Source: a virus (lineage: Duplodnaviria; Caudoviricetes). From it: a DNA stretch of 64,000 bases. Shown one piece after another: positions 1 through 64,000 of this stretch. Both the position numbers and the translations under genes were made by a program. How positions within the stretch are numbered: position 1 is the stretch's first letter; each line of letters opens with the position of its first letter. The notes beneath the pieces were generated by a model. The model was not told where the DNA came from. It was given only the letters and a program-made list of their open reading frames with translations, and did no database searches. The DNA lies in IMG/VR virus record IMGVR_UViG_3300010429_001883, positions 64,001 to 128,000 of that record. The stretch is one strand, 5' to 3'.

Positions 1-2880
1 GTATTATTAAACAATGATACTGTATTGCTAGATCAAAAAACAAACAGTTGGCTTGAAATATTGAGAGAACCTTTTCTTAAGGACCCGGCTGCTGGAATAA
101 CCGGGCCTATGCTAACAATGAACGTTCCTGGTGTAAATAGGGTTTTTTTAATATTTTTTTGTGCCATGATATCCAGAGAAGTTATACAAAAAATAGGGCT
201 TCTTGATGAAAGCTTTAGTCCTGGATTTGGAGAAGACTGTGATTTTTGTTGGCGAGCAGAAGATGCAGGTTACAAATTAATCCAAGTCCCTGATAATAGT
301 AGTTTTGAACCTTCTGCTAATTTTAGAGTAGGTTCTTTCCCAATTTATCATAAGGGTAATTTAACTTTTAAAGAAACTGGAGAATCTGTTAGTGAGTCTT
401 TTACGCGAAATCTTGCTAGATTAAAAGAGATGTACGGTGCAGATTTAGATAAGGCAATGTCTTTAGACGGCTATATGCCAGTTGCTGAGCTTCATTGGCT
501 TGCCCGAGCTGCGCAAAAACACAATAAAATATTGGAAATAGGAAGTTGGCACGGAAAATCAACTAGGGCGTTAGCAGATAATACTTCTGGTAAAGTTTTT
601 GCTGTGGATCATTGGCAGGGCAGCGCCAACGAGCCTGAAAATCATTTTAGTGCTGAGTGGGAGGAAGGCGACCATGCTTTCATGGAGTTTTTTAGTGGAA
701 ACAAAGATCTAATTGAGTCTGGTAAAATAATTCCACTTAGAATGAGAAGTTTTAATGCTTGTAAAACATTACAACAATTAAACGAAAAATTTGATATGAT
801 TTTCATAGATGGTGAGCATACTTACGATGGCGTTAAAAAAGATGTAATTGGATGTTTGCCATTATTAGATAGTGGTGGATTAATATGTGGGCATGATTAT
901 GGCGCATGGGTTGGAGTTAAAGAAGCAGTAGAGGAATCTTTAAATGTTGATGGTGTTTTTCACACGATCTGGTTTAAAGAGTTTGGAGAAGTTAATGCTG
1001 TTAATACATCCGAAAAGCCTAAAGTTTTTGATTGTTTTCTTTTTTATAATGAATTGGAATTACTTGAACTTAGACTAAATGAATTGGATTCAGTTGTAGA
1101 TCAATTTATAATACTGGAGTCTCCAATAACAACTACGGGGCAACCCAAACCGCTGTACTTTACAGAAAATAGAGAAAGATTTTCTAAATTTTTGCATAAG
1201 ATTAGATGTATTATTTTGAACGACTTACCTACTGACGGGGATACTTGGGCCAGAGAACGGTTTGCCAGAGACAAGTTTAACTCTCTAGTAACGGGTAAGG
1301 ATACGGACATAGTTATAATTTCTGATCTAGATGAAATACCTTCAGCAGAAGCAGTAAAGAAGTATAAGCCTGAAATGGGGTTAATGTCTTTTGACCAGAA
1401 ACTATACTACTATTGGCTCAATTGCTATAACGATCAATGGGACTGGGCAAAAATACTATCTGTTGGTCTTTTTAAAACCATGACAGCGTGCCAGGTGAGG
1501 TATACAAAAGCTCCGTCTATCGAAGGCCCTGGGGGCTGGCACTTTAGTTTTCAAGGCGGTGTTGATAGGATCATGCAAAAAATTTCTGCATGGACACACT
1601 CCGAGTATAATAGGCCTGACATAAACAATAAAGAGCATATTGAAAACTGCATCAATACTCCTTGTGATGTACTTAAGCGAGAAAACATCCCAATGAAGTT
1701 TGTTGGTCTAGATGAATCTTTTCCGAAGTTTGTATTGGATAATCAAGATACTATTTTTAAAGGGTGGATAAAGAAAGTAAATCCTATGATTGAAGTTAGC
1801 AATAAAGAGAAACCAGTAGCAGAACTTAAACGTGGAGTTACTGCGTATATATCAACGAAGGACAGATATTTTAGTTCTCTTCCTTTAGCAATTAACTCTA
1901 TAATTAGTCAATCATTGAAGCCAAATAAATTGGTTATTTATGATGATGGGGAACAAAAGAATTTAACTAATGAACCGCTTTATCTTCAACTTTTCAAGAT
2001 GTTGGAAATTAATTCAATTGAATGGGAAGTGAGGTTTGGCCCAAAGATCGGGCAAGTGAAGAATCATCAGAGCATGTTAGATACTGCTGAAACAGAATAT
2101 TTGTGGCGGCTGGATGATGATAATGTTGCTAATCCTGATGTTCTTGAAACACTGGTAAATTACTTAGATACCAACCCAAAAGTTGGTGCAGTTGGTGGGT
2201 GCGTCATAGATCCCAACAGACCAATTATTTGTAATCCGGCTGTTGCTTCTTCTAATTTAGCGGATATTTATTTAGGAGCAAACTCCCAGTGGTATAAGTA
2301 TACCGAACCCTCCCCCAAACATGTTGAGCATTTATACAGCACTTTTTTATATAGAGTTGAAGCCGGTAAGCATGGGTATAACGAATCGTTATCTCCGGCT
2401 GGCCACAGAGAAGAAACCATGTTTACTTATGAGATGATTAGGAATGGATGGGAATTGGTGTTTTTGCCCGGAGTGACAACTTGGCATTTTAGGAACAATA
2501 GTGGGGGTATTAGGTCTTTTATTTATCAAGACTACTGGTTAAGAGATGAACAAATATTCCAAAGTAAATTAAGAGAGTGGGGCATAAAAACAAATAGCTA
2601 CAAGTTCTTCCTAAACAAGGGAGGCCTAGGAGACCACTTTGCCATGAAGAAGGCTATTATGAATCATGTTGATAAATTGAGTGGAATAATTCCTGTAGTT
2701 TTTACCACATATCCTGGAATTTTTGGGGATATTGGATTAGTTGAAGCAAGTGTTGCTGAAGGCGCACTCATTCTTGGTTCAGATGAAGTGCATAATGTTT
2801 ATCACTTCATGGCAGATAAGGGTTGGGACAAAAAACTTTACCAAGCATATGAACAGATGTATTTTGGAGAAATTAGATGA
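1..2880 (+). CDS. Multidomain glycan-modification protein (GT2 + class I SAM methyltransferase + GT17-like + GT2 + N-terminal part of GT9); 5'-truncated by window
   Basis: Frame open from base 1 (VLLNNDT, GT2 DxD-type motif; GFGEDCDFC); LEIGSWHGKST/VDHW/FIDGEHTY/GHDY methyltransferase motifs; VFDCFLFYNELELLELRL...ISDLDEIP...GGWHFS (GT17); STKDR...RLDDD (GT2); C-terminal GGLGDH (GT9 N-motif). Confidence 0.8.
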   Translation, partial: VLLNNDTVLLDQKTNSWLEILREPFLKDPAAGITGPMLTMNVPGVNRVFLIFFCAMISREVIQKIGLLDESFSPGFGEDCDFCWRAEDAGYKLIQVPDNSSFEPSANFRVGSFPIYHKGNLTFKETGESVSESFTRNLARLKEMYGADLDKAMSLDGYMPVAELHWLARAAQKHNKILEIGSWHGKSTRALADNTSGKVFAVDHWQGSANEPENHFSAEWEEGDHAFMEFFSGNKDLIESGKIIPLRMRSFNACKTLQQLNEKFDMIFIDGEHTYDGVKKDVIGCLPLLDSGGLICGHDYGAWVGVKEAVEESLNVDGVFHTIWFKEFGEVNAVNTSEKPKVFDCFLFYNELELLELRLNELDSVVDQFIILESPITTTGQPKPLYFTENRERFSKFLHKIRCIILNDLPTDGDTWARERFARDKFNSLVTGKDTDIVIISDLDEIPSAEAVKKYKPEMGLMSFDQKLYYYWLNCYNDQWDWAKILSVGLFKTMTACQVRYTKAPSIEGPGGWHFSFQGGVDRIMQKISAWTHSEYNRPDINNKEHIENCINTPCDVLKRENIPMKFVGLDESFPKFVLDNQDTIFKGWIKKVNPMIEVSNKEKPVAELKRGVTAYISTKDRYFSSLPLAINSIISQSLKPNKLVIYDDGEQKNLTNEPLYLQLFKMLEINSIEWEVRFGPKIGQVKNHQSMLDTAETEYLWRLDDDNVANPDVLETLVNYLDTNPKVGAVGGCVIDPNRPIICNPAVASSNLADIYLGANSQWYKYTEPSPKHVEHLYSTFLYRVEAGKHGYNESLSPAGHREETMFTYEMIRNGWELVFLPGVTTWHFRNNSGGIRSFIYQDYWLRDEQIFQSKLREWGIKTNSYKFFLNKGGLGDHFAMKKAIMNHVDKLSGIIPVVFTTYPGIFGDIGLVEASVAEGALILGSDEVHNVYHFMADKGWDKKLYQAYEQMYFGEIR

Positions 2881-3368
2881 AGAAGAGTATAATTATAAGC
2901 CCATACAGCCAGAAGCTTAAAACAGGCAAAAGAAATCCAAAGAACTACCCATACTGGCCGGAAGTTATATCTAGGCTGAGTGATGATTACCATATTACCC
3001 AAATAGGCGTAAAAGGAGAAGATCGTTTTAATGGGGTTCATGAATTTATTACAAATCTTCCACTAAACAAGCTTGCTTTAAAATTAAAGGAAGTTGGTGT
3101 ATTTGTTTCTGTTGATAACTTCCTACCACACTTTTGTCAGCATTTGGGTGTTCCAGGTGTCGTAATATTTGCTCAATCTGATCCTAATATATTTGGATAC
3201 AATGAAAATATAAATCTACTGAAGAACCGTATTTATTTAAGGAAAAATCAATTTGGTATTTGGGAAGAATCTGATTATCGTGCCGACTCTTTTATTGAGC
3301 CACACGCGGTTATTAGTGCAGTAAAACAGCTTATCCAGAATGTAGGAGTAATAACAAACGATGCATAA
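2877..3368 (+). CDS. GT9 (ADP-heptosyltransferase-like) C-terminal domain protein
   Basis: IIISPYS...KNYPYWPEV...FVSVDNFLPHFCQHLGVPGVVIF; ATGA overlap with upstream gene. Confidence 0.75.
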   Translation: MKKSIIISPYSQKLKTGKRNPKNYPYWPEVISRLSDDYHITQIGVKGEDRFNGVHEFITNLPLNKLALKLKEVGVFVSVDNFLPHFCQHLGVPGVVIFAQSDPNIFGYNENINLLKNRIYLRKNQFGIWEESDYRADSFIEPHAVISAVKQLIQNVGVITNDA

Positions 3369-3963
3369 ACAACTCTTTGCCTCAGATTCAGATAACTGCC
3401 AGACAATACCTAATGTATTGTATTATCCAGAGAATAAAATCATTTCTATATTTGATGAAATAAATGAAGAAACTGTTAAGCTTATTTGGGCTATTTTTGT
3501 TTCGGGAGGCTGTGAAGTTCGCGGTATTGTTATAAACAGTACCGGAGGAAGCCTTCTAGATGCTAATGCTATTGTTGATATTATAGGAAACAGACAAATT
3601 ACTACTATAGCTCTTGGTAAGGTGTTTTCTGCCGCCGCGTACATATATGCTGTTGGTAAAAAAAGGTTTGCTTTTAATAATACAACTTTTATGATACATA
3701 GCGGGTCTATAACACATTATGGTGAGGTTCAGTTTAGCCAGTCGCAAGCAATGAATGAAATGTGGGCGAAGGAAGTGCCGACAATGTTAGATACTATCCT
3801 TAAGGCTACTAATATAAAAAATAAACAGAAACTTAAGAATGATTTAATGAATGGAATCGATTTATATTGGTCTGTAGAAGATGCATTGCAAAATGGTTTC
3901 GTTCATGGAGTAGTTAATATCAAAGATATTATGAAGTATGGAAAATCAAAACATTCTTCGTAG
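3361..3963 (+). CDS. ClpP-like serine protease
   Basis: INSTGGS, FSAAAYI (Ser), FMIHS (His), DLYWSVEDALQNGFVHGV. Confidence 0.8.
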   Translation: MHKQLFASDSDNCQTIPNVLYYPENKIISIFDEINEETVKLIWAIFVSGGCEVRGIVINSTGGSLLDANAIVDIIGNRQITTIALGKVFSAAAYIYAVGKKRFAFNNTTFMIHSGSITHYGEVQFSQSQAMNEMWAKEVPTMLDTILKATNIKNKQKLKNDLMNGIDLYWSVEDALQNGFVHGVVNIKDIMKYGKSKHSS

Positions 3964-4831
3964 TATAATTTCGTCTAATGTCTTAGGACATTGCCCGAAG
4001 GTAAGGCCAAAGCATTTGGCCAATCTTAGGGTTCTTGGTATAGATGAAGTAGGTATTTCAGATAAAGTTGGTCCAATTATAGTTGGTTTCTATATTCACG
4101 AAGGGACTAAATTAAATATAAGAGATACCAAAGCATTAAATAGGCCCCGTGTTGAAAAATACGGCAGCCGGTTGACAGGTAAGAAGCATATTGAAATTAT
4201 CCATCAAGAAGAAATAATTAGCTTTAGTAAAATACCTATACTTCTGTCTAAGGCAATCTACAGGGGCATTAATACTTTCTCTCAAGATGATTATGACCTT
4301 ATTGTTATTGATGGAAAGAAAGAACTTGTAAGTCAAGAAAAAATTTTAAAGCCCGTACTGTTTATGCCTAAAGCAGATGAAAAAGTATATTCAGTTACTG
4401 CTGCCTCAATTATAGCTAAAGTAGAGTACTATAAACATCAAGATAGGGTAATTTCTTATTATAAGGATAATTTTAATTTAGACCTAGTTTCCCTAAATGA
4501 TGAAACATTGAACCAATTGTATAAATTATATGGCCCAACAAAGTACCATCGTACTGTGTTTACTTTGGCTGGAGCATTTAAAGGGAGATTGATGCAAATA
4601 AAAAATGATTTAGCTATGTTGGAAGGGATGTCTTCTGACCTTGGCAGGAAGGCCTATCTTAATCGGTGCATTTCTTATCTTGACAATGCTAAGAAATTTG
4701 GTATAATAAGTAAGTATAAGGAGCCTCGCTACTCGGTTAACGATGGCGGAAAGCACATTGTACTAGAATTACAGCCAATAAAATATGGTAAATGGTTTAA
4801 AACAAAACTATTAATTAAGAAGGGTTTATGA
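3938..4831 (+). CDS. Type 2 ribonuclease H (RNase HII/HIII-like)
   Basis: GIDEVG...GPIIVG, RDTK, IVIDG, KADEKVYSVTAASIIAKV, GPTKYHR. Confidence 0.8.
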   Translation: MENQNILRSIISSNVLGHCPKVRPKHLANLRVLGIDEVGISDKVGPIIVGFYIHEGTKLNIRDTKALNRPRVEKYGSRLTGKKHIEIIHQEEIISFSKIPILLSKAIYRGINTFSQDDYDLIVIDGKKELVSQEKILKPVLFMPKADEKVYSVTAASIIAKVEYYKHQDRVISYYKDNFNLDLVSLNDETLNQLYKLYGPTKYHRTVFTLAGAFKGRLMQIKNDLAMLEGMSSDLGRKAYLNRCISYLDNAKKFGIISKYKEPRYSVNDGGKHIVLELQPIKYGKWFKTKLLIKKGL

Positions 4832-5049
4832 GATTAGAAGAAGAGATTAAAAATTATTTGGTAGAATTAGAGCATCACCTTACTTATTTAGATATTGATC
4901 AGCCGCTACAAATGACAGATTATGTTTTAACAAGTACGTGGATCAATGCTTTAGAGTGGGTACTAAATAATAAGGCACAGGAAGAGGAAAATCCCGATAT
5001 AGTAGGAATATATAGAAAACCTGGGATGAGGAGGAAAGTTGGTCAATGA
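4828..5049 (+). CDS. Hypothetical protein
   Basis: 73-aa ORF overlapping both neighbours in operon fashion. Confidence 0.55.
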   Translation: MRLEEEIKNYLVELEHHLTYLDIDQPLQMTDYVLTSTWINALEWVLNNKAQEEENPDIVGIYRKPGMRRKVGQ

Positions 5050-6022
5050 TATTGAGTTGAAACAAAAAGCTTTTGATGTTCAGATAAAGAAACTACAAAA
5101 GCAATTTGGTTCAGATTTTCTAATTTCACTAGAGGATATTCCACCAATACCTGTAATTAAGACAAGACTTTTAAGTCTTAATCTTGCCTTTGGTGTTGGA
5201 GGCTTACCTCTTGGTAGGGTAATTGAAATAGTAGGAGACGAGGGTTCTGGTAAAACCACGCTCTCTCTTACATTGTTTGCAGATGTTCTGAATGCTGGCC
5301 ACAAAGCAGTATACGTAGATATAGAGCGTAAAGTAACTGCTGAGTATGCTACTAAGCTTGGCGTGCCGCTCTCTGCACAGATTATAAGGCCAGCTAGTGC
5401 TGACGCAGCCGCCATAGCCATTGATGGTCTTGCTGGCACTGGGGCAGTTTCTGTTATTTTTGTTGACTCTGTTGCTCAAATGGTAACAGAATCAGAATTA
5501 GAGAAAGAAGTAAATGACTCTAACGTAGGTAACATCCCTAGATTGCTCTCCCAGGCGTTTAGGAGGCTAGTACCAAAGTTATCTATGAATGAAGTTACTT
5601 TGGTTTTTATTAATCAGTATCGTCAAGAAATAGGTAAAATGTTTGGTAACCCTAATAAATCTAGCGGGGGTAGGTCCCTACAATACGCATCTTCCCTAAA
5701 GTTGGAAATGCGAGATGGACAAAGAATACTTGAAGATAAAGCAGAAATAGGGAAAGAAATTAAAATTAAAATTTCTAAGAACCAGTTGGGCGGCTCCCCC
5801 GGAAAAGAAGTTGTTTTAAAGATGCTCCATACACAAGGATTTGATATTTATGATGACTTTTGTTCTGCCGTTTTATCTAAAGGCGTAGTGAAACTAAACG
5901 GATCTTACTTTTATTTTGGTGACGAAAACGTCGCTCAAGGTAGGGCAGGATTTATTGAAGTATTGAAAGAAAACAAAGAATTATTTAATAAAATTACAGA
6001 TAAGTTCTACGAGGTACTATGA
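5039..6022 (+). CDS. recA: RecA recombinase
   Basis: GVGGLPLGRVIEIVGDEGSGKTT (Walker A), IFVDSV (Walker B), FINQYR, GGRSLQYASS; TTG start after GAGGAGG. Confidence 0.95.
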   Translation: MVNDIELKQKAFDVQIKKLQKQFGSDFLISLEDIPPIPVIKTRLLSLNLAFGVGGLPLGRVIEIVGDEGSGKTTLSLTLFADVLNAGHKAVYVDIERKVTAEYATKLGVPLSAQIIRPASADAAAIAIDGLAGTGAVSVIFVDSVAQMVTESELEKEVNDSNVGNIPRLLSQAFRRLVPKLSMNEVTLVFINQYRQEIGKMFGNPNKSSGGRSLQYASSLKLEMRDGQRILEDKAEIGKEIKIKISKNQLGGSPGKEVVLKMLHTQGFDIYDDFCSAVLSKGVVKLNGSYFYFGDENVAQGRAGFIEVLKENKELFNKITDKFYEVL

Positions 6023-6567
6023 TTGAGAAAGCAATAGCTGTATTGGCAGTATGTATATTAATTGGTGTAGCTGTTTTAATTTACTTAGTTATTAAACGTG
6101 AATTAAATAAGAAGGTATATGATTTAGCGCTTTATGAGCAAAAACTTGCTGCTATTTTGAATGCCACTAATGATAAGGTAGCTGTTATGAGCCAAACGTT
6201 GGATAAAACATCTTCTACCTTGGACGATGTTCCTTCTAAGGTGTTTAATATGATTAAAGGATCTAATCATACCTTACGTGGGGAATTGGGGGAATTTATT
6301 CAATATACTAGGTTGAAAGCTGACTATGATACTATCATTCCTTTAGGAGACGTGGTTGATTACCTATGTATTAAGTTCCCGCGGCCTGAAGCGGGCATAG
6401 ATGGTAGTATCGATTTCGTCGAAGTTAAGACTAACAAGGCCCGACTGACCACGTCTCAAAAAGCAGTTAGAGCCTTAGTTGCAGATAAGAAAGTTGGTTG
6501 GAAAAATGTTAAGATACAGATGTCAGGTCAGGAGTGTCAGCAAGATGAAAATGACTCTATTGGATAA
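6019..6567 (+). CDS. Membrane-anchored PD-(D/E)XK endonuclease related to archaeal Holliday junction resolvase (Endonuc_Holl-like)
   Basis: N-terminal hydrophobic helix, coiled region, GELGE...LGDVVDY...IDFVEVKT...LTTSQKAVR. Confidence 0.7.
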   Translation: MIEKAIAVLAVCILIGVAVLIYLVIKRELNKKVYDLALYEQKLAAILNATNDKVAVMSQTLDKTSSTLDDVPSKVFNMIKGSNHTLRGELGEFIQYTRLKADYDTIIPLGDVVDYLCIKFPRPEAGIDGSIDFVEVKTNKARLTTSQKAVRALVADKKVGWKNVKIQMSGQECQQDENDSIG

Positions 6568-7045
6568 ATTCCCAGTAACAACCGAAGATTTTGCTAGGAT
6601 GTATTTTACAGCCGTAAAATCTGATTTCCCTCTGTTTGTTCTCCACGTATATAGCGGGCTTAGTGGATCAGAGGACATTTCAAGAGATACCATTGATGGT
6701 TTATTAGATGCATCTAAACAACTAAGTAAATATATGAAATTTTTATTAAGATTTCCGGAACGCAATTTTAGAGAGATAGACCTAGATATTTTGAAGAGAA
6801 CAGCACAAGATTTGCCCCAATTTGATTCAAAACAGTATCTAGAAAATTCTCTAACGTTTGTAGAAGGACTGTCTGAGTGTGTTGTTTCTACTCTTGTTAA
6901 ATGCAATACGGCTAGAGGAAATATAGATTCTTTTATAATGTCTCCTGTTATTGATTATATGCGTAATTGCGGTGTTGATTATTTTTTGGAGGATCTAATT
7001 GCCAGTGTCGACGATTCCGGAGCCGAACACTCCGCAGCAAATTAA
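6545..7045 (+). CDS. Hypothetical protein
   Basis: ORF; ATG at 6545 (or 6551) after CAGGAG. Confidence 0.55.
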   Translation: MKMTLLDKFPVTTEDFARMYFTAVKSDFPLFVLHVYSGLSGSEDISRDTIDGLLDASKQLSKYMKFLLRFPERNFREIDLDILKRTAQDLPQFDSKQYLENSLTFVEGLSECVVSTLVKCNTARGNIDSFIMSPVIDYMRNCGVDYFLEDLIASVDDSGAEHSAAN

Positions 7046-7580
7046 AATTACTGTTATTTGGGTTGTTGAGGAAATTGACCAGCCTGCTGTTTCTAGGATG
7101 GCAGCTGCTTGGTGGAAATATCTTCCACAAGACGTAAGATTTGTCATTATTTTAAAAACTCAAGACCCGTATATAAATAATTTTATAGGGACACATCTGT
7201 ATAGAGGTATCCCGCGATGTATAGTTGTAAATGTGCCAGAAAGTACCACTATCAAACAATGTTTTAGGATTGGTGAAAACCTGGCACACAAAAACAGTAA
7301 CATTTATATAACGTTTTTCAACGAAGTGATTTTGGACAAAGAGGCGCTAATTAAGGCCATACAAGTTTTGGCTAAAGATGAAAAGAATGAGATTTGTGTG
7401 TTCAAAGAAGCCATTGGACCAAGCGGAGTACCAGAACAGGTGCCATTTGAAATGAATAATTTTTATATAAGTAAGTGGGGATTAAGTACTATTCAGCCCG
7501 GACAGCACATCTATGTTGCTTTAGCTGAGCCAAAGCATATTACTGTCGGGAGCAAAAGAACTGATCAACTGACTGTCTAA
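6999..7580 (+). CDS. Hypothetical protein (possible degenerate GT-A fold)
   Basis: TTG start after GGAGGA; 193 aa. Confidence 0.5.
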   Translation: MPVSTIPEPNTPQQIKITVIWVVEEIDQPAVSRMAAAWWKYLPQDVRFVIILKTQDPYINNFIGTHLYRGIPRCIVVNVPESTTIKQCFRIGENLAHKNSNIYITFFNEVILDKEALIKAIQVLAKDEKNEICVFKEAIGPSGVPEQVPFEMNNFYISKWGLSTIQPGQHIYVALAEPKHITVGSKRTDQLTV

Positions 7581-7603
7581 AAGTAAGTTGTAAGTTAAAT
7601 ATT

Positions 7604-7611
7604 TATACTAT
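7604..7611 (+). promoter_or_regulatory. YATACTAT motif, putative phage late promoter
   Basis: TATACTAT in intergenic gap ahead of AAGGAGG SD; recurs in other gaps. Confidence 0.55.
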
Positions 7612-7629
7612 TATGCTAAGGAGGGAAAA

Positions 7630-7911
7630 ATGAAAACTATTTGGAGATTTTTGGTTGGTATCTTTAGATTTATCAAGCCTGTATTTGAAGATCCTGAATT
7701 TGCAGAGTTTTTCGAGTATGTACAGGAAACTGTAATTTCTGCTATTTTAGGTGCCAAAGATATGGACCTTGATAATGATGGAAAGAGAGAACACGTCTTG
7801 CATGAGATTGGTTCTTTTTGTCTAAAGGCCGCTTGGGAATACAGAGAGTCGTTCGCTAGATTGGCTCTAGAGTTGGTTTACAACTCGCTGAAAAAGAAAG
7901 GTGAGGTTTGA
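7630..7911 (+). CDS. Small protein, weak resemblance to LL-H-type holin soluble domain
   Basis: Strong SD; amphipathic N-terminus; DGKREHVL...ALELVYNSLK pattern. Confidence 0.4.
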   Translation: MKTIWRFLVGIFRFIKPVFEDPEFAEFFEYVQETVISAILGAKDMDLDNDGKREHVLHEIGSFCLKAAWEYRESFARLALELVYNSLKKKGEV

Positions 7912-7972
7912 AGCGGCCTTAATAGGTGCCTAGGTTCCTCACCTAGGTTTTCTATATAGCTTCTTCCTACCG

Positions 7973-8002
7973 AGGGCTGGGCAACCAGCCCTTATTTTTC
8001 TT
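7973..8002 (+). terminator. Rho-independent terminator
   Basis: AGGGCTGG-GCAA-CCAGCCCT then T-rich tract; a second hairpin CCTAGGT/ACCTAGG lies at 7929-7947. Confidence 0.8.
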
Positions 8003-8003
8003 G

Positions 8004-8032
8004 TTGACTTTTTCCGTTAAATGATGTAATAT
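8004..8032 (+). promoter_or_regulatory. Sigma70-type promoter
   Basis: TTGACT-17 bp-TAATAT upstream of AGGAGG SD and ATG 8067. Confidence 0.65.
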
Positions 8033-8066
8033 AAATTCACTGATAGTCCATCAGGAGGTTTAAAAA

Positions 8067-8546
8067 ATGGATAAAAATGTTATTAATTTTCCGGGTCAGG
8101 GCGGCATTTCCGCGAAACCAGATGTTTCTGTTATGCTTGATGGTTTGATGTTTAGGTTTGATCAGCTTGCTGCTGCGCTAGAGACAATTAGTAGAAACGT
8201 TAATGAGCTTGCGCTAGATCAAAGAATTATGTACCAGACTCTTGTTGATAATGGAATTATTACAGACGATCAACTAAAGGATGTTGCCGAACTTGAACTA
8301 GAAATGATGAATAAGGTAAACGAGCTTCTGAAAGAAGCAGATACCCCAAAAGATATTCTAACTAAGGCAAACGAGGTTGGCGTTCCGCTCACGCGTCTTC
8401 CACTACACAAAATCATTTTGCATAACAAAGATCTAACCTATAACGAGAAGTTAGATATTTGTAAGGAATTTAGTTTGGAAAGCGTAGAGAAAGTACTTAT
8501 TGATCACAAAGAATATTTTTTAGCTAATACGGAAGTAAGCATCTAA
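8067..8546 (+). CDS. Hypothetical helical protein
   Basis: 159-aa ORF with strong SD. Confidence 0.65.
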   Translation: MDKNVINFPGQGGISAKPDVSVMLDGLMFRFDQLAAALETISRNVNELALDQRIMYQTLVDNGIITDDQLKDVAELELEMMNKVNELLKEADTPKDILTKANEVGVPLTRLPLHKIILHNKDLTYNEKLDICKEFSLESVEKVLIDHKEYFLANTEVSI

Positions 8547-8552
8547 TTAACA

Positions 8553-9632
8553 ATGAAGCTTTTCTGCTATAATACCGATACGTCGGGTTGCTATTGGTAT
8601 CGTCTTTTTACGCCATTTACTAAACTAAAGGAAATAGCGAAGGACGATACCTTTAGCTTTGAGTTTAAACTTAAACACATTAGTGATTTAGAACAATATG
8701 ATATTGTTGTATTACAACGAGCAACAGATGCTTTGGGCATAGAAATTTTGGAAAAGTGCAAAGAACTTCACATTCCAGTAATTTATGAAGTTGATGATTC
8801 GTTGTTTAATATTGTCCAATCCAATCCTGCAGCCAAGTATTATGGCAGAGCAGACGTTAATTATTGTGCTAACTATTTATTGGAACATTGTGATTATTTA
8901 ACAACAAGTACTCAGAATTTGGCAAGATATTATTGTGCGTATTTTAATGAAAATAACATATATGTTTTGCCAAATTCTGTTTCACTTTCTAAGCCATTTA
9001 GTGATATTAAAATAAAAAATGATGAAAAGTTTAAGCCGGCGTTTCGCCTACTAATAGCTGGCAGTTCCTCTCATAAAGAAGATTGGGAATTTTTAGCAGC
9101 ATCATTTAGAGATCTTGTTTATGGAAGCCGCGGACAAATAGATGTTACCATATTTGGGTATGTCCCACCGGCATTTGAGGGAATACCCAATACCCGCGTT
9201 GTAAAACCAGTTCCTGTTACTAACTACTTTGACGTGTTATATGCGCTGAAATGTGATCTTATGTTAACTCCACTAGCAGATATTGATTTTAATACATATA
9301 AAAGCAATTTAAAGTTCGTAGAGGCCGGCGCGTTAAGCATGCCCCTAGTTGCTTCTAATGTTATTGCATATAATCAAGATGTAGTAGACGGAGTAAACGG
9401 CTGGTTACTCCCAAACAAGCCATATCACTGGACTAAATTACTTATGAAGTTGCTTAGAGATAAGAGCATAGTAAAAGAGGCCGGGAAGAAAGCAAGACAG
9501 GTTGTTGAACAAAAATACAACCTAGATAATACAGTAATGGATTGGTTTAATTGTTACAATAAAATTATGGAAGATTTTGATCAACCACAGAAGGCAGTTG
9601 TTCTAAAGGAGGAGGCAAATGATTCGGTTTGA
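8553..9632 (+). CDS. GT-B (GT4-like) glycosyltransferase
   Basis: SGCYWYRL, VLQR, IYEVDD, TTST, PLADIDFNTYKSNLKFVEAG, DGVNGWL. Confidence 0.85.
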   Translation: MKLFCYNTDTSGCYWYRLFTPFTKLKEIAKDDTFSFEFKLKHISDLEQYDIVVLQRATDALGIEILEKCKELHIPVIYEVDDSLFNIVQSNPAAKYYGRADVNYCANYLLEHCDYLTTSTQNLARYYCAYFNENNIYVLPNSVSLSKPFSDIKIKNDEKFKPAFRLLIAGSSSHKEDWEFLAASFRDLVYGSRGQIDVTIFGYVPPAFEGIPNTRVVKPVPVTNYFDVLYALKCDLMLTPLADIDFNTYKSNLKFVEAGALSMPLVASNVIAYNQDVVDGVNGWLLPNKPYHWTKLLMKLLRDKSIVKEAGKKARQVVEQKYNLDNTVMDWFNCYNKIMEDFDQPQKAVVLKEEANDSV

Positions 9633-12600
9633 AGATGTAAAAGATATTTCAATTGATGAATATTTTAAAGGGAATGCCTTTTCTGTAAACACGTTTAGGG
9701 ATAAATATGCGTACAAGAAACAAGATGGAGTTAAAGAAACTGTCGCTGAAGTCTTCTGGCGTGTTTGCACTAAAATAGCTGAGATGGAAGAAACAGAGGA
9801 GTTAAAGGAGTACTGGAGTAGAAGATGGTTTGATGAAATTTGGAACGATTGGTGGCGTCCTGGTGGGAGCATAATCGCTGGAACTGTTGATACTAAAAAG
9901 GTTAGCACAAGCAACTGTTTTAGCGCTGATACTGAGTTTATAACATCTACCGGAACCCGTGCGTTTTCAGAATACAGTGATGGTGACCATGTGGATGTTC
10001 TTACTTCAGACGGTGGGTTTAGGTCCGCTACTGTTAGATGTTTTGGTAAAGACAAGCTTTACAAAGTGAACTTGTCTAGGAATGGACACCATAAATATGT
10101 ATATGCAACAGGAAATCACAATTGGAGGGTTTCAGGCAAGGACCCTGTTATTCAACTTGTTGATACGTTATCTTTACTCCCAGGAGACAAACTGCCTTAT
10201 ATTAAGAGAAAGTGGATGCCTTCAGCTAATGGGTCTAGGTATTTCTGTCCGCTGGGTTTAATTCATGGTTTGGTTTTTGGTGACGGATATTATAATAAGA
10301 ATACAGATGTTTGTAATTTAGATCTTTGTGGTGATTCTGTTGGTTTGGTTGATCTATTCCAAGGCTTTGGATGGCACATTGGTAAGAGCAGTAATACTGA
10401 CAGGATACGTATCTACGGTTTGCCAAATTACATGAAAAGATTCCCGGATGTTGCTGTTAATGAAGAGTATTTGTTGGGATTTTTGATTGGTTGGTTTACT
10501 GCGGATGGTACGGTATCTAATCTTGGGATAGCGGAGATATCATCAGCAAGGCTAGAAAATATTTTTAAATTTAAACACTTAGGAGAGCGTGTTGGCATCT
10601 ATACATCAACACCCAGGCTCTTAAGGGATGAATCACCATTTACTGGAGATAAAACTCAGAAACTGTACTCAGCCTATATTATTAAAGATTGCCTATTTGA
10701 TTCGTTTTTTGTTAAAGAGTCGCACCGTTTAAAGTATAATACATATAAAACTAATGCCAAAAACATATCTAAACATCGATCTAATTGGAAAGTTGAATCA
10801 GTAGAAGAGACTTCTAGGTTTGAGGACGTGTGGTGTGTAGATGTTCCGGAAGTTCATGAATTTGTTTTATCTGATGGCGTTGGGACACACAACTGTACCA
10901 CGACTTCTGTCAATGGCGATAACTTAGAGGAGATATTTCAGACAGGGTTTAGATTGGCAAAAAACTGTGCATATAGGCAGGGCATTGGCATTGACCTTAG
11001 CCCTATCCGCCCAAGAGGAACCAAGATTAATAACTCCGCAGAAGTATCTATAGGTGCCGTACACTGGGGTAAGTTCTATGATAATATTGCTAATTATGTT
11101 GGTCAGGCCGGCAGAATACCAGCTATTTTATTGAGCCTAAAAGTTGATCACCCAGATATTGAAGAGTTTATTAAATCTAAATCAGATCTACACTCAGTTC
11201 AAAATGCTAACATATCGGTGCAAATAACCGATGCCTTTATGGAAGCTGTAGAAAAAGACAAAGATTGGTTACTAAGTTATGAAGTAAAAGATACTGGGGA
11301 GAAACTAGAAAAGACTGTTAAGGCAAGAGATTTAATGCATCTCATTGCTGAAAGGGCTTGCAACTTTGGTGAACCTGGCATTCAGTTGATAGATACAATA
11401 CAAAGAGATGTTAATACATCTTATGTAAAGGACCCAACAACTGGCAAGAATTTTGTTCCTATCTCTAGCAATGCTTGTTCTCTGGCAGGTGACACCGAAA
11501 TGCTTGGTACGTGGGGAGGGCAGACAGGATATAGAACAATTAAAGAACTTGCTGAAACCAATAACGCGATGCATGAGCTATATAATCCGGCAACAGGTTC
11601 ATTTCATTTGTGCCGCGTATATAAGTCTGGCGTGGCAGATAATCTTGTGGAGCTAACTATACAAGAGGTCGATGGGGATAGGAACTCTAAGATTAAATGT
11701 ACTGATAATCATGTATTTCTTTGTGATGACGGCGAACAAGTCCAGGCTCGAGACTTGTGCGGTCGTTTACTCCGTAGTTTTAGCTTAGTCGGGCAATTAC
11801 TTAATAGTTATAGTGGCACGGGGGGCGTCAAAGTAATTAATGTTGATTCTTTATCTGCCTCTGAGGATGTTTATGATTTTACCATGCCAGAGGAGGTTGC
11901 GCCTTGGCCGTGGGGCGTTGCTAATGGAGTATGGACACACAACTCTGAAAAACTAATGTATCCAGATTCTACTTGTGTGCTTGCTAGCATTAATGTTGGC
12001 AGGTTTTCAACTGCAAAGAGTAACAAAAATTTATATCAAGAGATATGTACTATTGGTGAAAGTATAACAAGATTTTTGGATAATGTAGTTACCTATGAGT
12101 TAAGACTTAATAAATCACCGATACCAGAACAAAAGTATGTAGTTGAGATGTTGCGGGAAATTGGCGTTGGTATCACTAATCTTCATGGCTGGCTTTTGAA
12201 TATGGGGCTATGTTATGATTCAGATGAAGCTAAGGAAGTTACTGAAAAATTTGTAAATAAGCTAGCATATGTTTGTTACAAAACTTCTATTGATTTGGGA
12301 AAGGAGAAGGGTAACTTCGGGGCGTTTAACGGAAAAGATTATAGAAAATCGCCGTATATAAAAAGATTAATGGGTGCTTTTCCTGACTTGAAGTTTAAGA
12401 CTATGCGAAATTCTATGGTTTTGTCTATTGCTCCGACAGGATCTTTATCTTTAACATTTGCTAAAACTCCAATATCTACTGGAATTGAACCTGCGCCCGG
12501 TTTCTATTATTGGAAAAGATCACGTACTTCGGGTTATTGGAGATGGTATTTTGTTGTTCCCACAGCTGTTCAGGAATATTTGAAAGATAAATATGGCTTA

Positions 12601-13500
12601 AGCTTTGAGTGGGAAACTATAGAAGATCCAGACGGTAAAATTGGACTTGCAACAATAGATTTGATTGAATCAAGGTTGGGTGATTTTAAAAATTTGTTTA
12701 AACCGGCGCATTTAATTGATCCACTAAAAAAGGTAGATTTAATGGCTGCTGTTGCTAAGTGGATTGATAGTTCTATTTCCACAACTTACAATATGCCTGA
12801 GACTGCAACTCCAGAGTTGGTTGAAGAAATTTATAAAAAAGCCTGGAAACTTGGTATTAAGTCTGTTGCTGTATATCGAGATAAATCTAGGCAGGGTGTA
12901 ATTGAATTTGATCCGCCGCCGATTGTTGAGAAAAGATTTGCTAGTAAACAAAAGCAAGAAAGGCCGGCCACAATTGAAAGACATTTTGCACCAAAAAGAC
13001 CAGCTGAATTGCCTTGTGATATATACAACGTAACTGTTAGTGGAACTAAGTGGGTGGTTATTGTTGGTCTTTTAGGCAAAGAGCCGTTTGAGGTTTTTGC
13101 TGGCAAGAGTGAAGATATAACTATTCCAAATAAATTTAAGAGTGGTATAATTAGGCGACGTGGTAAGGGAACATACGATTTAGTTATACCACTGGATGAC
13201 GATGAATTAGTATTTAGAGACATAGTTAATCTATTTAAGAACGATACATATACAGATACAACACGACTAATTAGTTTGTGTTTGCGAAGCGGTGCCCACA
13301 TGCAGTTTGTAACAGAACAGTTGTCTAAAGCCAGTAATTCTATAACTGATTTTTCTGCTGCCGTTGCTAGAGTATTAAAGAAGTACTCTGAGGAAATTGT
13401 TGGGCGTGAATTTAAATGTCCCAATTGTGGTGGAACTGAAGTAGACAATTCTTCTGGTTGTAATGTTTGTAAATCTTGTGGCTGGAGCCGATGTGAATAA
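9619..13500 (+). CDS. nrdJ: Class II (adenosylcobalamin-dependent) ribonucleotide reductase with two inteins
   Basis: SNC, GIGIDLSPIRPRG, NANISV, GEPG, NxCxE (split by intein), CVLASIN, SIAPTGS, GIEP, SISTTYN, GIKSVAVYR; C-terminal CPNCG...CKSCGWSRC; no nrdB in window. Confidence 0.9.
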   Translation: MIRFEDVKDISIDEYFKGNAFSVNTFRDKYAYKKQDGVKETVAEVFWRVCTKIAEMEETEELKEYWSRRWFDEIWNDWWRPGGSIIAGTVDTKKVSTSNCFSADTEFITSTGTRAFSEYSDGDHVDVLTSDGGFRSATVRCFGKDKLYKVNLSRNGHHKYVYATGNHNWRVSGKDPVIQLVDTLSLLPGDKLPYIKRKWMPSANGSRYFCPLGLIHGLVFGDGYYNKNTDVCNLDLCGDSVGLVDLFQGFGWHIGKSSNTDRIRIYGLPNYMKRFPDVAVNEEYLLGFLIGWFTADGTVSNLGIAEISSARLENIFKFKHLGERVGIYTSTPRLLRDESPFTGDKTQKLYSAYIIKDCLFDSFFVKESHRLKYNTYKTNAKNISKHRSNWKVESVEETSRFEDVWCVDVPEVHEFVLSDGVGTHNCTTTSVNGDNLEEIFQTGFRLAKNCAYRQGIGIDLSPIRPRGTKINNSAEVSIGAVHWGKFYDNIANYVGQAGRIPAILLSLKVDHPDIEEFIKSKSDLHSVQNANISVQITDAFMEAVEKDKDWLLSYEVKDTGEKLEKTVKARDLMHLIAERACNFGEPGIQLIDTIQRDVNTSYVKDPTTGKNFVPISSNACSLAGDTEMLGTWGGQTGYRTIKELAETNNAMHELYNPATGSFHLCRVYKSGVADNLVELTIQEVDGDRNSKIKCTDNHVFLCDDGEQVQARDLCGRLLRSFSLVGQLLNSYSGTGGVKVINVDSLSASEDVYDFTMPEEVAPWPWGVANGVWTHNSEKLMYPDSTCVLASINVGRFSTAKSNKNLYQEICTIGESITRFLDNVVTYELRLNKSPIPEQKYVVEMLREIGVGITNLHGWLLNMGLCYDSDEAKEVTEKFVNKLAYVCYKTSIDLGKEKGNFGAFNGKDYRKSPYIKRLMGAFPDLKFKTMRNSMVLSIAPTGSLSLTFAKTPISTGIEPAPGFYYWKRSRTSGYWRWYFVVPTAVQEYLKDKYGLSFEWETIEDPDGKIGLATIDLIESRLGDFKNLFKPAHLIDPLKKVDLMAAVAKWIDSSISTTYNMPETATPELVEEIYKKAWKLGIKSVAVYRDKSRQGVIEFDPPPIVEKRFASKQKQERPATIERHFAPKRPAELPCDIYNVTVSGTKWVVIVGLLGKEPFEVFAGKSEDITIPNKFKSGIIRRRGKGTYDLVIPLDDDELVFRDIVNLFKNDTYTDTTRLISLCLRSGAHMQFVTEQLSKASNSITDFSAAVARVLKKYSEEIVGREFKCPNCGGTEVDNSSGCNVCKSCGWSRCE
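9916..10893 (+). mobile_element. Intein with LAGLIDADG homing endonuclease (326 aa)
   Basis: CFSADT...ATGNH...GLVFGDG...GWFTADG...VWCVDV...GTHN followed by Cys extein. Confidence 0.92.
11479..11943 (+). mobile_element. Mini-intein (155 aa), Ser-initiated, no endonuclease
   Basis: SLAGDT...CTDNH...VYDF...ANGVWTHN followed by Ser; removal restores NAC-SE. Confidence 0.85.
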
Positions 13501-14475
13501 ATGTTAGTACCGGCCGATAACTTAGTTTTTAGTTATGACCAACAATCAGAATACAGAAATGTTGGTGAACACGCATTACTTTATACTTTGAAGTTAGTTA
13601 ATGGACCAACTGTAACGATTTGTAAGGGAAGCGGCCTTTGTGTTCCAGAAGGCGGAAAACTAGTTGTTAAAGACATAGTTGATATAGATTTAAATAAAAT
13701 TAAACATATTGCTGTAGACCACAGTGTACCACACAGCGGTAAAATAACAAGTAGAAGCAAGTTAGTTGGTTACCTTGTAGCCTGTGGTGAGTTGACGGCT
13801 GCTGGCGCTACTTTTACAATACCCAAAGAATACTACAATGAAGTTAATAGGAATCTAATTAATATCTTTAAGCACCTTGCTGTGACTGTTGAATATAGGC
13901 GAGCGAAGGAAAACGGTTCTTATAAAATACTAATTGATCCGTCAATTATTGATACGCTTATTTCTTTAAAGAAAGAAATTCTATGTTTAGCTAGTAATGA
14001 ATTTCCTGGACTTCTTAAAGGGATTATGGAAGTTGTTCCTAAGAAAGTTGATAAGAAAAAGAAGAGGCTAGAAATTTATCCTACTAGAGAAGAAACATTC
14101 AAATACTTGCCGGCATTGTTGCTTGGAATGGGTGTTTATCCTTTTGTGTATAGTGATAAGATTGTGATTTCTCACGCCGATTCTCAAGAAAATCTGGAAG
14201 TTCTTGGTAACATTACATTTGATAAGTACGGAGAATCCGAGTATCTATGGCCTATTCCTGTGCTAGTTGGGGATGAGGAGATTTATTTAAAGAAATCTGA
14301 ATTTATGCGGTTATTGTCAAAGCACGCCCCCAACAAACTTAATTTATTTAATAATTATTTCTTTTATAAGATATCCGATATTTCGTTCAGCGGGTATACA
14401 AATAACACATTAGAAGTAACAAATGAGAAAGTAATGTCAGATGGAATTACACTCTATAACATATCAAAAAGCTAA
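13501..14475 (+). CDS. Free-standing degenerate intein-like (Hint + LAGLIDADG) protein
   Basis: LVPADNLV; YTLKLVNGPTVTI; LVGYLVACG; LLLGMGV; KISDISFSG...DGITLYN; catalytic residues missing. Confidence 0.6.
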   Translation: MLVPADNLVFSYDQQSEYRNVGEHALLYTLKLVNGPTVTICKGSGLCVPEGGKLVVKDIVDIDLNKIKHIAVDHSVPHSGKITSRSKLVGYLVACGELTAAGATFTIPKEYYNEVNRNLINIFKHLAVTVEYRRAKENGSYKILIDPSIIDTLISLKKEILCLASNEFPGLLKGIMEVVPKKVDKKKKRLEIYPTREETFKYLPALLLGMGVYPFVYSDKIVISHADSQENLEVLGNITFDKYGESEYLWPIPVLVGDEEIYLKKSEFMRLLSKHAPNKLNLFNNYFFYKISDISFSGYTNNTLEVTNEKVMSDGITLYNISKS

Positions 14476-15337
14476 AGACCTGCTTGTAGCTGGTCATCTG
14501 GCCGGGACTTTAACTTATGATAAAAAGTCTATCAATGGACATCTATATAAAATTAGAAACAATTCTTTATTGTTAAATTTTAATCACCGCCGTGTGTTGG
14601 CTCTTAGTACTCTTGCTTCTAAAGCTGATTTTATTAAAGAAACAACTCTAGGCAGCTTAGTTGATCTTTTGGTGGAACCTATAACAGATGAAATGGCTGT
14701 AGCCAACATAAATTTGGCAGTGCTTCATTATGCATATATGGAGATAGGCACTTTTAAGAAAGACATAATATTTATTTTAAAGAACATTGACACAAGATTT
14801 TTACCTACACTCAAGGCCACTATAGATGCACTAGGTATTTATTCTGTTATAAATAGAACAGGCAATAGAACAATTGTTCGTGTTTTCAGAGAGGATTCCA
14901 AAGATATATTTTTTAATACCATGCAATCTAATATGTTCTTTCAATATAAGAATAACAAACACGCGGCTTTGGCATTTGATTTAAGTGATTACGATAAGGT
15001 ACTTAGGTATCTTAATGATGTTAAACATTCTTTTATTTTACACCATGTATATAATAAAACATTTTGGTCTTTTAAGTGTCTAGGTATTTCATTTAATTTA
15101 TTTCCTAAGTTAAATGTTGTTACGGACATGGAGGCCGAAAAGGCCCTTTTAACGGCACTGGTAAAGAATAGTCCCACGTGTGCTGTTGGTGTAATATCTG
15201 AGCCAATTATAAATCTTTGTAGAGAGTTTAATGTTAAAATAATATCATTTACACCAAGTGTAACTAGTGACTATATGATACCGTTTGAGTCTCATGAACT
15301 TGCAGTAAACAAGTTGAAGGAGTTTTTGTATGCGTAA
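14441..15337 (+). CDS. Degenerate LAGLIDADG-like protein
   Basis: FLPTLKATIDALGIYSVI...IVRVFREDSKDIFF resembles second LAGLIDADG domain; no acidic catalytic motif. Confidence 0.4.
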   Translation: MELHSITYQKAKDLLVAGHLAGTLTYDKKSINGHLYKIRNNSLLLNFNHRRVLALSTLASKADFIKETTLGSLVDLLVEPITDEMAVANINLAVLHYAYMEIGTFKKDIIFILKNIDTRFLPTLKATIDALGIYSVINRTGNRTIVRVFREDSKDIFFNTMQSNMFFQYKNNKHAALAFDLSDYDKVLRYLNDVKHSFILHHVYNKTFWSFKCLGISFNLFPKLNVVTDMEAEKALLTALVKNSPTCAVGVISEPIINLCREFNVKIISFTPSVTSDYMIPFESHELAVNKLKEFLYA

Positions 15338-15731
15338 AAAGAAATCTAAAGTAGATTGGCATAAGGTTGGTCGGAAGTCTAAGACAAAGGGCAATTCATA
15401 CGAACGGCTTATTGCTAAGATCTTTAGTGAGTATTTTAATGAAGAATTCATACGAACTCCTTCTAGTGGGGGTATGGATCTTAAAGGGGACATCTGCTTT
15501 AAAGAGTTTTATAAAAAGAGAATGCCGGTTCTTATTGATACTAAGGATCAAAAAACACTTCTTGGTGCTAGAATGAAGCAAGAACTTCTAAAGGCAAGAC
15601 AAGATGCAGATTATTCTAAAGTTGGGGATAGATACTTTTTGGTAGTACACGAACCTGGGACATCTAACCACTTTGCGATGTTGCCGTTAGATTTCCTTCT
15701 TGAACTACTTAAGAAATCTTCTATTTTTTGA
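15330..15731 (+). CDS. Hjc-like Holliday junction resolvase
   Basis: SKTKGNSYERLIA...RTPSSGG...GDI...IDTK. Confidence 0.75.
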   Translation: MRKKKSKVDWHKVGRKSKTKGNSYERLIAKIFSEYFNEEFIRTPSSGGMDLKGDICFKEFYKKRMPVLIDTKDQKTLLGARMKQELLKARQDADYSKVGDRYFLVVHEPGTSNHFAMLPLDFLLELLKKSSIF

Positions 15732-15732
15732 T

Positions 15733-15740
15733 TATACTAT
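15733..15740 (+). promoter_or_regulatory. YATACTAT motif, putative late promoter
   Basis: TATACTAT in 25-bp gap ahead of GGAGG and GTG 15757. Confidence 0.55.
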
Positions 15741-15756
15741 AACATGGAGGTAGAGT

Positions 15757-16308
15757 GTGAATCTAGAGTCAGAGGTAGGTCCAGTGGTTTCGACAGGTGG
15801 AATGAAGTATGTGGGGCCGTTTGAGTTATCAAAGGCTAACTCAACTGATCTTTGTTATGACTTATATGCTGCTAGTATTTATGCGATAGAGAGTTTACTC
15901 TCTGGGGCAATGACAACGAAAGAGAACCTAACATGTTTTGATTCAAAGGACTTAGAAACATCTAATTTTGAATTTCCATTTGTCCTTAAACCACACACCA
16001 GGGTTTGCATAGATACAGAAACTGTTATTGAATTTACAGAAGAAGTGGGTGCGATTATTGGCCCTAGAAGTGGTTTGGCTTTTATGTATGGGATTGATGT
16101 ACTGGCTGGCATTATTGACCCTGGGTATAGAAACTCAATTAGAGTTATTTTGATAAATCATGGGGAACAGCCATTTACAATTAATCGTGGTGATAGAATA
16201 GCCCAGCTAAGATTAGTTCCAGCTTATCCGTATGGACTAATAAAGGCTAAAGAAATTAATCTTAAAACGGATAGAGGTACTAAGGGTTTTGGTTCAAGTG
16301 GGGTTTAA
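15757..16308 (+). CDS. dut: Trimeric dUTPase
   Basis: YDL, PRSGLA, GIIDPGYR, GDRIAQL, RGTKGFGSSG. Confidence 0.93.
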   Translation: MNLESEVGPVVSTGGMKYVGPFELSKANSTDLCYDLYAASIYAIESLLSGAMTTKENLTCFDSKDLETSNFEFPFVLKPHTRVCIDTETVIEFTEEVGAIIGPRSGLAFMYGIDVLAGIIDPGYRNSIRVILINHGEQPFTINRGDRIAQLRLVPAYPYGLIKAKEINLKTDRGTKGFGSSGV

Positions 16309-17039
16309 TGTCTAAAGGTAAAAAGAGCGTCACATCTTTATTGAAGTATCATAAAGATCTGGAGGGCGGATTACGTACAGAATCCGCCCAAAAATATTTT
16401 AATAAGATGCTTGAAGAAGTTCAAGAGGACTATAGCAATATTGAATTGACCGATGCTGAAAAGGATCAATTACAGAAAGATCTTTTTTTGCTTAAGTATG
16501 GTCATGGTGTTTTTGAACCTAAGAAATGTGATAAAAACTGTACATGTAGTTTAAAAGAAATGGGCAAGGCGCCCGAAGGCAAGCCCTGCCCATTTGAAAT
16601 AGCATTTATAGGTGACCGTTTTAAATTCTGGGCTGAAACATTCCAGCAAAACGAAATAGATGTAGAAAACCCTCTTTATCAAACTTATATATCAGAATTG
16701 GCTTATTTAGATAATCTTATTCATCGTTGCGCGCAAGCACTTGCTACAACATACCAAACGCCCATAGTTGAGTCAGTTTCCGGAGTAACAAAATCAGGAG
16801 ACGTGTTAATAGAACTAATTGAAAATCCAGTAATAGGAGTTATGGATAAATTGGAAGCCAGAAAGAATAAACTCCTTAATGATTTAGTATTAACGCCACG
16901 AGAAAGCTATAAGCGTAAAGTAGCTTTAAAAATAAAAACACAAGATGACTATGCTTCTATCCAAGCAGCTAAACGTGTAATTGAGATTTCACCTGACCAT
17001 TTGATGGAAGCACCAGACCACTTGTCTGATGATGAATAG
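16308..17039 (+). CDS. Probable terminase small subunit
   Basis: ENPVIGVMDKLEARKNKLLNDLVLTPRES resembles P27-type TerS motif; Cys cluster; lies upstream of TerL. Confidence 0.5.
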   Translation: MSKGKKSVTSLLKYHKDLEGGLRTESAQKYFNKMLEEVQEDYSNIELTDAEKDQLQKDLFLLKYGHGVFEPKKCDKNCTCSLKEMGKAPEGKPCPFEIAFIGDRFKFWAETFQQNEIDVENPLYQTYISELAYLDNLIHRCAQALATTYQTPIVESVSGVTKSGDVLIELIENPVIGVMDKLEARKNKLLNDLVLTPRESYKRKVALKIKTQDDYASIQAAKRVIEISPDHLMEAPDHLSDDE

Positions 17040-17050
17040 GAGGCACAGAT

Positions 17051-18019
17051 ATGGCAATACCTACACAGGCTGTTAAAATGGGGTTAAAGGGATTATGGGA
17101 AGGTATGCAGGGGGGATTAGCTAAATTTGGTTCTAATGTTGCAGAAGCATGGAAAACAAGGGGTATGTCTAACCTTGTTGTAGAGAATGCATTAACAGAA
17201 CAACACTACGCTGCCAGTGCTGCTGTTAGAATGAATCCAGTAATGCCAACAGGAGACGATGCCACCCGAAAAGCAATCGCTAAAAATATACGCAGACTAA
17301 GAGAAAAAATGCGTTCAGGTGACATAAGTGAAGACGCAAAAAGTAATCTAGAATTAGCTGTGAAAGGCCTTAGGGGACACACGGTTGCTCCGCTGCAGAA
17401 ACAGCGTAATGCACCACGAGCAGGTTTTGCTGCCACTAGGAAACAAGTAAAAGAAGGAGTTGCAGCAGGGAAAAATTTTTTAGAGATGGCAAAATCTGGG
17501 GAACTAGAACGTCAATATTATTCTCGAGCCTATTTTGCTAAAGGAATTAATCGTACTCTTTCTTTAGCATCAACTGGGGCTATAGCTGGTGGGGCAAAAG
17601 GTGCATACGATTCTACGTTAGGTCCAGATTCTGAAAGTAAAGGATTTATTGGTTCTACTCTTGGTGGGGCATTAAAAGGTGCATTTATTGGTGCCGGTGC
17701 TGGTGCAGGATTTCATCTAGCTCGTGGAGCTAAAATCAAGCAATTTGGTGCTGCTGGACTAAAATCAAACGCAGCTGTTAAAAGAGTAGGACTAAAGGAG
17801 GCAATGGCGTCCGATCTAACAAAGATGAACTTGCCAGATAATCTTTCAGATTTTGCCAAGTCTGTTGAAATAAGGCATCGCGTGGCGAAACAATTCGGAG
17901 TAAGTACAAGAAAGTGTAATGAAGCACTAAATTCCAAAACCCCAGACTTCCGAAAAGCAAAACCAGCCAAAGTTTCTAAAATTCCAAGAAAAAGAATCAA
18001 TTTTGCCAACAAAGGATAA
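17051..18019 (+). CDS. Basic Gly/Ala-rich hypothetical protein with glycine-zipper-like segment
   Basis: GAIAGGAKG...GGALKGAFIGAGAGAG; SD AGGAGG. Confidence 0.55.
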   Translation: MAIPTQAVKMGLKGLWEGMQGGLAKFGSNVAEAWKTRGMSNLVVENALTEQHYAASAAVRMNPVMPTGDDATRKAIAKNIRRLREKMRSGDISEDAKSNLELAVKGLRGHTVAPLQKQRNAPRAGFAATRKQVKEGVAAGKNFLEMAKSGELERQYYSRAYFAKGINRTLSLASTGAIAGGAKGAYDSTLGPDSESKGFIGSTLGGALKGAFIGAGAGAGFHLARGAKIKQFGAAGLKSNAAVKRVGLKEAMASDLTKMNLPDNLSDFAKSVEIRHRVAKQFGVSTRKCNEALNSKTPDFRKAKPAKVSKIPRKRINFANKG

Positions 18020-18058
18020 TATGCCGTTTCAGCAAGCAAATGATAGGTATTAATATAA

Positions 18059-18520
18059 ATGGCAATAGTAGAACAAGCAACAAAAATGGCTGCCAAAAAA
18101 GCCCCCAAAATGTTAGGAGGGGGTGTTTCTAAATTATCCATGGCTGGGTATGCTGTAGCTCCTCTCTTTTCTTTGTGGGGGCTACATACTGCATGGACTT
18201 CTCATGAAATGACTTCCATGAAAATTTTAGATGTTGCTGGAACAGCTATAACAGAGCCTTTAACCTATATTCCATTTGTTGGTATACCAATAGCGTTTGG
18301 CGTACAATTGCCTTTTAGTATTGGTGTATCGATATTAGAATCTATAGCTCAAAATGCCGGATCTCAGAATCAATTTAAAACATCTCCAATGGTTTATAAT
18401 AACAAAGTAGCTCAATCCATTTCCAGAGCTACATCAAAGATGGGCGCACTGGCTGGAACTAGCATGTCTTCACAAAACCGTGCATATGGTTTGCACAGAA
18501 AATATGGACTTAGTTTATAA
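18059..18520 (+). CDS. Hypothetical hydrophobic/membrane protein
   Basis: Hydrophobic stretches (IPFVGIPIAFGVQLPFSIGV). Confidence 0.55.
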   Translation: MAIVEQATKMAAKKAPKMLGGGVSKLSMAGYAVAPLFSLWGLHTAWTSHEMTSMKILDVAGTAITEPLTYIPFVGIPIAFGVQLPFSIGVSILESIAQNAGSQNQFKTSPMVYNNKVAQSISRATSKMGALAGTSMSSQNRAYGLHRKYGLSL

Positions 18521-20493
18521 TGAAAGATGCCTATACCTTTCTTAAAGAAATACTTGATACGCCCGAAAGAATAGCCAAAAGAAAGGCGATGCACCCGTAT
18601 TGTCAAGAATGCCTCTACGCAACTAATCCTAAAAATTATATTGGCAGTCAACCTGAAAGAAGGTCTCGCGAAACAACAAAGGAGCGTGGCGATCCAGAAT
18701 GTGTTGGCATTTATCTAAAAGAAGATTTTGAATATGGATATACTGAATTACAGAAAGCTGGTTATGTGCAAGTTACGCTTGATGATGTTGTTGATTGGTT
18801 AAACCCGTCTCACTGGGTTCAAAAAAATCTAAGCCTAACTGGGACAGAATTTAAACCATATTGGTATCAAGACAGAACTTTAAAGTGTACAGCTAGACTA
18901 AAAGCATTACGTAAAGGCCGCCGCGCCGGCAAGACAGAATTCATTGCTGCGTATGCTGTTTATAGATTATTTAATCCCCCTAAACCGTTTTGGAAAATTC
19001 TTATAACTTGCCCACAGCAACCACATTCTAAAGAAATATATGAAAAGATTAATGAATTCTTAACAGCTAACCCTGCACTTATAGACTCTGTTATTATTAA
19101 GAAAACACCTTATTTTGAATTAAAGGTTAAGGGTACTAGGGCCAGATTAAGGATATTTACAGCAGGTTCTAAGTCTGGTAATAAAGCATTGGGTGTTCGT
19201 GGTCAGGGTGCCAACGAAATAGTTCTTGATGAAACAGACTACTTGTCTGAAGACGATACAAATACTATTTCTCCTATTTTAACAGATCCTGGTGGAGGTA
19301 TGCTACTTGCAGCCTCGACACTTAATGGTCAAGAAAACACATTCTTTTATAAATTATGCCACATGACAAGTGTTAAGGAATTTTATATTCCTTTTCGAGC
19401 CAGGCCAGATTGGACGCCGGAAAAAGAGCAGTTAGCGAGAGATACTTGTGCCAATGAATTGACTTGGGAACTTGAATATAATGTTCGGTGGGTGGGCCAA
19501 GTTGCCGGGGTATTTCAAAAACAATTTGTTGGTATTGCGTTTAATAGGCATCCATACACATATGAAGATATGAAATTTAATCCTGGATGGAAATATTACT
19601 TGGGCATTGATTGGAATGGAGACAATAACGGCACAAGGTTGATGATTGTTGGGTTTAACCCAGACAAGAAAACACTCCATACAGTTGCTAAAGAAATTGT
19701 GGCATATGAAGGCTGGACGCAGACCAAGGCTATAAGCAAAATAATTGAATTAAATAGAATATGGAAACCCGATCTAATTGTAATAGATAAGGGGTTTGGT
19801 CAATGCCAAGATGAAATTATTAGATTAGTTGGTATTGAGGCAGATAAAGCAGTCCACATGAATAAGGACTTAGGCGAGAGTATTAAATATGACGCTAGAT
19901 TGAAAGATATTGTTGAAGTTGTAGATTTTGGTGGTACAATAGTAGTACCTAATTTGTTTACTAAAACAGATGAACAAAAGTATGCTAAACAATATTTGGT
20001 TGAAAACTTGCAGAGGTTATTTGAATTGCAAGCAATAAGCCTGGCCGAGGATGAGACACTTAAACACCAACTACTTAATTATGTTGTGGGTAAATTTGGT
20101 ACTAAGGGACCTGTGTACAAGGCAGGTAAGGAGGGTGACCACGATCTAGATGCTTTGGCTCTAGCTTGTTTTGGTTTTGCAAAGAAATGTCATTATGAGT
20201 TCCAAGAGAGCGACTCCGTGATAGCAGCAGTTGTTGTAAAGAAAAGTGCCGAGCAACTACAGGCCGAATCAGAGGAGCAGCCACAAAGTTTAGCCATATT
20301 GCATGAAGAACAAAAATACAATAAACATAACGATCCACCACAGATTGCTATTATGCCGAAGTTTAAGAATAAATCAAAAGAGTCGAGGGCAATAACTAAA
20401 AACACTAAAGTAAATAAGGTTCCATCTAGAGTAATTAATAAAGAACCTAATAATATTATAGGTTTTATGCGAGGAAGACATGGGCAGAATTGA
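18520..20493 (+). CDS. Terminase large subunit
   Basis: PYWYQ, GRRAGKT (Walker A), IVLDE (Walker B), AAST, YLGIDW, IDKG, DHDLDAL. Confidence 0.93.
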   Translation: MKDAYTFLKEILDTPERIAKRKAMHPYCQECLYATNPKNYIGSQPERRSRETTKERGDPECVGIYLKEDFEYGYTELQKAGYVQVTLDDVVDWLNPSHWVQKNLSLTGTEFKPYWYQDRTLKCTARLKALRKGRRAGKTEFIAAYAVYRLFNPPKPFWKILITCPQQPHSKEIYEKINEFLTANPALIDSVIIKKTPYFELKVKGTRARLRIFTAGSKSGNKALGVRGQGANEIVLDETDYLSEDDTNTISPILTDPGGGMLLAASTLNGQENTFFYKLCHMTSVKEFYIPFRARPDWTPEKEQLARDTCANELTWELEYNVRWVGQVAGVFQKQFVGIAFNRHPYTYEDMKFNPGWKYYLGIDWNGDNNGTRLMIVGFNPDKKTLHTVAKEIVAYEGWTQTKAISKIIELNRIWKPDLIVIDKGFGQCQDEIIRLVGIEADKAVHMNKDLGESIKYDARLKDIVEVVDFGGTIVVPNLFTKTDEQKYAKQYLVENLQRLFELQAISLAEDETLKHQLLNYVVGKFGTKGPVYKAGKEGDHDLDALALACFGFAKKCHYEFQESDSVIAAVVVKKSAEQLQAESEEQPQSLAILHEEQKYNKHNDPPQIAIMPKFKNKSKESRAITKNTKVNKVPSRVINKEPNNIIGFMRGRHGQN

Positions 20494-20830
20494 ACCATAT
20501 AAATTTGAACCGCCTCCGAGCGAAATACGTTTAGAGGATAAAAAGTCGGCTGTTAAGCCAAAGGATACAACTCAGGAAATTTATCAGCAGAGACTGAAAG
20601 ATTTAATTGATTTGTTAGATTTGATTGCTGAATTGTGTGATTATTCGGAACAACTGATTGATCAAGAAATGAAAGATGTTACTTTAGTTTTTGATCCTCA
20701 GAATTTTCCCGAACTTCATGCTAGTATGAAACGACGGTTTCCTTCAGCCGATCCTACAAAAGTAACATATGAACAATATAAGGATACGTTTAACCTGATT
20801 TCTGATCTTGTTGTTAATGGGGTATGGTAA
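20480..20830 (+). CDS. Hypothetical protein
   Basis: 116-aa ORF after GAGG. Confidence 0.55.
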   Translation: MGRIEPYKFEPPPSEIRLEDKKSAVKPKDTTQEIYQQRLKDLIDLLDLIAELCDYSEQLIDQEMKDVTLVFDPQNFPELHASMKRRFPSADPTKVTYEQYKDTFNLISDLVVNGVW

Positions 20831-22011
20831 TGGAAATTACTGCTAAAGTGCCGGGACTAGATTTGACCAATAAAGTCATTCAAGGATCTACAGCCGCTAA
20901 AAGGTTGGGAGTTGATCGTGGCATGACTGCTGCGGACTCTTGGAATCAATTAATAAGAGGGACTTATGATTTAACTTACCCGCACATTGTTGGTGATTTT
21001 AGGCATATGAAGGATGACTATCAGATTACTAAATTCTCTGTTGCTTCTATCAAAAGGAAAATTCCTGCCTTTGGAAACGTGATGTCTTTGTTTCCTAATA
21101 AATTAGGTTGGAATTTGGCCCTGCCTGATCCTGTGCATGGTTTTGTAAAAAAATCAAAAGTAAGTGCTGAAACGGTTTTTGAATCAGTACAGAATATGGA
21201 CTATACAACTAAGGCGGCAGAAAAACTATTTAATATCGATACCGCTGCATCAACAGCAGCTAAGGGATTATTTTCTGATTTAAATAGTACTTTTCCAGAT
21301 ACCAGTACGAGAGTTGATCTTATTGCTGGGCTAAACCCAGACAATGTTTTAAATGCAGCGTTCTCTGACGGTCAGACCGCAACGCAGTTTAGCTCTTCAA
21401 CCACACAAGCCGCCCCAAGTTCCGCTGTTGATCAAGCTAAACAAAGTGTAATTACACAATTACATGAATCTATTGATGAGGCGGTTTTTGGCGATTCAGA
21501 AGCTATGTTGCCTGCTGTTGGGTACCCAGGAAGCAATATGAATGGTTATGTTTTCTACCAAAAATCAAAGAGCAACAAATGGCTTGTTCCAAACAGTTTA
21601 AGCAGTTTAAATTCTAATAAGCTTATGGTCGTGGTATTTGATGAAGAAGGCTATGAGATTCTTTATGATGAGTTTTTTGTAGATAAAAATTATAACGTTA
21701 CTTTAACTTTTGAAGAGCCTGTTATTGGCCGAGCAGTTATTTTTAGACTGGACGAAGTATATAGACCAGAAATACCCCCAGTGGATGTTGATGAACTTTT
21801 AGAAGCTTTAAGTGAAGATGAGGCTGCTGGAGCCGCCGGAACAACTTCCCCTGTTGACACATTAGATCCGTTGGCTAACTCCCAAATTGGGCCTGATCTT
21901 AGTCAGGTTGATTTAAATGATCCAGCAACTAAAGCCAAGGTTGAAGAAGATTTGATGGGCGGTGAGACGGTTTACAAATTTGAAGATCGTGCTATGCTAA
22001 ACAGGAATTAA
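20824..22011 (+). CDS. Hypothetical acidic protein (possible virion component)
   Basis: 395-aa ORF within packaging/head module. Confidence 0.55.
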   Translation: MVMEITAKVPGLDLTNKVIQGSTAAKRLGVDRGMTAADSWNQLIRGTYDLTYPHIVGDFRHMKDDYQITKFSVASIKRKIPAFGNVMSLFPNKLGWNLALPDPVHGFVKKSKVSAETVFESVQNMDYTTKAAEKLFNIDTAASTAAKGLFSDLNSTFPDTSTRVDLIAGLNPDNVLNAAFSDGQTATQFSSSTTQAAPSSAVDQAKQSVITQLHESIDEAVFGDSEAMLPAVGYPGSNMNGYVFYQKSKSNKWLVPNSLSSLNSNKLMVVVFDEEGYEILYDEFFVDKNYNVTLTFEEPVIGRAVIFRLDEVYRPEIPPVDVDELLEALSEDEAAGAAGTTSPVDTLDPLANSQIGPDLSQVDLNDPATKAKVEEDLMGGETVYKFEDRAMLNRN

Positions 22012-22013
22012 TT

Positions 22014-23366
22014 ATGTTACCAGATAAAATATTAGCTAACGATTTAATTGTTGTTTCTAATACATATGAAAATCAAGTAATGAACTCCGGAGAAGAGTAT
22101 CAAGGAACATTTCATTTTAGCCTCCTTAAGAATCTTCGAATGCTTAAGAATACTGCTCAAACGTTGTCTGAAACATTAAAATCTGTTCCTAGCTATGAGC
22201 CTCCTACAGAGGAAGCTGGCTCAACGACAGAGGAAACAACTGGGAGTACAACAGATGTAGCAAGCGGGGTTAGTTCTGGTTCTGTTAATTCCCTTGTTGG
22301 TGGTTCAGGCGTATCTAGAGGAAGTACCAGCGGCGGTTCTGGTGCAGGTAGTTCTGGGATAAGAGTATCTGGTTCTGGTGGTATTGGCGGTAATTTTGGA
22401 ATTAGAAATGCCATAAGACGCGGATCAATAAACTCAAGAATTGCCGGACCTATTGATACTAAACTTAAAGGAACAGTACCTGGTGATATTTTAGATACTG
22501 TTGAAAAAATTGGTAATATTAGTCTAGGTAATTTGGCAGACGTTATCGATAATTTGACAGGCAATACTGACGCCGTAAAGGCAGCCGGATGCGCGGCCAC
22601 TGCTTTAAGTGTTCTTGGCATGTTTGATAGAAATATTATGGTACAAATTAATAAGGCCTTTTCTTATGCTGGAGCAGTTTCAAACATGATCTCTGCCTTT
22701 ACTGCTGCTCCAATGTCATTCTTTTCATCCTTTTTCGCAGGTGGTGGTCTGTCGGCGTGCATAGACATACCAGTACTTAGTAATATTATTGGCCCTATAA
22801 CTGTTGGTTTGTCTGGTGTTGGTGTTATGGGTCCACACGGGTCTTTAGTATCCGCTGCCGCTTCGGCATCTATGTATGGTAATATGCCATTACTTAGACA
22901 ACTAAAAAGAGTAAGTGCCTTGGCCAGCGGAGTTGCCAATGCCTGTACTGGAAGTCCAGATAATCCTATAAGCCAACTTCTAGAAAAGAGCACAACAGAA
23001 ATGGATAGGCTGTCTCAGCTATTTAAAGATGAAGTAGCTAAATTTTCAGATGTACTTAATAAAGGAATGAAAACAATCAACGACCAAATAAGTGATATAG
23101 GAACTAATTATTTATTTAACAAAATGTCAGACAGTGCGACAAATGATTTTAATTCTTCTGCAAACATTCAAGCACCCGCCGGCGGAAACATTAATATAAG
23201 TGCTGGTAGTTTATTACAAACATTTGGTATATTCCCTCCTACATCTAGTTCAACTAACAGGAAACTAGATTATTTCAGTACCAAACCAAAAACAGGTAAA
23301 GCTGCTGGCAGAATAAAAAGCACATTACAATTATCTGGTACGACTACTAAGCTTTCGTTGAGGTAA
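22014..23366 (+). CDS. Hypothetical Gly/Ser-rich protein
   Basis: 450-aa ORF, low-complexity G/S tract about 22200-22400. Confidence 0.55.
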   Translation: MLPDKILANDLIVVSNTYENQVMNSGEEYQGTFHFSLLKNLRMLKNTAQTLSETLKSVPSYEPPTEEAGSTTEETTGSTTDVASGVSSGSVNSLVGGSGVSRGSTSGGSGAGSSGIRVSGSGGIGGNFGIRNAIRRGSINSRIAGPIDTKLKGTVPGDILDTVEKIGNISLGNLADVIDNLTGNTDAVKAAGCAATALSVLGMFDRNIMVQINKAFSYAGAVSNMISAFTAAPMSFFSSFFAGGGLSACIDIPVLSNIIGPITVGLSGVGVMGPHGSLVSAAASASMYGNMPLLRQLKRVSALASGVANACTGSPDNPISQLLEKSTTEMDRLSQLFKDEVAKFSDVLNKGMKTINDQISDIGTNYLFNKMSDSATNDFNSSANIQAPAGGNINISAGSLLQTFGIFPPTSSSTNRKLDYFSTKPKTGKAAGRIKSTLQLSGTTTKLSLR

Positions 23367-23369
23367 ATT

Positions 23370-25067
23370 ATGGAAAACAATGATAACAATGATGAGATAA
23401 CTGCTGTAGCAGCATACGATCAGCTACTAGAAACAAAGTTGATGGAACCCCATTCATTTGAGAATGGTCGTTTGGTTGTTGTGCGAAGAACCGATTTTAT
23501 GGATAAAGTGTCAATGCGTTCTATCACTAAACCAGATTATGTTGATAGGGGATCTTTTTATTTTAAGTATGATAGAGAGCGGATAGTAAACCCTGAATTT
23601 GATTTTCAGCAAGTATTTACTTATTACCATAATGAGCCTCTAATTGAGAGGGCAATATCTAAACGTGTTAGTTTAATGTTCAAGAATGGTTGGAAGATAG
23701 TAGGTAAGGATAAGAGCCTAGTAAAGCAAATCAATGAAAGGTTTTTTGAGAAATGCTTGATTAGTGGTAAGACTCCTACTAGTTTTCTTATTGAGTTATG
23801 TGAATTATTGCTTAGGTATAGCAATGCATTCATTTATAAGAAAAGAGTAGCTTCTGAAGAAACCAATGAATCGGGTGTTGTTTATAAGGTTGGTAAAAAA
23901 ATAATTAAACCTACAACTACTTACCAACTTATAAGCCCGCTTGTGATGAAGCCAAAATTAGATAAAGATGGCAGAATCATTCAATGGCTTCAATATTCTG
24001 TTGATAAGTCCAGAGAAGTTGCTAAATATAACCCGAACGATATAATTCATTTGCATATGAATAGGGAAACAGGGTTTATATTCGGTAAGCCAAAGATTTT
24101 ATCAATAGTTCAAGATGTTGATGCTCTTAGAAGAATAGAAGAAAACGTGCAAATGCTTATTGCTATTCACTTGTTTCCTCTGTATCAGTATATAGTAGGT
24201 ACTGAAGAGCGTCCTGCAAAAATTCTTCCCAACGGCACAACGGAAGTAGATGCAGTTCAAGAAATGGTAGAATCTCTTCCTACTCAGGGCGTTATTTTTA
24301 CACCAGAGCGGCATAAAATTCAGGCAGTATCCACAGATAGTGTTATGGATGTAAACCCATACCTGAGTTATTTTAAGAATAGATTGTATACTGGTTTGGG
24401 TGTTTCTAGTGTCGACATGGGCGAAGGCGATACTTCTAATAGAGGGACAGCAGTTACTATTTCTCAAGCATTGAAAGATTCAATCGGCTTTGATCAAACA
24501 CTGATTTCTGAAATGCTCAACGCTACAATACTTAAGGATATTATTTTAGAAATTCCAGGGACAAAGAACGAACTTGTTCAGTTATTAATGAGCACCAACT
24601 TCAGATTCTTAACTATTGATGTTGATGAGAAAATAAAGAAAGAAACACATGCTCAGGCTCTATATAATTCTGGGGCAATTTCCCACAATGAGATGAGAGA
24701 CGCCGTTAACCAAGATCCTTGGGTTAGTGAGCAAGATCTTATTGATAATACTACGACTGGAATTAAGTTTAAATTCCAAGTTGTGTTGGCAGAGCTAGCA
24801 GCCAAACTTAAGTCGCAAATGACTACAGCTTCGGCTGGAGGTACAGAACCGAAGACCTCTGCAGCTAAATCCTCTGCATCCACTGAAAGATACACAAGTA
24901 ACATACTTAGGCCCGAAAATGCACAAGGAAAGAAGCTTGATCCTAAAAGACTTACCAATAGTTTGGATTGGTCGGCGTTTGGCCTAGATGCGGAAACTGA
25001 TTCAGATAAGATTAACACAATCTCGGAATGGCTTATAGAAGAGATAGATAAGATCTTTTTAACTTAA
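23370..25067 (+). CDS. Portal protein
   Basis: LISPLVMKP, DIIHLHMNRETGFIFGKP, LGVSSVDMGEG..SNRGTA; position between TerL and protease. Confidence 0.85.
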   Translation: MENNDNNDEITAVAAYDQLLETKLMEPHSFENGRLVVVRRTDFMDKVSMRSITKPDYVDRGSFYFKYDRERIVNPEFDFQQVFTYYHNEPLIERAISKRVSLMFKNGWKIVGKDKSLVKQINERFFEKCLISGKTPTSFLIELCELLLRYSNAFIYKKRVASEETNESGVVYKVGKKIIKPTTTYQLISPLVMKPKLDKDGRIIQWLQYSVDKSREVAKYNPNDIIHLHMNRETGFIFGKPKILSIVQDVDALRRIEENVQMLIAIHLFPLYQYIVGTEERPAKILPNGTTEVDAVQEMVESLPTQGVIFTPERHKIQAVSTDSVMDVNPYLSYFKNRLYTGLGVSSVDMGEGDTSNRGTAVTISQALKDSIGFDQTLISEMLNATILKDIILEIPGTKNELVQLLMSTNFRFLTIDVDEKIKKETHAQALYNSGAISHNEMRDAVNQDPWVSEQDLIDNTTTGIKFKFQVVLAELAAKLKSQMTTASAGGTEPKTSAAKSSASTERYTSNILRPENAQGKKLDPKRLTNSLDWSAFGLDAETDSDKINTISEWLIEEIDKIFLT

Positions 25068-25087
25068 AATTCAAATTTTGAATTTTA
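25065..25087. repeat. 11-1-11 inverted repeat TAAAATTCAAA-T-TTTGAATTTTA
   Basis: Perfect 11-bp arms read directly. Confidence 0.8.
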
Positions 25088-25108
25088 TCTAGAATCTTTT
25101 TAAATTAC

Positions 25109-25141
25109 TATACTATGAGAGCGTACACTTTGTTGTACGCT
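25109..25141 (+). promoter_or_regulatory. YATACTAT motif followed by hairpin AGCGTACA/TGTACGCT
   Basis: TATACTAT 25109-25116; stem 25120-25141. Confidence 0.55.
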
Positions 25142-25161
25142 TATTTTTTATGGAGGGCGAG

Positions 25162-27096
25162 ATGGCCGATAAAATTATATTACCAAGTTTTATGGATACG
25201 ATTGAAGCGGAGTTGAACAAAGATGATGCCAACCTTGCGTGGAAGAACTTTAAACAACAGGATAGTTCTAATGTTGTTAGGGGCCTTTATGTAAAGGCAG
25301 TTGCTACTCACGCAGATAAAATAATTAATGGTCGTATATATGTCAGAGATAGGGTTGCTGCTGGTAGCCAGACATTTATAAAGCCATTTCCTAAGCCAGT
25401 TTCTAAACAACATTCTGATGCAGATCCAATTGGTAGGGTTATAGAGCAAAAGTTTATTGATACAATTGATCTGTTGGGGCCTAAGTTTTACTCATTTAAA
25501 CAGCTTACTTCTAAAGTACATCGGGATAAGTACATAGATTTTTTAGCTGATAACGTTCTTTTTAAAGACAATAATTTAGGCACCGGTTACATTGAATTAG
25601 GTATGGACATCACAGATAAAGAAGCAATTGAAAAAGTTATGGATGAACGATACCTTACAATGTCAATTGAATTTGATACAGATCACTATTATTGTAGTGC
25701 TTGTTATGCCGACTGGAAGGCTGGGGAAGTGTGTGAGCACCGGCCAGGTCAGGTTGTTGAGGAGCGCCCTGTTTTCAATATTACAGATAAGTTGATTTAT
25801 AAGGGTATTGATTTTGTCAATAAGCCTGCCGACGACGGTTCAATTGTTATTCATAAGGGCGAAAAGCCGGCGCATGTTGATGCCTATGTTTTACGAACTT
25901 ATGAAGATAAAATGACTTATTTTAAAGATCACCTGGAGGATTTTAGTATGTTTAAACAACTATTAGAGGGTTTAAAGGCCGGAGAGAAAATTAGTATAGA
26001 TTCCCTTTGGGAAGCCGAAGATTTTAATAGCTATGAGCTTTATAAATTTCTTGGTATTGATGAGAAGCATCAATTAACAGAAGAGGGCTACGCCGCACTA
26101 CCTAAATCTAAATATTGTGGTTTTGGTAACTCGTTGCCAATTGTGGACTCTGTTCACTTTAATGCCATTAAAGAGTTTCTTAAACTATTTGGGCCTAGTG
26201 ATGGAGTTAGCAAGGTTCGCAATCGTGCTTACTATGAAGCACAAAAACTTGGACTACTTCCTTCTTCTGAAGTAACGATTGAGTTAGCTACCGGTGCTGA
26301 CAATGCCAATGAAACTTGGTCTATTAAATCAAACGACGATGTAGCTAAACTTTGCCATAAGCTGTGGGAAACAAACATTGATTCTGAAATACCAGAGCAA
26401 GTTAAACAGAGAATGCTGATCCTAAATCTAGATGCCGAAGAGCTTAAGAATCAGTTTGTTGAACAAAAAGCAGCCCAAGACAGTGCTGAGGTCGAAGAGA
26501 CCAAAACAGAAGAGGAAACAAAGGAAGAGATAAAAGAAGAGATTCAAGAGCAAGCCGATAGTGCTGAGCCCAAAGATGATACTGAACAGAAAAAGGAAAC
26601 TTCTGTAAATGATTTGTATACTATTTTTACGAGTTTGGGAGAAGACCAGCAATGTGAGTTTCGCTCTTTGATAGGAATGGATTCCAATATTGTTCAGCTT
26701 GAAGATAAGATAGGGGCCCTTCAAGCTGAGTTGGAAAAAACAAATAAAGAGCTAGAAGTTCTTAAAGCAGAGTATGAAAATAAAACAAAAGAGATTTTGG
26801 ATTACCATTCTGCTTTAGCAAGCGCTGTTGTTGACCTAAGGATGATTTCAAGGAAACCTGAAACAACTAAGGACAATTACTCAAGAGAAACAGCAACGAA
26901 AGAATTTGCCGGTAGAACAAAAAGCTCATTAATCGATTCTTTGAAGGATTTAAGATCTGAACTTTTCGATCCCTCAGATGAAGGGGCACCTGAAGAGACC
27001 GGAAAAGATGCCGTTGTTGCCAAAGTTAAAGAAGGGCTTGGTAATGCGGTTGATCAGAGTGAATTCTTTAAGATTTTTAGACAACGGAATTATTAA
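25162..27096 (+). CDS. Prohead protease fused to acidic coiled-coil scaffold
   Basis: NGRIY, QHSDADPIGRV, RYLTMSI, CSAC...CEH, IDFVNKPAD; C-terminal E/K-rich coiled coil; ATG 25162 after GGAGGG. Confidence 0.8.
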   Translation: MADKIILPSFMDTIEAELNKDDANLAWKNFKQQDSSNVVRGLYVKAVATHADKIINGRIYVRDRVAAGSQTFIKPFPKPVSKQHSDADPIGRVIEQKFIDTIDLLGPKFYSFKQLTSKVHRDKYIDFLADNVLFKDNNLGTGYIELGMDITDKEAIEKVMDERYLTMSIEFDTDHYYCSACYADWKAGEVCEHRPGQVVEERPVFNITDKLIYKGIDFVNKPADDGSIVIHKGEKPAHVDAYVLRTYEDKMTYFKDHLEDFSMFKQLLEGLKAGEKISIDSLWEAEDFNSYELYKFLGIDEKHQLTEEGYAALPKSKYCGFGNSLPIVDSVHFNAIKEFLKLFGPSDGVSKVRNRAYYEAQKLGLLPSSEVTIELATGADNANETWSIKSNDDVAKLCHKLWETNIDSEIPEQVKQRMLILNLDAEELKNQFVEQKAAQDSAEVEETKTEEETKEEIKEEIQEQADSAEPKDDTEQKKETSVNDLYTIFTSLGEDQQCEFRSLIGMDSNIVQLEDKIGALQAELEKTNKELEVLKAEYENKTKEILDYHSALASAVVDLRMISRKPETTKDNYSRETATKEFAGRTKSSLIDSLKDLRSELFDPSDEGAPEETGKDAVVAKVKEGLGNAVDQSEFFKIFRQRNY

Positions 27097-27116
27097 TTCT
27101 GCTATGGAGGATTTAA

Positions 27117-28052
27117 ATGGCTAGAAATACTTACGGACAGTATACCGCAACTTCACTAACACCTGTGGGGCGCGGTGAAACAACTCCTGGCGTTGAATTG
27201 TGCGAATCAGTAGTGCCCTGGATTGGTAGTAGAGCACTACCGGCTCCATGGCTCCCCATTAAGCGTTGGGATGAGCATGCCAAAAGCGGCGTGGTTATCT
27301 CAGTAGGTGTGGCTGTTGGTTATGATATTAATGGTTATCTTGTTCCCGCCGGCATGGTTGGGGGCACAACCACAGTTACTTATACTTCTTATGACGTAGA
27401 TATGGGCGTCATCAACGTTGCGGACGGAGAGCCTGTCGAAACTGGTGACATCGGAAGTGTAACAGTTCCTTCAGGTCTATTGGGAGGCACTAGCGGGGTT
27501 ATTCCTGTTGGTTTTGCTTCTTATAATTATTATCAACATCTCGGTGGGTTTACAGCTACTGGTACATATGCTTCTGATTATGGGTATACAGTAGATAATG
27601 ACAATCCCATCAAGTATAGACTACACAACACATCTAAAGAAGATCTAGTTGCATTTACTTGTGACTATGTAATTGAAGTACCTTGGATTGGTACGGCTGA
27701 AGATTCTATCTCTGGACTAACTACTAAGGCTTTGTCCTATGCTCACGCATATGGCACATTCTCTTATGGTGGGTTTGTGAAGGTCGATGCAAAGGGTATG
27801 TATATTCCTTCAACTACAAATTATGATAATTTGTTTGTTGGTCAGGTTCTTGGTTACAGAACATACCCTGCTGACGCTCTAAACAGAGTAAAGACGGCGT
27901 ATGAAGGCGCGACTAATACTAGCTGGTCAATGCCCGGCAGTGCTACTGGTGGTGTGCCGAGAGCTATTCATTTAGCTACTGATGGCGCTTACTATGGCGG
28001 AGATACAACTTCTCGTGCCTGCACCAGCATAATCATTAATTTCCAGAAGTAA
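27117..28052 (+). CDS. Virion structural protein (head decoration/cement-like)
   Basis: Strong SD, between scaffold and capsid; PGSATGG motif. Confidence 0.6.
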   Translation: MARNTYGQYTATSLTPVGRGETTPGVELCESVVPWIGSRALPAPWLPIKRWDEHAKSGVVISVGVAVGYDINGYLVPAGMVGGTTTVTYTSYDVDMGVINVADGEPVETGDIGSVTVPSGLLGGTSGVIPVGFASYNYYQHLGGFTATGTYASDYGYTVDNDNPIKYRLHNTSKEDLVAFTCDYVIEVPWIGTAEDSISGLTTKALSYAHAYGTFSYGGFVKVDAKGMYIPSTTNYDNLFVGQVLGYRTYPADALNRVKTAYEGATNTSWSMPGSATGGVPRAIHLATDGAYYGGDTTSRACTSIIINFQK

Positions 28053-28069
28053 TGGAGGGGTGTATAATT

Positions 28070-29353
28070 ATGAACGGCAACTTTAAAGACTACGAGGATT
28101 ATCAGAATCAGTACGCCCAAATGAAGCACATCTGGGCAACCAACGGGTTCGATTTTGATCCCGTTGATAAGCGGCCCCTTCCGAAGCGTCTATCCCTGAA
28201 GGATACTTTGGCATTACCTAATGCCACTTTTTTGATTCCACAGGTATTGACTGAATTTGTCAGAGAGGGCATTGAACCTCTGCTTGTTGGTCCTTCGCTA
28301 CTGCGGAGAATTGATTATAAAGCAGGCATGACAATTAGCTTCCCCGCCATTGGCGGTATGGCTGCTGCTGATTTGGCTCCTGGACAAGAATTTCCGGAAT
28401 ACGGGCCAGACTTGGCCGGCGCTGAACAGACAGAGATCAAGATCTCCAAAAGCGGTCTTGCTCTAAAGTTCCTAGACGATATAATCGAACAGGATAACTT
28501 TGGTCTTATTAGACTCTGGGTTCAGTTGGCTGGTAATGCTTTGGCTCGGCACAAGGAAGTCAAAATTTTCAACTATATCGATGCGTCTGGTGTAACACTT
28601 TACAACAACGCGACAACTCCTGCTACCTATGAAACACCAATGATTGGTAAAACAACCGGTCGTAATGCTGCTGGTGCTTTCAATGGTACTCTAACTCATG
28701 ACGACTTCTTCGAGGCAGTTGCTTTTGGGATGTCTCAGGGTTATGTGTATAATACGGTTCTTATGCACCCATTGACTTGGTCAATGTGGGTTAAGGACCC
28801 ATATATGCGGGCGTTTGCTCTGCAGGCCGGCCGTCCAGATTTCTTCCAAAACTGGACAGGCAACCGCGCAGTAAAGGGCAACAATTGGAATGATCCTATC
28901 CAGGAACTTGGTCCTACCGCTCCTGGTCAGAATGTGACATATGGTTCAGAACTCTCAACCATGCCACAGTGGCTGAACACTGCTCCGCAGTTCCCCAGCT
29001 ACTTCCCATTCCCGATGACAATAATAGTGTCACCGTTTATGCCTATCACTGAAACAACAGATTCCTATGGGAATAAGATGAAGCTAACTGACATCATCCT
29101 ATTTGATCGTAGCAATCTTGGTGCTCTCGTTGTGAAAGACGAGATTCAGACAGCGGAGTGGAAAGAACCTTTCCGCGATGTAACCAAGATGAAGATCTGG
29201 GAATCCTATGCAATCGCTATTTTGAATCAGGGCCAAGGAATTGGCGTACTACGCAATATCCGCGTTGATTCTAATCAGCTGGTGCTACCTGCTCAGACTA
29301 CACTCGATGTTTCTAGCATCCTAGCCACCACTGGTTGGACAGGTTTCGCATAA
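28070..29353 (+). CDS. Major capsid protein
   Basis: LIPQVL..VREGIEP, GQEFPE, KSGLALKF..DII, ALARHKE, LMHPL; distinct codon usage; followed by strong terminator. Confidence 0.85.
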   Translation: MNGNFKDYEDYQNQYAQMKHIWATNGFDFDPVDKRPLPKRLSLKDTLALPNATFLIPQVLTEFVREGIEPLLVGPSLLRRIDYKAGMTISFPAIGGMAAADLAPGQEFPEYGPDLAGAEQTEIKISKSGLALKFLDDIIEQDNFGLIRLWVQLAGNALARHKEVKIFNYIDASGVTLYNNATTPATYETPMIGKTTGRNAAGAFNGTLTHDDFFEAVAFGMSQGYVYNTVLMHPLTWSMWVKDPYMRAFALQAGRPDFFQNWTGNRAVKGNNWNDPIQELGPTAPGQNVTYGSELSTMPQWLNTAPQFPSYFPFPMTIIVSPFMPITETTDSYGNKMKLTDIILFDRSNLGALVVKDEIQTAEWKEPFRDVTKMKIWESYAIAILNQGQGIGVLRNIRVDSNQLVLPAQTTLDVSSILATTGWTGFA

Positions 29354-29374
29354 GTCTAACTAACTCAAGTTAAT

Positions 29375-29409
29375 ATAAAAGGCGGCACTAGTTGCCGCCT
29401 TTTTATTTT
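29375..29409 (+). terminator. Rho-independent (potentially bidirectional) terminator
   Basis: ATAAAAGGCGGCA-CTAGT-TGCCGCCTTTTTAT. Confidence 0.9.
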
Positions 29410-29412
29410 GAG

Positions 29413-29420
29413 TATACTAT
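29413..29420 (+). promoter_or_regulatory. YATACTAT motif, putative late promoter
   Basis: TATACTAT directly after terminator, ahead of GGGAGG and ATG 29451. Confidence 0.6.
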
Positions 29421-29450
29421 TCTTTTGACCCCAAAAGGGAGGAAAAATAG

Positions 29451-30176
29451 ATGAGTTTAACCATTGTTTCAAATTCCCCAGCAGATGGCGCAGTTGACGT
29501 TGTATTAAGAACTAAGATAACAATAACTTTTAGTGAAGCTGTTGTATCTGCATCAATTAATGATGATACGGTTGTTGTGTATAGTGCTGGCAGCACCGTC
29601 TACCGAGATATTGGTGGTAGCCTGCCTTATGACGCGGATAGTGTATCCGATAGTTATTTAGATACAGATTTTGTTGAAGGTACTTTAACAGTTACTGGAG
29701 CAATTGTAGAATTTACACCCGATAAGCCATTTAAAACAAACACAGTTTATACGATACTGGTGGCTGGTTTTGATACTAGCATAGAAGATTATAAATATGT
29801 TGAGGCTACTGGTGGTGACTTTTTGTCCGAGACCGTTAGATGGTCTTTTACAACAGGGCAACTTGATATTGCTACTCCTCCTGATTCTGCTGTACCTATA
29901 GATTATGATTCTTTGATTGAAGCAATCAGCGAACTAGATGATTCTTCTGTATCCTCAACTGCAACCGTATCCGTTAGCCCAACTAACGGATCATACGGTA
30001 CAATAATAGTTAATGATACTTTATTTACATTCACTTTTGATAATGATGTAGATTTATCTAGTGTTGATGCTTCTGTTTATGTAACGGATTACGATGATCC
30101 ACAACGCAGACGGTATTCCATACCTGTTAAATTTGAACTAGAGGGCACTAAAATATTAAGGGTTAAAATGGTGTAA
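29451..30176 (+). CDS. Ig-like (Big_5-type) domain virion protein
   Basis: SPADGAVDV..RTKITITFSEAV...FTPDKPF..NTVYTI...WSFTTG. Confidence 0.75.
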   Translation: MSLTIVSNSPADGAVDVVLRTKITITFSEAVVSASINDDTVVVYSAGSTVYRDIGGSLPYDADSVSDSYLDTDFVEGTLTVTGAIVEFTPDKPFKTNTVYTILVAGFDTSIEDYKYVEATGGDFLSETVRWSFTTGQLDIATPPDSAVPIDYDSLIEAISELDDSSVSSTATVSVSPTNGSYGTIIVNDTLFTFTFDNDVDLSSVDASVYVTDYDDPQRRRYSIPVKFELEGTKILRVKMV

Positions 30177-30178
30177 CT

Positions 30179-30469
30179 ATGTTTAAACAATTAATACATG
30201 ACTTAATTTCTGATTATGCTGATTATGTTATTCTTGTTCTTTTAATGATTATGTTTTTCTTTGGGTATACTTTTGCACCCGGAGATAATACTTTCTATGA
30301 ACGAATTCTAGACACGCTTATTGGTGCTTTTTTAGGAGTATTTAAATCCCTACATGGAAGAACAAATAATAAGGTTAATGGAGATTTAGCCAAAACTGCC
30401 GCAACAACCAAAGCGAAAACAAAGGCCAGAAATATTAAAGCTAAATCAAAACTATTGGAGAATTCCTAA
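30179..30469 (+). CDS. Small two-TM membrane protein, holin candidate
   Basis: Two hydrophobic helices and a basic C-terminus. Confidence 0.45.
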   Translation: MFKQLIHDLISDYADYVILVLLMIMFFFGYTFAPGDNTFYERILDTLIGAFLGVFKSLHGRTNNKVNGDLAKTAATTKAKTKARNIKAKSKLLENS

Positions 30470-31404
30470 TGATTGTTACACTTACAGCAACATTTGTTCC
30501 AGAAGGAAGTTACTATGGCATAGAGATGGATGAAGTAACTTTGGCTATTAATAACTTTTTAGGAACAACACTGGCATCTTTAAGTTTAACTGGTGGTACT
30601 ATAACCGGGGGTTTGAATTATTCCGGCGTGCAATACACGGTTGATTATGATACTGGCGGCTCTCTTGGTCCCTATTTGACAACAGAGTGGACAGGTTATT
30701 ATGATAATGATATTTATTCTGTTACTGGTAAAGTTCCACTTGTTCCAGATAATACAAAAGTTTGCATTGTATTTAACGACCCAGTACTTGATACAGACGG
30801 AGTTGCTGCAATACCGAAAGATACTACTTATTGTTATGCAACGAGTTTTGATCCATTTTATATTTCTGTAGATTACTTTAGATCGTCTACTTATGATCTA
30901 TTTACTTCTGCTACTGATTTAGAATTAGCCATAGAAATATGGATGGCTTCTAAAGAAGCCGATGCAGAAACATTTTGTGATCCAGATCCAGATGGAGTAG
31001 AGTATCCTTATTTTGAATATGCAAGACAACAGTATGTTTTGCTTAAACCCCTCGTACGTGGTATTCAATATATTTTATCTAGTGGCGCCAATAGCGTGAC
31101 TAAACGTTTGGCAGATTTAGAAATAAGCGTTGAACGTGGTTCTGGAATGAGCGTTAGAGATGCTTTTAAAGACTGGGCCACAATGCTTAAAGATTTAAGA
31201 ACAGTATTAAATAGTTGTGGTGAATTGTCTGCGGGGGCTAGTGTAGGTATTCAAGTTGGTAGGATTGCTAATGATTATGATTGGTCTAAGTTTGGTCGAT
31301 ATTTCCAAACATACGTTCCTGCATTAGGTATGGACTTTTATCCAATACCTGTTAAACACAACCACCTATTTACAGACCCATACAGCACTTACTGGATATA
31401 TTAA
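30469..31404 (+). CDS. Probable head-tail adaptor/neck protein
   Basis: Position; ARQQYV...KRLADLEIS pattern. Confidence 0.5.
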   Translation: MIVTLTATFVPEGSYYGIEMDEVTLAINNFLGTTLASLSLTGGTITGGLNYSGVQYTVDYDTGGSLGPYLTTEWTGYYDNDIYSVTGKVPLVPDNTKVCIVFNDPVLDTDGVAAIPKDTTYCYATSFDPFYISVDYFRSSTYDLFTSATDLELAIEIWMASKEADAETFCDPDPDGVEYPYFEYARQQYVLLKPLVRGIQYILSSGANSVTKRLADLEISVERGSGMSVRDAFKDWATMLKDLRTVLNSCGELSAGASVGIQVGRIANDYDWSKFGRYFQTYVPALGMDFYPIPVKHNHLFTDPYSTYWIY

Positions 31405-31406
31405 TT

Positions 31407-31973
31407 ATGGCAGCAACAATTATTGATTTAAGGGCTGAACTGATTAAAATACTTGATGGAGATGAATATAATGTTGGTGTATCAATTCCAGTAATTTTGC
31501 GCGTTGTTGACAAACAAAACCGATGTCCATGTAATACTGCAGATACTGGGGATAGGCTTGATTCGGATTGTACTTACTGTGACAATGAGGGATTTTTGTG
31601 GACAGAGTATGTTGCTAAAGCTTATATGGCTCAAACATCTAATACCTTATCTTCTTATGGAACAACTAAATTAGATGATATTTATAAACCAAACCTAGTA
31701 GATCAAAATGATACGGCTGTCGTCTTCCTAAGGTATTCAAATACACCGCCTAAGATCGGTGACAGCATGTATCAAATTAGGCTAAATTCTGACGGATCTG
31801 TATACTATCGTATTGATTCAGAGGGTAATAGATATTTTGAAAGACTTGTAAGGTGGATTATTAAAGAATCAACAAGGGTTTACGGTGATAACGGTGAGTT
31901 AATTTATTATCGCGCTGTGGTCAAAAAAGACCAAACTTGGTTTGAAAATTTTGCCGGAAATAAAAAATACTAA
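31407..31973 (+). CDS. Probable head closure/neck protein
   Basis: CPC...CTYCDNEGFLW motif typical of large-myovirus neck proteins. Confidence 0.55.
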   Translation: MAATIIDLRAELIKILDGDEYNVGVSIPVILRVVDKQNRCPCNTADTGDRLDSDCTYCDNEGFLWTEYVAKAYMAQTSNTLSSYGTTKLDDIYKPNLVDQNDTAVVFLRYSNTPPKIGDSMYQIRLNSDGSVYYRIDSEGNRYFERLVRWIIKESTRVYGDNGELIYYRAVVKKDQTWFENFAGNKKY

Positions 31974-32653
31974 TGACAGATATTGATATTGGCAGCATGC
32001 ATATAGAAACAAGAGAGCCCCTAAAGGGTGATCGAGTTTCTTATTATTGTAGAGATCGTCAACGGACGATTGATACTGCTAAGGATATCGATAGGTTCTT
32101 TGAAACAATTTATAAGGCCCTACAAGATTACTATGAAGTAAATAGGGTTATTGCACAAGACAGATTTATTTTTGTGCCCCGTTACCCATCACAAATGAGT
32201 GCTGACGAACTAAAGGATAAGCCCTTCAACTATATAACTTATAGATTAGTTCACCGTCAGCCTGGGCCGTTATGTAAAACTGCTGGAGGACGCCGAAACG
32301 CCCCTTTCCAATTCGACAGCAGCCAAGACCCGAATTATGCTGGATATGTGCTTACAGATGATGTAACTTGGAGAGATAATCTTGTTCAGTTTGATATTCA
32401 AAGCACATCCAGTGCTCTCGCTGATGAGTTTGCTCTATGGTTTGAAAATAATTTTTTCAGATCATATAAAGGAACTTTTGAGCGAACCGGGTTTCAACAG
32501 ATGTTCTTTAAGGAACGGCTAGAGGATCGAGTAGACCTTGTTTACGATAAGGCTGTCTATGTTCGACCTCTTCGATACAAGGTAAGTACTCAAATTGTGA
32601 TAACAAAGAGTATGAAAACGCTCGATTCTATTGAGCACACCTACGAACTTTAA
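31973..32653 (+). CDS. Probable tail completion/terminator protein
   Basis: DNLVQFDI...ADEFALWFE...RPLRYKV; directly upstream of sheath. Confidence 0.5.
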   Translation: MTDIDIGSMHIETREPLKGDRVSYYCRDRQRTIDTAKDIDRFFETIYKALQDYYEVNRVIAQDRFIFVPRYPSQMSADELKDKPFNYITYRLVHRQPGPLCKTAGGRRNAPFQFDSSQDPNYAGYVLTDDVTWRDNLVQFDIQSTSSALADEFALWFENNFFRSYKGTFERTGFQQMFFKERLEDRVDLVYDKAVYVRPLRYKVSTQIVITKSMKTLDSIEHTYEL

Positions 32654-32668
32654 AGTGGAGGAAATTAA

Positions 32669-34582
32669 ATGGCTGATTATACTAGATTGCCCGGTGTATA
32701 TGTAAAAATTAATGATGGTGGTCTTCGTGTAACTCCTCCAGTCAGCACCGCTCCACGTGTACTGATTATTGGAACAGCCGGGAAGGGTCCTGCCTATATG
32801 CCAATTGAACCATTGAGCATGGTTAGGGCCAAAACAACTTTTGGAAGCTCTGGCAGCTTACTTCAGAAATATGCTGAGGCTATTGCGGGCGGCGCGGAAA
32901 ACGTAACACTTTTCCGTGTTGGTTCAGAGGCTTCTACAATAACCGGTGTCGGTTATGTAAGTGCTGAAAGTCCTGGTTTGACTGTTACATTTGAAGATCA
33001 TTCTCCTACTATCGGAGATGATTACTATATTGGTTACAGGGCGGGTATACTTGAAGTTTATACTTCTAGAGGTACCACCGTGTATAGTAATGATCCTGAT
33101 GATCCGATAGATCTTCGGGTAGTTAGTATTAGTGGCACCAACACAAATGCTGGATCAGATATTTTAACTTCTGGCACAACGGTAGATTTCGATCATGCCG
33201 TGTTAGTTGATGATTTATCTGTATCCGATGTTACCTTTACATTAGGTGACGATGGCGTTGATATTAGTAATAGACGTTTGTTTGAAGTATGTTATACTGC
33301 ATTTGCCTTACTGGATGGCTATGATTCAGATATTGTTGTCATAGCTGGTGCTTATGCAGATAACCCAAACGTAGCTTACTATGAAACTTCTGTTACTGGA
33401 TCTGTTACCTCTGTGGTAGAAAATTATCCAGTAGGAGATACTAGTGTGTTGGGTTGGTTTAGAGCCGATTCTAACATTAACTCTAGCGAACTTTATGACT
33501 ATTATTGGTCTGAAGAAGTTTGGACAGACGCTGGAGCCATGGCTGTTAGTGCCCTAGATGCTACCTATCTAGCTAACTATGCCGCTGATCCCGATACTTA
33601 TCCTATCACGTTTGCTTCTGCTGCGGATAGAATTGCTAAGGGTTTCAGAGAAGTTAGCTTTGCCTATTTGTTAGCAAATTATTGCTATCAGATGACTAAA
33701 AATAACAATGAAATGATTGGCGTAATTGCCATTCGTGGACCTCGTGATACAAGTGGCAGATCTTCTGCTAAGCTGTATGATGTTAATCGGTGGGTCGGTG
33801 TAATGCCGACTTACAATGATGCTGGCGTTGTCACCAATGACGGCAGCGGCTTGCTTGCCTTCCCACTAACAATGGGTTGTTCTGCTTCTAGACTTAATAA
33901 TCTAGTGCTTGGACAAACAGAAGGCCGCATTCCTGGCATCTTTGCTACCGATGATGAATACATCGATGGTACTGTTCTGTATGACGATAACAACTTTAAA
34001 ATTGATATCGGTGCATATATTAGTATCGTTGGTGAGCATCCAATGATTGTAATTGGTAATTATCCGTATGTTGGACCTATTGATGGTCTTTATGCTGGTA
34101 TGATCTCTCTGTTGGACCCGAAAGATGCTCCAACATTTAAGCCTCTTGGCAGTGTCAAGAAGCGCTGGAGATTAAGCAAAGCCAAGCACGATGAGCTTAT
34201 CCAAGCTAAGATTGTGTTGATGGACGATGTTCCGATTAAGGGGTATGCGATTGTTGATGCCATGACGGCTGCTACAGACGATTCTGATTTCCGTAGACTA
34301 ACAACAGTTCGTATTCTTCACTTAGTTAGCCAGCGTATGCGGGCAGTGACAATTCCTTTTATTGGTACTGCTGCGCTGATTACTCCGAAGAAAATTGCTT
34401 TGGCTACAGCGATTGAAGGTGAATATGCCAAACTAGCCAAACGTGGATATCTATCGGATTATCAGTTTGAAATTGAAATTAGCAAGTATGACCAGGTTAA
34501 TGGTAACGTTAAAATTTACCACACCTTCATACCCGCTTTGGAAACTCGTAGAATTACCCATACCTACCAGTTTACGATCTAA
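32669..34582 (+). CDS. Tail sheath protein
   Basis: LPGVYVKIND, VLIIGTA.KGP, DFRRLTTVRI, FIPALETRRI. Confidence 0.88.
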   Translation: MADYTRLPGVYVKINDGGLRVTPPVSTAPRVLIIGTAGKGPAYMPIEPLSMVRAKTTFGSSGSLLQKYAEAIAGGAENVTLFRVGSEASTITGVGYVSAESPGLTVTFEDHSPTIGDDYYIGYRAGILEVYTSRGTTVYSNDPDDPIDLRVVSISGTNTNAGSDILTSGTTVDFDHAVLVDDLSVSDVTFTLGDDGVDISNRRLFEVCYTAFALLDGYDSDIVVIAGAYADNPNVAYYETSVTGSVTSVVENYPVGDTSVLGWFRADSNINSSELYDYYWSEEVWTDAGAMAVSALDATYLANYAADPDTYPITFASAADRIAKGFREVSFAYLLANYCYQMTKNNNEMIGVIAIRGPRDTSGRSSAKLYDVNRWVGVMPTYNDAGVVTNDGSGLLAFPLTMGCSASRLNNLVLGQTEGRIPGIFATDDEYIDGTVLYDDNNFKIDIGAYISIVGEHPMIVIGNYPYVGPIDGLYAGMISLLDPKDAPTFKPLGSVKKRWRLSKAKHDELIQAKIVLMDDVPIKGYAIVDAMTAATDDSDFRRLTTVRILHLVSQRMRAVTIPFIGTAALITPKKIALATAIEGEYAKLAKRGYLSDYQFEIEISKYDQVNGNVKIYHTFIPALETRRITHTYQFTI

Positions 34583-34586
34583 AAGT

Positions 34587-34619
34587 AATTGGGAGCTCCT
34601 TTTTGGGGAGCTCCCAATT
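34587..34619 (+). terminator. Hairpin/terminator after sheath gene
   Basis: AATTGGGAGCTCC-N7-GGAGCTCCCAATT. Confidence 0.75.
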
Positions 34620-34621
34620 TA

Positions 34622-34629
34622 CATACTAT
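34622..34629 (+). promoter_or_regulatory. YATACTAT motif, putative late promoter
   Basis: CATACTAT just after hairpin, ahead of AGGAGG and ATG 34675. Confidence 0.55.
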
Positions 34630-34674
34630 GGGTACTGAAGGGGTTAACACCCTAATTTCTTAGGAGGTTTGAAT

Positions 34675-35451
34675 ATGGCAAGAATAGGACGAGGAGTTAC
34701 CGGTGGTGGTCAGAAATACTCCGAGTTCCAGAGAGGGTATAACTCCTTTTCTGGTGCAGATATTAAGGCCATGTTCGCTGGCGTAGCTTTTAGCGAACTT
34801 CAAGCCCTTTCTTATTCTATCGAGCGTGAAAAAGCTGGTATATGGACTTTGGGGCAAGTAAACCCCCGCTCATTCTCGCGTGGTAAAAGGGCTATTGCTG
34901 GTACATGTGTTGCTTTAAATTTTGATCGCCATCCGTTACTAGATCTATTTGACTACACTGGTGGTTACTTCATGTCCGATGTGGATGATATTCGTCCGGA
35001 TTGGAAGAACCCAGATGATTTAGATAGTTTTAATCTTTATTCGTCTGCTGTTGTTAATGAGGAAGGTTACGTTGATGGTGCTACCTGGGGACAGGTAGCA
35101 AGTCAGTATACATCGAACCCAGGTGACATGCCGGGGCCAGAAACTGTAGCTGCATTCCAAGAGAGTGCAGTGACTTCTCCTTATGATGATCAAAGACCTG
35201 CCAAAGTGTGGCACGTAGATCAGATCATGCCATTTAACATTGCTGTTGCTGCTGCCAACGAATATGGCCACGCAGCCAGCATGAAAATCTATGGTGTTGA
35301 ATTACTAAATGAAACATCTGGATTTTCTGTGGATGACATGGTAGTTGAAACAAGCTGGACATTCGTAGCCAGAGAAATAGGTCCGTGGCAACCTAGCCTA
35401 GATTCTGCTGCCCAAGCGGCCAGGCTGTTTGCCATGAACAACGTAACATAA
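34675..35451 (+). CDS. Tail tube-like protein (paralog 1)
   Basis: Follows sheath; SFSGADI, RSFSRGKRAIAGT, DQIMPFNI, NEYG, IYGVELLNE, TFVAR. Confidence 0.7.
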   Translation: MARIGRGVTGGGQKYSEFQRGYNSFSGADIKAMFAGVAFSELQALSYSIEREKAGIWTLGQVNPRSFSRGKRAIAGTCVALNFDRHPLLDLFDYTGGYFMSDVDDIRPDWKNPDDLDSFNLYSSAVVNEEGYVDGATWGQVASQYTSNPGDMPGPETVAAFQESAVTSPYDDQRPAKVWHVDQIMPFNIAVAAANEYGHAASMKIYGVELLNETSGFSVDDMVVETSWTFVAREIGPWQPSLDSAAQAARLFAMNNVT

Positions 35452-35462
35452 TTAGTTTTTGC

Positions 35463-35517
35463 TTGACTTTTCTTTTGGGGTGAGCTACTATGTTAGTAGC
35501 CACCCCTTTTCTTTTGG
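35463..35517 (+). promoter_or_regulatory. Sigma70-type promoter overlapping a terminator-like hairpin
   Basis: TTGACT-17-TACTAT; hairpin 35477-35506 followed by TTTTCTTTT. Confidence 0.65.
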
Positions 35518-35524
35518 AGGAGTT

Positions 35525-35821
35525 ATGGAGAATCTTGTTTTGTATTGTTTAATTGGATCTGGTGCAACCCATGTATTAACACAAGGATTTGTTTTTGAGT
35601 GGTTAAGAAAATATTTTTATGAAAAATACCCAAACAGTTTAGGTTATTTATTTTATTGTCCAATGTGTACAGGATTTTGGGTAGGAGCTATAATGGCTTT
35701 TATACCTCTTCAGCTTTTAGATATAGACCCCATATCTAGTGGGTTTATGATTTCCATAACATCTGCACTTACGTCTGGTTTATCTGATATGATGAGTAGA
35801 ATAAGTTCCAAGGAGGATTGA
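35525..35821 (+). CDS. DUF1360-like membrane protein
   Basis: LFYCPMCTGFWVG; ATG 35525 after GGAGGAG. Confidence 0.65.
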   Translation: MENLVLYCLIGSGATHVLTQGFVFEWLRKYFYEKYPNSLGYLFYCPMCTGFWVGAIMAFIPLQLLDIDPISSGFMISITSALTSGLSDMMSRISSKED

Positions 35822-36462
35822 TGTTTATTGTCTTTGAGGGAACAGATGGCACAGGTAAAACATCTTATATAAGAAAACTAAGTGAGTGGTTAAACACCCG
35901 AGGGCTAGATGTTATAAGCACTAGATTACCTGGAGGTACGATATTAGGTCAAAAAATTAGGGAACTGCTATTTGGGGAAGAAGTTAATACAAAGATATTA
36001 CATAGAGCGTCTAGCTCATTACTTTATGCCGCTGATTTTTTAGAAACACAGTTGAAGATTATAAAGCCGGCGCTGGAGGCCGGCAGAATTGTTTTATGTG
36101 ACAGGTGGTGCATATCTGAAACTGCCTATAATGATGGATATGATAATTATCCTGACTGGCATAAAAGAGTAATTGATACATATTTAGGCCTAGAAATTGT
36201 TCCTCCAGATTATATTGTGTTTCTAACCGCTACTCCTGAAGTCATATCTAAAAGGCTGTCTAATAGGGCCAACATTGATAAAAAGCAAGAAGGGAAGCTT
36301 TGGGGCAACTTGGAAAAGCTTGTAAATATTCAACATAAGTATGAAACTATACTTTCTAATGATCCCAGAGTACTTCAATTTGACACTTCAAACGACCATA
36401 CTATAGAATTATGGAAAGACGTGGCCAAAGCCACGTTTCCAGAGTTATACAGTATGGAGTAA
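35818..36462 (+). CDS. tmk: Thymidylate kinase
   Basis: FIVFEGTDGTGKTS, TRLPGGT, VLCDRW, PDYIVFL (start may be ATG 35821). Confidence 0.92.
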   Translation: MMFIVFEGTDGTGKTSYIRKLSEWLNTRGLDVISTRLPGGTILGQKIRELLFGEEVNTKILHRASSSLLYAADFLETQLKIIKPALEAGRIVLCDRWCISETAYNDGYDNYPDWHKRVIDTYLGLEIVPPDYIVFLTATPEVISKRLSNRANIDKKQEGKLWGNLEKLVNIQHKYETILSNDPRVLQFDTSNDHTIELWKDVAKATFPELYSME

Positions 36463-36465
36463 ACT

Positions 36466-37671
36466 ATGCCATTTAATTTTAATTGGTTTTCTAATTATAG
36501 GCTTCCAACTTCGGTTGCCCAGGCTATTGCTTCCTCATATATACCTGGGATTGATGAAGCTGAAAGCGAATTTAATCGTTCAGCTTTTCTACTAGAGCAT
36601 TTTGAACAAGAAAGACTTCGGAGAAAGAAACATAGGACTATAACACAGGTTGATACAAATACGAACTGGTTATCCCACGCATTTTCTGGGCAAGATGTAA
36701 GAATATATGTTTTTATTACTCCAACAGACGATGAAAATCCAGAACAACCAGAAAGCGTTGATAGAGGTACAACGACCCAGGCTGGAACCAATAGTTCTAG
36801 TGGTGGGGCACCGGACTTGTCTGATAAAGTTGATACCGAGAAGGCAAAGGCACTAAGAGACCCAATATATAGTGAAGCTGCTAATAATATTTGGGCTGGC
36901 ATGGATGAGGAGGCTTTGGCTCAATTTGTAAATAGTAATGAGAGAACTTATGTAGAAGAAGAACCTCCTAGTGAATTAGTAGATACTTTAGCTGATGAGG
37001 AGAAAACAAAAAGAGAGATTTGGGATGCACTTTTTCCTGATGAAAAAATGTCTGTTTTAGTAAGTGAACTGTCAAGTTCTTTTTTATGTTTAGCATCTGC
37101 TAATAATATGACGTTCTCATCCTTTAGAGCTAAACCACAGGCAAGGCCAATAGGGCATGTTAATCCTAAAGGGTATGCTCGTGGCACGCGCACAATTGCT
37201 GGAACACTGGTTACTGTTACTTTTGATAGAGATGTTTTGTATAAATTGATATCTTCTATGGATCAAGACAGGGTTAATCAAACATATGACTATCATAACA
37301 TCGATCAATTACCACAAATATCTTTTATTATAACGGGGAATAATGAATACGGAATGGGGTTTTTTAGGATATTGCACGGCGTGGAATTTCTGTCTGAAGA
37401 TGCGTCTTATGGGAGTAATGATTTAGTTCTATATCAAACGCTACAATTTGTTGCTTTAGATGCCACACCAATAATCCCATTAGAGGGGTATGATTTATCT
37501 GATGATCCAGAATCAATGTCTGTTATAAGAAAATTTGTTGGTAAAATGGATTCAGGGTATTTTAACCGAATAACTGGTAATAAAGAAGCCGCAAAAGCAG
37601 TTAAATATGAGGATGTGTTTACCGCCAAGTACGCTTCTGCATTTGATGTTCTTTATAGGAGAGATATATGA
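36466..37671 (+). CDS. Tail tube-like protein (paralog 2) with acidic insertion
   Basis: FSGQDV, KGYARGTRTIAGTL, FDR, DQLP, NEYG, LHGVEF, QFVA shared with 34675-35451. Confidence 0.65.
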   Translation: MPFNFNWFSNYRLPTSVAQAIASSYIPGIDEAESEFNRSAFLLEHFEQERLRRKKHRTITQVDTNTNWLSHAFSGQDVRIYVFITPTDDENPEQPESVDRGTTTQAGTNSSSGGAPDLSDKVDTEKAKALRDPIYSEAANNIWAGMDEEALAQFVNSNERTYVEEEPPSELVDTLADEEKTKREIWDALFPDEKMSVLVSELSSSFLCLASANNMTFSSFRAKPQARPIGHVNPKGYARGTRTIAGTLVTVTFDRDVLYKLISSMDQDRVNQTYDYHNIDQLPQISFIITGNNEYGMGFFRILHGVEFLSEDASYGSNDLVLYQTLQFVALDATPIIPLEGYDLSDDPESMSVIRKFVGKMDSGYFNRITGNKEAAKAVKYEDVFTAKYASAFDVLYRRDI

Positions 37672-38399
37672 GTAAATATTTTACTGCGGCGCAAAGCACA
37701 ATTTACATTAACTCTATATTAGCTGATGAAATATTTGCCGTAAGTTATAATGAAACTTCTAATACAGTGCCTGTTTATGGTTATGCATCACGTAAATTTG
37801 ATGCCGTAGTGCGTGGAAAGAGTATAGTAGAAGGAACTATCTTTGTTTATCATAATAAAGCTAAATATTTTTGGGTGTTGCTGTCGGAGGCTATTCTAGA
37901 GTTTGTTAATGGTAATAAAGAATTAGAAACTAAAAAGTCTGGTTTTGAAACAACTCTTAGGGAGTTGGCATCTGGAGTTAAAACCGGCAGCATTAGTGAA
38001 TCTGATGCCGCTAAAAAATTGAGTGCGTTAATTGATAGTTCTCCGGCTGATTTAGATATTTTATTGCCAACGGCTCAAAGTATATTTAATAATGAATTTG
38101 CATCAATACGTCCTAAAAATAATCCAAGAAAGGCTTATGGCGAAGATATAATGGATGTTTTAACTCAGCATGCTGGCGGCACAACGTCAGCCAGATATCT
38201 ATCAGAGGTTGACATAGCTGGACCATTTAGACTTAGCATAAATACAGGACTAATTGGCAGTAAGAATGATCAGCGACCACTTTTAGTGGACGGAGTGAAT
38301 GATTGTTTTATTACCGGTAAGGGTACAGATATAGCAAATGATGATAAGATTTTATATAAGGCATATACCTTTTTTGGTAGAGAAGAACTAAAAGCATGA
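37668..38399 (+). CDS. Tail tube-like/initiator protein (paralog 3)
   Basis: YFTAAQ, PVYGYAS..FDAVVRGKSIVEGT, YTFFGR. Confidence 0.55.
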   Translation: MSKYFTAAQSTIYINSILADEIFAVSYNETSNTVPVYGYASRKFDAVVRGKSIVEGTIFVYHNKAKYFWVLLSEAILEFVNGNKELETKKSGFETTLRELASGVKTGSISESDAAKKLSALIDSSPADLDILLPTAQSIFNNEFASIRPKNNPRKAYGEDIMDVLTQHAGGTTSARYLSEVDIAGPFRLSINTGLIGSKNDQRPLLVDGVNDCFITGKGTDIANDDKILYKAYTFFGREELKA

Positions 38400-38971
38400 T
38401 AAAAAAGAAGTTATATAGAATGGTTGTTGAAAATAAACTTGATATTGACTTTACACAACCAACATTAAAAACACTAGATCGAGCTAAGACCGATATAGAA
38501 TGGTTACCTTTTCCTATGCGGCACTATCTGTCAGCGCTAGATGTTTTTAGAACCAGTGTGGTAGGTGGCGAAGAAAAAATTAGACAAATGGCGGCAGGCA
38601 CTATCCTTAGCATTGGAATGATAATATTATCATTTTCTGGGTTATTCGCTGATAAAGATAAAATGGACTCTGACTTTAAAAGGGCTAAAGAAAACTGTGG
38701 AAATTACTTTAATCATATACGTAATTTAGCTGCTATTCATTTTGGTTACAAATTTGAAGAGTCTGCCGAATGGGACTACGATAAATTAATAGAGATTGCT
38801 GCAAGGCTAAGTCTTGTCACTTCTCAAGATTTATCTATTAGCAAATTAACTGAAACTAAGAAACCCAGTGCGACAATAAACGCTAACGAGGTTACAATAA
38901 CAAAGGGAGCAGCAATCCCAGAACAAGTAGTTGATTTTCATAATACTAAAACATTTACTAAAGAAAATTAA
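38396..38971 (+). CDS. Hypothetical protein (tail assembly chaperone position)
   Basis: Position between tube genes and giant genes. Confidence 0.45.
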   Translation: MIKKKLYRMVVENKLDIDFTQPTLKTLDRAKTDIEWLPFPMRHYLSALDVFRTSVVGGEEKIRQMAAGTILSIGMIILSFSGLFADKDKMDSDFKRAKENCGNYFNHIRNLAAIHFGYKFEESAEWDYDKLIEIAARLSLVTSQDLSISKLTETKKPSATINANEVTITKGAAIPEQVVDFHNTKTFTKEN

Positions 38972-41900
38972 TGGCAAAATCCTCGGTTAATGACATTTTT
39001 GTAGATATATTCTTAGACTTGGAAGCAAGTTTTGATCCTACGTCTGAACAATCCTATCAAAATTTAAAACAATTAAATAAAAGAATTCTTAATTCGAGGG
39101 CTACTAAACGAAGCCACCGCGGCATTGTTTCTTCCCAACACAGAGCAGCGCATGTTATTGATTTAGCGTATTCAACATTTAATTCTAACAAGAAGATAAG
39201 TAAGCCGTTAACAAGTTTTATTAAAGAAAGACAGCTTGCTGCCGATCCTAAAAAATTTGTAGGCGATTTCTGGAAAACCACAGAAGAACCAAGAAAACTT
39301 TTGGAAGAGTTGCGGTCATTTGCATCTGGTAAAACAACAGCAACAAAATTTATACAACCCATAGATGCATTAACTGAGTTTTTAGAGCATGTTGATGAGC
39401 AAGCCAAGTTAGCAGCCAAGGTTGGCAAGAAAGTAAGAATCAGTGGGTGGTCATTACAGTATGATCTATCTGTACTAATAGGCAATATTGAGGGAATACT
39501 TTCTTCTGGAAAGAGAAAAGATCCGGCAATTGCTGCTAAACTGCATAAACTATCTTCTGTATATAATCAATTTGTTGATCATATTCAACGAAAAACAATT
39601 ACTACCCACAGCCTAGAAACTGGGTTTTTGAAATACCGCGCCGCCCTGGTTGCTAAGGCATATGAAAAGTATGGTCAATCATTTATTTCCAACACTAAAC
39701 TTAATGAAAGCGCCGTCAAGCATATATCGAATGTTATAAGGAAAGGGGATGCTGCTGCTTTTGATGAATTAATAAGTGGTCGAACGGCTAAATTTGGTGG
39801 ATATAGGGTAGAAGATGTTTTAAGGTTTTTAGATATTTATGGTGGAAAAGAAAAACACCGCGCAGCAATGGATGTTTTACAAGAAACAGACATTGCTTTA
39901 AGGTTTAGAGATTTTAATCCATTTGTAGACGATCCTTTTGAATATGCTAAAAAGGTTGGTGGTAAGTCTGTTACTGCTATAACTGATCAGCAGGTTTTTT
40001 ATAAACGAGCCATAAAAGAAATTATAGTGCCAGATAGGATGGGACGAGCGGTGGCTGGGGAAGCGGCGGCTGCGGTTGGGTCAGCCTCTTCACAAATAGT
40101 TAAAGGCCAAAGTTCAATTATATCAAGACTTGCTCTAGGTAAAATTTCTTCCAACAAAGCAATAAAGATAGCTGGCATTGGTGCTCTTGCTGTTGTTGGT
40201 TTAGGTGTTGTGCAGAGACTTTGGGATAGTGCTGGCGACGATGATTATTCTAATAAGCATGAAGCTCTAATAGGAAGTTCACATAAAAAGTTTGGTATTT
40301 TTGGTTCTGGTTACCGCGGAGGTAGGAGTGACTATCTAGATCGAAAGATAGAAGAGGCACGCTCTCGTGGATCGATGTTTGTTGGTGCTAGCTATGTTGG
40401 ATTGCCAACAAGAGAGATTAGACAGAAATTAGTTTCTAATATAGTTGCAAATAGCCCATATGGTGGGGCTGGTGGTTTTGGCGGAAGAAAGAAAAATACA
40501 ACATATTCAGAAACGGCCGCTGGTTTTGGTACTTTTGCTCACCAAATAGCTCAACGTGAAATGATGGATACCGGCAGTTACACCGGTAAAACTTTGACGT
40601 GGCGACAAAATTTTGCAGATGCGATAATAGGTCGGGATAGAGGAAAGGGAATTACTCCCGAATATAAGGCTGTTAGCCAAGAAACCGGCATGTATGGCAG
40701 TATAGACGTACTGCAAAATGAAGTTATTATTGAACATAAGTTTGTTACAGCTGGAATTTTTGAGACAATTGTTAGAACTGGAAAACCATTCCCGTCCCAT
40801 GTGCTCCAGATAAATGCATATATGGGTATGCTTGGTAAACGAAAAGCACAACTAATATACACTAACAGAGAAAATCTTCAACAGAGAATAGTTTTTGATG
40901 TTGATTTTGGTGAAAAAGCATATAAGCAAACTGCTAGAAAAGTAAGAAAAGCCTCTAGGCAGGCAATGCGTGATGCATTAGAAATGGGAGTTGATGTTTC
41001 TAGTTTGCCTGTTAATGAGGACATTACTGGACAAGAAACACAAATACCTTCAATGGAAGAACTGAAAGAAAGGTATCCTGTTGAACTCTTCCATGCGTTA
41101 ACAGTTAGACGCGGTATTCCAACTAATCTTGAAAAATTAAGAGAAGATCGGGACTTAGAACAACAACGTGTTCGTGCTAGGAAAGGTAATATAATTGAGG
41201 GCATGAGACACGGGTGGTTTGGCAGTTCTAGAAAAGATAGAACAGACTTCGGTTCTGGTTTTAGACCAGAAGATGAATATGGTACTCCTGATAACGTATG
41301 GACATCCAGGGCGGTAGCTGTAGCTGCTGTTGGTGGTTTTGCCTATGGGATGGCAAAACACCCGGTTTGGCTTTATAATAAAATTAAGAAACTTGAAGAT
41401 AGAAGTCCTTTACAAATACTTAAAACTTTTCGTTTATCTGAAAGACTTCAGCCTCGTGTTATCAGTGCTCTTGATAGCAAAGGTAAACAAGTAATCCCAG
41501 CATCTGCTTTATTAATACGTGGCGGTTCTGCGATGCGCGGCCGATCTTATGCGTACGCAGATACCTCTCTAACAAAACTAGGGATGTTGGTGCAAAATTT
41601 ACTTGGCGAATTACCAATTGATGAGAAAGGTAATTTAGTTTTTACAAAGGCGGAAGGAAATTTTTATAAAATAGCTGTAGGGGGGCAAGAGAAATTTGTC
41701 ACCTTTGCGTCAGCAAATACTAGGCTAGCCTCTGCGGCGTTTAGATATAATAAGCGAACAGGAGAGAAAGCTCTTTCTGATTTTGAAGTAGCAGCTACCA
41801 AAAGAATGTCAAATATGCCAGAATGGTTTAAAGCTTTTGCTGGCATGCATAACGCTAAGAAAACTAAGACAGAAGAGTTAATTTATAAAGCTGGATTACA

Positions 41901-44900
41901 AATCCAAAAATTAAAATTATCTCAGATAGAACAAAAATTAACGGGTGTTGCTGATGATGCCGTTGCACCAATATATGCTACAACTAAAAGTACGCCAATT
42001 TTAAGAACAGCAGATATATTTTTACAAAAATCTAGGCGCGCAGCTCTTGGAGGACTTGAAAGATTTAATAGATTGATTGCTGAGTTTGGAGTGGCGTTGC
42101 CGGCTGGTTCTTTTAATAGGGTTTTAACGGTTCCATGGAACGACGTAGTAGCTCGTACCCCTGTGGGTAAAAAACTTGGGATGCAGGTTGGTAGGCGCGG
42201 TTTTATAAATCAATTATTAGCTAAAAGGTATTTCCCCATAGCAGCAATTGCTGCGACTGCCGGGCTTTTGGATTATGTTACTGGACATACAGTATCAGAT
42301 ATGCCTGTAGAAACATATGCTAATACACAAATAGGCATGTCTACTGTTGCTCGTATGACTGGACTGAATAAATATAAAGAACTTATAAATACAATTTCTC
42401 CTGTTCCAGATTATGGGATTGCTCTAGCAACACTATCTACAGCAGCGATAGGTTCTCAAATATATGCTAATAGGCTTGCAGCTTCTAATAATATTGCTCC
42501 TGCTTTGTCGCGCCTAGGAGTTACTCAACAATTTTCTACATATGAAAAATTTTCCACCCGTGCTGGACAGGCTCTTGCCAGTGAATCCTATACGCCTGCT
42601 TATCAAACACTGAAGAAAAAGTTGTTAACAAAAAGCCTAAAGGGTGCGGCTTTACTTGCAGCTCCTTTTATTGCCAGTGCTCTTATACCAGAAGAATCTC
42701 CTCAGGAATTAAGAGATATTTATAGTGGCCGACAAGAAATTGAAGTCATGAAAGGGCGATGGTGGGAAACATCTTCTACTCCATATGAAGGCGATAAGAC
42801 TAAAGAATTTCGTCAGCATTTCGTTGCTAGGTTCTTAAATAGGCAATGGATAAAAGATGAATATGGCTCTGAAGGTGAATATTGGAAAAGAAATTTGGGC
42901 ACCCCAATTGGGTGGTTTAATTTACTAACCGATCCATATGGCAAAGAAGTAGAAGCTGCGAAAAGAGGACGTAACTTTCCTTTAACAGAAGAACTATTTT
43001 TAGATGTACCTTTTTCTGATATAACCGGCTTAAGATTTATTGGGCATGCGTTAAAGCCACCAAAATTTATGCATGCTCGAAGTGTTGAAGATTTTGCTAG
43101 GATGTATGAATCAGAGAACCCAGACTTAGAGCCATCCTATGAGCTTGGAGGACTGAAGCCACTGGTTCCTCAAATGCCGTGGAGCTTAAGGAATATGGCT
43201 GCCAGAACTTTTTCTCAATATACAACAGTAGCAGGGTTACCTGGTTTTATAGGAACAACTACGTCCAAAAAATTGTTAGGCGAAGAAAATGTTTTTATTG
43301 ATAAGTATACCCCAACGCTACAGGCAGCCAATGAGATAGGTAATCAAGAACGTTGGTTTTATGGATTAGAATTGGGCGGCGCTGCCTTTTTGTCTGAGCC
43401 TGTTCGTAGGTACATTCAACGAACACCGCGACAATTTGGTGCTCCCTATAACCCAATACCAAATGATTTGCCCGACTGGTTATCTGGAAAAAATGAGTTA
43501 AAAGATTTAGCAACGGGCGATGCTATAGCAAAAGTTGGATTCAACGCTAGATATTTGCCTCCTAGGGGGGAAGGCGAGGAGTACAACGAACTACAAAAGG
43601 CAGAAGCCTTAGCACATGTGCAGCCCTATAGTAGAAGATTAACTAGGATGTTTTCTGCATTAGATGAAGTCGCTCTTGAGCCTATGGCTAGATACCGAGT
43701 TGAGGAACTGAAGCAACAAGTAAAAGCAATAAAAGAAAGAGAAAAATTTTCTGAAAACACGTTTGCAACGCCGTTGGCTGGATATAGTGGGACTGTTGAG
43801 CAAGTTGAGGGCGAATATTTAAAACTAAAAGAATACCCTTTTAAGGAATTTAAAGTAGGGGGATTTGCTTTAAATTATTATCAGACGGCAAAGAATTTTA
43901 TTAGAACTGAAAATATTTCTATACAAAGGGCCGCCATGCGTGCCGCTGAAGTTCAAGAAAAAGCTAGAGAGCATATTGAGAAACAGCTTACACCGGGAAC
44001 TAGAATTGGCTTTGCTGCAGCCGCCGGTGCGCCAGAAAATTTACGTCAAGTTGATATAGCTGTATATACATCTAATGGCCTTTTAAATAGAGAAGTAAAA
44101 GATAAGTATAATTTACCAATAGAGCAAAATAAAGCCATAAGCCAACTTATGTATTCTGCCCCCACTAGGGCAATGGGAACAGTGGCTGAATCTATATTTC
44201 ATGACCCGGCTCTTCCAACAATGGCAAAATTTGCTGGTAAATATACAGCACTAGAAAAATATAAAAAAGAAAGGGTCTATGGAAAGAAAATAAAACTTTG
44301 GGATAACCCAATAGAAAGTTTTATTATGCAACCTGCTTATGGTGCCTCACGTCGATTTGGGTCTGTTGTACCCTTTAATCCTTTTTCTGGATTTGATGAT
44401 GAATATAATAGCATAGAGGGTTTGAAGGGGAATGTTCACCAGCAATTTGGAGTATTCGGTAGCGGATTTATAAATAAACTTGGCAATATAATGGAAACAA
44501 CCTTATCAAAGATATTGTTTTCTGGTAAGGGGATGTCTCCGCTTGTAAGTAGTGAAAAATATTTATTAATTGATGCCGATAAAACATTATTTGGAGGTTT
44601 TCTTGACACGGCATTTAACGCTGTTAACAGAGTAAGCCCTAGCATAGCCAGAGATTTATATGCTTCTAGCACAGCTCGATTTATTTCTTCTAGAATTCCT
44701 GTAACAAAACAAGGAAAAAATGTTTTATCTATGGCTGAAAGAGCCAAAAGTTTTGGTTTTAAACCAATACTTTTTACCGACAGGCCGATAGAACACGCCA
44801 GCTCTACAATAGGGGCACTGAAGCGCTCCGTAGGGGATAAGCGGATTGAAAATTTATTCGAAGGAAGGTATTATTTTGGTGCTGGCAAAAAGCAGTCTTC

Positions 44901-45987
44901 TGTTTTACCAGAATCTTTTTTAATAGATGACAGAATTACAGAGTATGGTAGTTTAGTTAAAGGAGGGCTACACCCAGGAAGTGAAGGTATTGCAACAGCA
45001 TTCATTAGACAAACTACTCCCTTTGGTTCTGGTTTTGCTTCATCAGATCGATATGTGCCTGTTCCTGGATACACTGAAAACATCAGAAAGTATAATGAAT
45101 ATTTTGATAAATTAGAATACATAAAATGGATAAAACTTGCAAAACAGGCAGAGGAAAAAGGACACGATAGGCTAATATCTTACTATATGGCGAAAGCTAG
45201 GGGCACGATGATTGGTATAAACCCCCTAATAGCAGAACCAGAACAAGTTATGCAGGTTTTACCAAAATCTGAGCGTCCTTATTTTGCTGCATTCGCTAAT
45301 GAGCCCAATCCCGAGAAGCGACAGGAAATTATGGAAATGCTTCCTGCATCTCAAAGAAGACTAATGGCTGGGACTTGGTTTAGGCAAATGAATCATGCGT
45401 CTATGTTGGAGGAAGAAATTCCACAGTATCGGGAGTATGTTCGTAATGAAGGATATATGACAGATGCTGAAAAACAAGTTATTCCTGGGCTTGCTAAGGT
45501 ATATGGTGGAGCAGTTGAGCCTGCTGCTCTTGATCGTATGGCAGAAATTTATCAGTTTTTAGATGAAAATAATCTTCCACTTCCGAGTGAAAATTGGAAA
45601 GGGTGGCAAGCACAAATTGATATGCAAGATCTGAAACTTATGTATTTAAAAAGCATAGGTGAAGATATCCATGAATATGATCTGTGGGAAGACCGTGAAA
45701 GAATGCTTGCTAGAAAACCATACTTGAAAAACACGCTGGGTGCTTTACGAAACAACTTTAATCCGTCTGGTACCATTAGTGTCATGGATGGGATATTAAA
45801 AGACAATGGAGTATTAGCTAATAGGTATTCTTCTACACCTACAACTGAGACTAGTTTTACTCTTAACTTTGGTGTTGATCCTGATACTATGTTATATGAT
45901 ACTGATTTTAATAGAGCAATAGATGATTCAATGAGAAAGACACGGCCAGGCTTTGATAATCTAGACCTTTATCTTGGGAGAATGTAG
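38971..45987 (+). CDS. 2338-aa modular virion/ejection-type protein with DEDDh exonuclease, PD-(D/E)XK nuclease and HAD phosphatase modules
   Basis: FLDLE/GWSLQYD/HRAAMD; GTFAH..E..GSIDV..IIEHK..QINAY; LIDADKT/FTDR/GKK/LIDDR; several Gly/Ala hydrophobic helices; tape-measure locus position. Confidence 0.7.
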   Translation: MAKSSVNDIFVDIFLDLEASFDPTSEQSYQNLKQLNKRILNSRATKRSHRGIVSSQHRAAHVIDLAYSTFNSNKKISKPLTSFIKERQLAADPKKFVGDFWKTTEEPRKLLEELRSFASGKTTATKFIQPIDALTEFLEHVDEQAKLAAKVGKKVRISGWSLQYDLSVLIGNIEGILSSGKRKDPAIAAKLHKLSSVYNQFVDHIQRKTITTHSLETGFLKYRAALVAKAYEKYGQSFISNTKLNESAVKHISNVIRKGDAAAFDELISGRTAKFGGYRVEDVLRFLDIYGGKEKHRAAMDVLQETDIALRFRDFNPFVDDPFEYAKKVGGKSVTAITDQQVFYKRAIKEIIVPDRMGRAVAGEAAAAVGSASSQIVKGQSSIISRLALGKISSNKAIKIAGIGALAVVGLGVVQRLWDSAGDDDYSNKHEALIGSSHKKFGIFGSGYRGGRSDYLDRKIEEARSRGSMFVGASYVGLPTREIRQKLVSNIVANSPYGGAGGFGGRKKNTTYSETAAGFGTFAHQIAQREMMDTGSYTGKTLTWRQNFADAIIGRDRGKGITPEYKAVSQETGMYGSIDVLQNEVIIEHKFVTAGIFETIVRTGKPFPSHVLQINAYMGMLGKRKAQLIYTNRENLQQRIVFDVDFGEKAYKQTARKVRKASRQAMRDALEMGVDVSSLPVNEDITGQETQIPSMEELKERYPVELFHALTVRRGIPTNLEKLREDRDLEQQRVRARKGNIIEGMRHGWFGSSRKDRTDFGSGFRPEDEYGTPDNVWTSRAVAVAAVGGFAYGMAKHPVWLYNKIKKLEDRSPLQILKTFRLSERLQPRVISALDSKGKQVIPASALLIRGGSAMRGRSYAYADTSLTKLGMLVQNLLGELPIDEKGNLVFTKAEGNFYKIAVGGQEKFVTFASANTRLASAAFRYNKRTGEKALSDFEVAATKRMSNMPEWFKAFAGMHNAKKTKTEELIYKAGLQIQKLKLSQIEQKLTGVADDAVAPIYATTKSTPILRTADIFLQKSRRAALGGLERFNRLIAEFGVALPAGSFNRVLTVPWNDVVARTPVGKKLGMQVGRRGFINQLLAKRYFPIAAIAATAGLLDYVTGHTVSDMPVETYANTQIGMSTVARMTGLNKYKELINTISPVPDYGIALATLSTAAIGSQIYANRLAASNNIAPALSRLGVTQQFSTYEKFSTRAGQALASESYTPAYQTLKKKLLTKSLKGAALLAAPFIASALIPEESPQELRDIYSGRQEIEVMKGRWWETSSTPYEGDKTKEFRQHFVARFLNRQWIKDEYGSEGEYWKRNLGTPIGWFNLLTDPYGKEVEAAKRGRNFPLTEELFLDVPFSDITGLRFIGHALKPPKFMHARSVEDFARMYESENPDLEPSYELGGLKPLVPQMPWSLRNMAARTFSQYTTVAGLPGFIGTTTSKKLLGEENVFIDKYTPTLQAANEIGNQERWFYGLELGGAAFLSEPVRRYIQRTPRQFGAPYNPIPNDLPDWLSGKNELKDLATGDAIAKVGFNARYLPPRGEGEEYNELQKAEALAHVQPYSRRLTRMFSALDEVALEPMARYRVEELKQQVKAIKEREKFSENTFATPLAGYSGTVEQVEGEYLKLKEYPFKEFKVGGFALNYYQTAKNFIRTENISIQRAAMRAAEVQEKAREHIEKQLTPGTRIGFAAAAGAPENLRQVDIAVYTSNGLLNREVKDKYNLPIEQNKAISQLMYSAPTRAMGTVAESIFHDPALPTMAKFAGKYTALEKYKKERVYGKKIKLWDNPIESFIMQPAYGASRRFGSVVPFNPFSGFDDEYNSIEGLKGNVHQQFGVFGSGFINKLGNIMETTLSKILFSGKGMSPLVSSEKYLLIDADKTLFGGFLDTAFNAVNRVSPSIARDLYASSTARFISSRIPVTKQGKNVLSMAERAKSFGFKPILFTDRPIEHASSTIGALKRSVGDKRIENLFEGRYYFGAGKKQSSVLPESFLIDDRITEYGSLVKGGLHPGSEGIATAFIRQTTPFGSGFASSDRYVPVPGYTENIRKYNEYFDKLEYIKWIKLAKQAEEKGHDRLISYYMAKARGTMIGINPLIAEPEQVMQVLPKSERPYFAAFANEPNPEKRQEIMEMLPASQRRLMAGTWFRQMNHASMLEEEIPQYREYVRNEGYMTDAEKQVIPGLAKVYGGAVEPAALDRMAEIYQFLDENNLPLPSENWKGWQAQIDMQDLKLMYLKSIGEDIHEYDLWEDRERMLARKPYLKNTLGALRNNFNPSGTISVMDGILKDNGVLANRYSSTPTTETSFTLNFGVDPDTMLYDTDFNRAIDDSMRKTRPGFDNLDLYLGRM

Positions 45988-48900
45988 TGCCAGATTCAAA
46001 TGAAAAATTAAGAGTTAATGACAGCCGCTCTATTAGTAGCTTTTTAGGTATTGCCGGCGTTGGCGCCGCAGTATTTGCTGGTGGTTGGCATTTATTAAAT
46101 AATGCTGGATTGCGGGAAGCTATGTCTGGTGGTGTTAAGGGTGTTACAAATGTCGATATGAGGGCTGCTGCTGCTAAGGGGATTTTAAGACAAAGACAGG
46201 AAGATTTTATTAGACCTGGGTTTGAGGCGGCATTTGAGGCCAACCAGAAAAAGTTCGCTGAGTTTGGTTCAAAAGAAACTTTGCATAGGGTTAATAAAGC
46301 ACTTGATACTGCGCTTAATCCAAAATCTAGTAGAATAGATTACATCTTGAAAAGAAACAAACAAAAGCTTGATAAGGCTCGGGAAGATTTAGCCAGAGCA
46401 ACAACACCAAGAGATAAAGAAAGATTACTGCAACGTGTAGCTGGGAAAGAAAGAATAGAAAAACACTTTATGTCTAAGGCTAAACAGCTTGTTGTTGACG
46501 CTAACGATTCGCTTAATAAAACATTAAAGCCTTACCTGGCTGGTACAGATCTTGGATCATTAAAGAATACTAAAGAAACATTCTTGGCTGTATATAAATC
46601 CTTAGCTAAAACTAATCCCTCAGAGGCGGCGAAGCTATATAACACCGTTAGTATGATGTCAGAAATGGCTGCCAGCGGAAAAACAATCTCAGCAAATTCA
46701 AGAATTGGTAGTAAATTTAAGAAAAGGGGACTAACGGCTGTTTCTAAATCCAGAAGACTTGGATTTTTAGAAGCCGGCGGATATTTAGAAGGTTTATCTA
46801 AGAAACAAGTAAAAGCATTATCTTCCTCGGCAGGTTTCCGTGTATACAGCAGACAAACTGCTGGTGGAGAGATGGCTTTTGTTTCATTTGGAACTAGTAA
46901 TCGGATATGGTCTTTAGGTGAGGCAGGATCTAAGTCCATCTCTTCTGTCTATGAACACGTTGGATCTGGTGGTGGAATTCTTTCTGGGATGCTGGTTAAG
47001 AAAGCTGGTGGTCAGTTTGAAGAGGTTAAAGGGTCTACTTATGTTCTTTCTAAAATAGCAGAAACTGCTGAAATGGCCGGCAAGGCAATATCAAAAGAAG
47101 ATGAAGAAATTTTATCTGCCTTGTATGCACATAGAACGTCTAATACGGCCGCACTTTGGCAGGCCCATGGAACTAATTCTCCACTGCGGGGTTTTGCGAC
47201 AAATAGGGCACTAGTTGAAGAAATGGTTTTGGATCGTGGTTTTATGCATAATACCGAGGCTGTTTCTGAGTTAAGCTCTAAATTAGCTAATCAAGGGTAT
47301 GTTCCTGCAGCCGGCGGTAGTGCAATAGAAACAGTTTATAAAATGTTTGGTTTTGATGAAAAAGGACAGAAGATAGCTACCGGGCTTGGAGCTGAAACAT
47401 ATAAATTTAATGTATGGGATGAGGCCTCTGGATGGTTGCCCAAAGAAATGAAAATGGCAGACTGGTTAATGCAACATCACGGTAAATTTAAAGATCAGTT
47501 TGAATTGTACAGAGCACACATGAAAATGGATTATTTGGTTAGTTCTGCTGAAGAGGGAGATAAATTTTTTCAACCGCTTTCAAAGACACAGGCTAAATTA
47601 AGAGTGAACGCTGGGGTTCTAAGTAATAAACAGTTTCAAGATTTTAGAGAACTTAGTGCTCTCGCTCAAGAACTTAAAGGCAATGTTAAAAGTTTTAAAG
47701 AAACAGATATTTTAGATGCTTTAACAGGGGGTAAAGTTTCTCAAAAGTTACTTAAAAATTTAGGCATAAGTGAAGGTTCTGTTATAGATAGAACTAAAGC
47801 AGCTGCCATAGCCAAACAATTCGCAAAAATGGGACAAGTGGGAGTAGAGGATTTACATTATATAGCTAACATTGGTGCTGGACAGGCCCTAGGCTCTAAA
47901 GAGTTTATGCAAAGAATTAATTCTATTGAGTTTGCTTCTGTTTTTGATGTTGATGACTTCTCTAGTGATATTGTGGAAAAAATTAACAGAGCGAAACCAG
48001 GAGAAACAATAGAAATTAAAAATCTAAAGCCAGGACAAATATTAGGTAGAAAGGATAATAGAAGTATACGGTTAGCAAAAGATGGCACGAGAAAATATCG
48101 TGCTGAAATTATGAAAACTGAAAAGGGATATAAAGTGATTGCATATGGGCAACATGCTCATAGAGAATATATGAGTAAAACAGCTAGATCATTTACTGGT
48201 GCAGGTGAAAATTTAGATAGACGTCTTGTGGTAATGGGAGACCTTAGAGGGGGCCTAAGCCACGCTAAAGAACTTATGTCTACTATTGGTGGAAAAAAAT
48301 ATCAAGATACTATGGAAGCTGTTACGGCACTTTTGTCCGGTGGGAAAAGTTTAGATTTATTATATGGAGAAGATATATTAAGCAACGCTCCAAGCTATGT
48401 TAAAACCATGGCAGTTAAGTCTATGGAGCAAACCAAGAAAACAGGTAAATATGTTCCTTTAATGATACAAAGTTATTTTAGCTTGTGGGCAGCAGGGGCT
48501 GCGCATATAGGGTCAAAAGCGAAGGGAGATATCTTACATGCTCAAATGATGCGGAACATGGGGCTTGATTTCATGATTCCTAAATATTTTGCTAAGATGA
48601 CTAGTTTAAATAAGGAAGGATTACAGCTGGCATTGAAAATGACAGAGGCATATCAAACAGGTACGGACGCTGTTGGTGATTTAATAAAAACACAAGTATC
48701 AAATGTAAATGAGTTAAGAGAGGTGCTTGGTAAAGGAATAGCTTCAGAAGAATATGCTGGTGGGTTTAAGTATAAATCAAGAAAAGGACTTATTGACGAA
48801 GTTAGAAAAATGTACGGAGATACTGATCCAAAAATCTCTAAATTGTTAGATAGTATTAAGGATCAGGAATATTATTATATGCCTGGAGCCAGATCCGGCC

Positions 48901-50936
48901 TTCAAGAGAAAATTGCTGCTGCGGCTAAAGAGGGCGCTGCGTCACAACGGCCGCTTTATTCTACTAAGCTAGAGCAGAAAATTATGGATGTGGCAAGAGC
49001 AGAAGAATCTTTACAGTTAAGTTTAGAAAAAGGAGACGCGGCGGGAGTTAGGTCGTCTCTTGTTAAATTAAAGAAAGCACAAAGAGAATACGCCACAACT
49101 CCAGGAATTGGTTTAACTGGTAAAAGGTCTATACTTCGTGATTTGGGTCCAACAGAGGGCGGCACGAGGTTTACAATTCATTCAAATATAACTGCCAAGC
49201 AATTCGAAAGCGTAGCCGAAGTTGGTGAAGTTGGTTTAATTGACCTTGGTTTTAATCAGGAGGAGATAGCAAAAATAAAAACTGCTGCCAAGAAGGCTGG
49301 CGGAGTAACGGATGTATCTGGTGTTTTGTATGGTACCAGATGGCCGATAACTTCTGGTGGTTTTTATAAATTGAAATTTAATCAAGATATAATGGATAAA
49401 ACAATTCGTACCACAACCCTTATGGACCAGTTATCTATGATTGATAGAGATAAAGACGCTATGGATGCTGTATTTTTTAGAGGTAAGGGATTGGCTGGTG
49501 CCGAACTAACGCAGGAACAGATTAAGACAATATTTGAAAGACAAAAGCAATTACTTAAAACTGCTGAGCCACTGATGTTTCAGTTTAAGTCTGCGTTTGA
49601 CTACACAAAGAGCGATGTAAAGGGGATGCCATCTTATTTTAATTCAGCTGGATTTGCTGACCTTTTAAAAGACCAAGGAATAACTGATTTTAAAGACGTA
49701 AATAAATGGAAAGAAGTTGGAACAATACAAAAACAATATGATGATATGCTGTCCTCTATTACTGGCGGTAAGGCCGACAAGCAGCTAATGGAAGAATTTA
49801 CACAATTTGAAACAGATTATGGCCACATGTTTTATAAAAATAAAGATAAAGCTATGAGGAGGCTAAGATCTGCCGAAGCATTTTCGCATATGAAACTTTT
49901 TGAACAAACGTTTGTTCGCAAAATAGGTGGCAAGGGGATTATTCCACAAACAACGAATATGACTAGATTAATGGATGTTTTGGCTCAACGTGGCGGAATA
50001 ACTGAAATGGGGGATAAAGCACGAACACAGATTCAACTGTTGGGTGAGGCTCTTTTCCAATTTCCAATTCACTCTCTTAAGCACGCCGACTCGGCGTCGA
50101 TGTTAAACTTTGCTCAGATGACAGATAGAGCTATGCAAGAACTTAAGAAAGGAAATGTTGATAAATATTTTGAAGAATTGGGTTCTTCCTCGTTTTTTAG
50201 AGAAAAATTAATAAAACCCGATTTATTAAAGAGAAAGGATTTGACCAAAGCCAAAGTAGATGCTATAATGAAAGACGAAGAACTATATAGGAAGGCATCT
50301 AAAGATTACTTTAATAAATATTATTCTGAATTGTCAACAGCTTTGAAAACCGCCGCCGGAGCAGGACCAGAGGAATTTAATGAAATTGTTCGTGGCGTCG
50401 AGGGCTTTTATTCTAAGACAGGGAATTTGGGGTATATGAATAAACGCATGGCAGCTATGGCTGCCCATACGCTTGTTCCAGAGGAAATTATATCAAAGGC
50501 AGGTATGGCGAAAAAAGATGTTGCTTTAGATGTAGCTAAAACAACATTAAAGAAGCATCCTGCTGTTGCTATTAGTGTTGGAGGAGGGGTGGCCGCTTTA
50601 GCTCTTATAGGGATGTTACAGTCTCCTAGTGATACTTCTCCATTAATTTCTCCAACTGCTGCTGATAAAGAAGCCATGAGTAAGAAAAGGCCAACATCCC
50701 CAGCAGATGCTTTGGGGATGCCAAGAGAACCAAGTTTTTTAGATAATTTGAAAAGAGCCACCGGCGGTCGATTTGCTTCCGAAGGAACAGTATCTTATGA
50801 TACAAACGGCGAACAGCTTGGCAAACAAATACAGCAAAAATTAGGATCAAATGATGTTAAAGTTAACATTATGAATCCCTATGATAGTAGAACATCTATA
50901 CGGACAAGACGCAGAATAAGCGGAGAACAACAATGA
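45987..50936 (+). CDS. Putative single-chain two-barrel (beta/beta-prime-like) RNA polymerase, likely virion-associated
   Basis: TRWP (49338) to DRDKD (49443-49457) with Arg-to-first-Asp spacing of 35 aa as in beta-prime R425/D460; LTGKRSILRDLG..TRFTI switch-2-like; GVEDLHYI and LKPGQILG beta-like segments. Confidence 0.65.
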   Translation: MPDSNEKLRVNDSRSISSFLGIAGVGAAVFAGGWHLLNNAGLREAMSGGVKGVTNVDMRAAAAKGILRQRQEDFIRPGFEAAFEANQKKFAEFGSKETLHRVNKALDTALNPKSSRIDYILKRNKQKLDKAREDLARATTPRDKERLLQRVAGKERIEKHFMSKAKQLVVDANDSLNKTLKPYLAGTDLGSLKNTKETFLAVYKSLAKTNPSEAAKLYNTVSMMSEMAASGKTISANSRIGSKFKKRGLTAVSKSRRLGFLEAGGYLEGLSKKQVKALSSSAGFRVYSRQTAGGEMAFVSFGTSNRIWSLGEAGSKSISSVYEHVGSGGGILSGMLVKKAGGQFEEVKGSTYVLSKIAETAEMAGKAISKEDEEILSALYAHRTSNTAALWQAHGTNSPLRGFATNRALVEEMVLDRGFMHNTEAVSELSSKLANQGYVPAAGGSAIETVYKMFGFDEKGQKIATGLGAETYKFNVWDEASGWLPKEMKMADWLMQHHGKFKDQFELYRAHMKMDYLVSSAEEGDKFFQPLSKTQAKLRVNAGVLSNKQFQDFRELSALAQELKGNVKSFKETDILDALTGGKVSQKLLKNLGISEGSVIDRTKAAAIAKQFAKMGQVGVEDLHYIANIGAGQALGSKEFMQRINSIEFASVFDVDDFSSDIVEKINRAKPGETIEIKNLKPGQILGRKDNRSIRLAKDGTRKYRAEIMKTEKGYKVIAYGQHAHREYMSKTARSFTGAGENLDRRLVVMGDLRGGLSHAKELMSTIGGKKYQDTMEAVTALLSGGKSLDLLYGEDILSNAPSYVKTMAVKSMEQTKKTGKYVPLMIQSYFSLWAAGAAHIGSKAKGDILHAQMMRNMGLDFMIPKYFAKMTSLNKEGLQLALKMTEAYQTGTDAVGDLIKTQVSNVNELREVLGKGIASEEYAGGFKYKSRKGLIDEVRKMYGDTDPKISKLLDSIKDQEYYYMPGARSGLQEKIAAAAKEGAASQRPLYSTKLEQKIMDVARAEESLQLSLEKGDAAGVRSSLVKLKKAQREYATTPGIGLTGKRSILRDLGPTEGGTRFTIHSNITAKQFESVAEVGEVGLIDLGFNQEEIAKIKTAAKKAGGVTDVSGVLYGTRWPITSGGFYKLKFNQDIMDKTIRTTTLMDQLSMIDRDKDAMDAVFFRGKGLAGAELTQEQIKTIFERQKQLLKTAEPLMFQFKSAFDYTKSDVKGMPSYFNSAGFADLLKDQGITDFKDVNKWKEVGTIQKQYDDMLSSITGGKADKQLMEEFTQFETDYGHMFYKNKDKAMRRLRSAEAFSHMKLFEQTFVRKIGGKGIIPQTTNMTRLMDVLAQRGGITEMGDKARTQIQLLGEALFQFPIHSLKHADSASMLNFAQMTDRAMQELKKGNVDKYFEELGSSSFFREKLIKPDLLKRKDLTKAKVDAIMKDEELYRKASKDYFNKYYSELSTALKTAAGAGPEEFNEIVRGVEGFYSKTGNLGYMNKRMAAMAAHTLVPEEIISKAGMAKKDVALDVAKTTLKKHPAVAISVGGGVAALALIGMLQSPSDTSPLISPTAADKEAMSKKRPTSPADALGMPREPSFLDNLKRATGGRFASEGTVSYDTNGEQLGKQIQQKLGSNDVKVNIMNPYDSRTSIRTRRRISGEQQ

Positions 50937-53900
50937 AGGATAATGACGTATTAGCATTTAAATCTTTAGACCATCCAGCTCAGTCGGAGTTTACAATTGG
51001 TTACATTAAATTAGAAGTACCTCCCTCTGATATACATGTCACTAAAAGTACCAATTCTATGTTTTTGGGGGCTTTAAGAAGTCCTGCTGATACGCCATTT
51101 AAAACCGGATATTCAAATTGGGATATAACAGTTCGTATGCAGTTTTATGGTGAAGAAGAAATTGCTTCCAAGCTTCTTCCAATTGTTGGGATGTGTAAAG
51201 TTGCTCCCATTGTAAATGTAAATAATTTGACAATAAAAGAGCAGCTTTTTGGGCATTTGGCAGGAACTTTAGGTGCTTCTACTGCTGTGGATGATTTAGA
51301 CTTTTTAGGAACTCTTAATTACTATTATTCAAAAGATAACACTATTTCTGTTATTATTGAAGGAATGTCAATAAATGTTATGTCTCAATATGGCGGGCTG
51401 TGTCTAGATGTTAATTTATATTTGAAATATTATAATCACCATGCAGTCAGTCCTTATTTTAGAATTAATGAAGAAAAACTCAAGGGAAGAGTTGACAGAT
51501 GGATACAACAAGCTAAATTAAATTATGATACGCACGTTAATGCTATAAAAAATTTTAAAGTTAATTTAAATTCTGATAATGAATTTATGGTGGTTGGTAG
51601 ATATTTTCATGCTATCTCTACTGGTGGTGTATCCTTTGGAACTCTTATAGAGCTTTTAAAATCAATGGCTGTGCCAGAAAAAGATAGAGCAGATGCAATT
51701 AATGATATATTAGAGAAAGATAAATATAAGAGAGATCTCTATAATAAAAAAATGGAAGAGCTGGAAAAAACGTTACAAGAAGCACAAGCTAAGGAACGTG
51801 CCAGCCAACAAACTAAACCTGATCCCCAAAAAGAGGGAGCAAGCAGTAAAATAAAATTAGGGTGGCCTTTAAAACAACATACAATTGTACATGATTGGGG
51901 AGAATCTGGACATACGATTACCAGATCTAATCCAACAGGAGTCCATGAGGGAGTTGATTTGAGGGCTGCACAAAGAACACCGGTATTCGCAGCTGAATCA
52001 GGAAAGGTTGTAACGGCTTCTGAAGATACTCAGTATAGTGGTGGTTTAGTTGTTATATCTCATGAAGGTGGAATTACAACACACTATGCACACTTAAGTC
52101 AAGTGTGGGTCAGAGTTGGTATGAAGGTGGAAAAGGGACAGCAAATAGGAGAATCTGGGGGTACGCCAGGAACAAAGGGCGCGGGTTCTTCGAGTGGACC
52201 GCACCTACATTTTGCTGTTAAGGAAAAAGGCAAGCCAGTTGACCCAAAATTATATTTAGATTTAAATGATAATTATAAAAACATTCGTCCAATAGCAGCC
52301 GGAGCACAGACGCCTGAAATAAATATTGGTAAAACGCCGTATCAAGAAATAAGAGATTCAGAGCAGCTAAGGGCAGCAGCCGAAGATATAAAAAATAAGT
52401 TAGAAGACGGATGGACAGTTGATATAATGAAAACGGACGAAAACTACATAGTCTTTTTTAAAGAATTTGGTATTCCGTTTTTTAAAGATTTCAATATTTC
52501 TAGTTATATGGATTATGATATACAGGGGTTTAAACTTGTTGATACAAGAGCAAGAATAATTCTTAACAGTATAGGCATATCATTAAAAAATAAATTTGTT
52601 CCTATTCCTATTGCCGGGTACCCAATGCCGTTTTATCAGCATTTGGGCGGATGTAATGTTTCTGTTGGTGTGGGGGGCTTGGCACTAGTTGATGAGAAGA
52701 CTGGAACATGTACTCCGCTATCTAATTTACAGGCCTTATATAACTTGAAAGAAGTTCAATTCTTAGCTTTGCGTGGTAAAATTGATTACACGCCTGGTTC
52801 TAATTATGATATACAAGGAGTAAGAATACTTAATAAACCGCTGGGTCTTCTTGGTCTTGTTAATTTTGTTATCTCTGATTTGGCTGTTGGTACAGTACCT
52901 GACACGCCGAACGCTATGAATGTTAATTTAAACATGTTTGAGAACTATGTCTATGATAATACAATTTATAATGATTCAGGTAATATTAGTATTTTTCAGG
53001 ACTATATTTTACCAGATTTAATAGTTGATGAACTTAAAAAATTAGGCCCAATAGAGGCAAAGAACCTTGGGCCGGAAACATTTAAGCTATACTTACAAAT
53101 ACAAGTTTGGGACAAGTTTGAAAGAGATAATCCCAACTATATGAAGAATATAAATAACGATGCCAAATTGGTTGAAGCCACTAAGAAAACTATAGAAGGT
53201 TGGGCCAACGTAGAAAAACTAAACAGCCTTTTGCCTGCTGGTGGTTTAGAGGATTATCAGAAATTAATGGGTGGGAGTTTTTTACACGGATCGATTGTCC
53301 AGACGCTTGTGTGGATGACTTCTATGGGCGTTCCAGGTACAGGGACTGTCGCAGCAGGACCAATTCCATCTTTACCGTTGCTTTTTGCTAAGCCAGTTAC
53401 AGAAATAATTGATGTATACTTTATGCCATCTATTAAGCAAGCAAGCTGGATGGAGCATGCACAAACAAGGCGAGAGTATATTCAAGATTTTTACACAAAA
53501 AATTGTGATAAAGATCCATTTTTGATCTGGATAAGGGATAAAATCAATCGTGGCGAGTATACGCACGAACTCAAGAATAGATTTAATTTTGATATGGATG
53601 CATTGACAAGGACGTGTTATCCAGATCTTTTATTACAGAGGGGAGAAGACCCTGGTGCATATATAGATTCTGGGCTAGAACCAGACCCAGAACAGATGAG
53701 TCAATTATGTGCAGAATCGGTTGTCGTTTCTAACGCCGCCATTCAAAATATAAAAGAACATTATTCTGGTTTACTTCGGTATAAAACAGTAGAATTAAGT
53801 TATGCGGAGGGGGCAGAAGACAAGGGTCAGGGTGTTTTAAATAAACCAGAGACAGAGCCTTTGAAGCATTCTAGTTCAGACGGCCCATATGAAACCAATG

Positions 53901-56845
53901 CCTCATCCTATATTAATTTAATGACGGCTGTTGATACAAACGGCGGTACTCATCTAGTTGTTGATCAATTTACATACGATACAAGTTTTCCTACTTTTAA
54001 GATATATTTAATAGAAGACGTAGCTGCTGACGATTCTTCGGAGTTTCTGGGGTTAAAACAAGTAGAGTGGGATAAGTTTTACAGTTACTCCGCTGTTACT
54101 GAAATTGAGGTAGCTAGGTTTAAGCATGATGTAGATGTTGCAGTTATTAAATTCTTAAATACGTTTGGTAATTTAACAACAAAAATTTATGGAGCAGATG
54201 TTTATTTAACGCAAGAATTTAGTAGAGACGTTATTGAAAAAGATTTTGAAAATAGATACAGACTGCAACGAATGGATAATGGAACACTTGTCCAAATGGA
54301 TAGGTTTACAAACGAATTGATGCCTATAACTAAAATGTTTTTACAGGCAGGAACAAAAATACTTATTAAACTAGGATACCATAATTTAGAACATAAATTG
54401 CCAACAGTATTTACAGGGCTGGTTACAGAGGTGCAGCCAGGGGAAATAGTTACTGTTGTATGCCAGGGATTTTTAAGTGAACTTTTGGCTCCATTAGATG
54501 GTAGGTTTCCCTCTAGCTTTGGTGGGAAAATTAGACAGTTGCTTGGTTTGGACGCTACAAGTTCCGGGTTAATGGAAGATGCGTCCACCTATTTAGCGCA
54601 CAATGCGGAGCTTATGACTTATTATGGTCAAAAAATATATGAAGATCCGACATACGCTGCCAGGCTATTTAATGTAGTTAATCATTATAATTCACTTACG
54701 TCACTTTATGATAGATTTATGGGAAAATCGCAGCCAACCGCTTCTGGTAAAATGGGGGGACAGGGCATTGATCCAAGACTTAGAAAAATACATAGAGCTG
54801 TCCACCTAAACAACGCCTGTACGGCAGTTATAGTACAGAAATTGTTGGAACATCCTGCAGCTATACACTTTGGTGGGTGGTACCTAACTAATTCTGGAAT
54901 GGATGGGTCAGCTACAATGTTTGGTGGATTTTTTGATGTGTGGATAGGACAGAGCAATAGATCAATAGAAAACATTGATCCTGTTTTATTAAGTGCGTGG
55001 CAGAAGGACAATAACTTATTAGCGATTTATCCGACTTTTCCTACTTTTTATGTTAATGATAAGAATATGTCCACAGTTTGGGAAACAATAAGAGAACTTG
55101 GATATAGACATCCAACACATATTACGACAGTACGTCCATATGGTACCAATGCTTCTCTTATAATGAAAGAAAGGACCGATACATACAAAACATCTGGTTT
55201 AAGTTTTTATGGAAACACTAGAACTGAAATTGTTCAAACTAATATTTTTGCTAAGTTTTTGAACGAAGAATACAATATAAAAACTTTTACTGATGACATG
55301 TTTAAAATTTATCATGGTGCCACATTTGATAATTTCAATAATTATGTTGCAATAACAGCGGAAACAAAGAAAGCCATACAAGACTATATTTTGTACTATG
55401 GCAAGCCCACTAAGCAACAAATTTATTATGTTTCCGCAGATAAAGTAATGGCAAAAAATGAAATATATTTTGAAGAGTCTTTGCCTGCTGGTACCGTTTT
55501 TGTGAAACCATCGGATATTTGGACGGTGGCTTTACAAATGGGGAAGTTAGAATTTTTTAAGCTTTTTTTGCCTGCCGATATGTATCTTGTTTTGGCTGAT
55601 AAATTTACTAATTTTAAAGCTAAACAAGCAAAAATAGATCCAGTACTTGGGCCACAGCTTTCAGTTGAAAGAGAAGTAGAACCAGTAACAATGCCACACT
55701 ATGTTAGCGATAAAGTTAATATGGTTTTTAATAATATAAGAACTAATGAAAACATATTTAATGCTGTTCTTATAAAGAAAGATGTAGAAGACATAGCATT
55801 AGAAAGTATGATTGCCTTAGATGACAATATTTTAGATTCTCATAAAAAGGTGTTTAATTATACAAGTAAAAACATACAAGCAAATGCTGAAGACATGGAT
55901 GCTAGAAAATTTAATGATTTGCAGGCACTATATGGATTTTCTATTTTAATGGAAAAACTTGCACAAATGTATAAAGGCGAGTTAGCTATGGTAGGTAATC
56001 CAAACATACGTCCATTTGATACCATAGTTTTGGATGATGCTCAATCGCAACTTTATGGGTCTTTCGAAGTAGCCTCTGTGATCCACAGGTTTACACAAGA
56101 TGAAGGTTTCGTAACTTTTGTTGAGCCACACCTCATATCAAATGTTTCCAATTATGCCCTGGCGGCTGCACAGGGTAGAATAGAGGATATGGTAAGAGAG
56201 GGTAATAAACAATCTAGATTTTTACGATCAAGAGAAGAAAGAAATATATATTCCTCTAGTGAGACGGCTAGAGAATTTATGAAAACAAACCCCAACGCTA
56301 GTGGTGATTTTATAACATCAACAGGCAGCAATGCATCTCAGTTGCTGTTAAAATATTTTGCTGCAGGAACTACGGGTGGTTTGTCTGGTCTAATAGCAAG
56401 CACAGAAATGGGTAGAAGTTTTTTTGATGATGAGGGGGCTAAGGGGGCTGAGATAGGTGCTTATATTGGCATGTATCAGGCTGCAGATGCCTATGTACTA
56501 GGAGATTGGATTAGCGCCGCATCGAAAGCAAGAAGTCTGCCTATGTTCATGTTTAGTAGATTTTTTCCTAGCTGGGCATCAACGTTATCTAACTACATGT
56601 ATCATGCCGGGCCATATAGACAGCCTATTGTTATCAAGCCGTTAACATTAAGATCTGTTCCATTTATAGCTGGAATAAAGGGGGCTGTATTTAATAGTTG
56701 GTTCGATAGCGCAACTATGGGGCTTTCAAGAGCAATAAAAGCGTTACCGGAAGAATTTGTGGCGTTAAATAAAGGACTTCGTAGTATGATTAGGGCATAC
56801 AACCATACAATTGGATCTAAATTTAAGTTCTTGAGGTTTAATTAA
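50933..56845 (+). CDS. Baseplate hub/tail-associated lysin with M23 peptidase domain
   Basis: HEGVDLRA, HYAHL, GPHLHF (about 51860-52260); GTKILIKLGY..VFTG..VCQGF and GELAMVGNPNIRPFD..SVIHRF hub-like motifs. Confidence 0.8.
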   Translation: MKDNDVLAFKSLDHPAQSEFTIGYIKLEVPPSDIHVTKSTNSMFLGALRSPADTPFKTGYSNWDITVRMQFYGEEEIASKLLPIVGMCKVAPIVNVNNLTIKEQLFGHLAGTLGASTAVDDLDFLGTLNYYYSKDNTISVIIEGMSINVMSQYGGLCLDVNLYLKYYNHHAVSPYFRINEEKLKGRVDRWIQQAKLNYDTHVNAIKNFKVNLNSDNEFMVVGRYFHAISTGGVSFGTLIELLKSMAVPEKDRADAINDILEKDKYKRDLYNKKMEELEKTLQEAQAKERASQQTKPDPQKEGASSKIKLGWPLKQHTIVHDWGESGHTITRSNPTGVHEGVDLRAAQRTPVFAAESGKVVTASEDTQYSGGLVVISHEGGITTHYAHLSQVWVRVGMKVEKGQQIGESGGTPGTKGAGSSSGPHLHFAVKEKGKPVDPKLYLDLNDNYKNIRPIAAGAQTPEINIGKTPYQEIRDSEQLRAAAEDIKNKLEDGWTVDIMKTDENYIVFFKEFGIPFFKDFNISSYMDYDIQGFKLVDTRARIILNSIGISLKNKFVPIPIAGYPMPFYQHLGGCNVSVGVGGLALVDEKTGTCTPLSNLQALYNLKEVQFLALRGKIDYTPGSNYDIQGVRILNKPLGLLGLVNFVISDLAVGTVPDTPNAMNVNLNMFENYVYDNTIYNDSGNISIFQDYILPDLIVDELKKLGPIEAKNLGPETFKLYLQIQVWDKFERDNPNYMKNINNDAKLVEATKKTIEGWANVEKLNSLLPAGGLEDYQKLMGGSFLHGSIVQTLVWMTSMGVPGTGTVAAGPIPSLPLLFAKPVTEIIDVYFMPSIKQASWMEHAQTRREYIQDFYTKNCDKDPFLIWIRDKINRGEYTHELKNRFNFDMDALTRTCYPDLLLQRGEDPGAYIDSGLEPDPEQMSQLCAESVVVSNAAIQNIKEHYSGLLRYKTVELSYAEGAEDKGQGVLNKPETEPLKHSSSDGPYETNASSYINLMTAVDTNGGTHLVVDQFTYDTSFPTFKIYLIEDVAADDSSEFLGLKQVEWDKFYSYSAVTEIEVARFKHDVDVAVIKFLNTFGNLTTKIYGADVYLTQEFSRDVIEKDFENRYRLQRMDNGTLVQMDRFTNELMPITKMFLQAGTKILIKLGYHNLEHKLPTVFTGLVTEVQPGEIVTVVCQGFLSELLAPLDGRFPSSFGGKIRQLLGLDATSSGLMEDASTYLAHNAELMTYYGQKIYEDPTYAARLFNVVNHYNSLTSLYDRFMGKSQPTASGKMGGQGIDPRLRKIHRAVHLNNACTAVIVQKLLEHPAAIHFGGWYLTNSGMDGSATMFGGFFDVWIGQSNRSIENIDPVLLSAWQKDNNLLAIYPTFPTFYVNDKNMSTVWETIRELGYRHPTHITTVRPYGTNASLIMKERTDTYKTSGLSFYGNTRTEIVQTNIFAKFLNEEYNIKTFTDDMFKIYHGATFDNFNNYVAITAETKKAIQDYILYYGKPTKQQIYYVSADKVMAKNEIYFEESLPAGTVFVKPSDIWTVALQMGKLEFFKLFLPADMYLVLADKFTNFKAKQAKIDPVLGPQLSVEREVEPVTMPHYVSDKVNMVFNNIRTNENIFNAVLIKKDVEDIALESMIALDDNILDSHKKVFNYTSKNIQANAEDMDARKFNDLQALYGFSILMEKLAQMYKGELAMVGNPNIRPFDTIVLDDAQSQLYGSFEVASVIHRFTQDEGFVTFVEPHLISNVSNYALAAAQGRIEDMVREGNKQSRFLRSREERNIYSSSETAREFMKTNPNASGDFITSTGSNASQLLLKYFAAGTTGGLSGLIASTEMGRSFFDDEGAKGAEIGAYIGMYQAADAYVLGDWISAASKARSLPMFMFSRFFPSWASTLSNYMYHAGPYRQPIVIKPLTLRSVPFIAGIKGAVFNSWFDSATMGLSRAIKALPEEFVALNKGLRSMIRAYNHTIGSKFKFLRFN

Positions 56846-57558
56846 TGAGTAAGCGTATAGTGAGGGGTATTTTATCTCCATGTAAGGTCAATATTGGCGG
56901 AAAAGAATATATCTGCCCAAAATCTAAAGGCTGGTGGCAAGATGAGTGGGTTTTGCTTAATAATAATAAAACTAGAGCTGTTAAAGCCGCTTGCCCTAAA
57001 TGTACACTTTTGCATCACGCAGAGAAAATATGGGAGAACAAAATTCAAGAAAAATACCCGAAAGATTGGGTATATGGCGTAACGCAACCAACAGAAAATC
57101 CAATTTTACATATTCCAAAAAAGTATAATGATTATGATGCAGATGGATATGATTACTATGGGTATATGGCTAGTTATGAAGATAATGCCGGAAAATTAGA
57201 TCTAAGATTTAGATTAATGGATACTGTAAAAGATTTTGAAGAAGCATGTGAGTGGATAACATGTCGCGGTCCGTTTAGAATACCTAAATCTATTGGAGAA
57301 TTAGATTCGACTGGCCATTACCAACCACTAGAAAGCGTATATGCTTTAGTAGATGCTTCTCCTATTAGGCATCTTTCCGGATTTAAAGACTATATGTTAG
57401 AAGTTCAGGGTACGCTACTAAAGGATGATGACATTGAAAATAAAACGCAACCGAGAGCAGACTCTGTTGAAGATAGAAAGGATACTGTTTGTGTTGCCAT
57501 GTTAACGTATTCTGGTGCTTCTGGTAAAGATAATGGTGGCAATGGTGCTTTTTCTTAA
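56845..57558 (+). CDS. Hypothetical protein in baseplate region
   Basis: 237-aa ORF with Cys motifs. Confidence 0.5.
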   Translation: MSKRIVRGILSPCKVNIGGKEYICPKSKGWWQDEWVLLNNNKTRAVKAACPKCTLLHHAEKIWENKIQEKYPKDWVYGVTQPTENPILHIPKKYNDYDADGYDYYGYMASYEDNAGKLDLRFRLMDTVKDFEEACEWITCRGPFRIPKSIGELDSTGHYQPLESVYALVDASPIRHLSGFKDYMLEVQGTLLKDDDIENKTQPRADSVEDRKDTVCVAMLTYSGASGKDNGGNGAFS

Positions 57559-57570
57559 TGTTTTAATGAA

Positions 57571-57578
57571 CATACTAT
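57571..57578 (+). promoter_or_regulatory. YATACTAT motif, putative late promoter
   Basis: CATACTAT in gap, followed by palindrome TTACTTAAGTAA and GGAGG. Confidence 0.55.
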
Positions 57579-57603
57579 TACTTAAGTAAGGTGGAGGTTT
57601 ATA

Positions 57604-57978
57604 ATGAGTTCAGTACGTGGCCATCATAAAATGCAAGACCCTGCTATACCGAAATTTATGTATAGTGGCAATACGTATGAAAATCAAGCATTTATATTTT
57701 TAGATCCTAACTATGTGGCTATTGCTGCCAACATGGAAGATAGCTATGATGTTGGGCTGGTATTGCATAAGCACCTGGGGACGATTGTTCAGGGACCGTT
57801 TGCGATGAATGCGGCACTAAATCAAATTCGTGTGGGCCCAAAATCCTGTTTTAATCCACTGCTTGAGTCGTATGTTCCATCCACACTTTATACGCCAATT
57901 CCAGTTCTTTGGCCGAAAACACCATTTTCTATTGATACTTCGGGTATTACTTCGGCCATCAACTCTAGCATGACTTAA
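57604..57978 (+). CDS. Hypothetical baseplate-region protein
   Basis: Strong SD; PSTLYTPIPV. Confidence 0.55.
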   Translation: MSSVRGHHKMQDPAIPKFMYSGNTYENQAFIFLDPNYVAIAANMEDSYDVGLVLHKHLGTIVQGPFAMNAALNQIRVGPKSCFNPLLESYVPSTLYTPIPVLWPKTPFSIDTSGITSAINSSMT

Positions 57979-57989
57979 TAGGAGAATAT

Positions 57990-58433
57990 ATGTGGAGTAC
58001 TAGGGTTAACTTTAATGATCTCTTGACAAGTTACTTCGGTGACTTTATAATAGATAAAAATGATTTAATTGATACATTTACTTTTGAGGATACTAGAGAG
58101 GATTTGTTTGGAGTATCATTAAAGCAAGAAGTAATCAAGCGGGTGGAGGCTTACGATGCTGATTGGCAACTTCACCCGGAATTTAATACGAATTTAAGGG
58201 ATCTTATAGGTACGGTTGCGGATATAGATTATGTCATGCGTAGTGGTGAATTTTCTATTAGAAAGATTCTTACATTTGATAATTTTATTGATACCAGTGA
58301 TTTAAGTATTTATCCAATACGAATTGGTCCAACTACAGTTCTTTTCGCTGTAGTAATTAATACGTCGGGCGGAAAGTATAAGCTAGCATTTAATTATGAT
58401 TTAGACCAGACTATTTTTAGGCACATTTATTAA
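57990..58433 (+). CDS. Baseplate wedge gp25-like protein
   Basis: DWQLHPEFNTNLRDLIG; precedes baseplate J. Confidence 0.7.
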   Translation: MWSTRVNFNDLLTSYFGDFIIDKNDLIDTFTFEDTREDLFGVSLKQEVIKRVEAYDADWQLHPEFNTNLRDLIGTVADIDYVMRSGEFSIRKILTFDNFIDTSDLSIYPIRIGPTTVLFAVVINTSGGKYKLAFNYDLDQTIFRHIY

Positions 58434-58447
58434 GTAGGAGTTAGAAC

Positions 58448-59662
58448 ATGCCTTTAGCACATAAAACATACCAAACTATACTAGATGAATTAAAATCTAG
58501 ACTATTGACGACAACCAGTTTGCGGCAGTTGTCTAAGGGTGGAACTGCCAGAAGTATATTAGAAGTGATCGCCGCAGAACACGCCGATATATATAGTGAT
58601 ATTGTATCCAATGTTTCACAAGGATTCCTAAAATATGCTTCTGGTGAGTACTTAGATGCTTATGGGGAGATGTTTGGTGTTTATCGTAAAGGCACAACCT
58701 ATGCTTTTACCACTTCAGATGAGTCTAACCTAAAATTTTATGTTGATAGCGATACTTTTGAAGATATAAACGACGGATCATCTTTTACTGTTCCAGCTGG
58801 CACTAAAATATCTACTGTTTCTGGTTTGGAATACATCCTTAATTCTTCTGTTACTCTAGGTAGCGAGACGGAAAAGTATGTTTCTGCAATTGCCTCTACG
58901 GCAGGTTCTTACAGTAACGTAGACAAAGATACTTTAATCAATCATGATTTTACATCATATGATGATTACGAAAATGAATCACTTAAAGTTATTAATGATT
59001 ACGCCATTGGCAATGGACAGGATGTTGAAACAGATACAAATTACAGATATAGAATAAGTAAGAAATTACTGGAACTAGAAAAGGCCAACTTGGCCGCCCT
59101 TTACGTTAACTTACTAAGTTTGCCAGGAATTAAAGATATTAATATAGATAGATATGAAAGTGGCCTCGGCACAGCAACGCTCTATGTTTATGGAATTTAT
59201 CCAAACCAAAGTGACCAAATGGCAGTTCTGGGCCAAGTTATTGCTAACTCCGTATCTGCCGTAGGAGACAGAATACTGGTTAAATCACCAGATATCGTTG
59301 GTATTTCTTTTAGAGCCAAGATTAATTTTAAAACAACAAGGACATCTTCGTTAACACAACGAAAAGAACTAACAACGACAGAAAAGAAAGCTATAGCAGA
59401 AAAAGCTGAAGAAGCTGTTATTAATTACTTTGAGAATATGAGTATCTTTGAACCTTTTAGTACTGAGAAATTAATGGCTACAATTATTAATGCAGATGAA
59501 AAAATACTTGATATAGGTGAGAATGATACTAGTTTTGATTATGTTCTAATTTGGAGAGAGTTGCCAGACGGAACAGACTACTCTAAATATTTAATTGGTA
59601 ATTATACTCCAGAGACGGGTGAATATATAACCTTGAAGGCAGTGGATTTTTATTATGACTAA
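58448..59662 (+). CDS. Baseplate J-like wedge protein
   Basis: ASGEYLDAYGEMFGVYR, VPAGTKI, AGSYSNV, GQDVETDTNYRYRI. Confidence 0.88.
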   Translation: MPLAHKTYQTILDELKSRLLTTTSLRQLSKGGTARSILEVIAAEHADIYSDIVSNVSQGFLKYASGEYLDAYGEMFGVYRKGTTYAFTTSDESNLKFYVDSDTFEDINDGSSFTVPAGTKISTVSGLEYILNSSVTLGSETEKYVSAIASTAGSYSNVDKDTLINHDFTSYDDYENESLKVINDYAIGNGQDVETDTNYRYRISKKLLELEKANLAALYVNLLSLPGIKDINIDRYESGLGTATLYVYGIYPNQSDQMAVLGQVIANSVSAVGDRILVKSPDIVGISFRAKINFKTTRTSSLTQRKELTTTEKKAIAEKAEEAVINYFENMSIFEPFSTEKLMATIINADEKILDIGENDTSFDYVLIWRELPDGTDYSKYLIGNYTPETGEYITLKAVDFYYD

Positions 59663-61454
59663 TCGGTTATCAAACTATACACAGAAGTTAACCAACTATT
59701 ACCCGCTGTATTATAATGTTAGGGCATATCCATACAGCTCTGGATCAAGGCTTTTAAATACGGCAGGGATAGAGCTTGAAGACCTAACGATTAAACTAAA
59801 TAAAACATTTAATGATCGCTGGCCGCTAACACATTCACAATCTGGTATTCCAACGCTGTGTGTTTCTAAATCTTTTGATAACTTAACTGGGTATAGTACG
59901 CTTAAATTCGATGGGTTCGTTGGGCCTTATTATACAGATACCTATACTTTTGAGTCGCCAATTTTTACTGCAGTTGATCCCCTTCTTAACTACATGTATT
60001 TTGAATCACCAAAGTATATGATACATCAATTTCCTAGTGATGGGGATTGGTTTATGTACAACGGCGATGGAACCCCGTTTCAATTTGATAGTTTTTCAGA
60101 CCCTGCTCCCAAAACAATAGCTTATAATTATTATAAAGATACCACCTGGTATAGCATACTCACAACCAGCGAAACAATCCCGTATGAACCTACTTTTTAT
60201 TTACAAAATATTTTTGGTAATACAGACCTTAACGTTGGCTATAAAATAATTAAAATAACAGGTAAGCGACTAGGGGTTAATTCTCACGACGACTTTTCAG
60301 AGCTTATTTATCCCGGTTTGGATGGTATCTACAAATCCAAATATCGTTGGGAGTACATAGAATACATAGAATACTTCAATATGAAAAGTGTTGAAGTTAC
60401 AATTTATCCTGTTTTTTATACCCAAAGTATTGAGAGGATTGTTCCCCGCGCATGGTATACTCCAGAAACAAGAGAAGATCAACAAACATTCATTAAATGG
60501 GATGCTGAGCATTCTTGTTTTATTCATCATAAGAAGGTATATAACGCTGTGGGGGAAAGCGATGACGAGGTTATTTCTGCTTTGTTTATTAACGGACCAG
60601 GAATTCTTGGTCGAATAGATACAATAGCTGATTTTGATGTAGACCCTTTCAGTAGGTTCATCTATGTGATACCAAGCGGAGGGTTTACATCCGATAACGT
60701 TTATTTATATAGGCTAGAAGAAGACCTGCAATTAACCCATGAAGCTACAGGTAACCTTAAACAGCACAGTATGTGCCCGTACAATATAAAGTTTGAAGTA
60801 CATGATTATGACCAAGTTGTGCTGAAGATCGAAAATAAGTTTATCAATAATCCTTTTGACTATGAATTTGGGCTGCTTGTAACAGTTCCAAGTGGTGGGC
60901 AATTCTTGATAGACGGAGAGGGAACACCCACATCTTATACTGGTGAGCTTTTAGACTTCTCTCAGTATCCTAAAAGATTTATATACAATTTGGATTCTCC
61001 TGGTATTTATAAATTCACTTTAAAGTACTATGATTCTGAAGAGCGAATTTATAGAGAACAAGATTTTATCTATAATCACAGGGAGCTTAATTTAGTAAAC
61101 TATTTTAGAGCATCTGAGTCTGAAACAGAAGACCACCAAATGCACGGCCTAACGGCATATGAAGTTTCTTTTGATAGAATTAAATGCCTCTGTCATAATG
61201 AAATCGCCGTTAGAACTGTTACTGGAGATTATACATATTATTTTAAGGGGTATAATCCAGCGATATATTGGGATAATGCAAATAAACTCTCTTATTTTAT
61301 TGATTTTACTCCAACAACTATTTGGACAACACCCCCAAATCCAGGAGAGGGTATTACTGGGACTGGGGTTGATTTTGAACTTACTGAATGGATTACAGGA
61401 GAAAGATATCTTGCCTTTGGTGAACTATTTGATTTGGGAGATGTAAATGGATAA
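59655..61454 (+). CDS. Baseplate/tail structural protein
   Basis: Follows baseplate J; beta-rich composition. Confidence 0.55.
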   Translation: MTNRLSNYTQKLTNYYPLYYNVRAYPYSSGSRLLNTAGIELEDLTIKLNKTFNDRWPLTHSQSGIPTLCVSKSFDNLTGYSTLKFDGFVGPYYTDTYTFESPIFTAVDPLLNYMYFESPKYMIHQFPSDGDWFMYNGDGTPFQFDSFSDPAPKTIAYNYYKDTTWYSILTTSETIPYEPTFYLQNIFGNTDLNVGYKIIKITGKRLGVNSHDDFSELIYPGLDGIYKSKYRWEYIEYIEYFNMKSVEVTIYPVFYTQSIERIVPRAWYTPETREDQQTFIKWDAEHSCFIHHKKVYNAVGESDDEVISALFINGPGILGRIDTIADFDVDPFSRFIYVIPSGGFTSDNVYLYRLEEDLQLTHEATGNLKQHSMCPYNIKFEVHDYDQVVLKIENKFINNPFDYEFGLLVTVPSGGQFLIDGEGTPTSYTGELLDFSQYPKRFIYNLDSPGIYKFTLKYYDSEERIYREQDFIYNHRELNLVNYFRASESETEDHQMHGLTAYEVSFDRIKCLCHNEIAVRTVTGDYTYYFKGYNPAIYWDNANKLSYFIDFTPTTIWTTPPNPGEGITGTGVDFELTEWITGERYLAFGELFDLGDVNG

Positions 61455-62409
61455 TAAACTGATACAAGTTAACTCCCTAGACCTAACTGCCGAGCTTATG
61501 GCATTAGATAGGTATGATACAGAAAGTATTGGTAATTTTATAGATAGAGTAAAAACTTATTATGCTAATGATCCTTCTTCAACAAAGGAAGGATTGTCAT
61601 GGGCACTAATGAAAGACCTGGCCCTTCCTCCGGTGTTAGTTGGTGAAATTTGGATTGGTGATATTGAGTGCGAAGTTTTAATAGAGCCCACAGGAATGAC
61701 GCTGTCTGGACCGAAAGATTGGCTTCAGTTTCCTTTCTTCTCTACATCAACAAGCGGTGAAATAACTTTAAAACCAGACCCCGTTATTAGAACACCACGG
61801 CCCACTGAGTATGTAGATGGATTTGATGATATTTTTGACGATATTAACAATGACGCAGTTGACTACATCATAAGTTGGTTACAAGAAGTTTCAATAGACG
61901 GAACATTTATGTATTGGTCACCAATATATAGATATAATATAACTCTGAGTCCTTTTCATCTAATGCATGGAAGCAATCTGCGTGACTCTGGAAATGTTTT
62001 AATTCCTCTAGACTTGAAAAAAGTACAACTTGAAAAGTATCCAATTAAACCCGGAACATTAATTTTTGATGATACGGAAAATTATTTTGTTACTGAGGTG
62101 GCTTCTGAGGATGACGTTGTAGTAAAAGGTGATTATTATATCGATTATGAGAACGGTATAATTTATTTTTATGGGATAGAAGAAGATGACCAGCAACTTA
62201 TTCTATGTAGATATTTATATGTTTTAGGTTACAACACTTCTTTTAAACTTTATTTGACACCCATACAGGTTGTTCCATGGTATGATGAATCTTTAAAGCG
62301 ATTATTTTTTAACATGTGGGAACAATCAAAGAATTGGTACCAAGACGCAATGCCAATAATGCTGCCCATGATTTCTGAATTGAGGAGTGCACATGCTAGC
62401 TATAAATAG
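61447..62409 (+). CDS. Baseplate/tail structural protein
   Basis: LDRYDTESIGNFIDRV...STKEGL; GDYYIDYENGIIYF. Confidence 0.55.
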   Translation: MDNKLIQVNSLDLTAELMALDRYDTESIGNFIDRVKTYYANDPSSTKEGLSWALMKDLALPPVLVGEIWIGDIECEVLIEPTGMTLSGPKDWLQFPFFSTSTSGEITLKPDPVIRTPRPTEYVDGFDDIFDDINNDAVDYIISWLQEVSIDGTFMYWSPIYRYNITLSPFHLMHGSNLRDSGNVLIPLDLKKVQLEKYPIKPGTLIFDDTENYFVTEVASEDDVVVKGDYYIDYENGIIYFYGIEEDDQQLILCRYLYVLGYNTSFKLYLTPIQVVPWYDESLKRLFFNMWEQSKNWYQDAMPIMLPMISELRSAHASYK

Positions 62410-64000
62410 TGTATTAACACTAGATACTTTTAGATTGTTGCCGTGGGAACACCAAAATAGGGCTTACTTTGAGCCAGCTATGTGGGATGCTCCTTTAGCG
62501 GATATTGATTATTTTCAAAGTGGTATTGGGTATGCAACAAATAACATAGTTGTCGGATTACAGGCCAGCTGGGACCCCATATTAGAAACAGGGTTTTATT
62601 TTATAAAATATTACAGATTTTTTAATTACGCCACACGGGAAACAGCTACAGTTTATAGAACCATTAATCCTACCGAATTTGTTCAAACAACAGAGAATGG
62701 TCCATATAGTTATTCTTTTGCTTTAGCAGAAAATGAGCCAATGTATCGTGGGTATAAACCAGCGTACTTAGTGACATTTGATAGATACGGAGAATTAGAC
62801 GATACCCTGTTGCCTGCTGCTGGTTATGACTATAAACATGTTCGCGTATTTACTGAACTTGAATCCACTTATCCCAGCGGGTATGTTGCTCCTTGGGAGA
62901 CATTAGAACAAGAACTATTGGCCGAACACCCTGAAATGATGGTTAATAGAGTAACAGGTGACGTTGGACTAGTGCAGGTTACTGGTTTTGCTGGTTATGA
63001 TAGTGATACATATTACGAAAAAGTTGTTGTTGAGACACAGTATATAAATTTAGCTGTTAACGATAATCCTAATATAGGAATGCAAACAGAAGTATTTTCT
63101 ATTGACGGCTCCGAAGTTTTTTGTAAATTACGTTATGTTCCAGTTGTTAGCATTAGCGGGGTTGTTTTAACATCGGGTGGAAGTACATACGATATAACTA
63201 ATAATTATAATCAATATGGATTATTTACACCCTCCGGGTATATTGATTCTAAGGCCCTTCCAGGTGTGATTACTTTTTATAATAAGCCAACAGAGAACAA
63301 TGATTGGGATCTTTTATACCCGTCGGGAAGCATTAGTATTACTTATCAGCCCGGTTTATTCTTTGTTTACGAAGCTGTTGACAGTGTATGGAAACTGACG
63401 AATAAAAATGTAAACCCACTGTTAGTTGGGGAGAAGGATTATAATTTACTTTTGACGAATACAGAAATAGATCCTCTAACTCTTGGCATAGGTGGAGAAG
63501 ATAGGATTGCATACATAGGGGGATTGCCATTAGAATTAAAGATATTTTGTGAATTTAACGAGGCACCAATTTTAAATCACCCCGTCTCAGTTATAGCTGG
63601 CCTTTCTAGGCTTACTCTTAATAATTTGATTTTAACTACAGAGTTGAGAGAATTGCGTCTTGATGGGACGGGCAACACCTCTTGTCTTTATGTCCCCCCG
63701 AAAGAACTTGATGACGAAAGTTTTTACTTTAGGTCTGGTCATTATGTGCCAACAGTTATATTAAATAACTATTCAATAGATAGTACTGTAACAGTAAATC
63801 CAGAAAGGCTACATGGAGTATCCGAGGTAGGAACAACAACTACTGGGTTTGAAAATGCTATGTTTTTCCCAACCGAAAAATTTGCAAAACAGTTTTTGTT
63901 GGGCGGCGCCTATGTAGTGTATGATAATGATCACATAAAGACAAATAATTTTAGTGGGTTCATGGGCGTGCTGCGAATAGCTGGTATAAAGAAGGCAATT
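62393..64000 (+). CDS. Tail/baseplate structural protein, 3'-truncated (absent from ORF track)
   Basis: GAGGAG SD, ATG 62393 (MLAINSVLTLDTFRLLPWE...), frame read by hand open to window end. Confidence 0.75.
   Translation, partial: MLAINSVLTLDTFRLLPWEHQNRAYFEPAMWDAPLADIDYFQSGIGYATNNIVVGLQASWDPILETGFYFIKYYRFFNYATRETATVYRTINPTEFVQTTENGPYSYSFALAENEPMYRGYKPAYLVTFDRYGELDDTLLPAAGYDYKHVRVFTELESTYPSGYVAPWETLEQELLAEHPEMMVNRVTGDVGLVQVTGFAGYDSDTYYEKVVVETQYINLAVNDNPNIGMQTEVFSIDGSEVFCKLRYVPVVSISGVVLTSGGSTYDITNNYNQYGLFTPSGYIDSKALPGVITFYNKPTENNDWDLLYPSGSISITYQPGLFFVYEAVDSVWKLTNKNVNPLLVGEKDYNLLLTNTEIDPLTLGIGGEDRIAYIGGLPLELKIFCEFNEAPILNHPVSVIAGLSRLTLNNLILTTELRELRLDGTGNTSCLYVPPKELDDESFYFRSGHYVPTVILNNYSIDSTVTVNPERLHGVSEVGTTTTGFENAMFFPTEKFAKQFLLGGAYVVYDNDHIKTNNFSGFMGVLRIAGIKKAI

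Follow-up and report, generated by a model that had tools for sequence, protein, structure and literature searches.

Inteins are usually regarded as parasites, which either stay mobile or decay. The scaffolds of homing endonucleases can nevertheless serve other roles: WhiA, a bacterial regulator, binds DNA and contains a double LAGLIDADG domain that is inactive, and a domesticated endonuclease that Netter et al. are said to have described in 2021 in a phage satellite of V. cholerae reportedly reuses a homing-endonuclease scaffold for a non-homing role. Judging from the paper that cites it, the latter belongs to another nuclease family and is not derived from an intein. To our knowledge, HO/WHO of yeast is the only well-described case of an intein that survives as a gene of its own, and it is still a nuclease. 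The HO and WHO proteins of budding yeasts are extein-less, free-standing, intein-derived (Hint plus LAGLIDADG) and non-splicing, and the WHO genes form arrays, decayed copies included, right behind a conserved metabolic gene (Coughlan et al. 2020, PMC7282813). In the literature that we searched, we found no description of an extein-less, dead intein from a phage or a prokaryote. Here we analyse an ORF of a large, uncultured phage that appears to be of this kind, and whose closest analogues would be HO/WHO, the better parallel, and WhiA, for its inactive LAGLIDADG core only.

The stretch of DNA analysed (the window, 64,000 nucleotides) comprises bases 64001-128000 of a linear IMG/VR virus record of 148,472 bp, with a CheckV completeness of 78%. 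All the large genes of the window lie on the + strand. The features surrounding and including the ORF are the following:

9619..13500, + strand: nrdJ, the upstream neighbour (Pfam, intein boundaries, C-terminus aligned to the ends of homologues)
9916-10893, + strand: nrdJ intein 1, LAGLIDADG type, 326 aa (boundary analysis)
11476 (or 11479 if Ser is residue 1) to 11943, + strand: nrdJ intein 2, a mini-intein of ~155 aa (boundary analysis)
13501..14475, + strand: putative stand-alone intein-derived gene, 324 aa plus TAA (ORF list, sequence, homologues)
14441..15337, + strand: ORF2, the downstream neighbour, 298 aa, overlapping the previous ORF by 35 nt in another frame
15330-15731, + strand: PDDEXK_15 / RusA-like resolvase gene, between ORF2 and the dUTPase gene

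The nrdJ gene encodes a complete class II ribonucleotide reductase of 1293 aa, with the RNR barrel and a Cys-rich C-terminal tail (Pfam and homologue alignment), and after this tail NrdJ ends at the same point as its homologues. Among 50,697 phage records its closest relatives come from uncultured phages of megaphage size and from crAss-like phages, none of them above ~32% identity. Three inteins reside in the phage genome, two in nrdJ and one, outside the window, in PolA. Intein 2 of nrdJ sits at the thiyl-radical motif of the reductase, where NxCxE (N-A-C-S-E) is restored only with the Ser start (11479) and not with the preceding Cys, which implies a Ser1 / Ser+1 intein directly after the catalytic Cys. 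The intein of the PolA-type DNA polymerase (~134.3-135.3 kb of the record, 344 aa) begins with Cys1 and ends in Ser-Asn followed by Ser; its insert looks, by eye, like one of HNH type (HH..N..H motif) and not like a LAGLIDADG endonuclease. In the crAss-like phage cr108_1 (MT774385.1, 3973-7581), a 308-aa LAGLIDADG_2 gene separates the two pieces in which nrdJ is annotated. This is a further case of an RNR gene interrupted by a homing-endonuclease gene, whose product has no relation to the family of ORF 13501-14475. The second nrdJ piece of cr108_1 directly abuts the dUTPase gene, and the ORF, ORF2 and the PDDEXK gene together fill a nrdJ-dut gap that is absent from that phage. ORF2 itself may be a second degenerate LAGLIDADG protein in tandem, which we treat as a lead only: in the ESM Atlas's own model, its residues 6-177 resemble WhiA/LAGLIDADG clusters with a TM of ~0.42 (feature hits 0.77), while Pfam, PHROG, NCBIfam and hhalign gave no support for a LAGLIDADG identity. 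We found no kinship of ORF 13501-14475 to ORF2 or to the LAGLIDADG_2 gene of cr108_1.

ORF 13501-14475 shares frame 1 with nrdJ, and not one base separates its ATG from the nrdJ TAA. The ORF list and the sequence thus bear out the initial annotation, made from the letters alone, in which an uninterrupted frame of 324 codons began at the first base after the nrdJ stop and in the same frame. Since the longest antisense ORF across the 64-kb window reaches only 205 aa, 324 open codons at ~36% GC are not a chance occurrence. The GC content of the ORF (0.36) is like that of its flanks, and its composition is fully ameliorated. No + strand terminator was found to separate the ORF from nrdJ, and many other genes in the window abut just as tightly. 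Insertion in a host protein is absent: a TAA stands just before the ORF, which begins with an ATG of its own, and the Asn of block G is followed by no more than four residues (ISKS), which confirms that the gene stands alone without an extein.

We collected relatives of the encoded protein by protein searches of 5.8 billion plus 1.8 billion sequences. A close cluster (P0001, P0002 and P0006-P0010) shares 91-100% identity with it, and two distant, stand-alone relatives, P0003 (330 aa, E 1.5e-9) and P0004 (325 aa, E 1.1e-7), share 19-25%; an exhaustive HMMER search returned only these two beyond the close relatives. The family is therefore tiny, with three lineages among 1.8 billion representative proteins. 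Each distant relative has a Met of its own, which precedes the equivalent of Cys1 by one to a few residues, and the two carry sub-threshold matches to LAGLIDADG_3, P0003 at the first motif (E 0.006) and P0004 at the second (E 0.029). The ORF itself matched nothing in Pfam (E<=1), PHROGs or NCBIfam, Hint and intein models included, and a scan of the genome with Pfam Intein_splicing detected nrdJ and PolA only. Likewise, no match was obtained by tblastn of the ORF against the 50,697 phage records, no locus by scanning IMG/VR and JGI metagenomes with the ORF protein, the family profile, P0003 and P0004, nothing relevant by phmmer of the ORF protein, P0003 and P0004 against the PDB, and no paralogue elsewhere in the 148-kb genome.

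The regions that can be distinguished in the protein are:

13504..13530, + strand: block A-like N-terminus, LVPADNLVF, residues 2-10 (PSSM, marginal)
13531..13680, + strand: putative Hint N-lobe remnant, with the block B equivalent (~residues 17-29) and a hairpin (residues 30-60) (hhalign)
13741..14220, + strand: double LAGLIDADG core, residues 81-240 (AF2, Foldseek, VIA, hhalign)
13762..13788, + strand: LAGLIDADG motif 1, LVGYLVACG, residues 88-96, catalytic position Cys95 (intein alignments)
14014..14040, + strand: LAGLIDADG motif 2, LKGIMEVVP, residues 172-180, catalytic position Val179, or Pro180 in the hhalign register (alignments)
14221..14433, + strand: conserved segment, residues 241-311, modelled as a hairpin and two helices (AF2, low pLDDT)
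14434..14460, + strand: block G remnant, MSDGITLYN, residues 312-320, followed by ISKS and the stop (PSSM, hhalign)

An AF2 model computed from a 10-sequence alignment places two alpha-beta-beta-alpha-beta-beta-alpha units at residues ~72-240, and its structural matches agree on their identity. Block-mean pLDDT is mostly 60-83 over residues 81-220 and below 50 for residues 1-80 and 285-324; a model from the single sequence was uninformative (pLDDT 36). Foldseek against the PDB retrieved I-DmoI (E 4.7e-7), the TliVMA intein, WhiA, I-Tsp061I, PI-SceI and PI-PfuI. In an exhaustive VIA search the top ten chains were all LAGLIDADG proteins with Z 10.8-12.6 (I-DmoI, the VMA, PI-PfuI and PI-SceI inteins, and WhiA), followed by further LAGLIDADG endonucleases at Z 6-8 and, from rank 17 on, by chains with Z of ~5 or less. 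A LAGLIDADG fold, for which comparison with PI-SceI and PI-PfuI had been proposed as a check, is thus predicted, with both inteins among the top structure matches.

LAGLIDADG-1, LAGLIDADG-2 and the LLLGMGV stretch had been placed correctly in the initial annotation, all three being in register with real inteins. Motif 1 aligns with ...GYivAEG of MCM-a inteins and ...GYLIADG of the TliVMA intein, and the glycines G90, G96, G170 and G174 within the motifs are conserved in the family alignment. Both canonical metal-binding acids, at the last-but-one position of the motifs, are replaced. At motif 1 the position is occupied by Cys95 here, by Gly in P0003 and by Met in P0004, with an acid in no member of the family. 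At motif 2, P0003 has Val (Asp in the alternative register) and P0004 has Cys (Ser in the alternative register). When motif 2 is set by eye beside the canonical LAGLIDADG 9-mer, Glu177 comes out at its position 6. The core is basic, with a pI of 9.1 (8.8 in P0003 and 9.8 in P0004), as would suit a LAGLIDADG saddle that binds nucleic acid.

The relationship to inteins was analysed with profiles built from 98 inteins at four insertion sites, extracted from 80 haloarchaeal MCM loci. The family profile matches that of the haloarchaeal MCM-a inteins with an hhalign E of 1.4e-9 (Prob 96%), and an archaeal MCM intein with an E of 2.9e-6 over family residues 32-242. The only longer protein found at E<=10 was an archaeal MCM that bears inteins, and the best PDB sequence match of the family profile was the TliVMA intein (E 0.1), with both motifs in register. 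Structure neighbours in BFVD are mostly intein-bearing viral terminases, RNRs, polymerases and helicases; those in the ESM Atlas, a lead only, carry LAGLIDADG_3, Hom_end, Hom_end_hint or Intein_splicing. A recent copy of a resident intein was considered and rejected, as neither BLASTP nor hhalign gave a significant match to nrdJ inteins 1 and 2 or to the PolA intein.

The similarity extends beyond the endonuclease core. Family residues 1-85 alone align by hhalign with endonuclease-free mini-inteins at block B and the next hairpin (E 8.2e-4), just before the conserved endonuclease insertion point of inteins, and with 81 intein N-termini at E 5.6e-5. Their score of 25.4 compares with 10.7 +/- 2.2 for a column-shuffle null (z ~6.7), and none of 60 shuffles reached it. 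The Hint ends of the family escaped HMMs made from only five inteins, and their detection required deeper profiles (98 MCM inteins). In the early intein training sets nrdJ intein 2 was started at Cys620 and not at Ser621, a shift of one residue in one of five sequences (later one of ~80-100). At the other end, the alignment of the last 45 residues with real inteins is confined to the last 8 positions of the latter, with a score above all 60 shuffles. In a PSSM, MSDGITLYN scores above 99.5% to 100% of null windows (P <6e-5 to 0.005), and the spacing from Gly315 to Asn320 is canonical for block G. Residues 241-311, in which P253, R270, F288 and Y289 are invariant, had no significant match to intein profiles.

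According to the initial annotation all intein blocks were present in order, which is too strong a statement: the LAGLIDADG motifs and block G are there, but the position given for block B was wrong, block A is no more than marginal, no block F was detected, and the Hint N-lobe is ~50 residues short. The stretch YTLKLVNGPTVTICKGSGL, taken for block B, corresponds in the profile alignment to the hairpin after it, and the true equivalent lies at ~residues 17-29. For block A (given as MLVPADNLV without Cys1), Leu2 does occupy the position of Cys1, and the match to a PSSM from 81 real inteins is only marginal (P 0.04-0.06 for the window protein, best match at offset 1-2; P 0.03-0.04 for P0004; residue 2 in both). 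Of the proposed F/G region, block G, followed by Ile321, stands at the exact end of the protein, and block F could not be shown. The splicing residues are lost: Cys1 is replaced by Leu2, the TxxH of block B by G22..A25, the penultimate His by Tyr319 and the +1 nucleophile by Ile321, and terminal Asn320 is the sole one kept. The equivalents of the block B T and H are conserved in neither P0003 nor P0004. Together with the replacement of both LAGLIDADG acids, these alignments agree with the description of the protein as catalytically dead. Since only ~16 residues precede the block B equivalent (~70 in real inteins) and ~100 residues of a Hint module remain in total, we regard the module as a shortened remnant, which is consistent with the poor model of the termini; the Hint similarity itself covers ~40 N-terminal and 8 C-terminal profile columns, in termini with pLDDT below 50. 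What is demonstrably intact is the ORF, and not the Hint fold.

Compared with embedded LAGLIDADG inteins (best with those of haloarchaeal MCM-a, and also with TliVMA/PhoVMA, PI-PfuI and PI-SceI), the protein shows the same order of block A, block B, hairpin, two LAGLIDADG units and block G. These inteins, however, lie in frame inside a host protein, keep Cys/Ser1, TxxH and HN plus nucleophile, and have a Hint module of ~130-150 residues versus ~100 here. The PhoVMA intein also has a degenerate, inactive endonuclease, like the core of our protein (PMC8966425). Like HO/WHO, the protein is extein-less, intein-like and encoded by its own gene. HO/WHO, however, are eukaryotic and have a C-terminal CxxC zinc-finger domain, whereas the phage protein has no zinc-finger Pfam domain and only four scattered Cys with no CxxC pair. 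HO/WHO also lack motif G, which is kept here, and are active endonucleases, unlike a protein without both catalytic acids. WHO genes leave duplicated 3' fragments of their target behind. Although the ORF adjoins nrdJ, no such footprint was found downstream of that gene: nrdJ exteins and the nrdJ 3' end searched against 13501-16400 by tblastn and blastn gave nothing above chance. WhiA (PDB 3hyi, 8dy9) resembles the modelled core as a monomeric double LAGLIDADG fold without catalytic acids (Z 11.8-12.1), but it has a C-terminal HTH domain and no Hint remnants. The likeness is structural only, as the ORF has no match to WhiA in Pfam (E<=1).

Several observations on the close and distant relatives suggest purifying selection. 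Close homologues differ by 31 replacements, which occur in all three regions of the protein and have a mean BLOSUM62 of +1.26, versus -0.31 expected for random nonsynonymous changes (P<5e-5), and the frame is free of stops and frameshifts in seven close relatives. The gene has diverged by 7.7% from the P0001 lineage, versus 5.3% for the adjacent PDDEXK gene (~1.5 times); P0001 and the PDDEXK gene compared are apparently on the same 13,897-bp contig. P0003 and P0004 share the stand-alone state, the length of 325-330 aa, the own Met and a motif 1 without acid. P0002, on a 15.3-kb JGI contig, is an otherwise 100% identical variant with an in-frame deletion of 13 residues (~115-127) in a helix of the LAGLIDADG core, which argues against strict essentiality. 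As a separate observation, the P0008 intein-like gene is 93% and the P0016 PDDEXK gene 99% identical to those of the window, each being listed on a 2,398-bp ENA contig; if this is the same contig, it suggests a recombination boundary between the two genes.

How, then, did such a gene arise, and why is it there? It could be a decaying relic of a selfish intein-derived homing gene that once homed beside nrdJ, now inactive and functionless and simply not yet broken, a history that we regard as possible though of low probability. It would account for the location just behind an RNR gene, a classic homing target, in a phage that carries three inteins, for the possible second LAGLIDADG relic (ORF2) next to it, for the natural variant P0002 with its 13-residue deletion, and for the direct contact of nrdJ and dut in a distant crAss-like phage; WHO clusters, which adjoin FBA1, are the same kind of array downstream of a target (PMC7282813). 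It accords poorly with a motif 1 that is dead in lineages only 19-25% identical whose ORFs are still full-length, with the strongly conservative replacements, with a divergence only ~1.5 times that of a neighbouring enzyme gene, with the missing duplicate of the nrdJ 3' end downstream and with the fully ameliorated composition. The low-confidence termini, together with fold searches in which I-DmoI and WhiA score as well as inteins and Pfam/NCBIfam Hint and intein models that do not match, would also suit an inactive LAGLIDADG protein without any intein in its past, descended from a free-standing lineage like that of I-DmoI or WhiA and extended at both termini by unrelated sequence. We consider this origin unlikely, because residues 1-85 alone match endonuclease-free mini-inteins (E 8e-4, z ~6.7), because the very end of the protein matches block G, with Gly and Asn canonically spaced, and because the sole longer protein at E<=10 is the intein-bearing MCM.

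Two further proposals would leave the protein with an enzymatic or a processing role. A nuclease or nickase still active through a non-canonical active site, and encoded by a mobile homing gene that targets nrdJ alleles without it, might use the acid that motif 2 keeps at its position 6 (Glu177, Asp, Glu), the Asp of P0003 at the motif-2 catalytic position in the hhalign register or, in the window clade, Glu97 right after motif 1; moreover, most phage homing endonuclease genes are free-standing and clustered near essential genes (PMC10448857). Such activity appears improbable when no member of the family has the motif-1 catalytic acid (Cys, Gly, Met), when the window clade has Val179/Pro180 at motif 2 with position 179 varying among close relatives (V179I), and when loss of these aspartates inactivated the endonuclease of the PhoVMA intein (PMC8966425). 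Far more remote is a C-terminal extension of NrdJ made by readthrough of its TAA, acting as a Hedgehog-like autoprocessing or regulatory tail. The shared frame and missing spacer invite this idea, and readthrough had been raised in the initial annotation, but it finds no support: NrdJ ends after its Cys-rich tail like its homologues, many gene junctions in the window are equally tight, the gene calls of all relatives, the distant ones included, start with a Met of their own at the equivalent position, and the junction offers no nucleophile. A role as a group I intron maturase was also discarded, as no Rfam family occurs anywhere in the window.

On balance, and with moderate confidence, we favour the reading that ORF 13501-14475 is a free-standing, extein-less descendant of a LAGLIDADG intein, which neither splices nor cuts and is kept for a non-catalytic job, most likely the binding of nucleic acid. 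The gene would be co-transcribed with nrdJ and translated by TAA-ATG stop-start coupling, and its product would have lost both splicing and double-strand cutting. Selection appears to have kept the gene without its splicing and cutting residues, and it is therefore probably a DNA-binding protein now. The likeliest role would be sequence-specific binding of DNA (or RNA), without cleavage, through the basic beta-saddle of the LAGLIDADG core, as a regulator or as a factor that occupies a site. In the initial annotation the protein had been tentatively cast as a regulator, an RNR partner or a homing inhibitor. Counting against this explanation are the unmodelled Hint ends, too short for a full Hint fold, the tiny size of the family, the P0002 deletion, the marginal block A and the block F that was not found; the PhoVMA intein, whose degenerate endonuclease has lost DNA binding altogether (PMC8966425), is a caution against the binding role in particular. 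Domestication, as had been proposed, is nevertheless a fair reading, because the gene is intact and extein-less, has the marks of intein ancestry, has lost its catalytic and splicing residues and shows signs of purifying selection; the parallel drawn with WhiA stands for the inactive LAGLIDADG core alone.

A broader and more speculative proposal, to which we attach little probability, is that in phages orphaned inteins have become non-catalytic DNA-binding factors on repeated occasions, and that this one acts on the homing/intein system, for example by occupying the homing site and blocking the endonucleases of competitors in co-infection, or regulates the nucleotide-metabolism operon. In contrast with HO/WHO, the gene described here belongs to a phage and has lost the residues for both splicing and cutting, yet it has been kept across deep divergence. 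If our favoured explanation is true, it would be an example, from a virus of prokaryotes, of the domestication of an intein into a non-enzymatic protein.

Follow-up and report, generated by a model that had tools for sequence, protein, structure and literature searches.

Phages are known to inject a few proteins along with their DNA. In polymorphic toxins, short motifs (VENN in CdiA, DPxGL in Rhs, and PT-TG) mark the junction between a constant carrier and an interchangeable effector. These toxins have a single C-terminal variable domain followed by an immunity gene, and exchange takes place from orphan cassettes. The head maturation sites of the phages T4 and phiKZ are three to four residues long and read L/I-x-E in T4 and S/A/G-x-E in phiKZ.

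The closest described systems are the polyvalent proteins (Iyer, Burroughs, Anand, de Souza, and Aravind 2017; PMC5512222), for which entry into the host with the DNA and shuffling of domains have been proposed. In that paper, processing before or after injection is proposed and is assigned to zincin-like MPTase domains within the chain; by term search of it, the words “SNase,” “tape measure,” “transmembrane,” and “linker” are absent, and “repeat” occurs twice. Another example is gp96 of the Thermus phage P23-45, where the tape measure carries a virion RNA polymerase (PMC10770324).

The giant protein considered here, P0001, is encoded on the plus strand at 38971..45987 of the window (the whole 64-kb stretch of DNA that was analysed). 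According to the ORF list and its translation, it has 2338 amino acids and no cysteine. Its gene opens a row of three coupled giant genes, and the next one encodes a second giant protein of 1649 aa, leaving no immunity-like small ORF after P0001. By PHROG and Pfam context, the genes upstream are those for the sheath (32669-34582), the tube, and proteins at the chaperone position, and those downstream are for an M23 hub/lysin protein (peptidase within 50933-56845) and baseplate J (58448-59662). The same gene order is repeated at four related loci (L002, L004, L006, and L007) and in Bacillus phage vB_BceM_WH1. In WH1, the tail chaperonin gp098/097 is followed by the virion structural proteins gp096/095/094, and the homologue of P0001 is itself annotated as a virion structural protein. 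The position of the P0001 gene in the window and at the four related loci, after genes at the tail chaperone position and before the baseplate hub, is the tape-measure slot, as the WH1 annotations also support.

Few of these assignments come from matches to P0001 itself. Searched whole and in pieces against Pfam, NCBIfam, and PHROG, the protein has a single match, phrog_1706, which lies in its nuclease. No tape-measure family was matched in Pfam or PHROG and no peptidase in Pfam, a zincin-like MPTase was not found, and the two ORFs upstream gave no chaperone match. The lack of cysteine is shared with P0002, whereas the other ORFs of the window contain 0.94% (P = 3e-10). Polyvalent proteins combine at least two disparate activities in a chain and are encoded among phage virion or late genes. 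P0001 carries a nuclease recognised by its fold, a HAD-like domain, and DEDDh-like residues, and its gene lies between the sheath/tube and baseplate genes. P0001, whose gene occupies the tape-measure position of a contractile-tail phage, is a multi-enzyme, or “polyvalent,” protein in which a widely conserved scaffold is combined with a probable exonuclease at the N-terminus, a nuclease resembling lambda-Exo and Cas4, and a probable HAD phosphatase.

What sets the protein apart is a repeated peptide. An earlier, sequence-only reading of this DNA had pointed to four FGSG[YF] sites of two alternating types, and all four are where it put them, in frame in the one ORF. Their FGSG starts are at aa 444, 760, 1829, and 2018 (nt 40300, 41248, 44455, and 45022). 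The first copy (type A; 40225..40326, plus strand; aa 419-452) has FGSGY at aa 444-448 and a motif HMM i-E of 8e-11. The second, canonical copy (type B; 41164..41277, plus strand; aa 732-769) has FGSGF at aa 760-764 and an i-E of 9e-19. The third (type A; 44377..44475, plus strand; aa 1803-1835) has FGSGF at aa 1829-1833 and an i-E of 1.5e-13. The fourth is a divergent type B reading GLHPG...FGSGF (44965..45048, plus strand; aa 1999-2026; i-E 1.4e-6). This last subtype also precedes the C-terminal domain of P0008, and the copy is degenerate in P0004, where it reads GVGSGF.

One could consider the four sites a chance or low-complexity repeat, the motif being glycine-rich, or the end strands of the neighbouring enzyme folds. 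However, the composition of P0001 predicts 0.048 FGSG where four are found (Poisson P(>=4) = 2e-7), and 5000 shuffles of the protein never gave more than two. FGSG is absent from every other coding frame of the window, and the full 148-kb record, translated in six frames and searched with the motif HMM, gave no copy beyond these four. As for end strands, the motif lies outside the confident nuclease fold, and the same motif flanks unrelated folds, namely PD-(D/E)XK, SNase, kinase, and DEDD exonuclease. Both ideas deserve next to no credence.

The division into two motif types did not survive alignment with 41 further copies, which shows a single motif spanning about 35-40 aa with the consensus FSG[KR]DDxYNTIEGLxHGWFGxxRxxxTDFGS[GP][FYW]. 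Type A is a variant that lacks four residues (HGWF) and is confined to the clade of P0001, P0004, P0005, and P0008. The alternating arrangement did hold, in that each cassette of this clade has a type A copy on its left and a type B copy on its right. Copy 2 is homologous to the lone motif that opens the scaffold in relatives of about 1640 aa, and BLAST blocks align it (P0001 aa 740-770) to the single motif of P0016, P0067, P0076, P0096, P0108, and P0126.

The arrangement of types also bears on a reading in which the motifs are mere recombination scars or homology arms and the peptide has no function. The repeated left type A and right type B at both cassettes look as if the bracket had been duplicated. 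Slot 2 of P0005 resembles a deletion product between flanking copies, with a left half of type A and a right half reading GSGL, and three copies have the 13-nt string TTTGGTTCTGGTT in common. However, F-G-S is invariant across all 45 aligned copies and much of the 35-aa consensus is kept, from proteins down to about 25% identity, where scars would have decayed. The P0001 copies are not identical at synonymous sites, where serine, for example, switches between TCT and AGC, and members with a single copy retain the motif with no cassette. The synonymous differences, together with the invariance of F-G-S at such low identity, indicate selection on the peptide rather than on the DNA. The relics of recombination junctions suggested earlier are therefore disfavoured, and a motif devoid of function is quite improbable. 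Judged from these alignments, purifying selection acts on one linear motif, of which all four FGSG sites are copies.

The motif seems not to have been described before. The motif alone matched nothing in Pfam, NCBIfam, or PHROG, and a literature search with motif strings found no phage papers. A likeness to the N-terminal EG...T.G.G of T4-type lysozymes was considered and dropped, since D20 is not conserved, the other parts of the fold are missing, and no profile matches.

The first cassette (40327..41163, plus strand; aa 453-731) lies between copies 1 and 2 and is a nuclease of the lambda-exonuclease/RecE/Cas4 type. Its match to phrog_1706 has an E of 1.7e-12. Its core is modelled by AF2 with a pLDDT of 75-92, and a Foldseek search with it returned LHK-Exo 3syy (E 6e-8, TM 0.67), followed by lambda exonuclease 1avq, RecE, Cas4, and MGME1. 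The fold thus confirms the PD-(D/E)XK nuclease that had been placed between the first pair of motifs. The residues D579, E588-x-K590, and Q613xxxY617 are invariant among P0001, P0004, and P0005; nine more divergent cassettes keep D579, K590, Q613, and Y617 throughout, with either D or E at position 588. Cas4 proper has a four-cysteine Fe-S cluster, and the cassette, with no cysteine at all, is not Cas4 proper. In the same model, copy 1 has a pLDDT of 32-43 and ends five residues ahead of the confident fold, and copy 2 has a pLDDT of 29-41. A motif pair that acts as a clasp gained no support, as the model shows no confident motif-motif or motif-domain contact.

The second cassette (44476..44964, plus strand; aa 1836-1998) is probably a phosphatase of the HAD superfamily. 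The HAD signatures listed in the earlier reading are present: LLIDADKT (DxDxT at aa 1868-1872), ILFT, GAGKK, and LIDD. P0004, a homologue of P0001 at 67% identity, retains each of the four, and its cassette is 53% identical. The ESM-Atlas look-alikes are DUF2608/Acid_phosphat_B, Phage_T5_dNMPase, and HAD_PNKP (score 0.93, 172 shared features). Searches of the Pfam and PDB sequence profiles returned nothing meaningful, a word-based homologue search found no stand-alone relative, and the AF2 model made from a two-sequence alignment is unusable, with a pLDDT of just 43. The proposed HAD phosphatase thus stands on its catalytic motifs and look-alikes, with sequence matches in Pfam and PDB failing to appear, and the cassette probably resembles a class B acid phosphatase or the T5 5'-deoxynucleotidase.

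The rest of P0001 has four parts. The N-terminal domain (38998..39900, plus strand; aa ~10-310) is probably a DEDDh-type 3'-5' exonuclease. D16 and E18 (Exo I) and H296 and D301 (Exo III) are invariant among P0001, P0004, P0005, and P0024. Family members point the same way: P0024 has a weak RNase_H_2 match at this place, P0009 matches DNA_pol_A_exo1 (E 7e-28), and P0174 matches RNase_T (E 2e-25). The domain of P0001 itself has no meaningful match in the Pfam or PDB sequence profiles. Directly ahead of motif copy 1 is a hydrophobic, transmembrane-like helix by Kyte-Doolittle (40159..40215, plus strand; aa 397-415). The conserved scaffold (41356..44355, plus strand; aa 796-1795) recurs in a very large family of giant proteins from phages: cluster representatives numbered at least 1183 at E<=1e-3, and 285 at E<=1e-30, when phmmer was run exhaustively with P0001 aa 1139-2338 as the query. 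The scaffold family also has a conserved C-terminal domain (45049..45984, plus strand; aa 2027-2338). In relatives that lack cassette 2, this domain aligns straight behind scaffold aa ~1800 (for example, P0006 residues 1477/1476 and P0067 residues 1350/1349).

Both slots vary in content from homologue to homologue. In P0024 and P0027, slot 1 holds an SNase domain (PF00565) where P0001 has its PD-(D/E)XK nuclease. Slot 2 holds the HAD-like domain in P0001 and P0004, one degenerate motif and nothing else in P0005, and an unrelated insert of about 480 aa with an extra motif in P0008; this insert has a weak tape-measure look-alike by features (0.85). In P0006, P0067, and other distant members, the slot is closed and the motif absent. 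A search with the motif profile added 91 proteins with one to six copies each, 81 of them cysteine-free, and the HMM counts 274 copies above threshold in 112 proteins. The gaps between motifs are domain-sized (n=162, median 233 aa, interquartile range 176-295), and 13 of them are shorter than 30 aa, that is, tandem copies. Every enzyme domain that could be mapped with Pfam lies between motifs. The domains seen in relatives include SNase, protein kinase, RNase_T, and PolB-exo, with kinases, nucleases, and exonucleases in shuffled order. The segments between motifs form 45 sequence clusters with varying neighbours; cluster 0, for example, has nine different left and seven different right neighbours. 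In P0009, the exonuclease is joined straight to the scaffold, with no motif. Stand-alone proteins whose genes lie near that of the terminase, outside the tail block, also bear the motif. A conserved gene of about 260 aa immediately upstream of these was considered as a partner of the motif and rejected; its product is cysteine-rich and belongs to the packaging block, and its homologue in the window (16308-17039) is far from P0001.

The suggestion that domains are swapped within a conserved scaffold is therefore borne out, by the two slots and by the shuffled segments in 112 proteins. It would be contradicted by homologues of invariant domain content, or by motifs that are not conserved or do not coincide with domain boundaries. 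Since the motifs are conserved, with an invariant F-G-S, sit at the edges of the folded nuclease and other domains, and enclose variable content, neither is the case. The motif is very probably the punctuation of a modular system of shuffled enzyme cassettes, with its copies in low-confidence linkers at the edges of inserted domains.

What the motif does can be answered with less assurance. We tentatively favour, at somewhat under even likelihood, a proteolytic processing site recognised in trans. The near-total lack of cysteine and the location in virion gene blocks suggest that the motif-bearing proteins would travel inside the virion and exit by way of the tail channel in extended form. Cleavage at or beside the invariant F-G-S would then separate the polyprotein into a scaffold anchored in the membrane and enzymes set free. 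In P0001, these would be an exonuclease, a second nuclease of endonuclease or 5'-3' exonuclease activity, and a nucleotidase, together a kit for the demolition of host DNA. In the AF2 model, the nuclease core is confident and the motifs outside the fold have low confidence, as is commonly seen with linear motifs that another protein recognises. Precedents are the processing proposed for polyvalent proteins (PMC5512222) and the virion enzyme on the tape measure of P23-45 (PMC10770324). Among protease candidates, S78 and S77 prohead proteases were not found in the record, which is 78% complete. A ClpP-like protein is encoded at 3361-3963, far upstream of P0001, with no link to the motif. No protein in the set ends right after FGSG, the shortest stretch to a protein end being 45 aa, so the site is not marked by gene fission.

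Several observations go against cleavage. The motif is conserved over 35 aa, a long stretch for a simple protease site, the exonuclease-scaffold fusion of P0009 does without the motif, some gaps are mere tandem copies, and scaffold proteins such as P0070, which have just a transmembrane helix and one motif, hold no cassette to release. The tandem copies and these minimal scaffolds are explained no less well by a unit for binding or anchoring.

In the same modular architecture, the motif could instead be left uncleaved, as a docking, loading, or hinge element. It may bind the tube lumen, a chaperone, or the capsid core, or sit at the membrane surface beside the hydrophobic helices, and keep the domain beads spaced for packaging and ejection. 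Copies in tandem with nothing between them (P0077, P0170, P0179, L020, and others) and the scaffolds reduced to a helix and a single motif are in keeping with this role, as are the several polar invariants within the long conserved span. In 59 of 259 motif copies (23%), FGSG is preceded at a distance of 28-75 aa by a transmembrane-like helix, compared to 2% of random positions. The uniform size of the cassettes, about 20-32 kDa, could reflect a size limit set by the lumen. However, no partner of the motif has been found, and the stand-alone proteins near the terminase gene place it outside the tail block. The motif is carried by just 21 of 154 sampled scaffold-family proteins, so that assembly of the scaffold itself does not need it. 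Docking is thus a substantial, if still doubtful, possibility.

The processing reading can be taken further. The motif would then be a portable signal for effector cassettes, by which domains of about 20-30 kDa are loaded unfolded and cysteine-free into the virion or tail lumen and released in the host by F-G|S cleavage, either autocatalytic or by a phage protease. This full version is rather unlikely. If true, the portable signal would amount to a plug-and-play system of multi-enzyme injection for phages, analogous to the polymorphic toxins.

A conserved peptide thus marks cassette boundaries in more than 100 giant, almost wholly cysteine-free phage proteins. It provides a sequence handle for finding candidate injected effectors in metagenomic phages, and it allows processing and loading to be probed by mutations of single residues. 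The enzyme set suggests that the phage brings along, ready-made, the tools to degrade host DNA, and if the signal is portable, enzymes of choice might be loaded into phage particles.

Among known systems, polymorphic toxins and the P0001 family both have a short conserved motif at the junction of carrier and effector. Unlike the toxins, the P0001 family has up to six internal cassettes per protein, carried by virion proteins of phages. Viral polyproteins and the substrates of the T4 and phiKZ prohead proteases resemble P0001 in having a repeated consensus between functional units. The P0001 motif is about ten times longer than the T4 and phiKZ sites, and cleavage in P0001 is putative. The protein gp96 likewise has a catalytic domain on a giant protein at the tape-measure position, presumably delivered through the tail (PMC10770324). 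It differs in having one N-terminal polymerase and belonging to a phage with a long non-contractile tail, compared to the contractile tail here, and a term search of that paper showed no cassette-bounding motif for it. The polyvalent proteins, as described in PMC5512222, are similar to P0001 in carrying several unrelated enzyme domains per chain and in being encoded among virion genes. Their MPTase, which is frequent and not obligatory, was not found in P0001. Unlike them, the P0001 family has a motif of about 35 aa at every cassette boundary, and many of its members are fused to a scaffold of the tail block. Multi-enzyme polyvalent proteins were known already; what seems to be new is the boundary motif that separates their shuffled cassettes.

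P0001, a 2338-residue protein encoded at 38971-45987 on the + strand, contains the tetrapeptide FGSG at aa 444, 760, 1829, and 2018, where the next residue is Y, F, F, and F, respectively. These are exactly the four FGSG[YF] sites reported by the sequence-only reading, and all of them fall within P0001. The window covers bases 64001-128000 of an IMG/VR virus record that is 148 kb long, with an estimated completeness of 78%. Chance is excluded as an explanation, given that 0.048 sites are expected from the protein's own composition (Poisson P[>=4] = 2e-7) and that no shuffle out of 5000 had more than two. The other coding frames of the window lack FGSG, and a motif profile run against the 148-kb record translated in all six frames found no copies beyond the four in P0001.

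Alignment of every FGSG[FYWL] site in relatives of the scaffold, the conserved part of P0001 common to a large family of giant phage proteins, gave the full pattern FSG[KR]DDxYNTIEGLxHGWFGxxRxxxTDFGS[GP][FYW]. Two motif types, A and B, had been described; the variants exist, but the alignment shows a single motif rather than two. The type B copy at 41197-41262 is the canonical form, and type A, confined to the clade of P0001 and its relatives P0004, P0005, and P0008, is the same motif minus four residues (HGWF), with H replacing R at position -6. The second type B copy of P0001 is a divergent “GLHPG...” form that is common to P0008, and degenerate FGSP[WY]xGP forms occur in other scaffold proteins. 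Across 45 aligned copies, F-G-S is invariant, and conservation is 70% or higher for most of IEGL, the H, a basic residue at -6, and T-D. The motif matches no Pfam, NCBIfam, or PHROG model, and its strings were not found in a phage context in the literature searched. The repeats had also been proposed as relics of recombination junctions, but the P0001 copies differ at synonymous sites, with the invariant serine encoded by TCT in three and AGC in the fourth. Selection therefore acts on the peptide, making a pure recombination scar unlikely.

Copies 1 and 2 enclose cassette 1 (aa 453-731), which matches phrog_1706 (E 1.7e-12). The core of this cassette is confident (pLDDT 75-92) in an AF2 model of aa 395-800 made from an alignment of nine sequences, and its Foldseek matches are the alkaline exonuclease LHK-Exo (3syy, E 6e-8, TM 0.67), lambda exonuclease, RecE, Cas4, and MGME1. 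The catalytic residues D579, E588-x-K590, and Q613xxxY617 are invariant among close homologues, and position 588 is D or E in the nine-sequence alignment. The fold match and these residues bear out the PD-(D/E)XK nuclease proposed between the first motif pair. Cas4 with an iron-sulfur cluster was ruled out because the cassette is free of cysteine. In the same model, copy 1 stops five residues ahead of the confident fold, copy 2 starts where the fold stops, and both have a pLDDT of 29-43; the motifs therefore lie outside the fold and mark domain boundaries, coinciding with the edges of the cassette.

Cassette 2 (aa 1836-1998), between copies 3 and 4, is probably the HAD phosphatase that had been suggested. 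It has all four HAD signatures, kept in P0004 at 53% identity, and its ESM-Atlas look-alikes (score 0.93, 172 shared features) are class B acid phosphatase/DUF2608, T5 5'-deoxynucleotidase, and HAD_PNKP, although Pfam, PDB sequence, and homologue searches gave no match. The N-terminal ~310 residues of P0001 are a probable DEDDh exonuclease, because D16, E18, H296, and D301 are kept in four homologues and 3'-5' exonuclease domains are clear at the same place in two family members (DNA_pol_A_exo1 in P0009, E 7e-28; RNase_T in P0174, E 2e-25).

P0001 is the first of three translationally coupled giant genes, followed by P0002 (45987-50936, +; 1649 aa) and P0003 (50933-56845, +; 1970 aa); residues 337-438 of P0003 form an M23 peptidase. 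The large terminase (18520-20493), portal (23370-25067), major capsid protein (28052-29353), and tail sheath (32669-34582) lie upstream, then come tube-like proteins and several small ORFs, and Baseplate J (58448-59662) lies downstream of the giant genes. Four metagenomic relatives share this order, as does the Bacillus jumbo phage vB_BceM_WH1, whose depositors annotated sheath gp102, tail chaperonins gp098/gp097, and next to them gp096, gp095, and gp094 as “virion structural proteins”; gp096 matches P0001 aa 1449-1788. Judged from this conserved order, P0001 occupies the tape-measure position in a phage with a contractile tail. Pfam and PHROG gave no tape-measure match for it. The wall-degrading domain of the third giant (hub) protein also appears to be exchanged, being the M23 peptidase in the window and Glyco_hydro_108 in the phage of P0008 (L006, 22682-27488).

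An exhaustive phmmer search with P0001 aa 1139-2338 returned 1183 cluster representatives at E<=1e-3, of which the best 150 were examined. As had been foreseen, domain content between the motifs varies among homologues, in slot 1 as well as in slot 2. P0024 and P0027 have the layout of P0001 (exonuclease, hydrophobic helix, motif, domain, motif, scaffold), and their slot 1 holds a staphylococcal-type nuclease (PF00565 at aa 578-694, motifs at ~440-490 and 750-800). Slot 2 holds a HAD-like domain in P0004 (67% identical to P0001) and only a single degenerate motif, QFG-AMGDSK-GSGL, in P0005 (36% identical and 273 aa shorter). In P0008 (44%), it begins with a type A copy, which is followed by an unrelated insert of ~480 aa whose sole look-alike is weak and tape-measure-like, a canonical copy, 30 aa, and a GLHPG-type copy. 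Distant members, P0006 and P0067 among them, join scaffold aa ~1800 straight to aa ~2030, with the motif absent. In members of ~1640 aa, the scaffold starts with one motif, aligning to copy 2 of P0001, and a hydrophobic helix precedes it at aa 350-400. The motif is present in only 21 of 154 sampled scaffold proteins and is not obligatory for fusion, since P0007 has a related PD-(D/E)XK domain at another position, unaccompanied by motifs, and P0009 has its exonuclease fused directly to the scaffold. Inteins with LAGLIDADG domains also interrupt this family, in P0006 (aa 547-934), P0009, P0077, P0080, and P0090; the one in P0006 sits between KGRWWE and SSGYEG, corresponding to P0001 aa ~1266-1268 (WWE|TSSTPYEG). 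The ribonucleotide reductase large subunit of the window (9619-13500, +) is likewise split by an intein with a LAGLIDADG domain.

The motif profile search that had been proposed, run with 15 copies against longer proteins (length <=2000 aa), matched 92 proteins at up to 162 bits, 91 of them new, and only ~10 contain the P0001 scaffold. Copies number from one to six per protein (two in 41, three in 27, four in 13, five in 2, and six in 1). The precomputed Pfam domains of these proteins are protein kinases (Pkinase, ABC1, RIO1, APH), SNase, RNase_T, PolB-type exonuclease, DUF2441, and DUF4406, and every enzyme domain for which coordinates were obtained lies between motifs. Gaps between successive motifs, 162 in all, have a median length of 233 aa (interquartile range 176-295). 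Segments of 60 aa or more, of which there are 144, group into 45 BLAST clusters that vary freely in order and neighbours; cluster 0, for example, has nine different neighbours on its left and seven on its right. The nuclease cassette of P0001 itself is found between motifs in five otherwise unrelated proteins (P0159, P0166, P0171, P0175, and P0216). For 23% of motif copies, there is a hydrophobic helix a short way upstream; the background is 2%.

A further 44 copies were found at 17 IMG/VR loci, where stand-alone motif proteins have a Cys-rich protein of the packaging block on one side and the large terminase on the other. At L009-L024, the Cys-rich protein (~260 aa; MTCP...CPFA...GGGHCEYA) is followed by the motif protein, with the terminase 1.5-2.5 kb on; at L010, the gene for the Cys-rich protein carries an intein. 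The window has a homologue of this protein before its terminase (16308-17039, +; hmmsearch E 9e-29), with no adjoining motif protein. Five stand-alone motif proteins (P0169, P0180, P0188, P0201, and P0225) stop 45-48 aa past their last motif, in a conserved basic tail that closes with ...W[TS]xHH[IQ]G; this tail may be a second signal.

The data show a conserved linear motif, in predicted flexible linkers, that bounds interchangeable, domain-sized enzyme cassettes of virion-block proteins. The motif would be read by another protein, and the favoured reading, held tentatively at somewhat below an even chance, is that it is a proteolytic processing site; cleavage at or beside F-G-S would release the enzymes from a scaffold that inserts into the membrane. 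The main rival, possible if somewhat less likely, is that the motif stays uncleaved and serves for docking, for loading, or as a hinge, a role that tandem copies (13 of the 162 gaps are shorter than 30 aa) and single-copy scaffolds fit at least as well as they fit cleavage. For proteolytic processing, no protease linkable to the motif was found, the only candidate being a ClpP-like gene at 3361-3963, and the record yielded no S78 or S77 prohead protease. That gene (+; PF00574, 57.8 bits) is surrounded by glycosyltransferase genes and is distant from the head block. At 1-2880 (+), open at the left window edge, is the gene for a glycosyltransferase/methyltransferase protein of five domains (GT17, Methyltransf_24, GT2). 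Together, the exonuclease, the lambda-Exo-like nuclease, and the nucleotidase-like phosphatase could degrade host DNA and dispose of the nucleotides. Phage T5 does both with pre-early gene products.

Cysteine is absent from P0001, P0002, P0004, P0005, P0008, P0024, and P0159, and the relatives and giants without it span 1650-2500 aa. It makes up 0.94% of residues in the other window ORFs, giving P = 3e-10 for its absence from P0001. Of the motif-profile proteins, 81 of 91 lack cysteine, and so do 101 of 149 scaffold proteins; we suspect that inteins explain some of the exceptions. The M23 hub protein, P0003, has nine cysteines. P0002 contains a DxDxD-like string, MIDRDKDAMD. Proteins passing in an unfolded state through narrow secretion channels, or crossing the periplasm, tend to be poor in cysteine, so its absence would lend indirect support to delivery through the tail.

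Polymorphic toxin systems also have boundary motifs, which precede their variable toxins; unlike the cassettes of P0001, those toxins are single and C-terminal and are accompanied by immunity genes. Enzyme-bearing tape measures are known, as in P23-45 gp96 (PMC10770324). The closest concept is that of the polyvalent proteins, for which Iyer et al. 2017 (PMC5512222) propose injection and possible processing. These are the same kind of chain as P0001, but the processing is there assigned to MPTase domains, which P0001 does not have, and term searches of the paper gave no punctuating motif, SNase, or tape-measure context. We class these proteins as polyvalent virion proteins that carry a family-wide, previously unrecognised cassette-boundary motif and almost no cysteine.

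Follow-up and report, generated by a model that had tools for sequence, protein, structure and literature searches.

A beta-prime-type RNA polymerase core predicted within a giant tail protein of an uncultured jumbo phage

Virion RNA polymerases and the tail locus

The virion RNA polymerase of Thermus phage P23-45, gp96, is fused to the tape-measure protein and is paired with a non-virion RNA polymerase (PMC10770324; PDB 8h2m). The virion RNA polymerases of the phiKZ type are likewise packaged and injected (PMC7598289), and gp66 of the crAss-like phage phi14:2 has been described as ejected from the virion (cited in PMC10770324). Eight residues are invariant in every two-barrel RNA polymerase, and five of them, those of the RxP and DxDxD motifs, are located on the side of the first double-psi beta-barrel (DPBB-A) (PMC2919709). 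Together with SPbeta YonO and QDE-1, gp66 belongs to the giant or single-chain proteins that annotation pipelines overlook and whose DPBB-A, although it has a DxDxD loop, is highly divergent; the protein described here resembles them in these respects. In the literature searched, and to our knowledge in general, the P23-45 enzyme, described in 2024, is the sole tape-measure-fused virion RNA polymerase.

The window, i.e. the whole stretch of DNA that was analysed, comprises 64,000 nucleotides of the 148-kb genome of an uncultured jumbo phage. It contains an ORF for a 1649-aa protein that is the central member of three translationally coupled giant genes (Table 1). At the 5' end of the ORF, the GTG start shares 1 nt with the TAG that closes the preceding gene, and at its 3' end, the TGA and the ATG of the following gene overlap as ATGA. 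Sheath, tube and tail chaperone genes lie upstream of the trio, baseplate genes lie downstream, and the RNA polymerase-like module is found inside a protein encoded between these two groups, at the tape-measure locus. A tape-measure protein is a long helical protein with hydrophobic segments, is encoded after the tail chaperones and sets the tail length by its own length; the 1649-aa protein has this position and the hydrophobic segments. A tape-measure match for the 1649-aa protein was found neither in Pfam nor in PHROGs, and giant 3 could be the tail-length ruler instead. The trio is kept in all loci with enough sequence, and a short contig (L004) contains the last two genes only. The wall hydrolase of the trio loci (M23 or GH108) resides in giant 3.

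The slot of the 1649-aa protein is occupied by gp146 in Bacillus phage 0305phi8-36 and by gp036 in Acinetobacter phage ME3, where the flanking giants are BLAST homologues of giants 1 and 3. The 0305phi8-36 protein is annotated as a 'hypothetical tape measure protein', and mass spectrometry has identified it as a virion component (record note). The match of the trio to 0305phi8-36 gp145-147, with a virion-confirmed middle protein, lends support to the tail-module and virion context that had been proposed in an earlier inspection of the window (the sequence-only reading). The 1649-aa protein itself has no significant sequence similarity to 0305phi8-36 gp146 or ME3 gp036, and an HMM of its family had no significant match among the trio proteins of ME3, 0305phi8-36 and the Moorella phage. 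The DxDxD motif is missing from the middle proteins of 0305phi8-36 (gp146) and Moorella phage MTATph1, which indicates that phages of this lineage can do without the module. The RxP...DxDxD pair seems to be retained in ME3 gp036, with REP at 1174 and DHDQD at 1217 (spacing 43). The homology of gp036 is based on these motifs and on one weak fold match, of the BFVD model of an ME3 protein, A0A172Q021 (second part, 802 residues), to our AlphaFold model, with an E value of 2.7e-3. From the lengths, we infer that A0A172Q021 is ME3 gp036.

The arrangement is analogous to that of P23-45 gp96, but is not of the same family. In both cases, an RNA polymerase module of the two-barrel family is part of a giant protein that occupies the tape-measure position in a long-tailed phage, hydrophobic segments and an associated peptidase are present, some relatives lack the module, and a separate single-chain non-virion RNA polymerase is encoded (here only as a YonO-like candidate). 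P23-45 is a siphovirus, and its gp96 has an N-terminal RNA polymerase with the canonical DFDGD loop at a spacing of 38 from RxP; it lacks a clamp, and both of its barrels have been solved. In contrast, the phage analysed here is a contractile-tailed jumbo phage with a central module. The loop is DxD(K/N)D and the spacing 35, the module has retained a clamp-helix-like hairpin, and the peptidase belongs to a separate downstream protein; a second barrel was not found. The hhalign probability for kinship with gp96 was 1%, and the structural match to 8h2m covered the barrel only and ranked below those to multisubunit RNA polymerases.

Table 1. Features of the giant tail protein ORF and its neighbours (positions in the window)
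Feature	Position	Strand	Remarks
Whole ORF (P0001)	45987..50936	+	GTG start, 1649 aa; giant tail protein of uncultured jumbo phage, unannotated
Upstream giant gene (giant 1)	38971..45987	+	2338 aa; homologues: 0305phi8-36 gp145 (virion protein), ME3 gp035; in conserved trio
Downstream giant gene (giant 3)	50933..56845	+	1970 aa, M23 peptidase domain; homologues: 0305phi8-36 gp147, ME3 gp037 (hub / wall hydrolase)
N-terminal hydrophobic Gly/Ala-rich segment, residues 15-37	46029..46097	+	Kyte-Doolittle scan; conserved in P0003
Five-strand beta region, residues 652-721, invariant PGxxxG (G683, G687)	47940..48149	+	pLDDT 53-62; candidate beta-side domain remnant
Invariant G-x-K-Y-x-S (G926, K928, Y929, S931)	48762..48779	+	sole invariant Lys in 200 residues upstream of barrel
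Helical hairpin, residues 993-1036, pLDDT 70-84	48963..49094	+	aligns structurally with beta-prime clamp helices (E. coli 263-309)
Switch-2-like G-K-(R), invariant K1046	49113..49136	+	MAFFT: aligned with E. coli beta-prime LLGKR (K334)
Predicted double-psi beta-barrel, beta-prime (DPBB-A) type, residues 1060-1165	49164..49481	+	two AlphaFold models, Foldseek PDB, VIA-align, BFVD, Atlas
R-x-P (R1118, P1120)	49338..49346	+	invariant, 5/5 homologues
D-x-D-x-D metal-binding loop, DRDKD (D1153, D1155, D1157 invariant)	49443..49457	+	fourth position Lys or Asn in family, not Gly
Bridge-helix-like conserved helix (F1299, L1304, Q-T-T-N...R1327-L-M)	49881..49991	+	like beta-prime K-T-A-N...R-R-L-V at motif level only; putative
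Trigger-loop-like segment, invariant Q1358, P1360, I1361, K1365, H1366	50037..50084	+	motif-level likeness only; putative
C-terminal hydrophobic segment, residues 1524-1546	50556..50624	+	Kyte-Doolittle scan; with RNAP-like core, best-conserved part of protein
Invariant basic C-terminal tail (S1637, R1639, T1640, R1642, R1643, G1646)	50895..50924	+	alignment

The predicted beta-prime-type barrel and its motifs

The sequence-only reading had correctly identified the ORF and the positions of its motifs. R1118 of LYGTRWP corresponds to position 49338, DRDKD (residues 1153-1157) to 49443-49457, and GVEDLHYI starts at 47847; KTIR, YYMPG, LTGKRSILRDLG and LKPGQILG are all present in the translation. 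The distance from the Arg to the first Asp is 35, and is indeed the same as between R425 and D460 of E. coli beta-prime (NC_000913.3). R1118, P1120 and D1153/1155/1157 can be aligned gap-free to E. coli R425, P427 and D460-464. The family consists of five sequence clusters with a mutual identity of about 20% and 4.5% invariant columns. In each of the five homologues, the residues K1046, R1118, P1120, T1122, D1153, D1155 and D1157 are unchanged. This set includes the three Asp residues on which the earlier proposal had hinged, and all five universal residues of the DPBB-A side. At an identity of about 20%, such invariance of the motif residues is more than chance. The Gly of DxDGD had been described as replaced by Lys, which is the case here; in the family, Lys or Asn is found. 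Among the ORFs of at least 250 aa in the genome, the RxP...DxDxD pair is unique to this one, the YonO-like candidate excepted. In the conservation profile, the RNA polymerase-like core (residues 880-1380) ranks with the best-conserved regions of the protein. Two conserved stretches within it, 1299-1335 and 1351-1366, show a motif-level likeness to K-T-A-N...R-R-L and Q...P...R-x-x-H, in a region where the model is of low confidence. The hydrophobic Gly-rich stretches that had been noticed at both ends of the protein are located at residues 15-37 and 1524-1546.

A double-psi beta-barrel had been expected around positions 49100-49480, and is predicted at 49164-49481. The same barrel (residues 1060-1165) was obtained in two template-free AlphaFold models that covered different ranges, with block-mean pLDDT values of 64-92 in the first and 57-90 in the second. 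The input alignments consisted of five sequences, the overall pLDDT was 49-56, the catalytic loop was modelled with low confidence, and AlphaFold may have been guided by the motif. In the Foldseek comparison with the PDB, the top 50 matches of both models were all RNA polymerase largest subunits (beta-prime/Rpb1), with best E values of 9.8e-4 and 3.1e-5 and probabilities of up to 1.00. The best matches were bacterial beta-prime chains, AR9 7s01_d/7s00_d and phiKZ 7ogp_A. Matches in BFVD were RNA polymerase subunits of jumbo phages and NCLDV, and baculovirus LEF-9, and the top match in the ESM Atlas was a viral PF00623 cluster. The structural match reaches about 240 residues into the beta-prime-specific flanks. 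E. coli beta-prime 263-490 aligns structurally with residues 993-1190, in agreement with the previously suggested order of clamp helices, switch-2 and DPBB. Judging from these models, the giant tail protein very probably holds a beta-prime-type RNA polymerase catalytic core.

With bacterial and jumbo-phage beta-prime, this predicted core shares the RxP-35-DxDxD pattern, the GK of switch-2, the clamp helices and the barrel order. Unlike beta-prime, it has no Pfam PF00623 match and no zinc-binding or other beta-prime domains, it is set in a tail protein with hydrophobic ends, and the genome lacks beta, alpha and omega partners. The gp66, YonO and QDE-1 proteins, for which two barrels in one chain have been structurally demonstrated, unlike here, are absent among the top fold matches. 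With respect to spacing and clamp helices, the family looks nearer to the multisubunit clade than these single-chain enzymes.

Pfam and PHROGs searches with the whole protein and with three pieces of it gave nothing meaningful, and phmmer/hmmsearch runs against PDB sequences, with the protein and with profile A2 as queries, gave chance matches only. Annotation pipelines would therefore label the family as hypothetical or tape measure. A tblastn search of 50,697 phage records gave zero matches, word-indexed homologue searches returned a 53% relative or the query itself and nothing else, and pattern scans of IMG/VR and JGI metagenomes yielded no further relatives. The hhalign comparisons of the family profiles with E. 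coli beta-prime, P23-45 gp96 and the two YonO-like ORFs of the genome, and with purpose-built beta-prime (62 sequences) and beta (60 sequences) alignments, were all non-significant, though the core profiles A2/A3, where they matched beta-prime best locally, had DxDxD aligned with DxDxD. PF00623, PF00562 and PF00940 were not found in a six-frame search of the whole genome, and the neighbours in ESM-Atlas feature searches were all weak, and either tape-measure-like or unnamed.

The beta side and alternative interpretations

On balance, we lean towards the interpretation of the protein as an active, injected virion RNA polymerase of the beta-prime type. The sequence-only reading had also placed a beta-like barrel in the same chain, which was not found. 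Residues 600-930 were modelled at pLDDT values below 50-60, with a five-strand sheet at 652-721 as the only one, and an Rpb2/beta chain was absent from every fold search run. The beta-side catalytic lysines had already been considered not clearly identifiable, and likewise the catalytic Asp and the two basic residues of DPBB-B (Asp/Lys/Lys) could not be identified in the alignments. R745 and K928 are the only invariant basic residues in the region 600-935 (R692 is invariant solely in the full-length alignment), in which neither an invariant Asp nor a K-x(4-7)-K could be recognised. Among the motifs that had been likened to beta, PGxxxG (G683, G687) turned out to be invariant and H624 is invariant in just one of two alignments, but LDLLYG is not conserved. 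As neither the second barrel nor its Asp and Lys residues were found, the description as a single-chain two-barrel RNA polymerase is conjectural.

It is possible, but rather unlikely, that the protein is a tape-measure or ejection protein with a catalytically dead module derived from an RNA polymerase, the barrel of which would bind DNA or RNA, or play a structural role in the tail lumen or in a trans-envelope channel. The missing beta-like barrel and catalytic lysines would fit such a module, as would the Lys or Asn in place of the DxDGD Gly, and the lack of the module in the 0305phi8-36 and Moorella phage counterparts. The ESM features of residues 560-960, a weak lead, are also tape-measure-like. 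However, the crAss-like virion RNA polymerase lacks the DxDGD Gly as well, and the invariance of the five catalytic-side residues and K1046, despite an overall identity of about 20%, can hardly be explained unless the chemistry is under selection.

Doubtful, too, is the idea of an injected RNA polymerase of multisubunit descent in the tape measure of a contractile-tailed jumbo phage, with an unrecognisably divergent second barrel or a non-canonical partner domain. If true, this would imply a new active-site architecture, and the fusion of RNA polymerase to tape-measure proteins would have arisen independently at least twice.

Alternatively, the virion RNA polymerase might be split, of the multisubunit type, with this protein as its beta-prime-like subunit and the beta-like partner provided by a separate virion protein, e.g. 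as part of a neighbouring giant. We regard this as unlikely. It would agree with the translational coupling of the three giant genes, with the retention of the clamp-helix hairpin and the identical spacing to that in bacterial beta-prime, and with the fold matches, which are to beta-prime/Rpb1 only and best to the N-terminal halves of bacterial and jumbo-phage beta-prime. The most conserved block of giant 1, G-K...K-R-G...D-V-P-F, loosely recalls GDK...KG...EDMPF of beta. However, PF00562 is found nowhere in the genome, even at E 10, and the core of giant 1 has no PDB or Atlas match. Moreover, neither ME3 gp035 nor 0305phi8-36 gp145 conserves the Lys pair and DVPF, yet ME3 gp036 keeps RxP...DxDxD; for this lack of conservation, the conserved core of giant 1 was rated low as a partner. 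As a separate observation, this block hosts an intein in one of the homologues.

Wall-degrading domains are common in tape-measure proteins, and a non-polymerase DPBB of the RlpA, expansin or MltA kind could act on peptidoglycan. This explanation is very unlikely, because the Foldseek top 50 (3Di plus sequence) contain RNA polymerase largest subunits only, the match extends into the beta-prime-specific flanks, RxP, GK and DxDxD are RNA polymerase signatures, and a wall hydrolase (M23 or GH108) is already present in giant 3. Finally, chance motifs in a long, low-complexity helical tail protein, with an artefactual fold, would be compatible with the non-significant sequence-profile comparisons, the shallow alignments and the overall pLDDT, but this view is largely refuted by the motif residues, which were named ahead of the homologues and then found to be all invariant, and by the concordance of two independent models and four structure libraries.

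A possible role in tail-delivered transcription

As an active, injected virion RNA polymerase, the ORF product would take the tape-measure position in a jumbo myovirus of the 0305phi8-36 kind, presumably present in the virion, where it would be carried in the tail lumen until its ejection. The core between the hydrophobic ends would consist, in this order, of the clamp-helix-like hairpin, the GK of switch-2, the DPBB with RxP and DxD(K/N)D, and the bridge-helix-like and trigger-loop-like segments; a beta-like barrel would have to be accommodated within residues 600-935. The polymerase would enter the cell together with the DNA or before it and, like P23-45 gp96, transcribe the first (pre-early) genes, probably among them the gene(s) for the YonO-like non-virion polymerase of the phage itself. 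A candidate for the YonO-like non-virion RNA polymerase is a 1146-aa ORF of the genome, with RNP at 683 and GDFDGD at 730, which has no Pfam, PHROG, PDB or phage match. Phage 0305phi8-36 has been reported to encode a YonO-like RNA polymerase (PMC7824862, PMC2919709).

The data suggest that there is a second, independent phage lineage in which a polymerase is injected as part of the tape-measure protein, with a different RNA polymerase core. If so, tail-delivered transcription would be a recurrent strategy and not a curiosity, and the question would arise how a polymerase passes through a contractile tail tube. The family also has a bearing on the limits to which the DxDGD loop and the second barrel can diverge in two-barrel polymerases. 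Since the cultured Acinetobacter baumannii phage ME3 may have a related module (gp036), the idea would then be directly testable at the bench. The 0305phi8-36-like jumbo myoviruses of this kind are common in anaerobic digesters and wastewater.

Predicted fold and conserved residues of the middle protein

The middle protein lies between two giant ORFs of the tail module (giant 1 and giant 3, together the trio) and had been proposed to be a divergent two-barrel RNA polymerase (RNAP). All motifs cited for that sequence-only reading were found in the ORF where it had placed them, with R1118 at 49338, DRDKD at 49443-49457 and an R-to-D spacing of 35, as were the hydrophobic stretches at both termini.

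Two template-free AlphaFold2 runs with five-sequence alignments, covering residues 880-1400 and 600-1200, gave models of low overall confidence (mean pLDDT 56 and 49). The same beta-rich domain appears in both at residues 1060-1165 (block-mean pLDDT 64-92 and 57-90, respectively), and a helical hairpin (993-1036, pLDDT 70-84) lies ahead of it. This is the region in which a double-psi beta-barrel (DPBB) had been expected. For both models, the top 50 Foldseek matches among 350,542 PDB chains are exclusively RNAP largest subunits (best E 9.8e-4 and 3.1e-5, probabilities up to 1.00, about 240 aligned columns). The matches comprise bacterial beta-prime, the N-halves of cyanobacterial and plastid beta-prime, Pol I/II/III, archaeal A' and the phage AR9 non-virion RNAP. 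BFVD matches are jumbo-phage proteins of about 500 residues, LEF-9 and NCLDV RPB1s, and the top ESM Atlas match is a viral cluster with PF00623 in 97% of its members. When the barrel region is aligned with E. coli beta-prime by MAFFT, GK falls on K334, RxP on R425/P427 and DxDxD on D460-464, the interval from RxP to DxDxD being gap-free. Sequence-profile methods gave nothing significant for the middle protein, which is usual between two-barrel RNAP families (PMC10770324). Judging from the models, the middle protein very probably holds a beta-prime-type RNAP core, with the alignments being shallow and the metal loop itself of low confidence.

When residues 801-1300 were searched exhaustively with HMMER against 1.84 billion representatives, nothing was matched beyond the cluster of the protein itself and three distant sequences, P0004-P0006, which are 26-29% identical across the matched portion (E 2e-18 to 1e-7). 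A word-index search added P0003, a 53% relative, and scans of IMG/VR and JGI metagenomes revealed no others; as sampled by these searches, the family is very small. Invariant columns make up 4.5% of the five-sequence alignment, with a mean pairwise identity of 20% among the four deep branches. They include K1046 (G-K of 'LTGKR'), R1118, P1120, T1122, D1153, D1155 and D1157, so that RxP and DxDxD are indeed conserved among homologues, and further downstream R1327, Q1358, P1360, I1361, K1365 and H1366. Conservation is highest in segment 880-1380 and in the hydrophobic segment near the C-terminus. The distant homologues, with Y-R-D-P-I-T-H ... A-D-F-D-K-D, are closer to the canonical motifs than the window's protein.

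Of the eight residues invariant across all two-barrel RNAPs, the beta-prime-type barrel carries five and the beta-type barrel the other three, which are an Asp and two basic residues (PMC2919709). The middle protein has all five of the former. A beta-like barrel in the same chain, the other half of the original proposal, was not found. No fold search with the middle-protein models returned a beta/Rpb2 chain, PF00562 has no match in six frames of the genome, and residues 600-930 are modelled at pLDDT below 50-60, with a small five-strand sheet (652-721) around an invariant PGxxxG as the sole sheet. In the homologue alignments, neither an Asp nor a K-x(4-7)-K pattern is invariant upstream of the barrel, and the sole candidate residue there is K928, part of an invariant G-x-K-Y-x-S. 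Since the second barrel was not found, that the middle protein is a single-chain two-barrel RNAP is something we infer.

The tail locus and its relatives

The window covers bases 64001-128000 of an IMG/VR virus record of 148 kb (estimated completeness 78%), and all long ORFs of the window are on the + strand. The trio genes are translationally coupled, with overlaps TAGTG and ATGA and a GGAG-like ribosome-binding site ahead of each, and baseplate genes follow downstream.

Location of the genes and segments discussed (window coordinates unless a locus, contig or residue range is named; L006 and L007 are loci of the same genome, G000:C1)
Feature	Location	Strand	Length	Remark
Portal	23370-25067	+		
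Major capsid protein	28052-29353	+		
Tail sheath	32669-34582	+		
Tube-like protein	34669-35451	+		followed by small ORFs, then the trio
Giant 1	38971-45987	+	2338 aa	
Middle protein	45987-50936	+	1649 aa	
Hydrophobic segments of middle protein	residues 15-37 and 1524-1546			Gly/Ala-rich
Giant 3	50933-56845	+	1970 aa	M23 peptidase domain
ME3 gp036	L091:13173-17984			same trio position as middle protein
Intein-like insertion	L003:6045-7253		403-404 aa	inside giant 1 homologue (gene 3387-10004)
ORF	G000:C1:14298-17738 = L006:299-3739	-	about 1100 aa (1146 aa)	outside window; R-N-P at 683, G-D-F-D-G-D at 730
ORF	G000:C1:29575-32928 = L007:276-3629	-	about 1100 aa	outside window

Among sheath proteins, the closest to this one come from Moorella phage MTATph1, Acinetobacter phage ME3 and Bacillus phage 0305phi8-36, and in all three phages the tail chaperones are followed by the same trio. 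BLAST identifies homologues of giants 1 and 3 in ME3 (gp035/gp037), 0305phi8-36 (gp145/gp147) and the Moorella phage (CDS26/CDS32). The middle proteins show no mutual BLAST or HMM similarity, and to judge by their sequences they are fast-evolving. In ME3 gp036, R-E-P (1174) and D-H-D-Q-D (1217) occupy the corresponding relative position and are aligned by MAFFT with the family motifs. An ME3 protein in BFVD, presumably gp036 from the lengths, matches the middle-protein model through its second part of 802 residues (E 2.7e-3). DxDxD is absent from 0305phi8-36 gp146 and Moorella CDS27, and this distribution suggests that, in part of the lineage, the tape-measure-position protein carries the RNAP-like module as an accessory. 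Relatives of Thermus phage P23-45 likewise occur with and without an RNAP fusion (PMC10770324). As ME3 is a cultured phage, gp036 may offer a tractable system for a tail-borne RNAP.

Relatives carry different wall-hydrolase domains in giant 3, the M23 peptidase being replaced by a GH108 lysozyme in L003:15754-21519 and L005:15195-21152. An IS605 OrfB/TnpB (Cas12f1-like) is inserted after giant 3 at L003:21539-22567, and in MTATph1 a transposase separates the middle gene from the third giant gene (L093:15539-17026).

Proposed role and alternatives

We favour, as somewhat more likely than not, the reading that the middle protein is an active, injected RNAP. Assembly would take place in the tail lumen, with the protein serving as the tape measure or accompanying it, and on contraction it would exit via the tube. 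The hydrophobic ends could then become inserted in the envelope, a behaviour already proposed for tape measures, and the central RNAP core would transcribe the first DNA entering. That DNA would include the gene or genes for a YonO-like (single-chain) polymerase, which would take over afterwards. The pairing of virion and non-virion RNAPs in phiKZ-type phages resembles this arrangement. The data show the predicted fold and the residues of the catalytic core, the locus position and the gene coupling, whereas assembly, exit, insertion and transcription are inferred. Virion status is known for the same-position protein of a relative, 0305phi8-36 gp146, annotated as 'hypothetical tape measure protein; identified as virion protein by mass spectrometry'. 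The proposed order of events is the one described for P23-45 gp96, a tape-measure-fused virion RNAP, and its partner gp64 (PMC10770324).

Exaptation of an RNAP-derived module that is now inactive is unlikely, as the catalytic residues are invariant. Less likely again is a beta-prime-like subunit with its partner in trans. The gene rpoB precedes rpoC, and the same order would suit a beta-like partner encoded upstream. A block in the conserved core of giant 1 (G-K...K-R-G...D-V-P-F) is suggestive of such a partner; ME3 and 0305phi8-36 do not conserve it, the core matches nothing in PDB, Pfam or Atlas, and a single complex prediction gave no support, a result that is neutral either way. A wall-acting DPBB is improbable and a chance resemblance even more so, because the Foldseek lists hold only RNAPs and the flanks are beta-prime-specific.

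The core of giant 1 (residues 1240-1830, window 42688-44460) is very strongly conserved, with 30 of 40 residues invariant among four homologues at 1297-1336, and is shared with ME3 gp035 and with 0305phi8-36 gp145, a virion protein. In L003, its most conserved block is interrupted after R-W-W-E (giant 1 residues ~1262-1266, window bases ~42754-42768). The insertion starts with C-L-V-S-G-S, ends with A-Y-H-N followed by Ser, has a faint LAGLIDADG Pfam match and looks like a class-1 intein. Residues 507-662 (window 40489-40956) match phrog_1706 'CRISPR/Cas system associated' (E 1.7e-12), which suggests a nuclease-like domain. The L003 homologue has a DNA_pol_A_exo1 domain instead, and the enzymatic cargo of giant 1 thus varies between relatives.

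Known polymerases and occurrence

Virion RNAPs built into tape-measure proteins and divergent two-barrel phage RNAPs are already known. Unlike P23-45 gp96, to which its family has no sequence relationship, the middle protein belongs to a contractile-tailed jumbo phage, keeps multisubunit-like spacing and clamp helices, and has no recognisable second barrel; its family has Lys or Asn for the Gly of DxDGD. In BFVD, the first part (1423 residues) of an uncultured siphovirus's 'minor tail protein', A0A8S5SD80_1, also matches the RNAP-like model (probability 1.00 over 271 columns), and RNAP cores embedded in tail proteins may occur more widely.

Both ORFs of about 1100 aa elsewhere in the genome are candidate non-virion RNAPs, and the 1146-aa ORF is a candidate YonO-like enzyme, such as 0305phi8-36 is reported to carry (PMC2919709, PMC7824862). 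Neither has a Pfam, PHROG, PDB or phage-database match.

Metagenomes of anaerobic digesters, biogas fermenters, sludge and wastewater, from at least seven independent studies (2016-2025), contain window 47784-50186 in almost complete form (0.97-1.00 of the words sampled).
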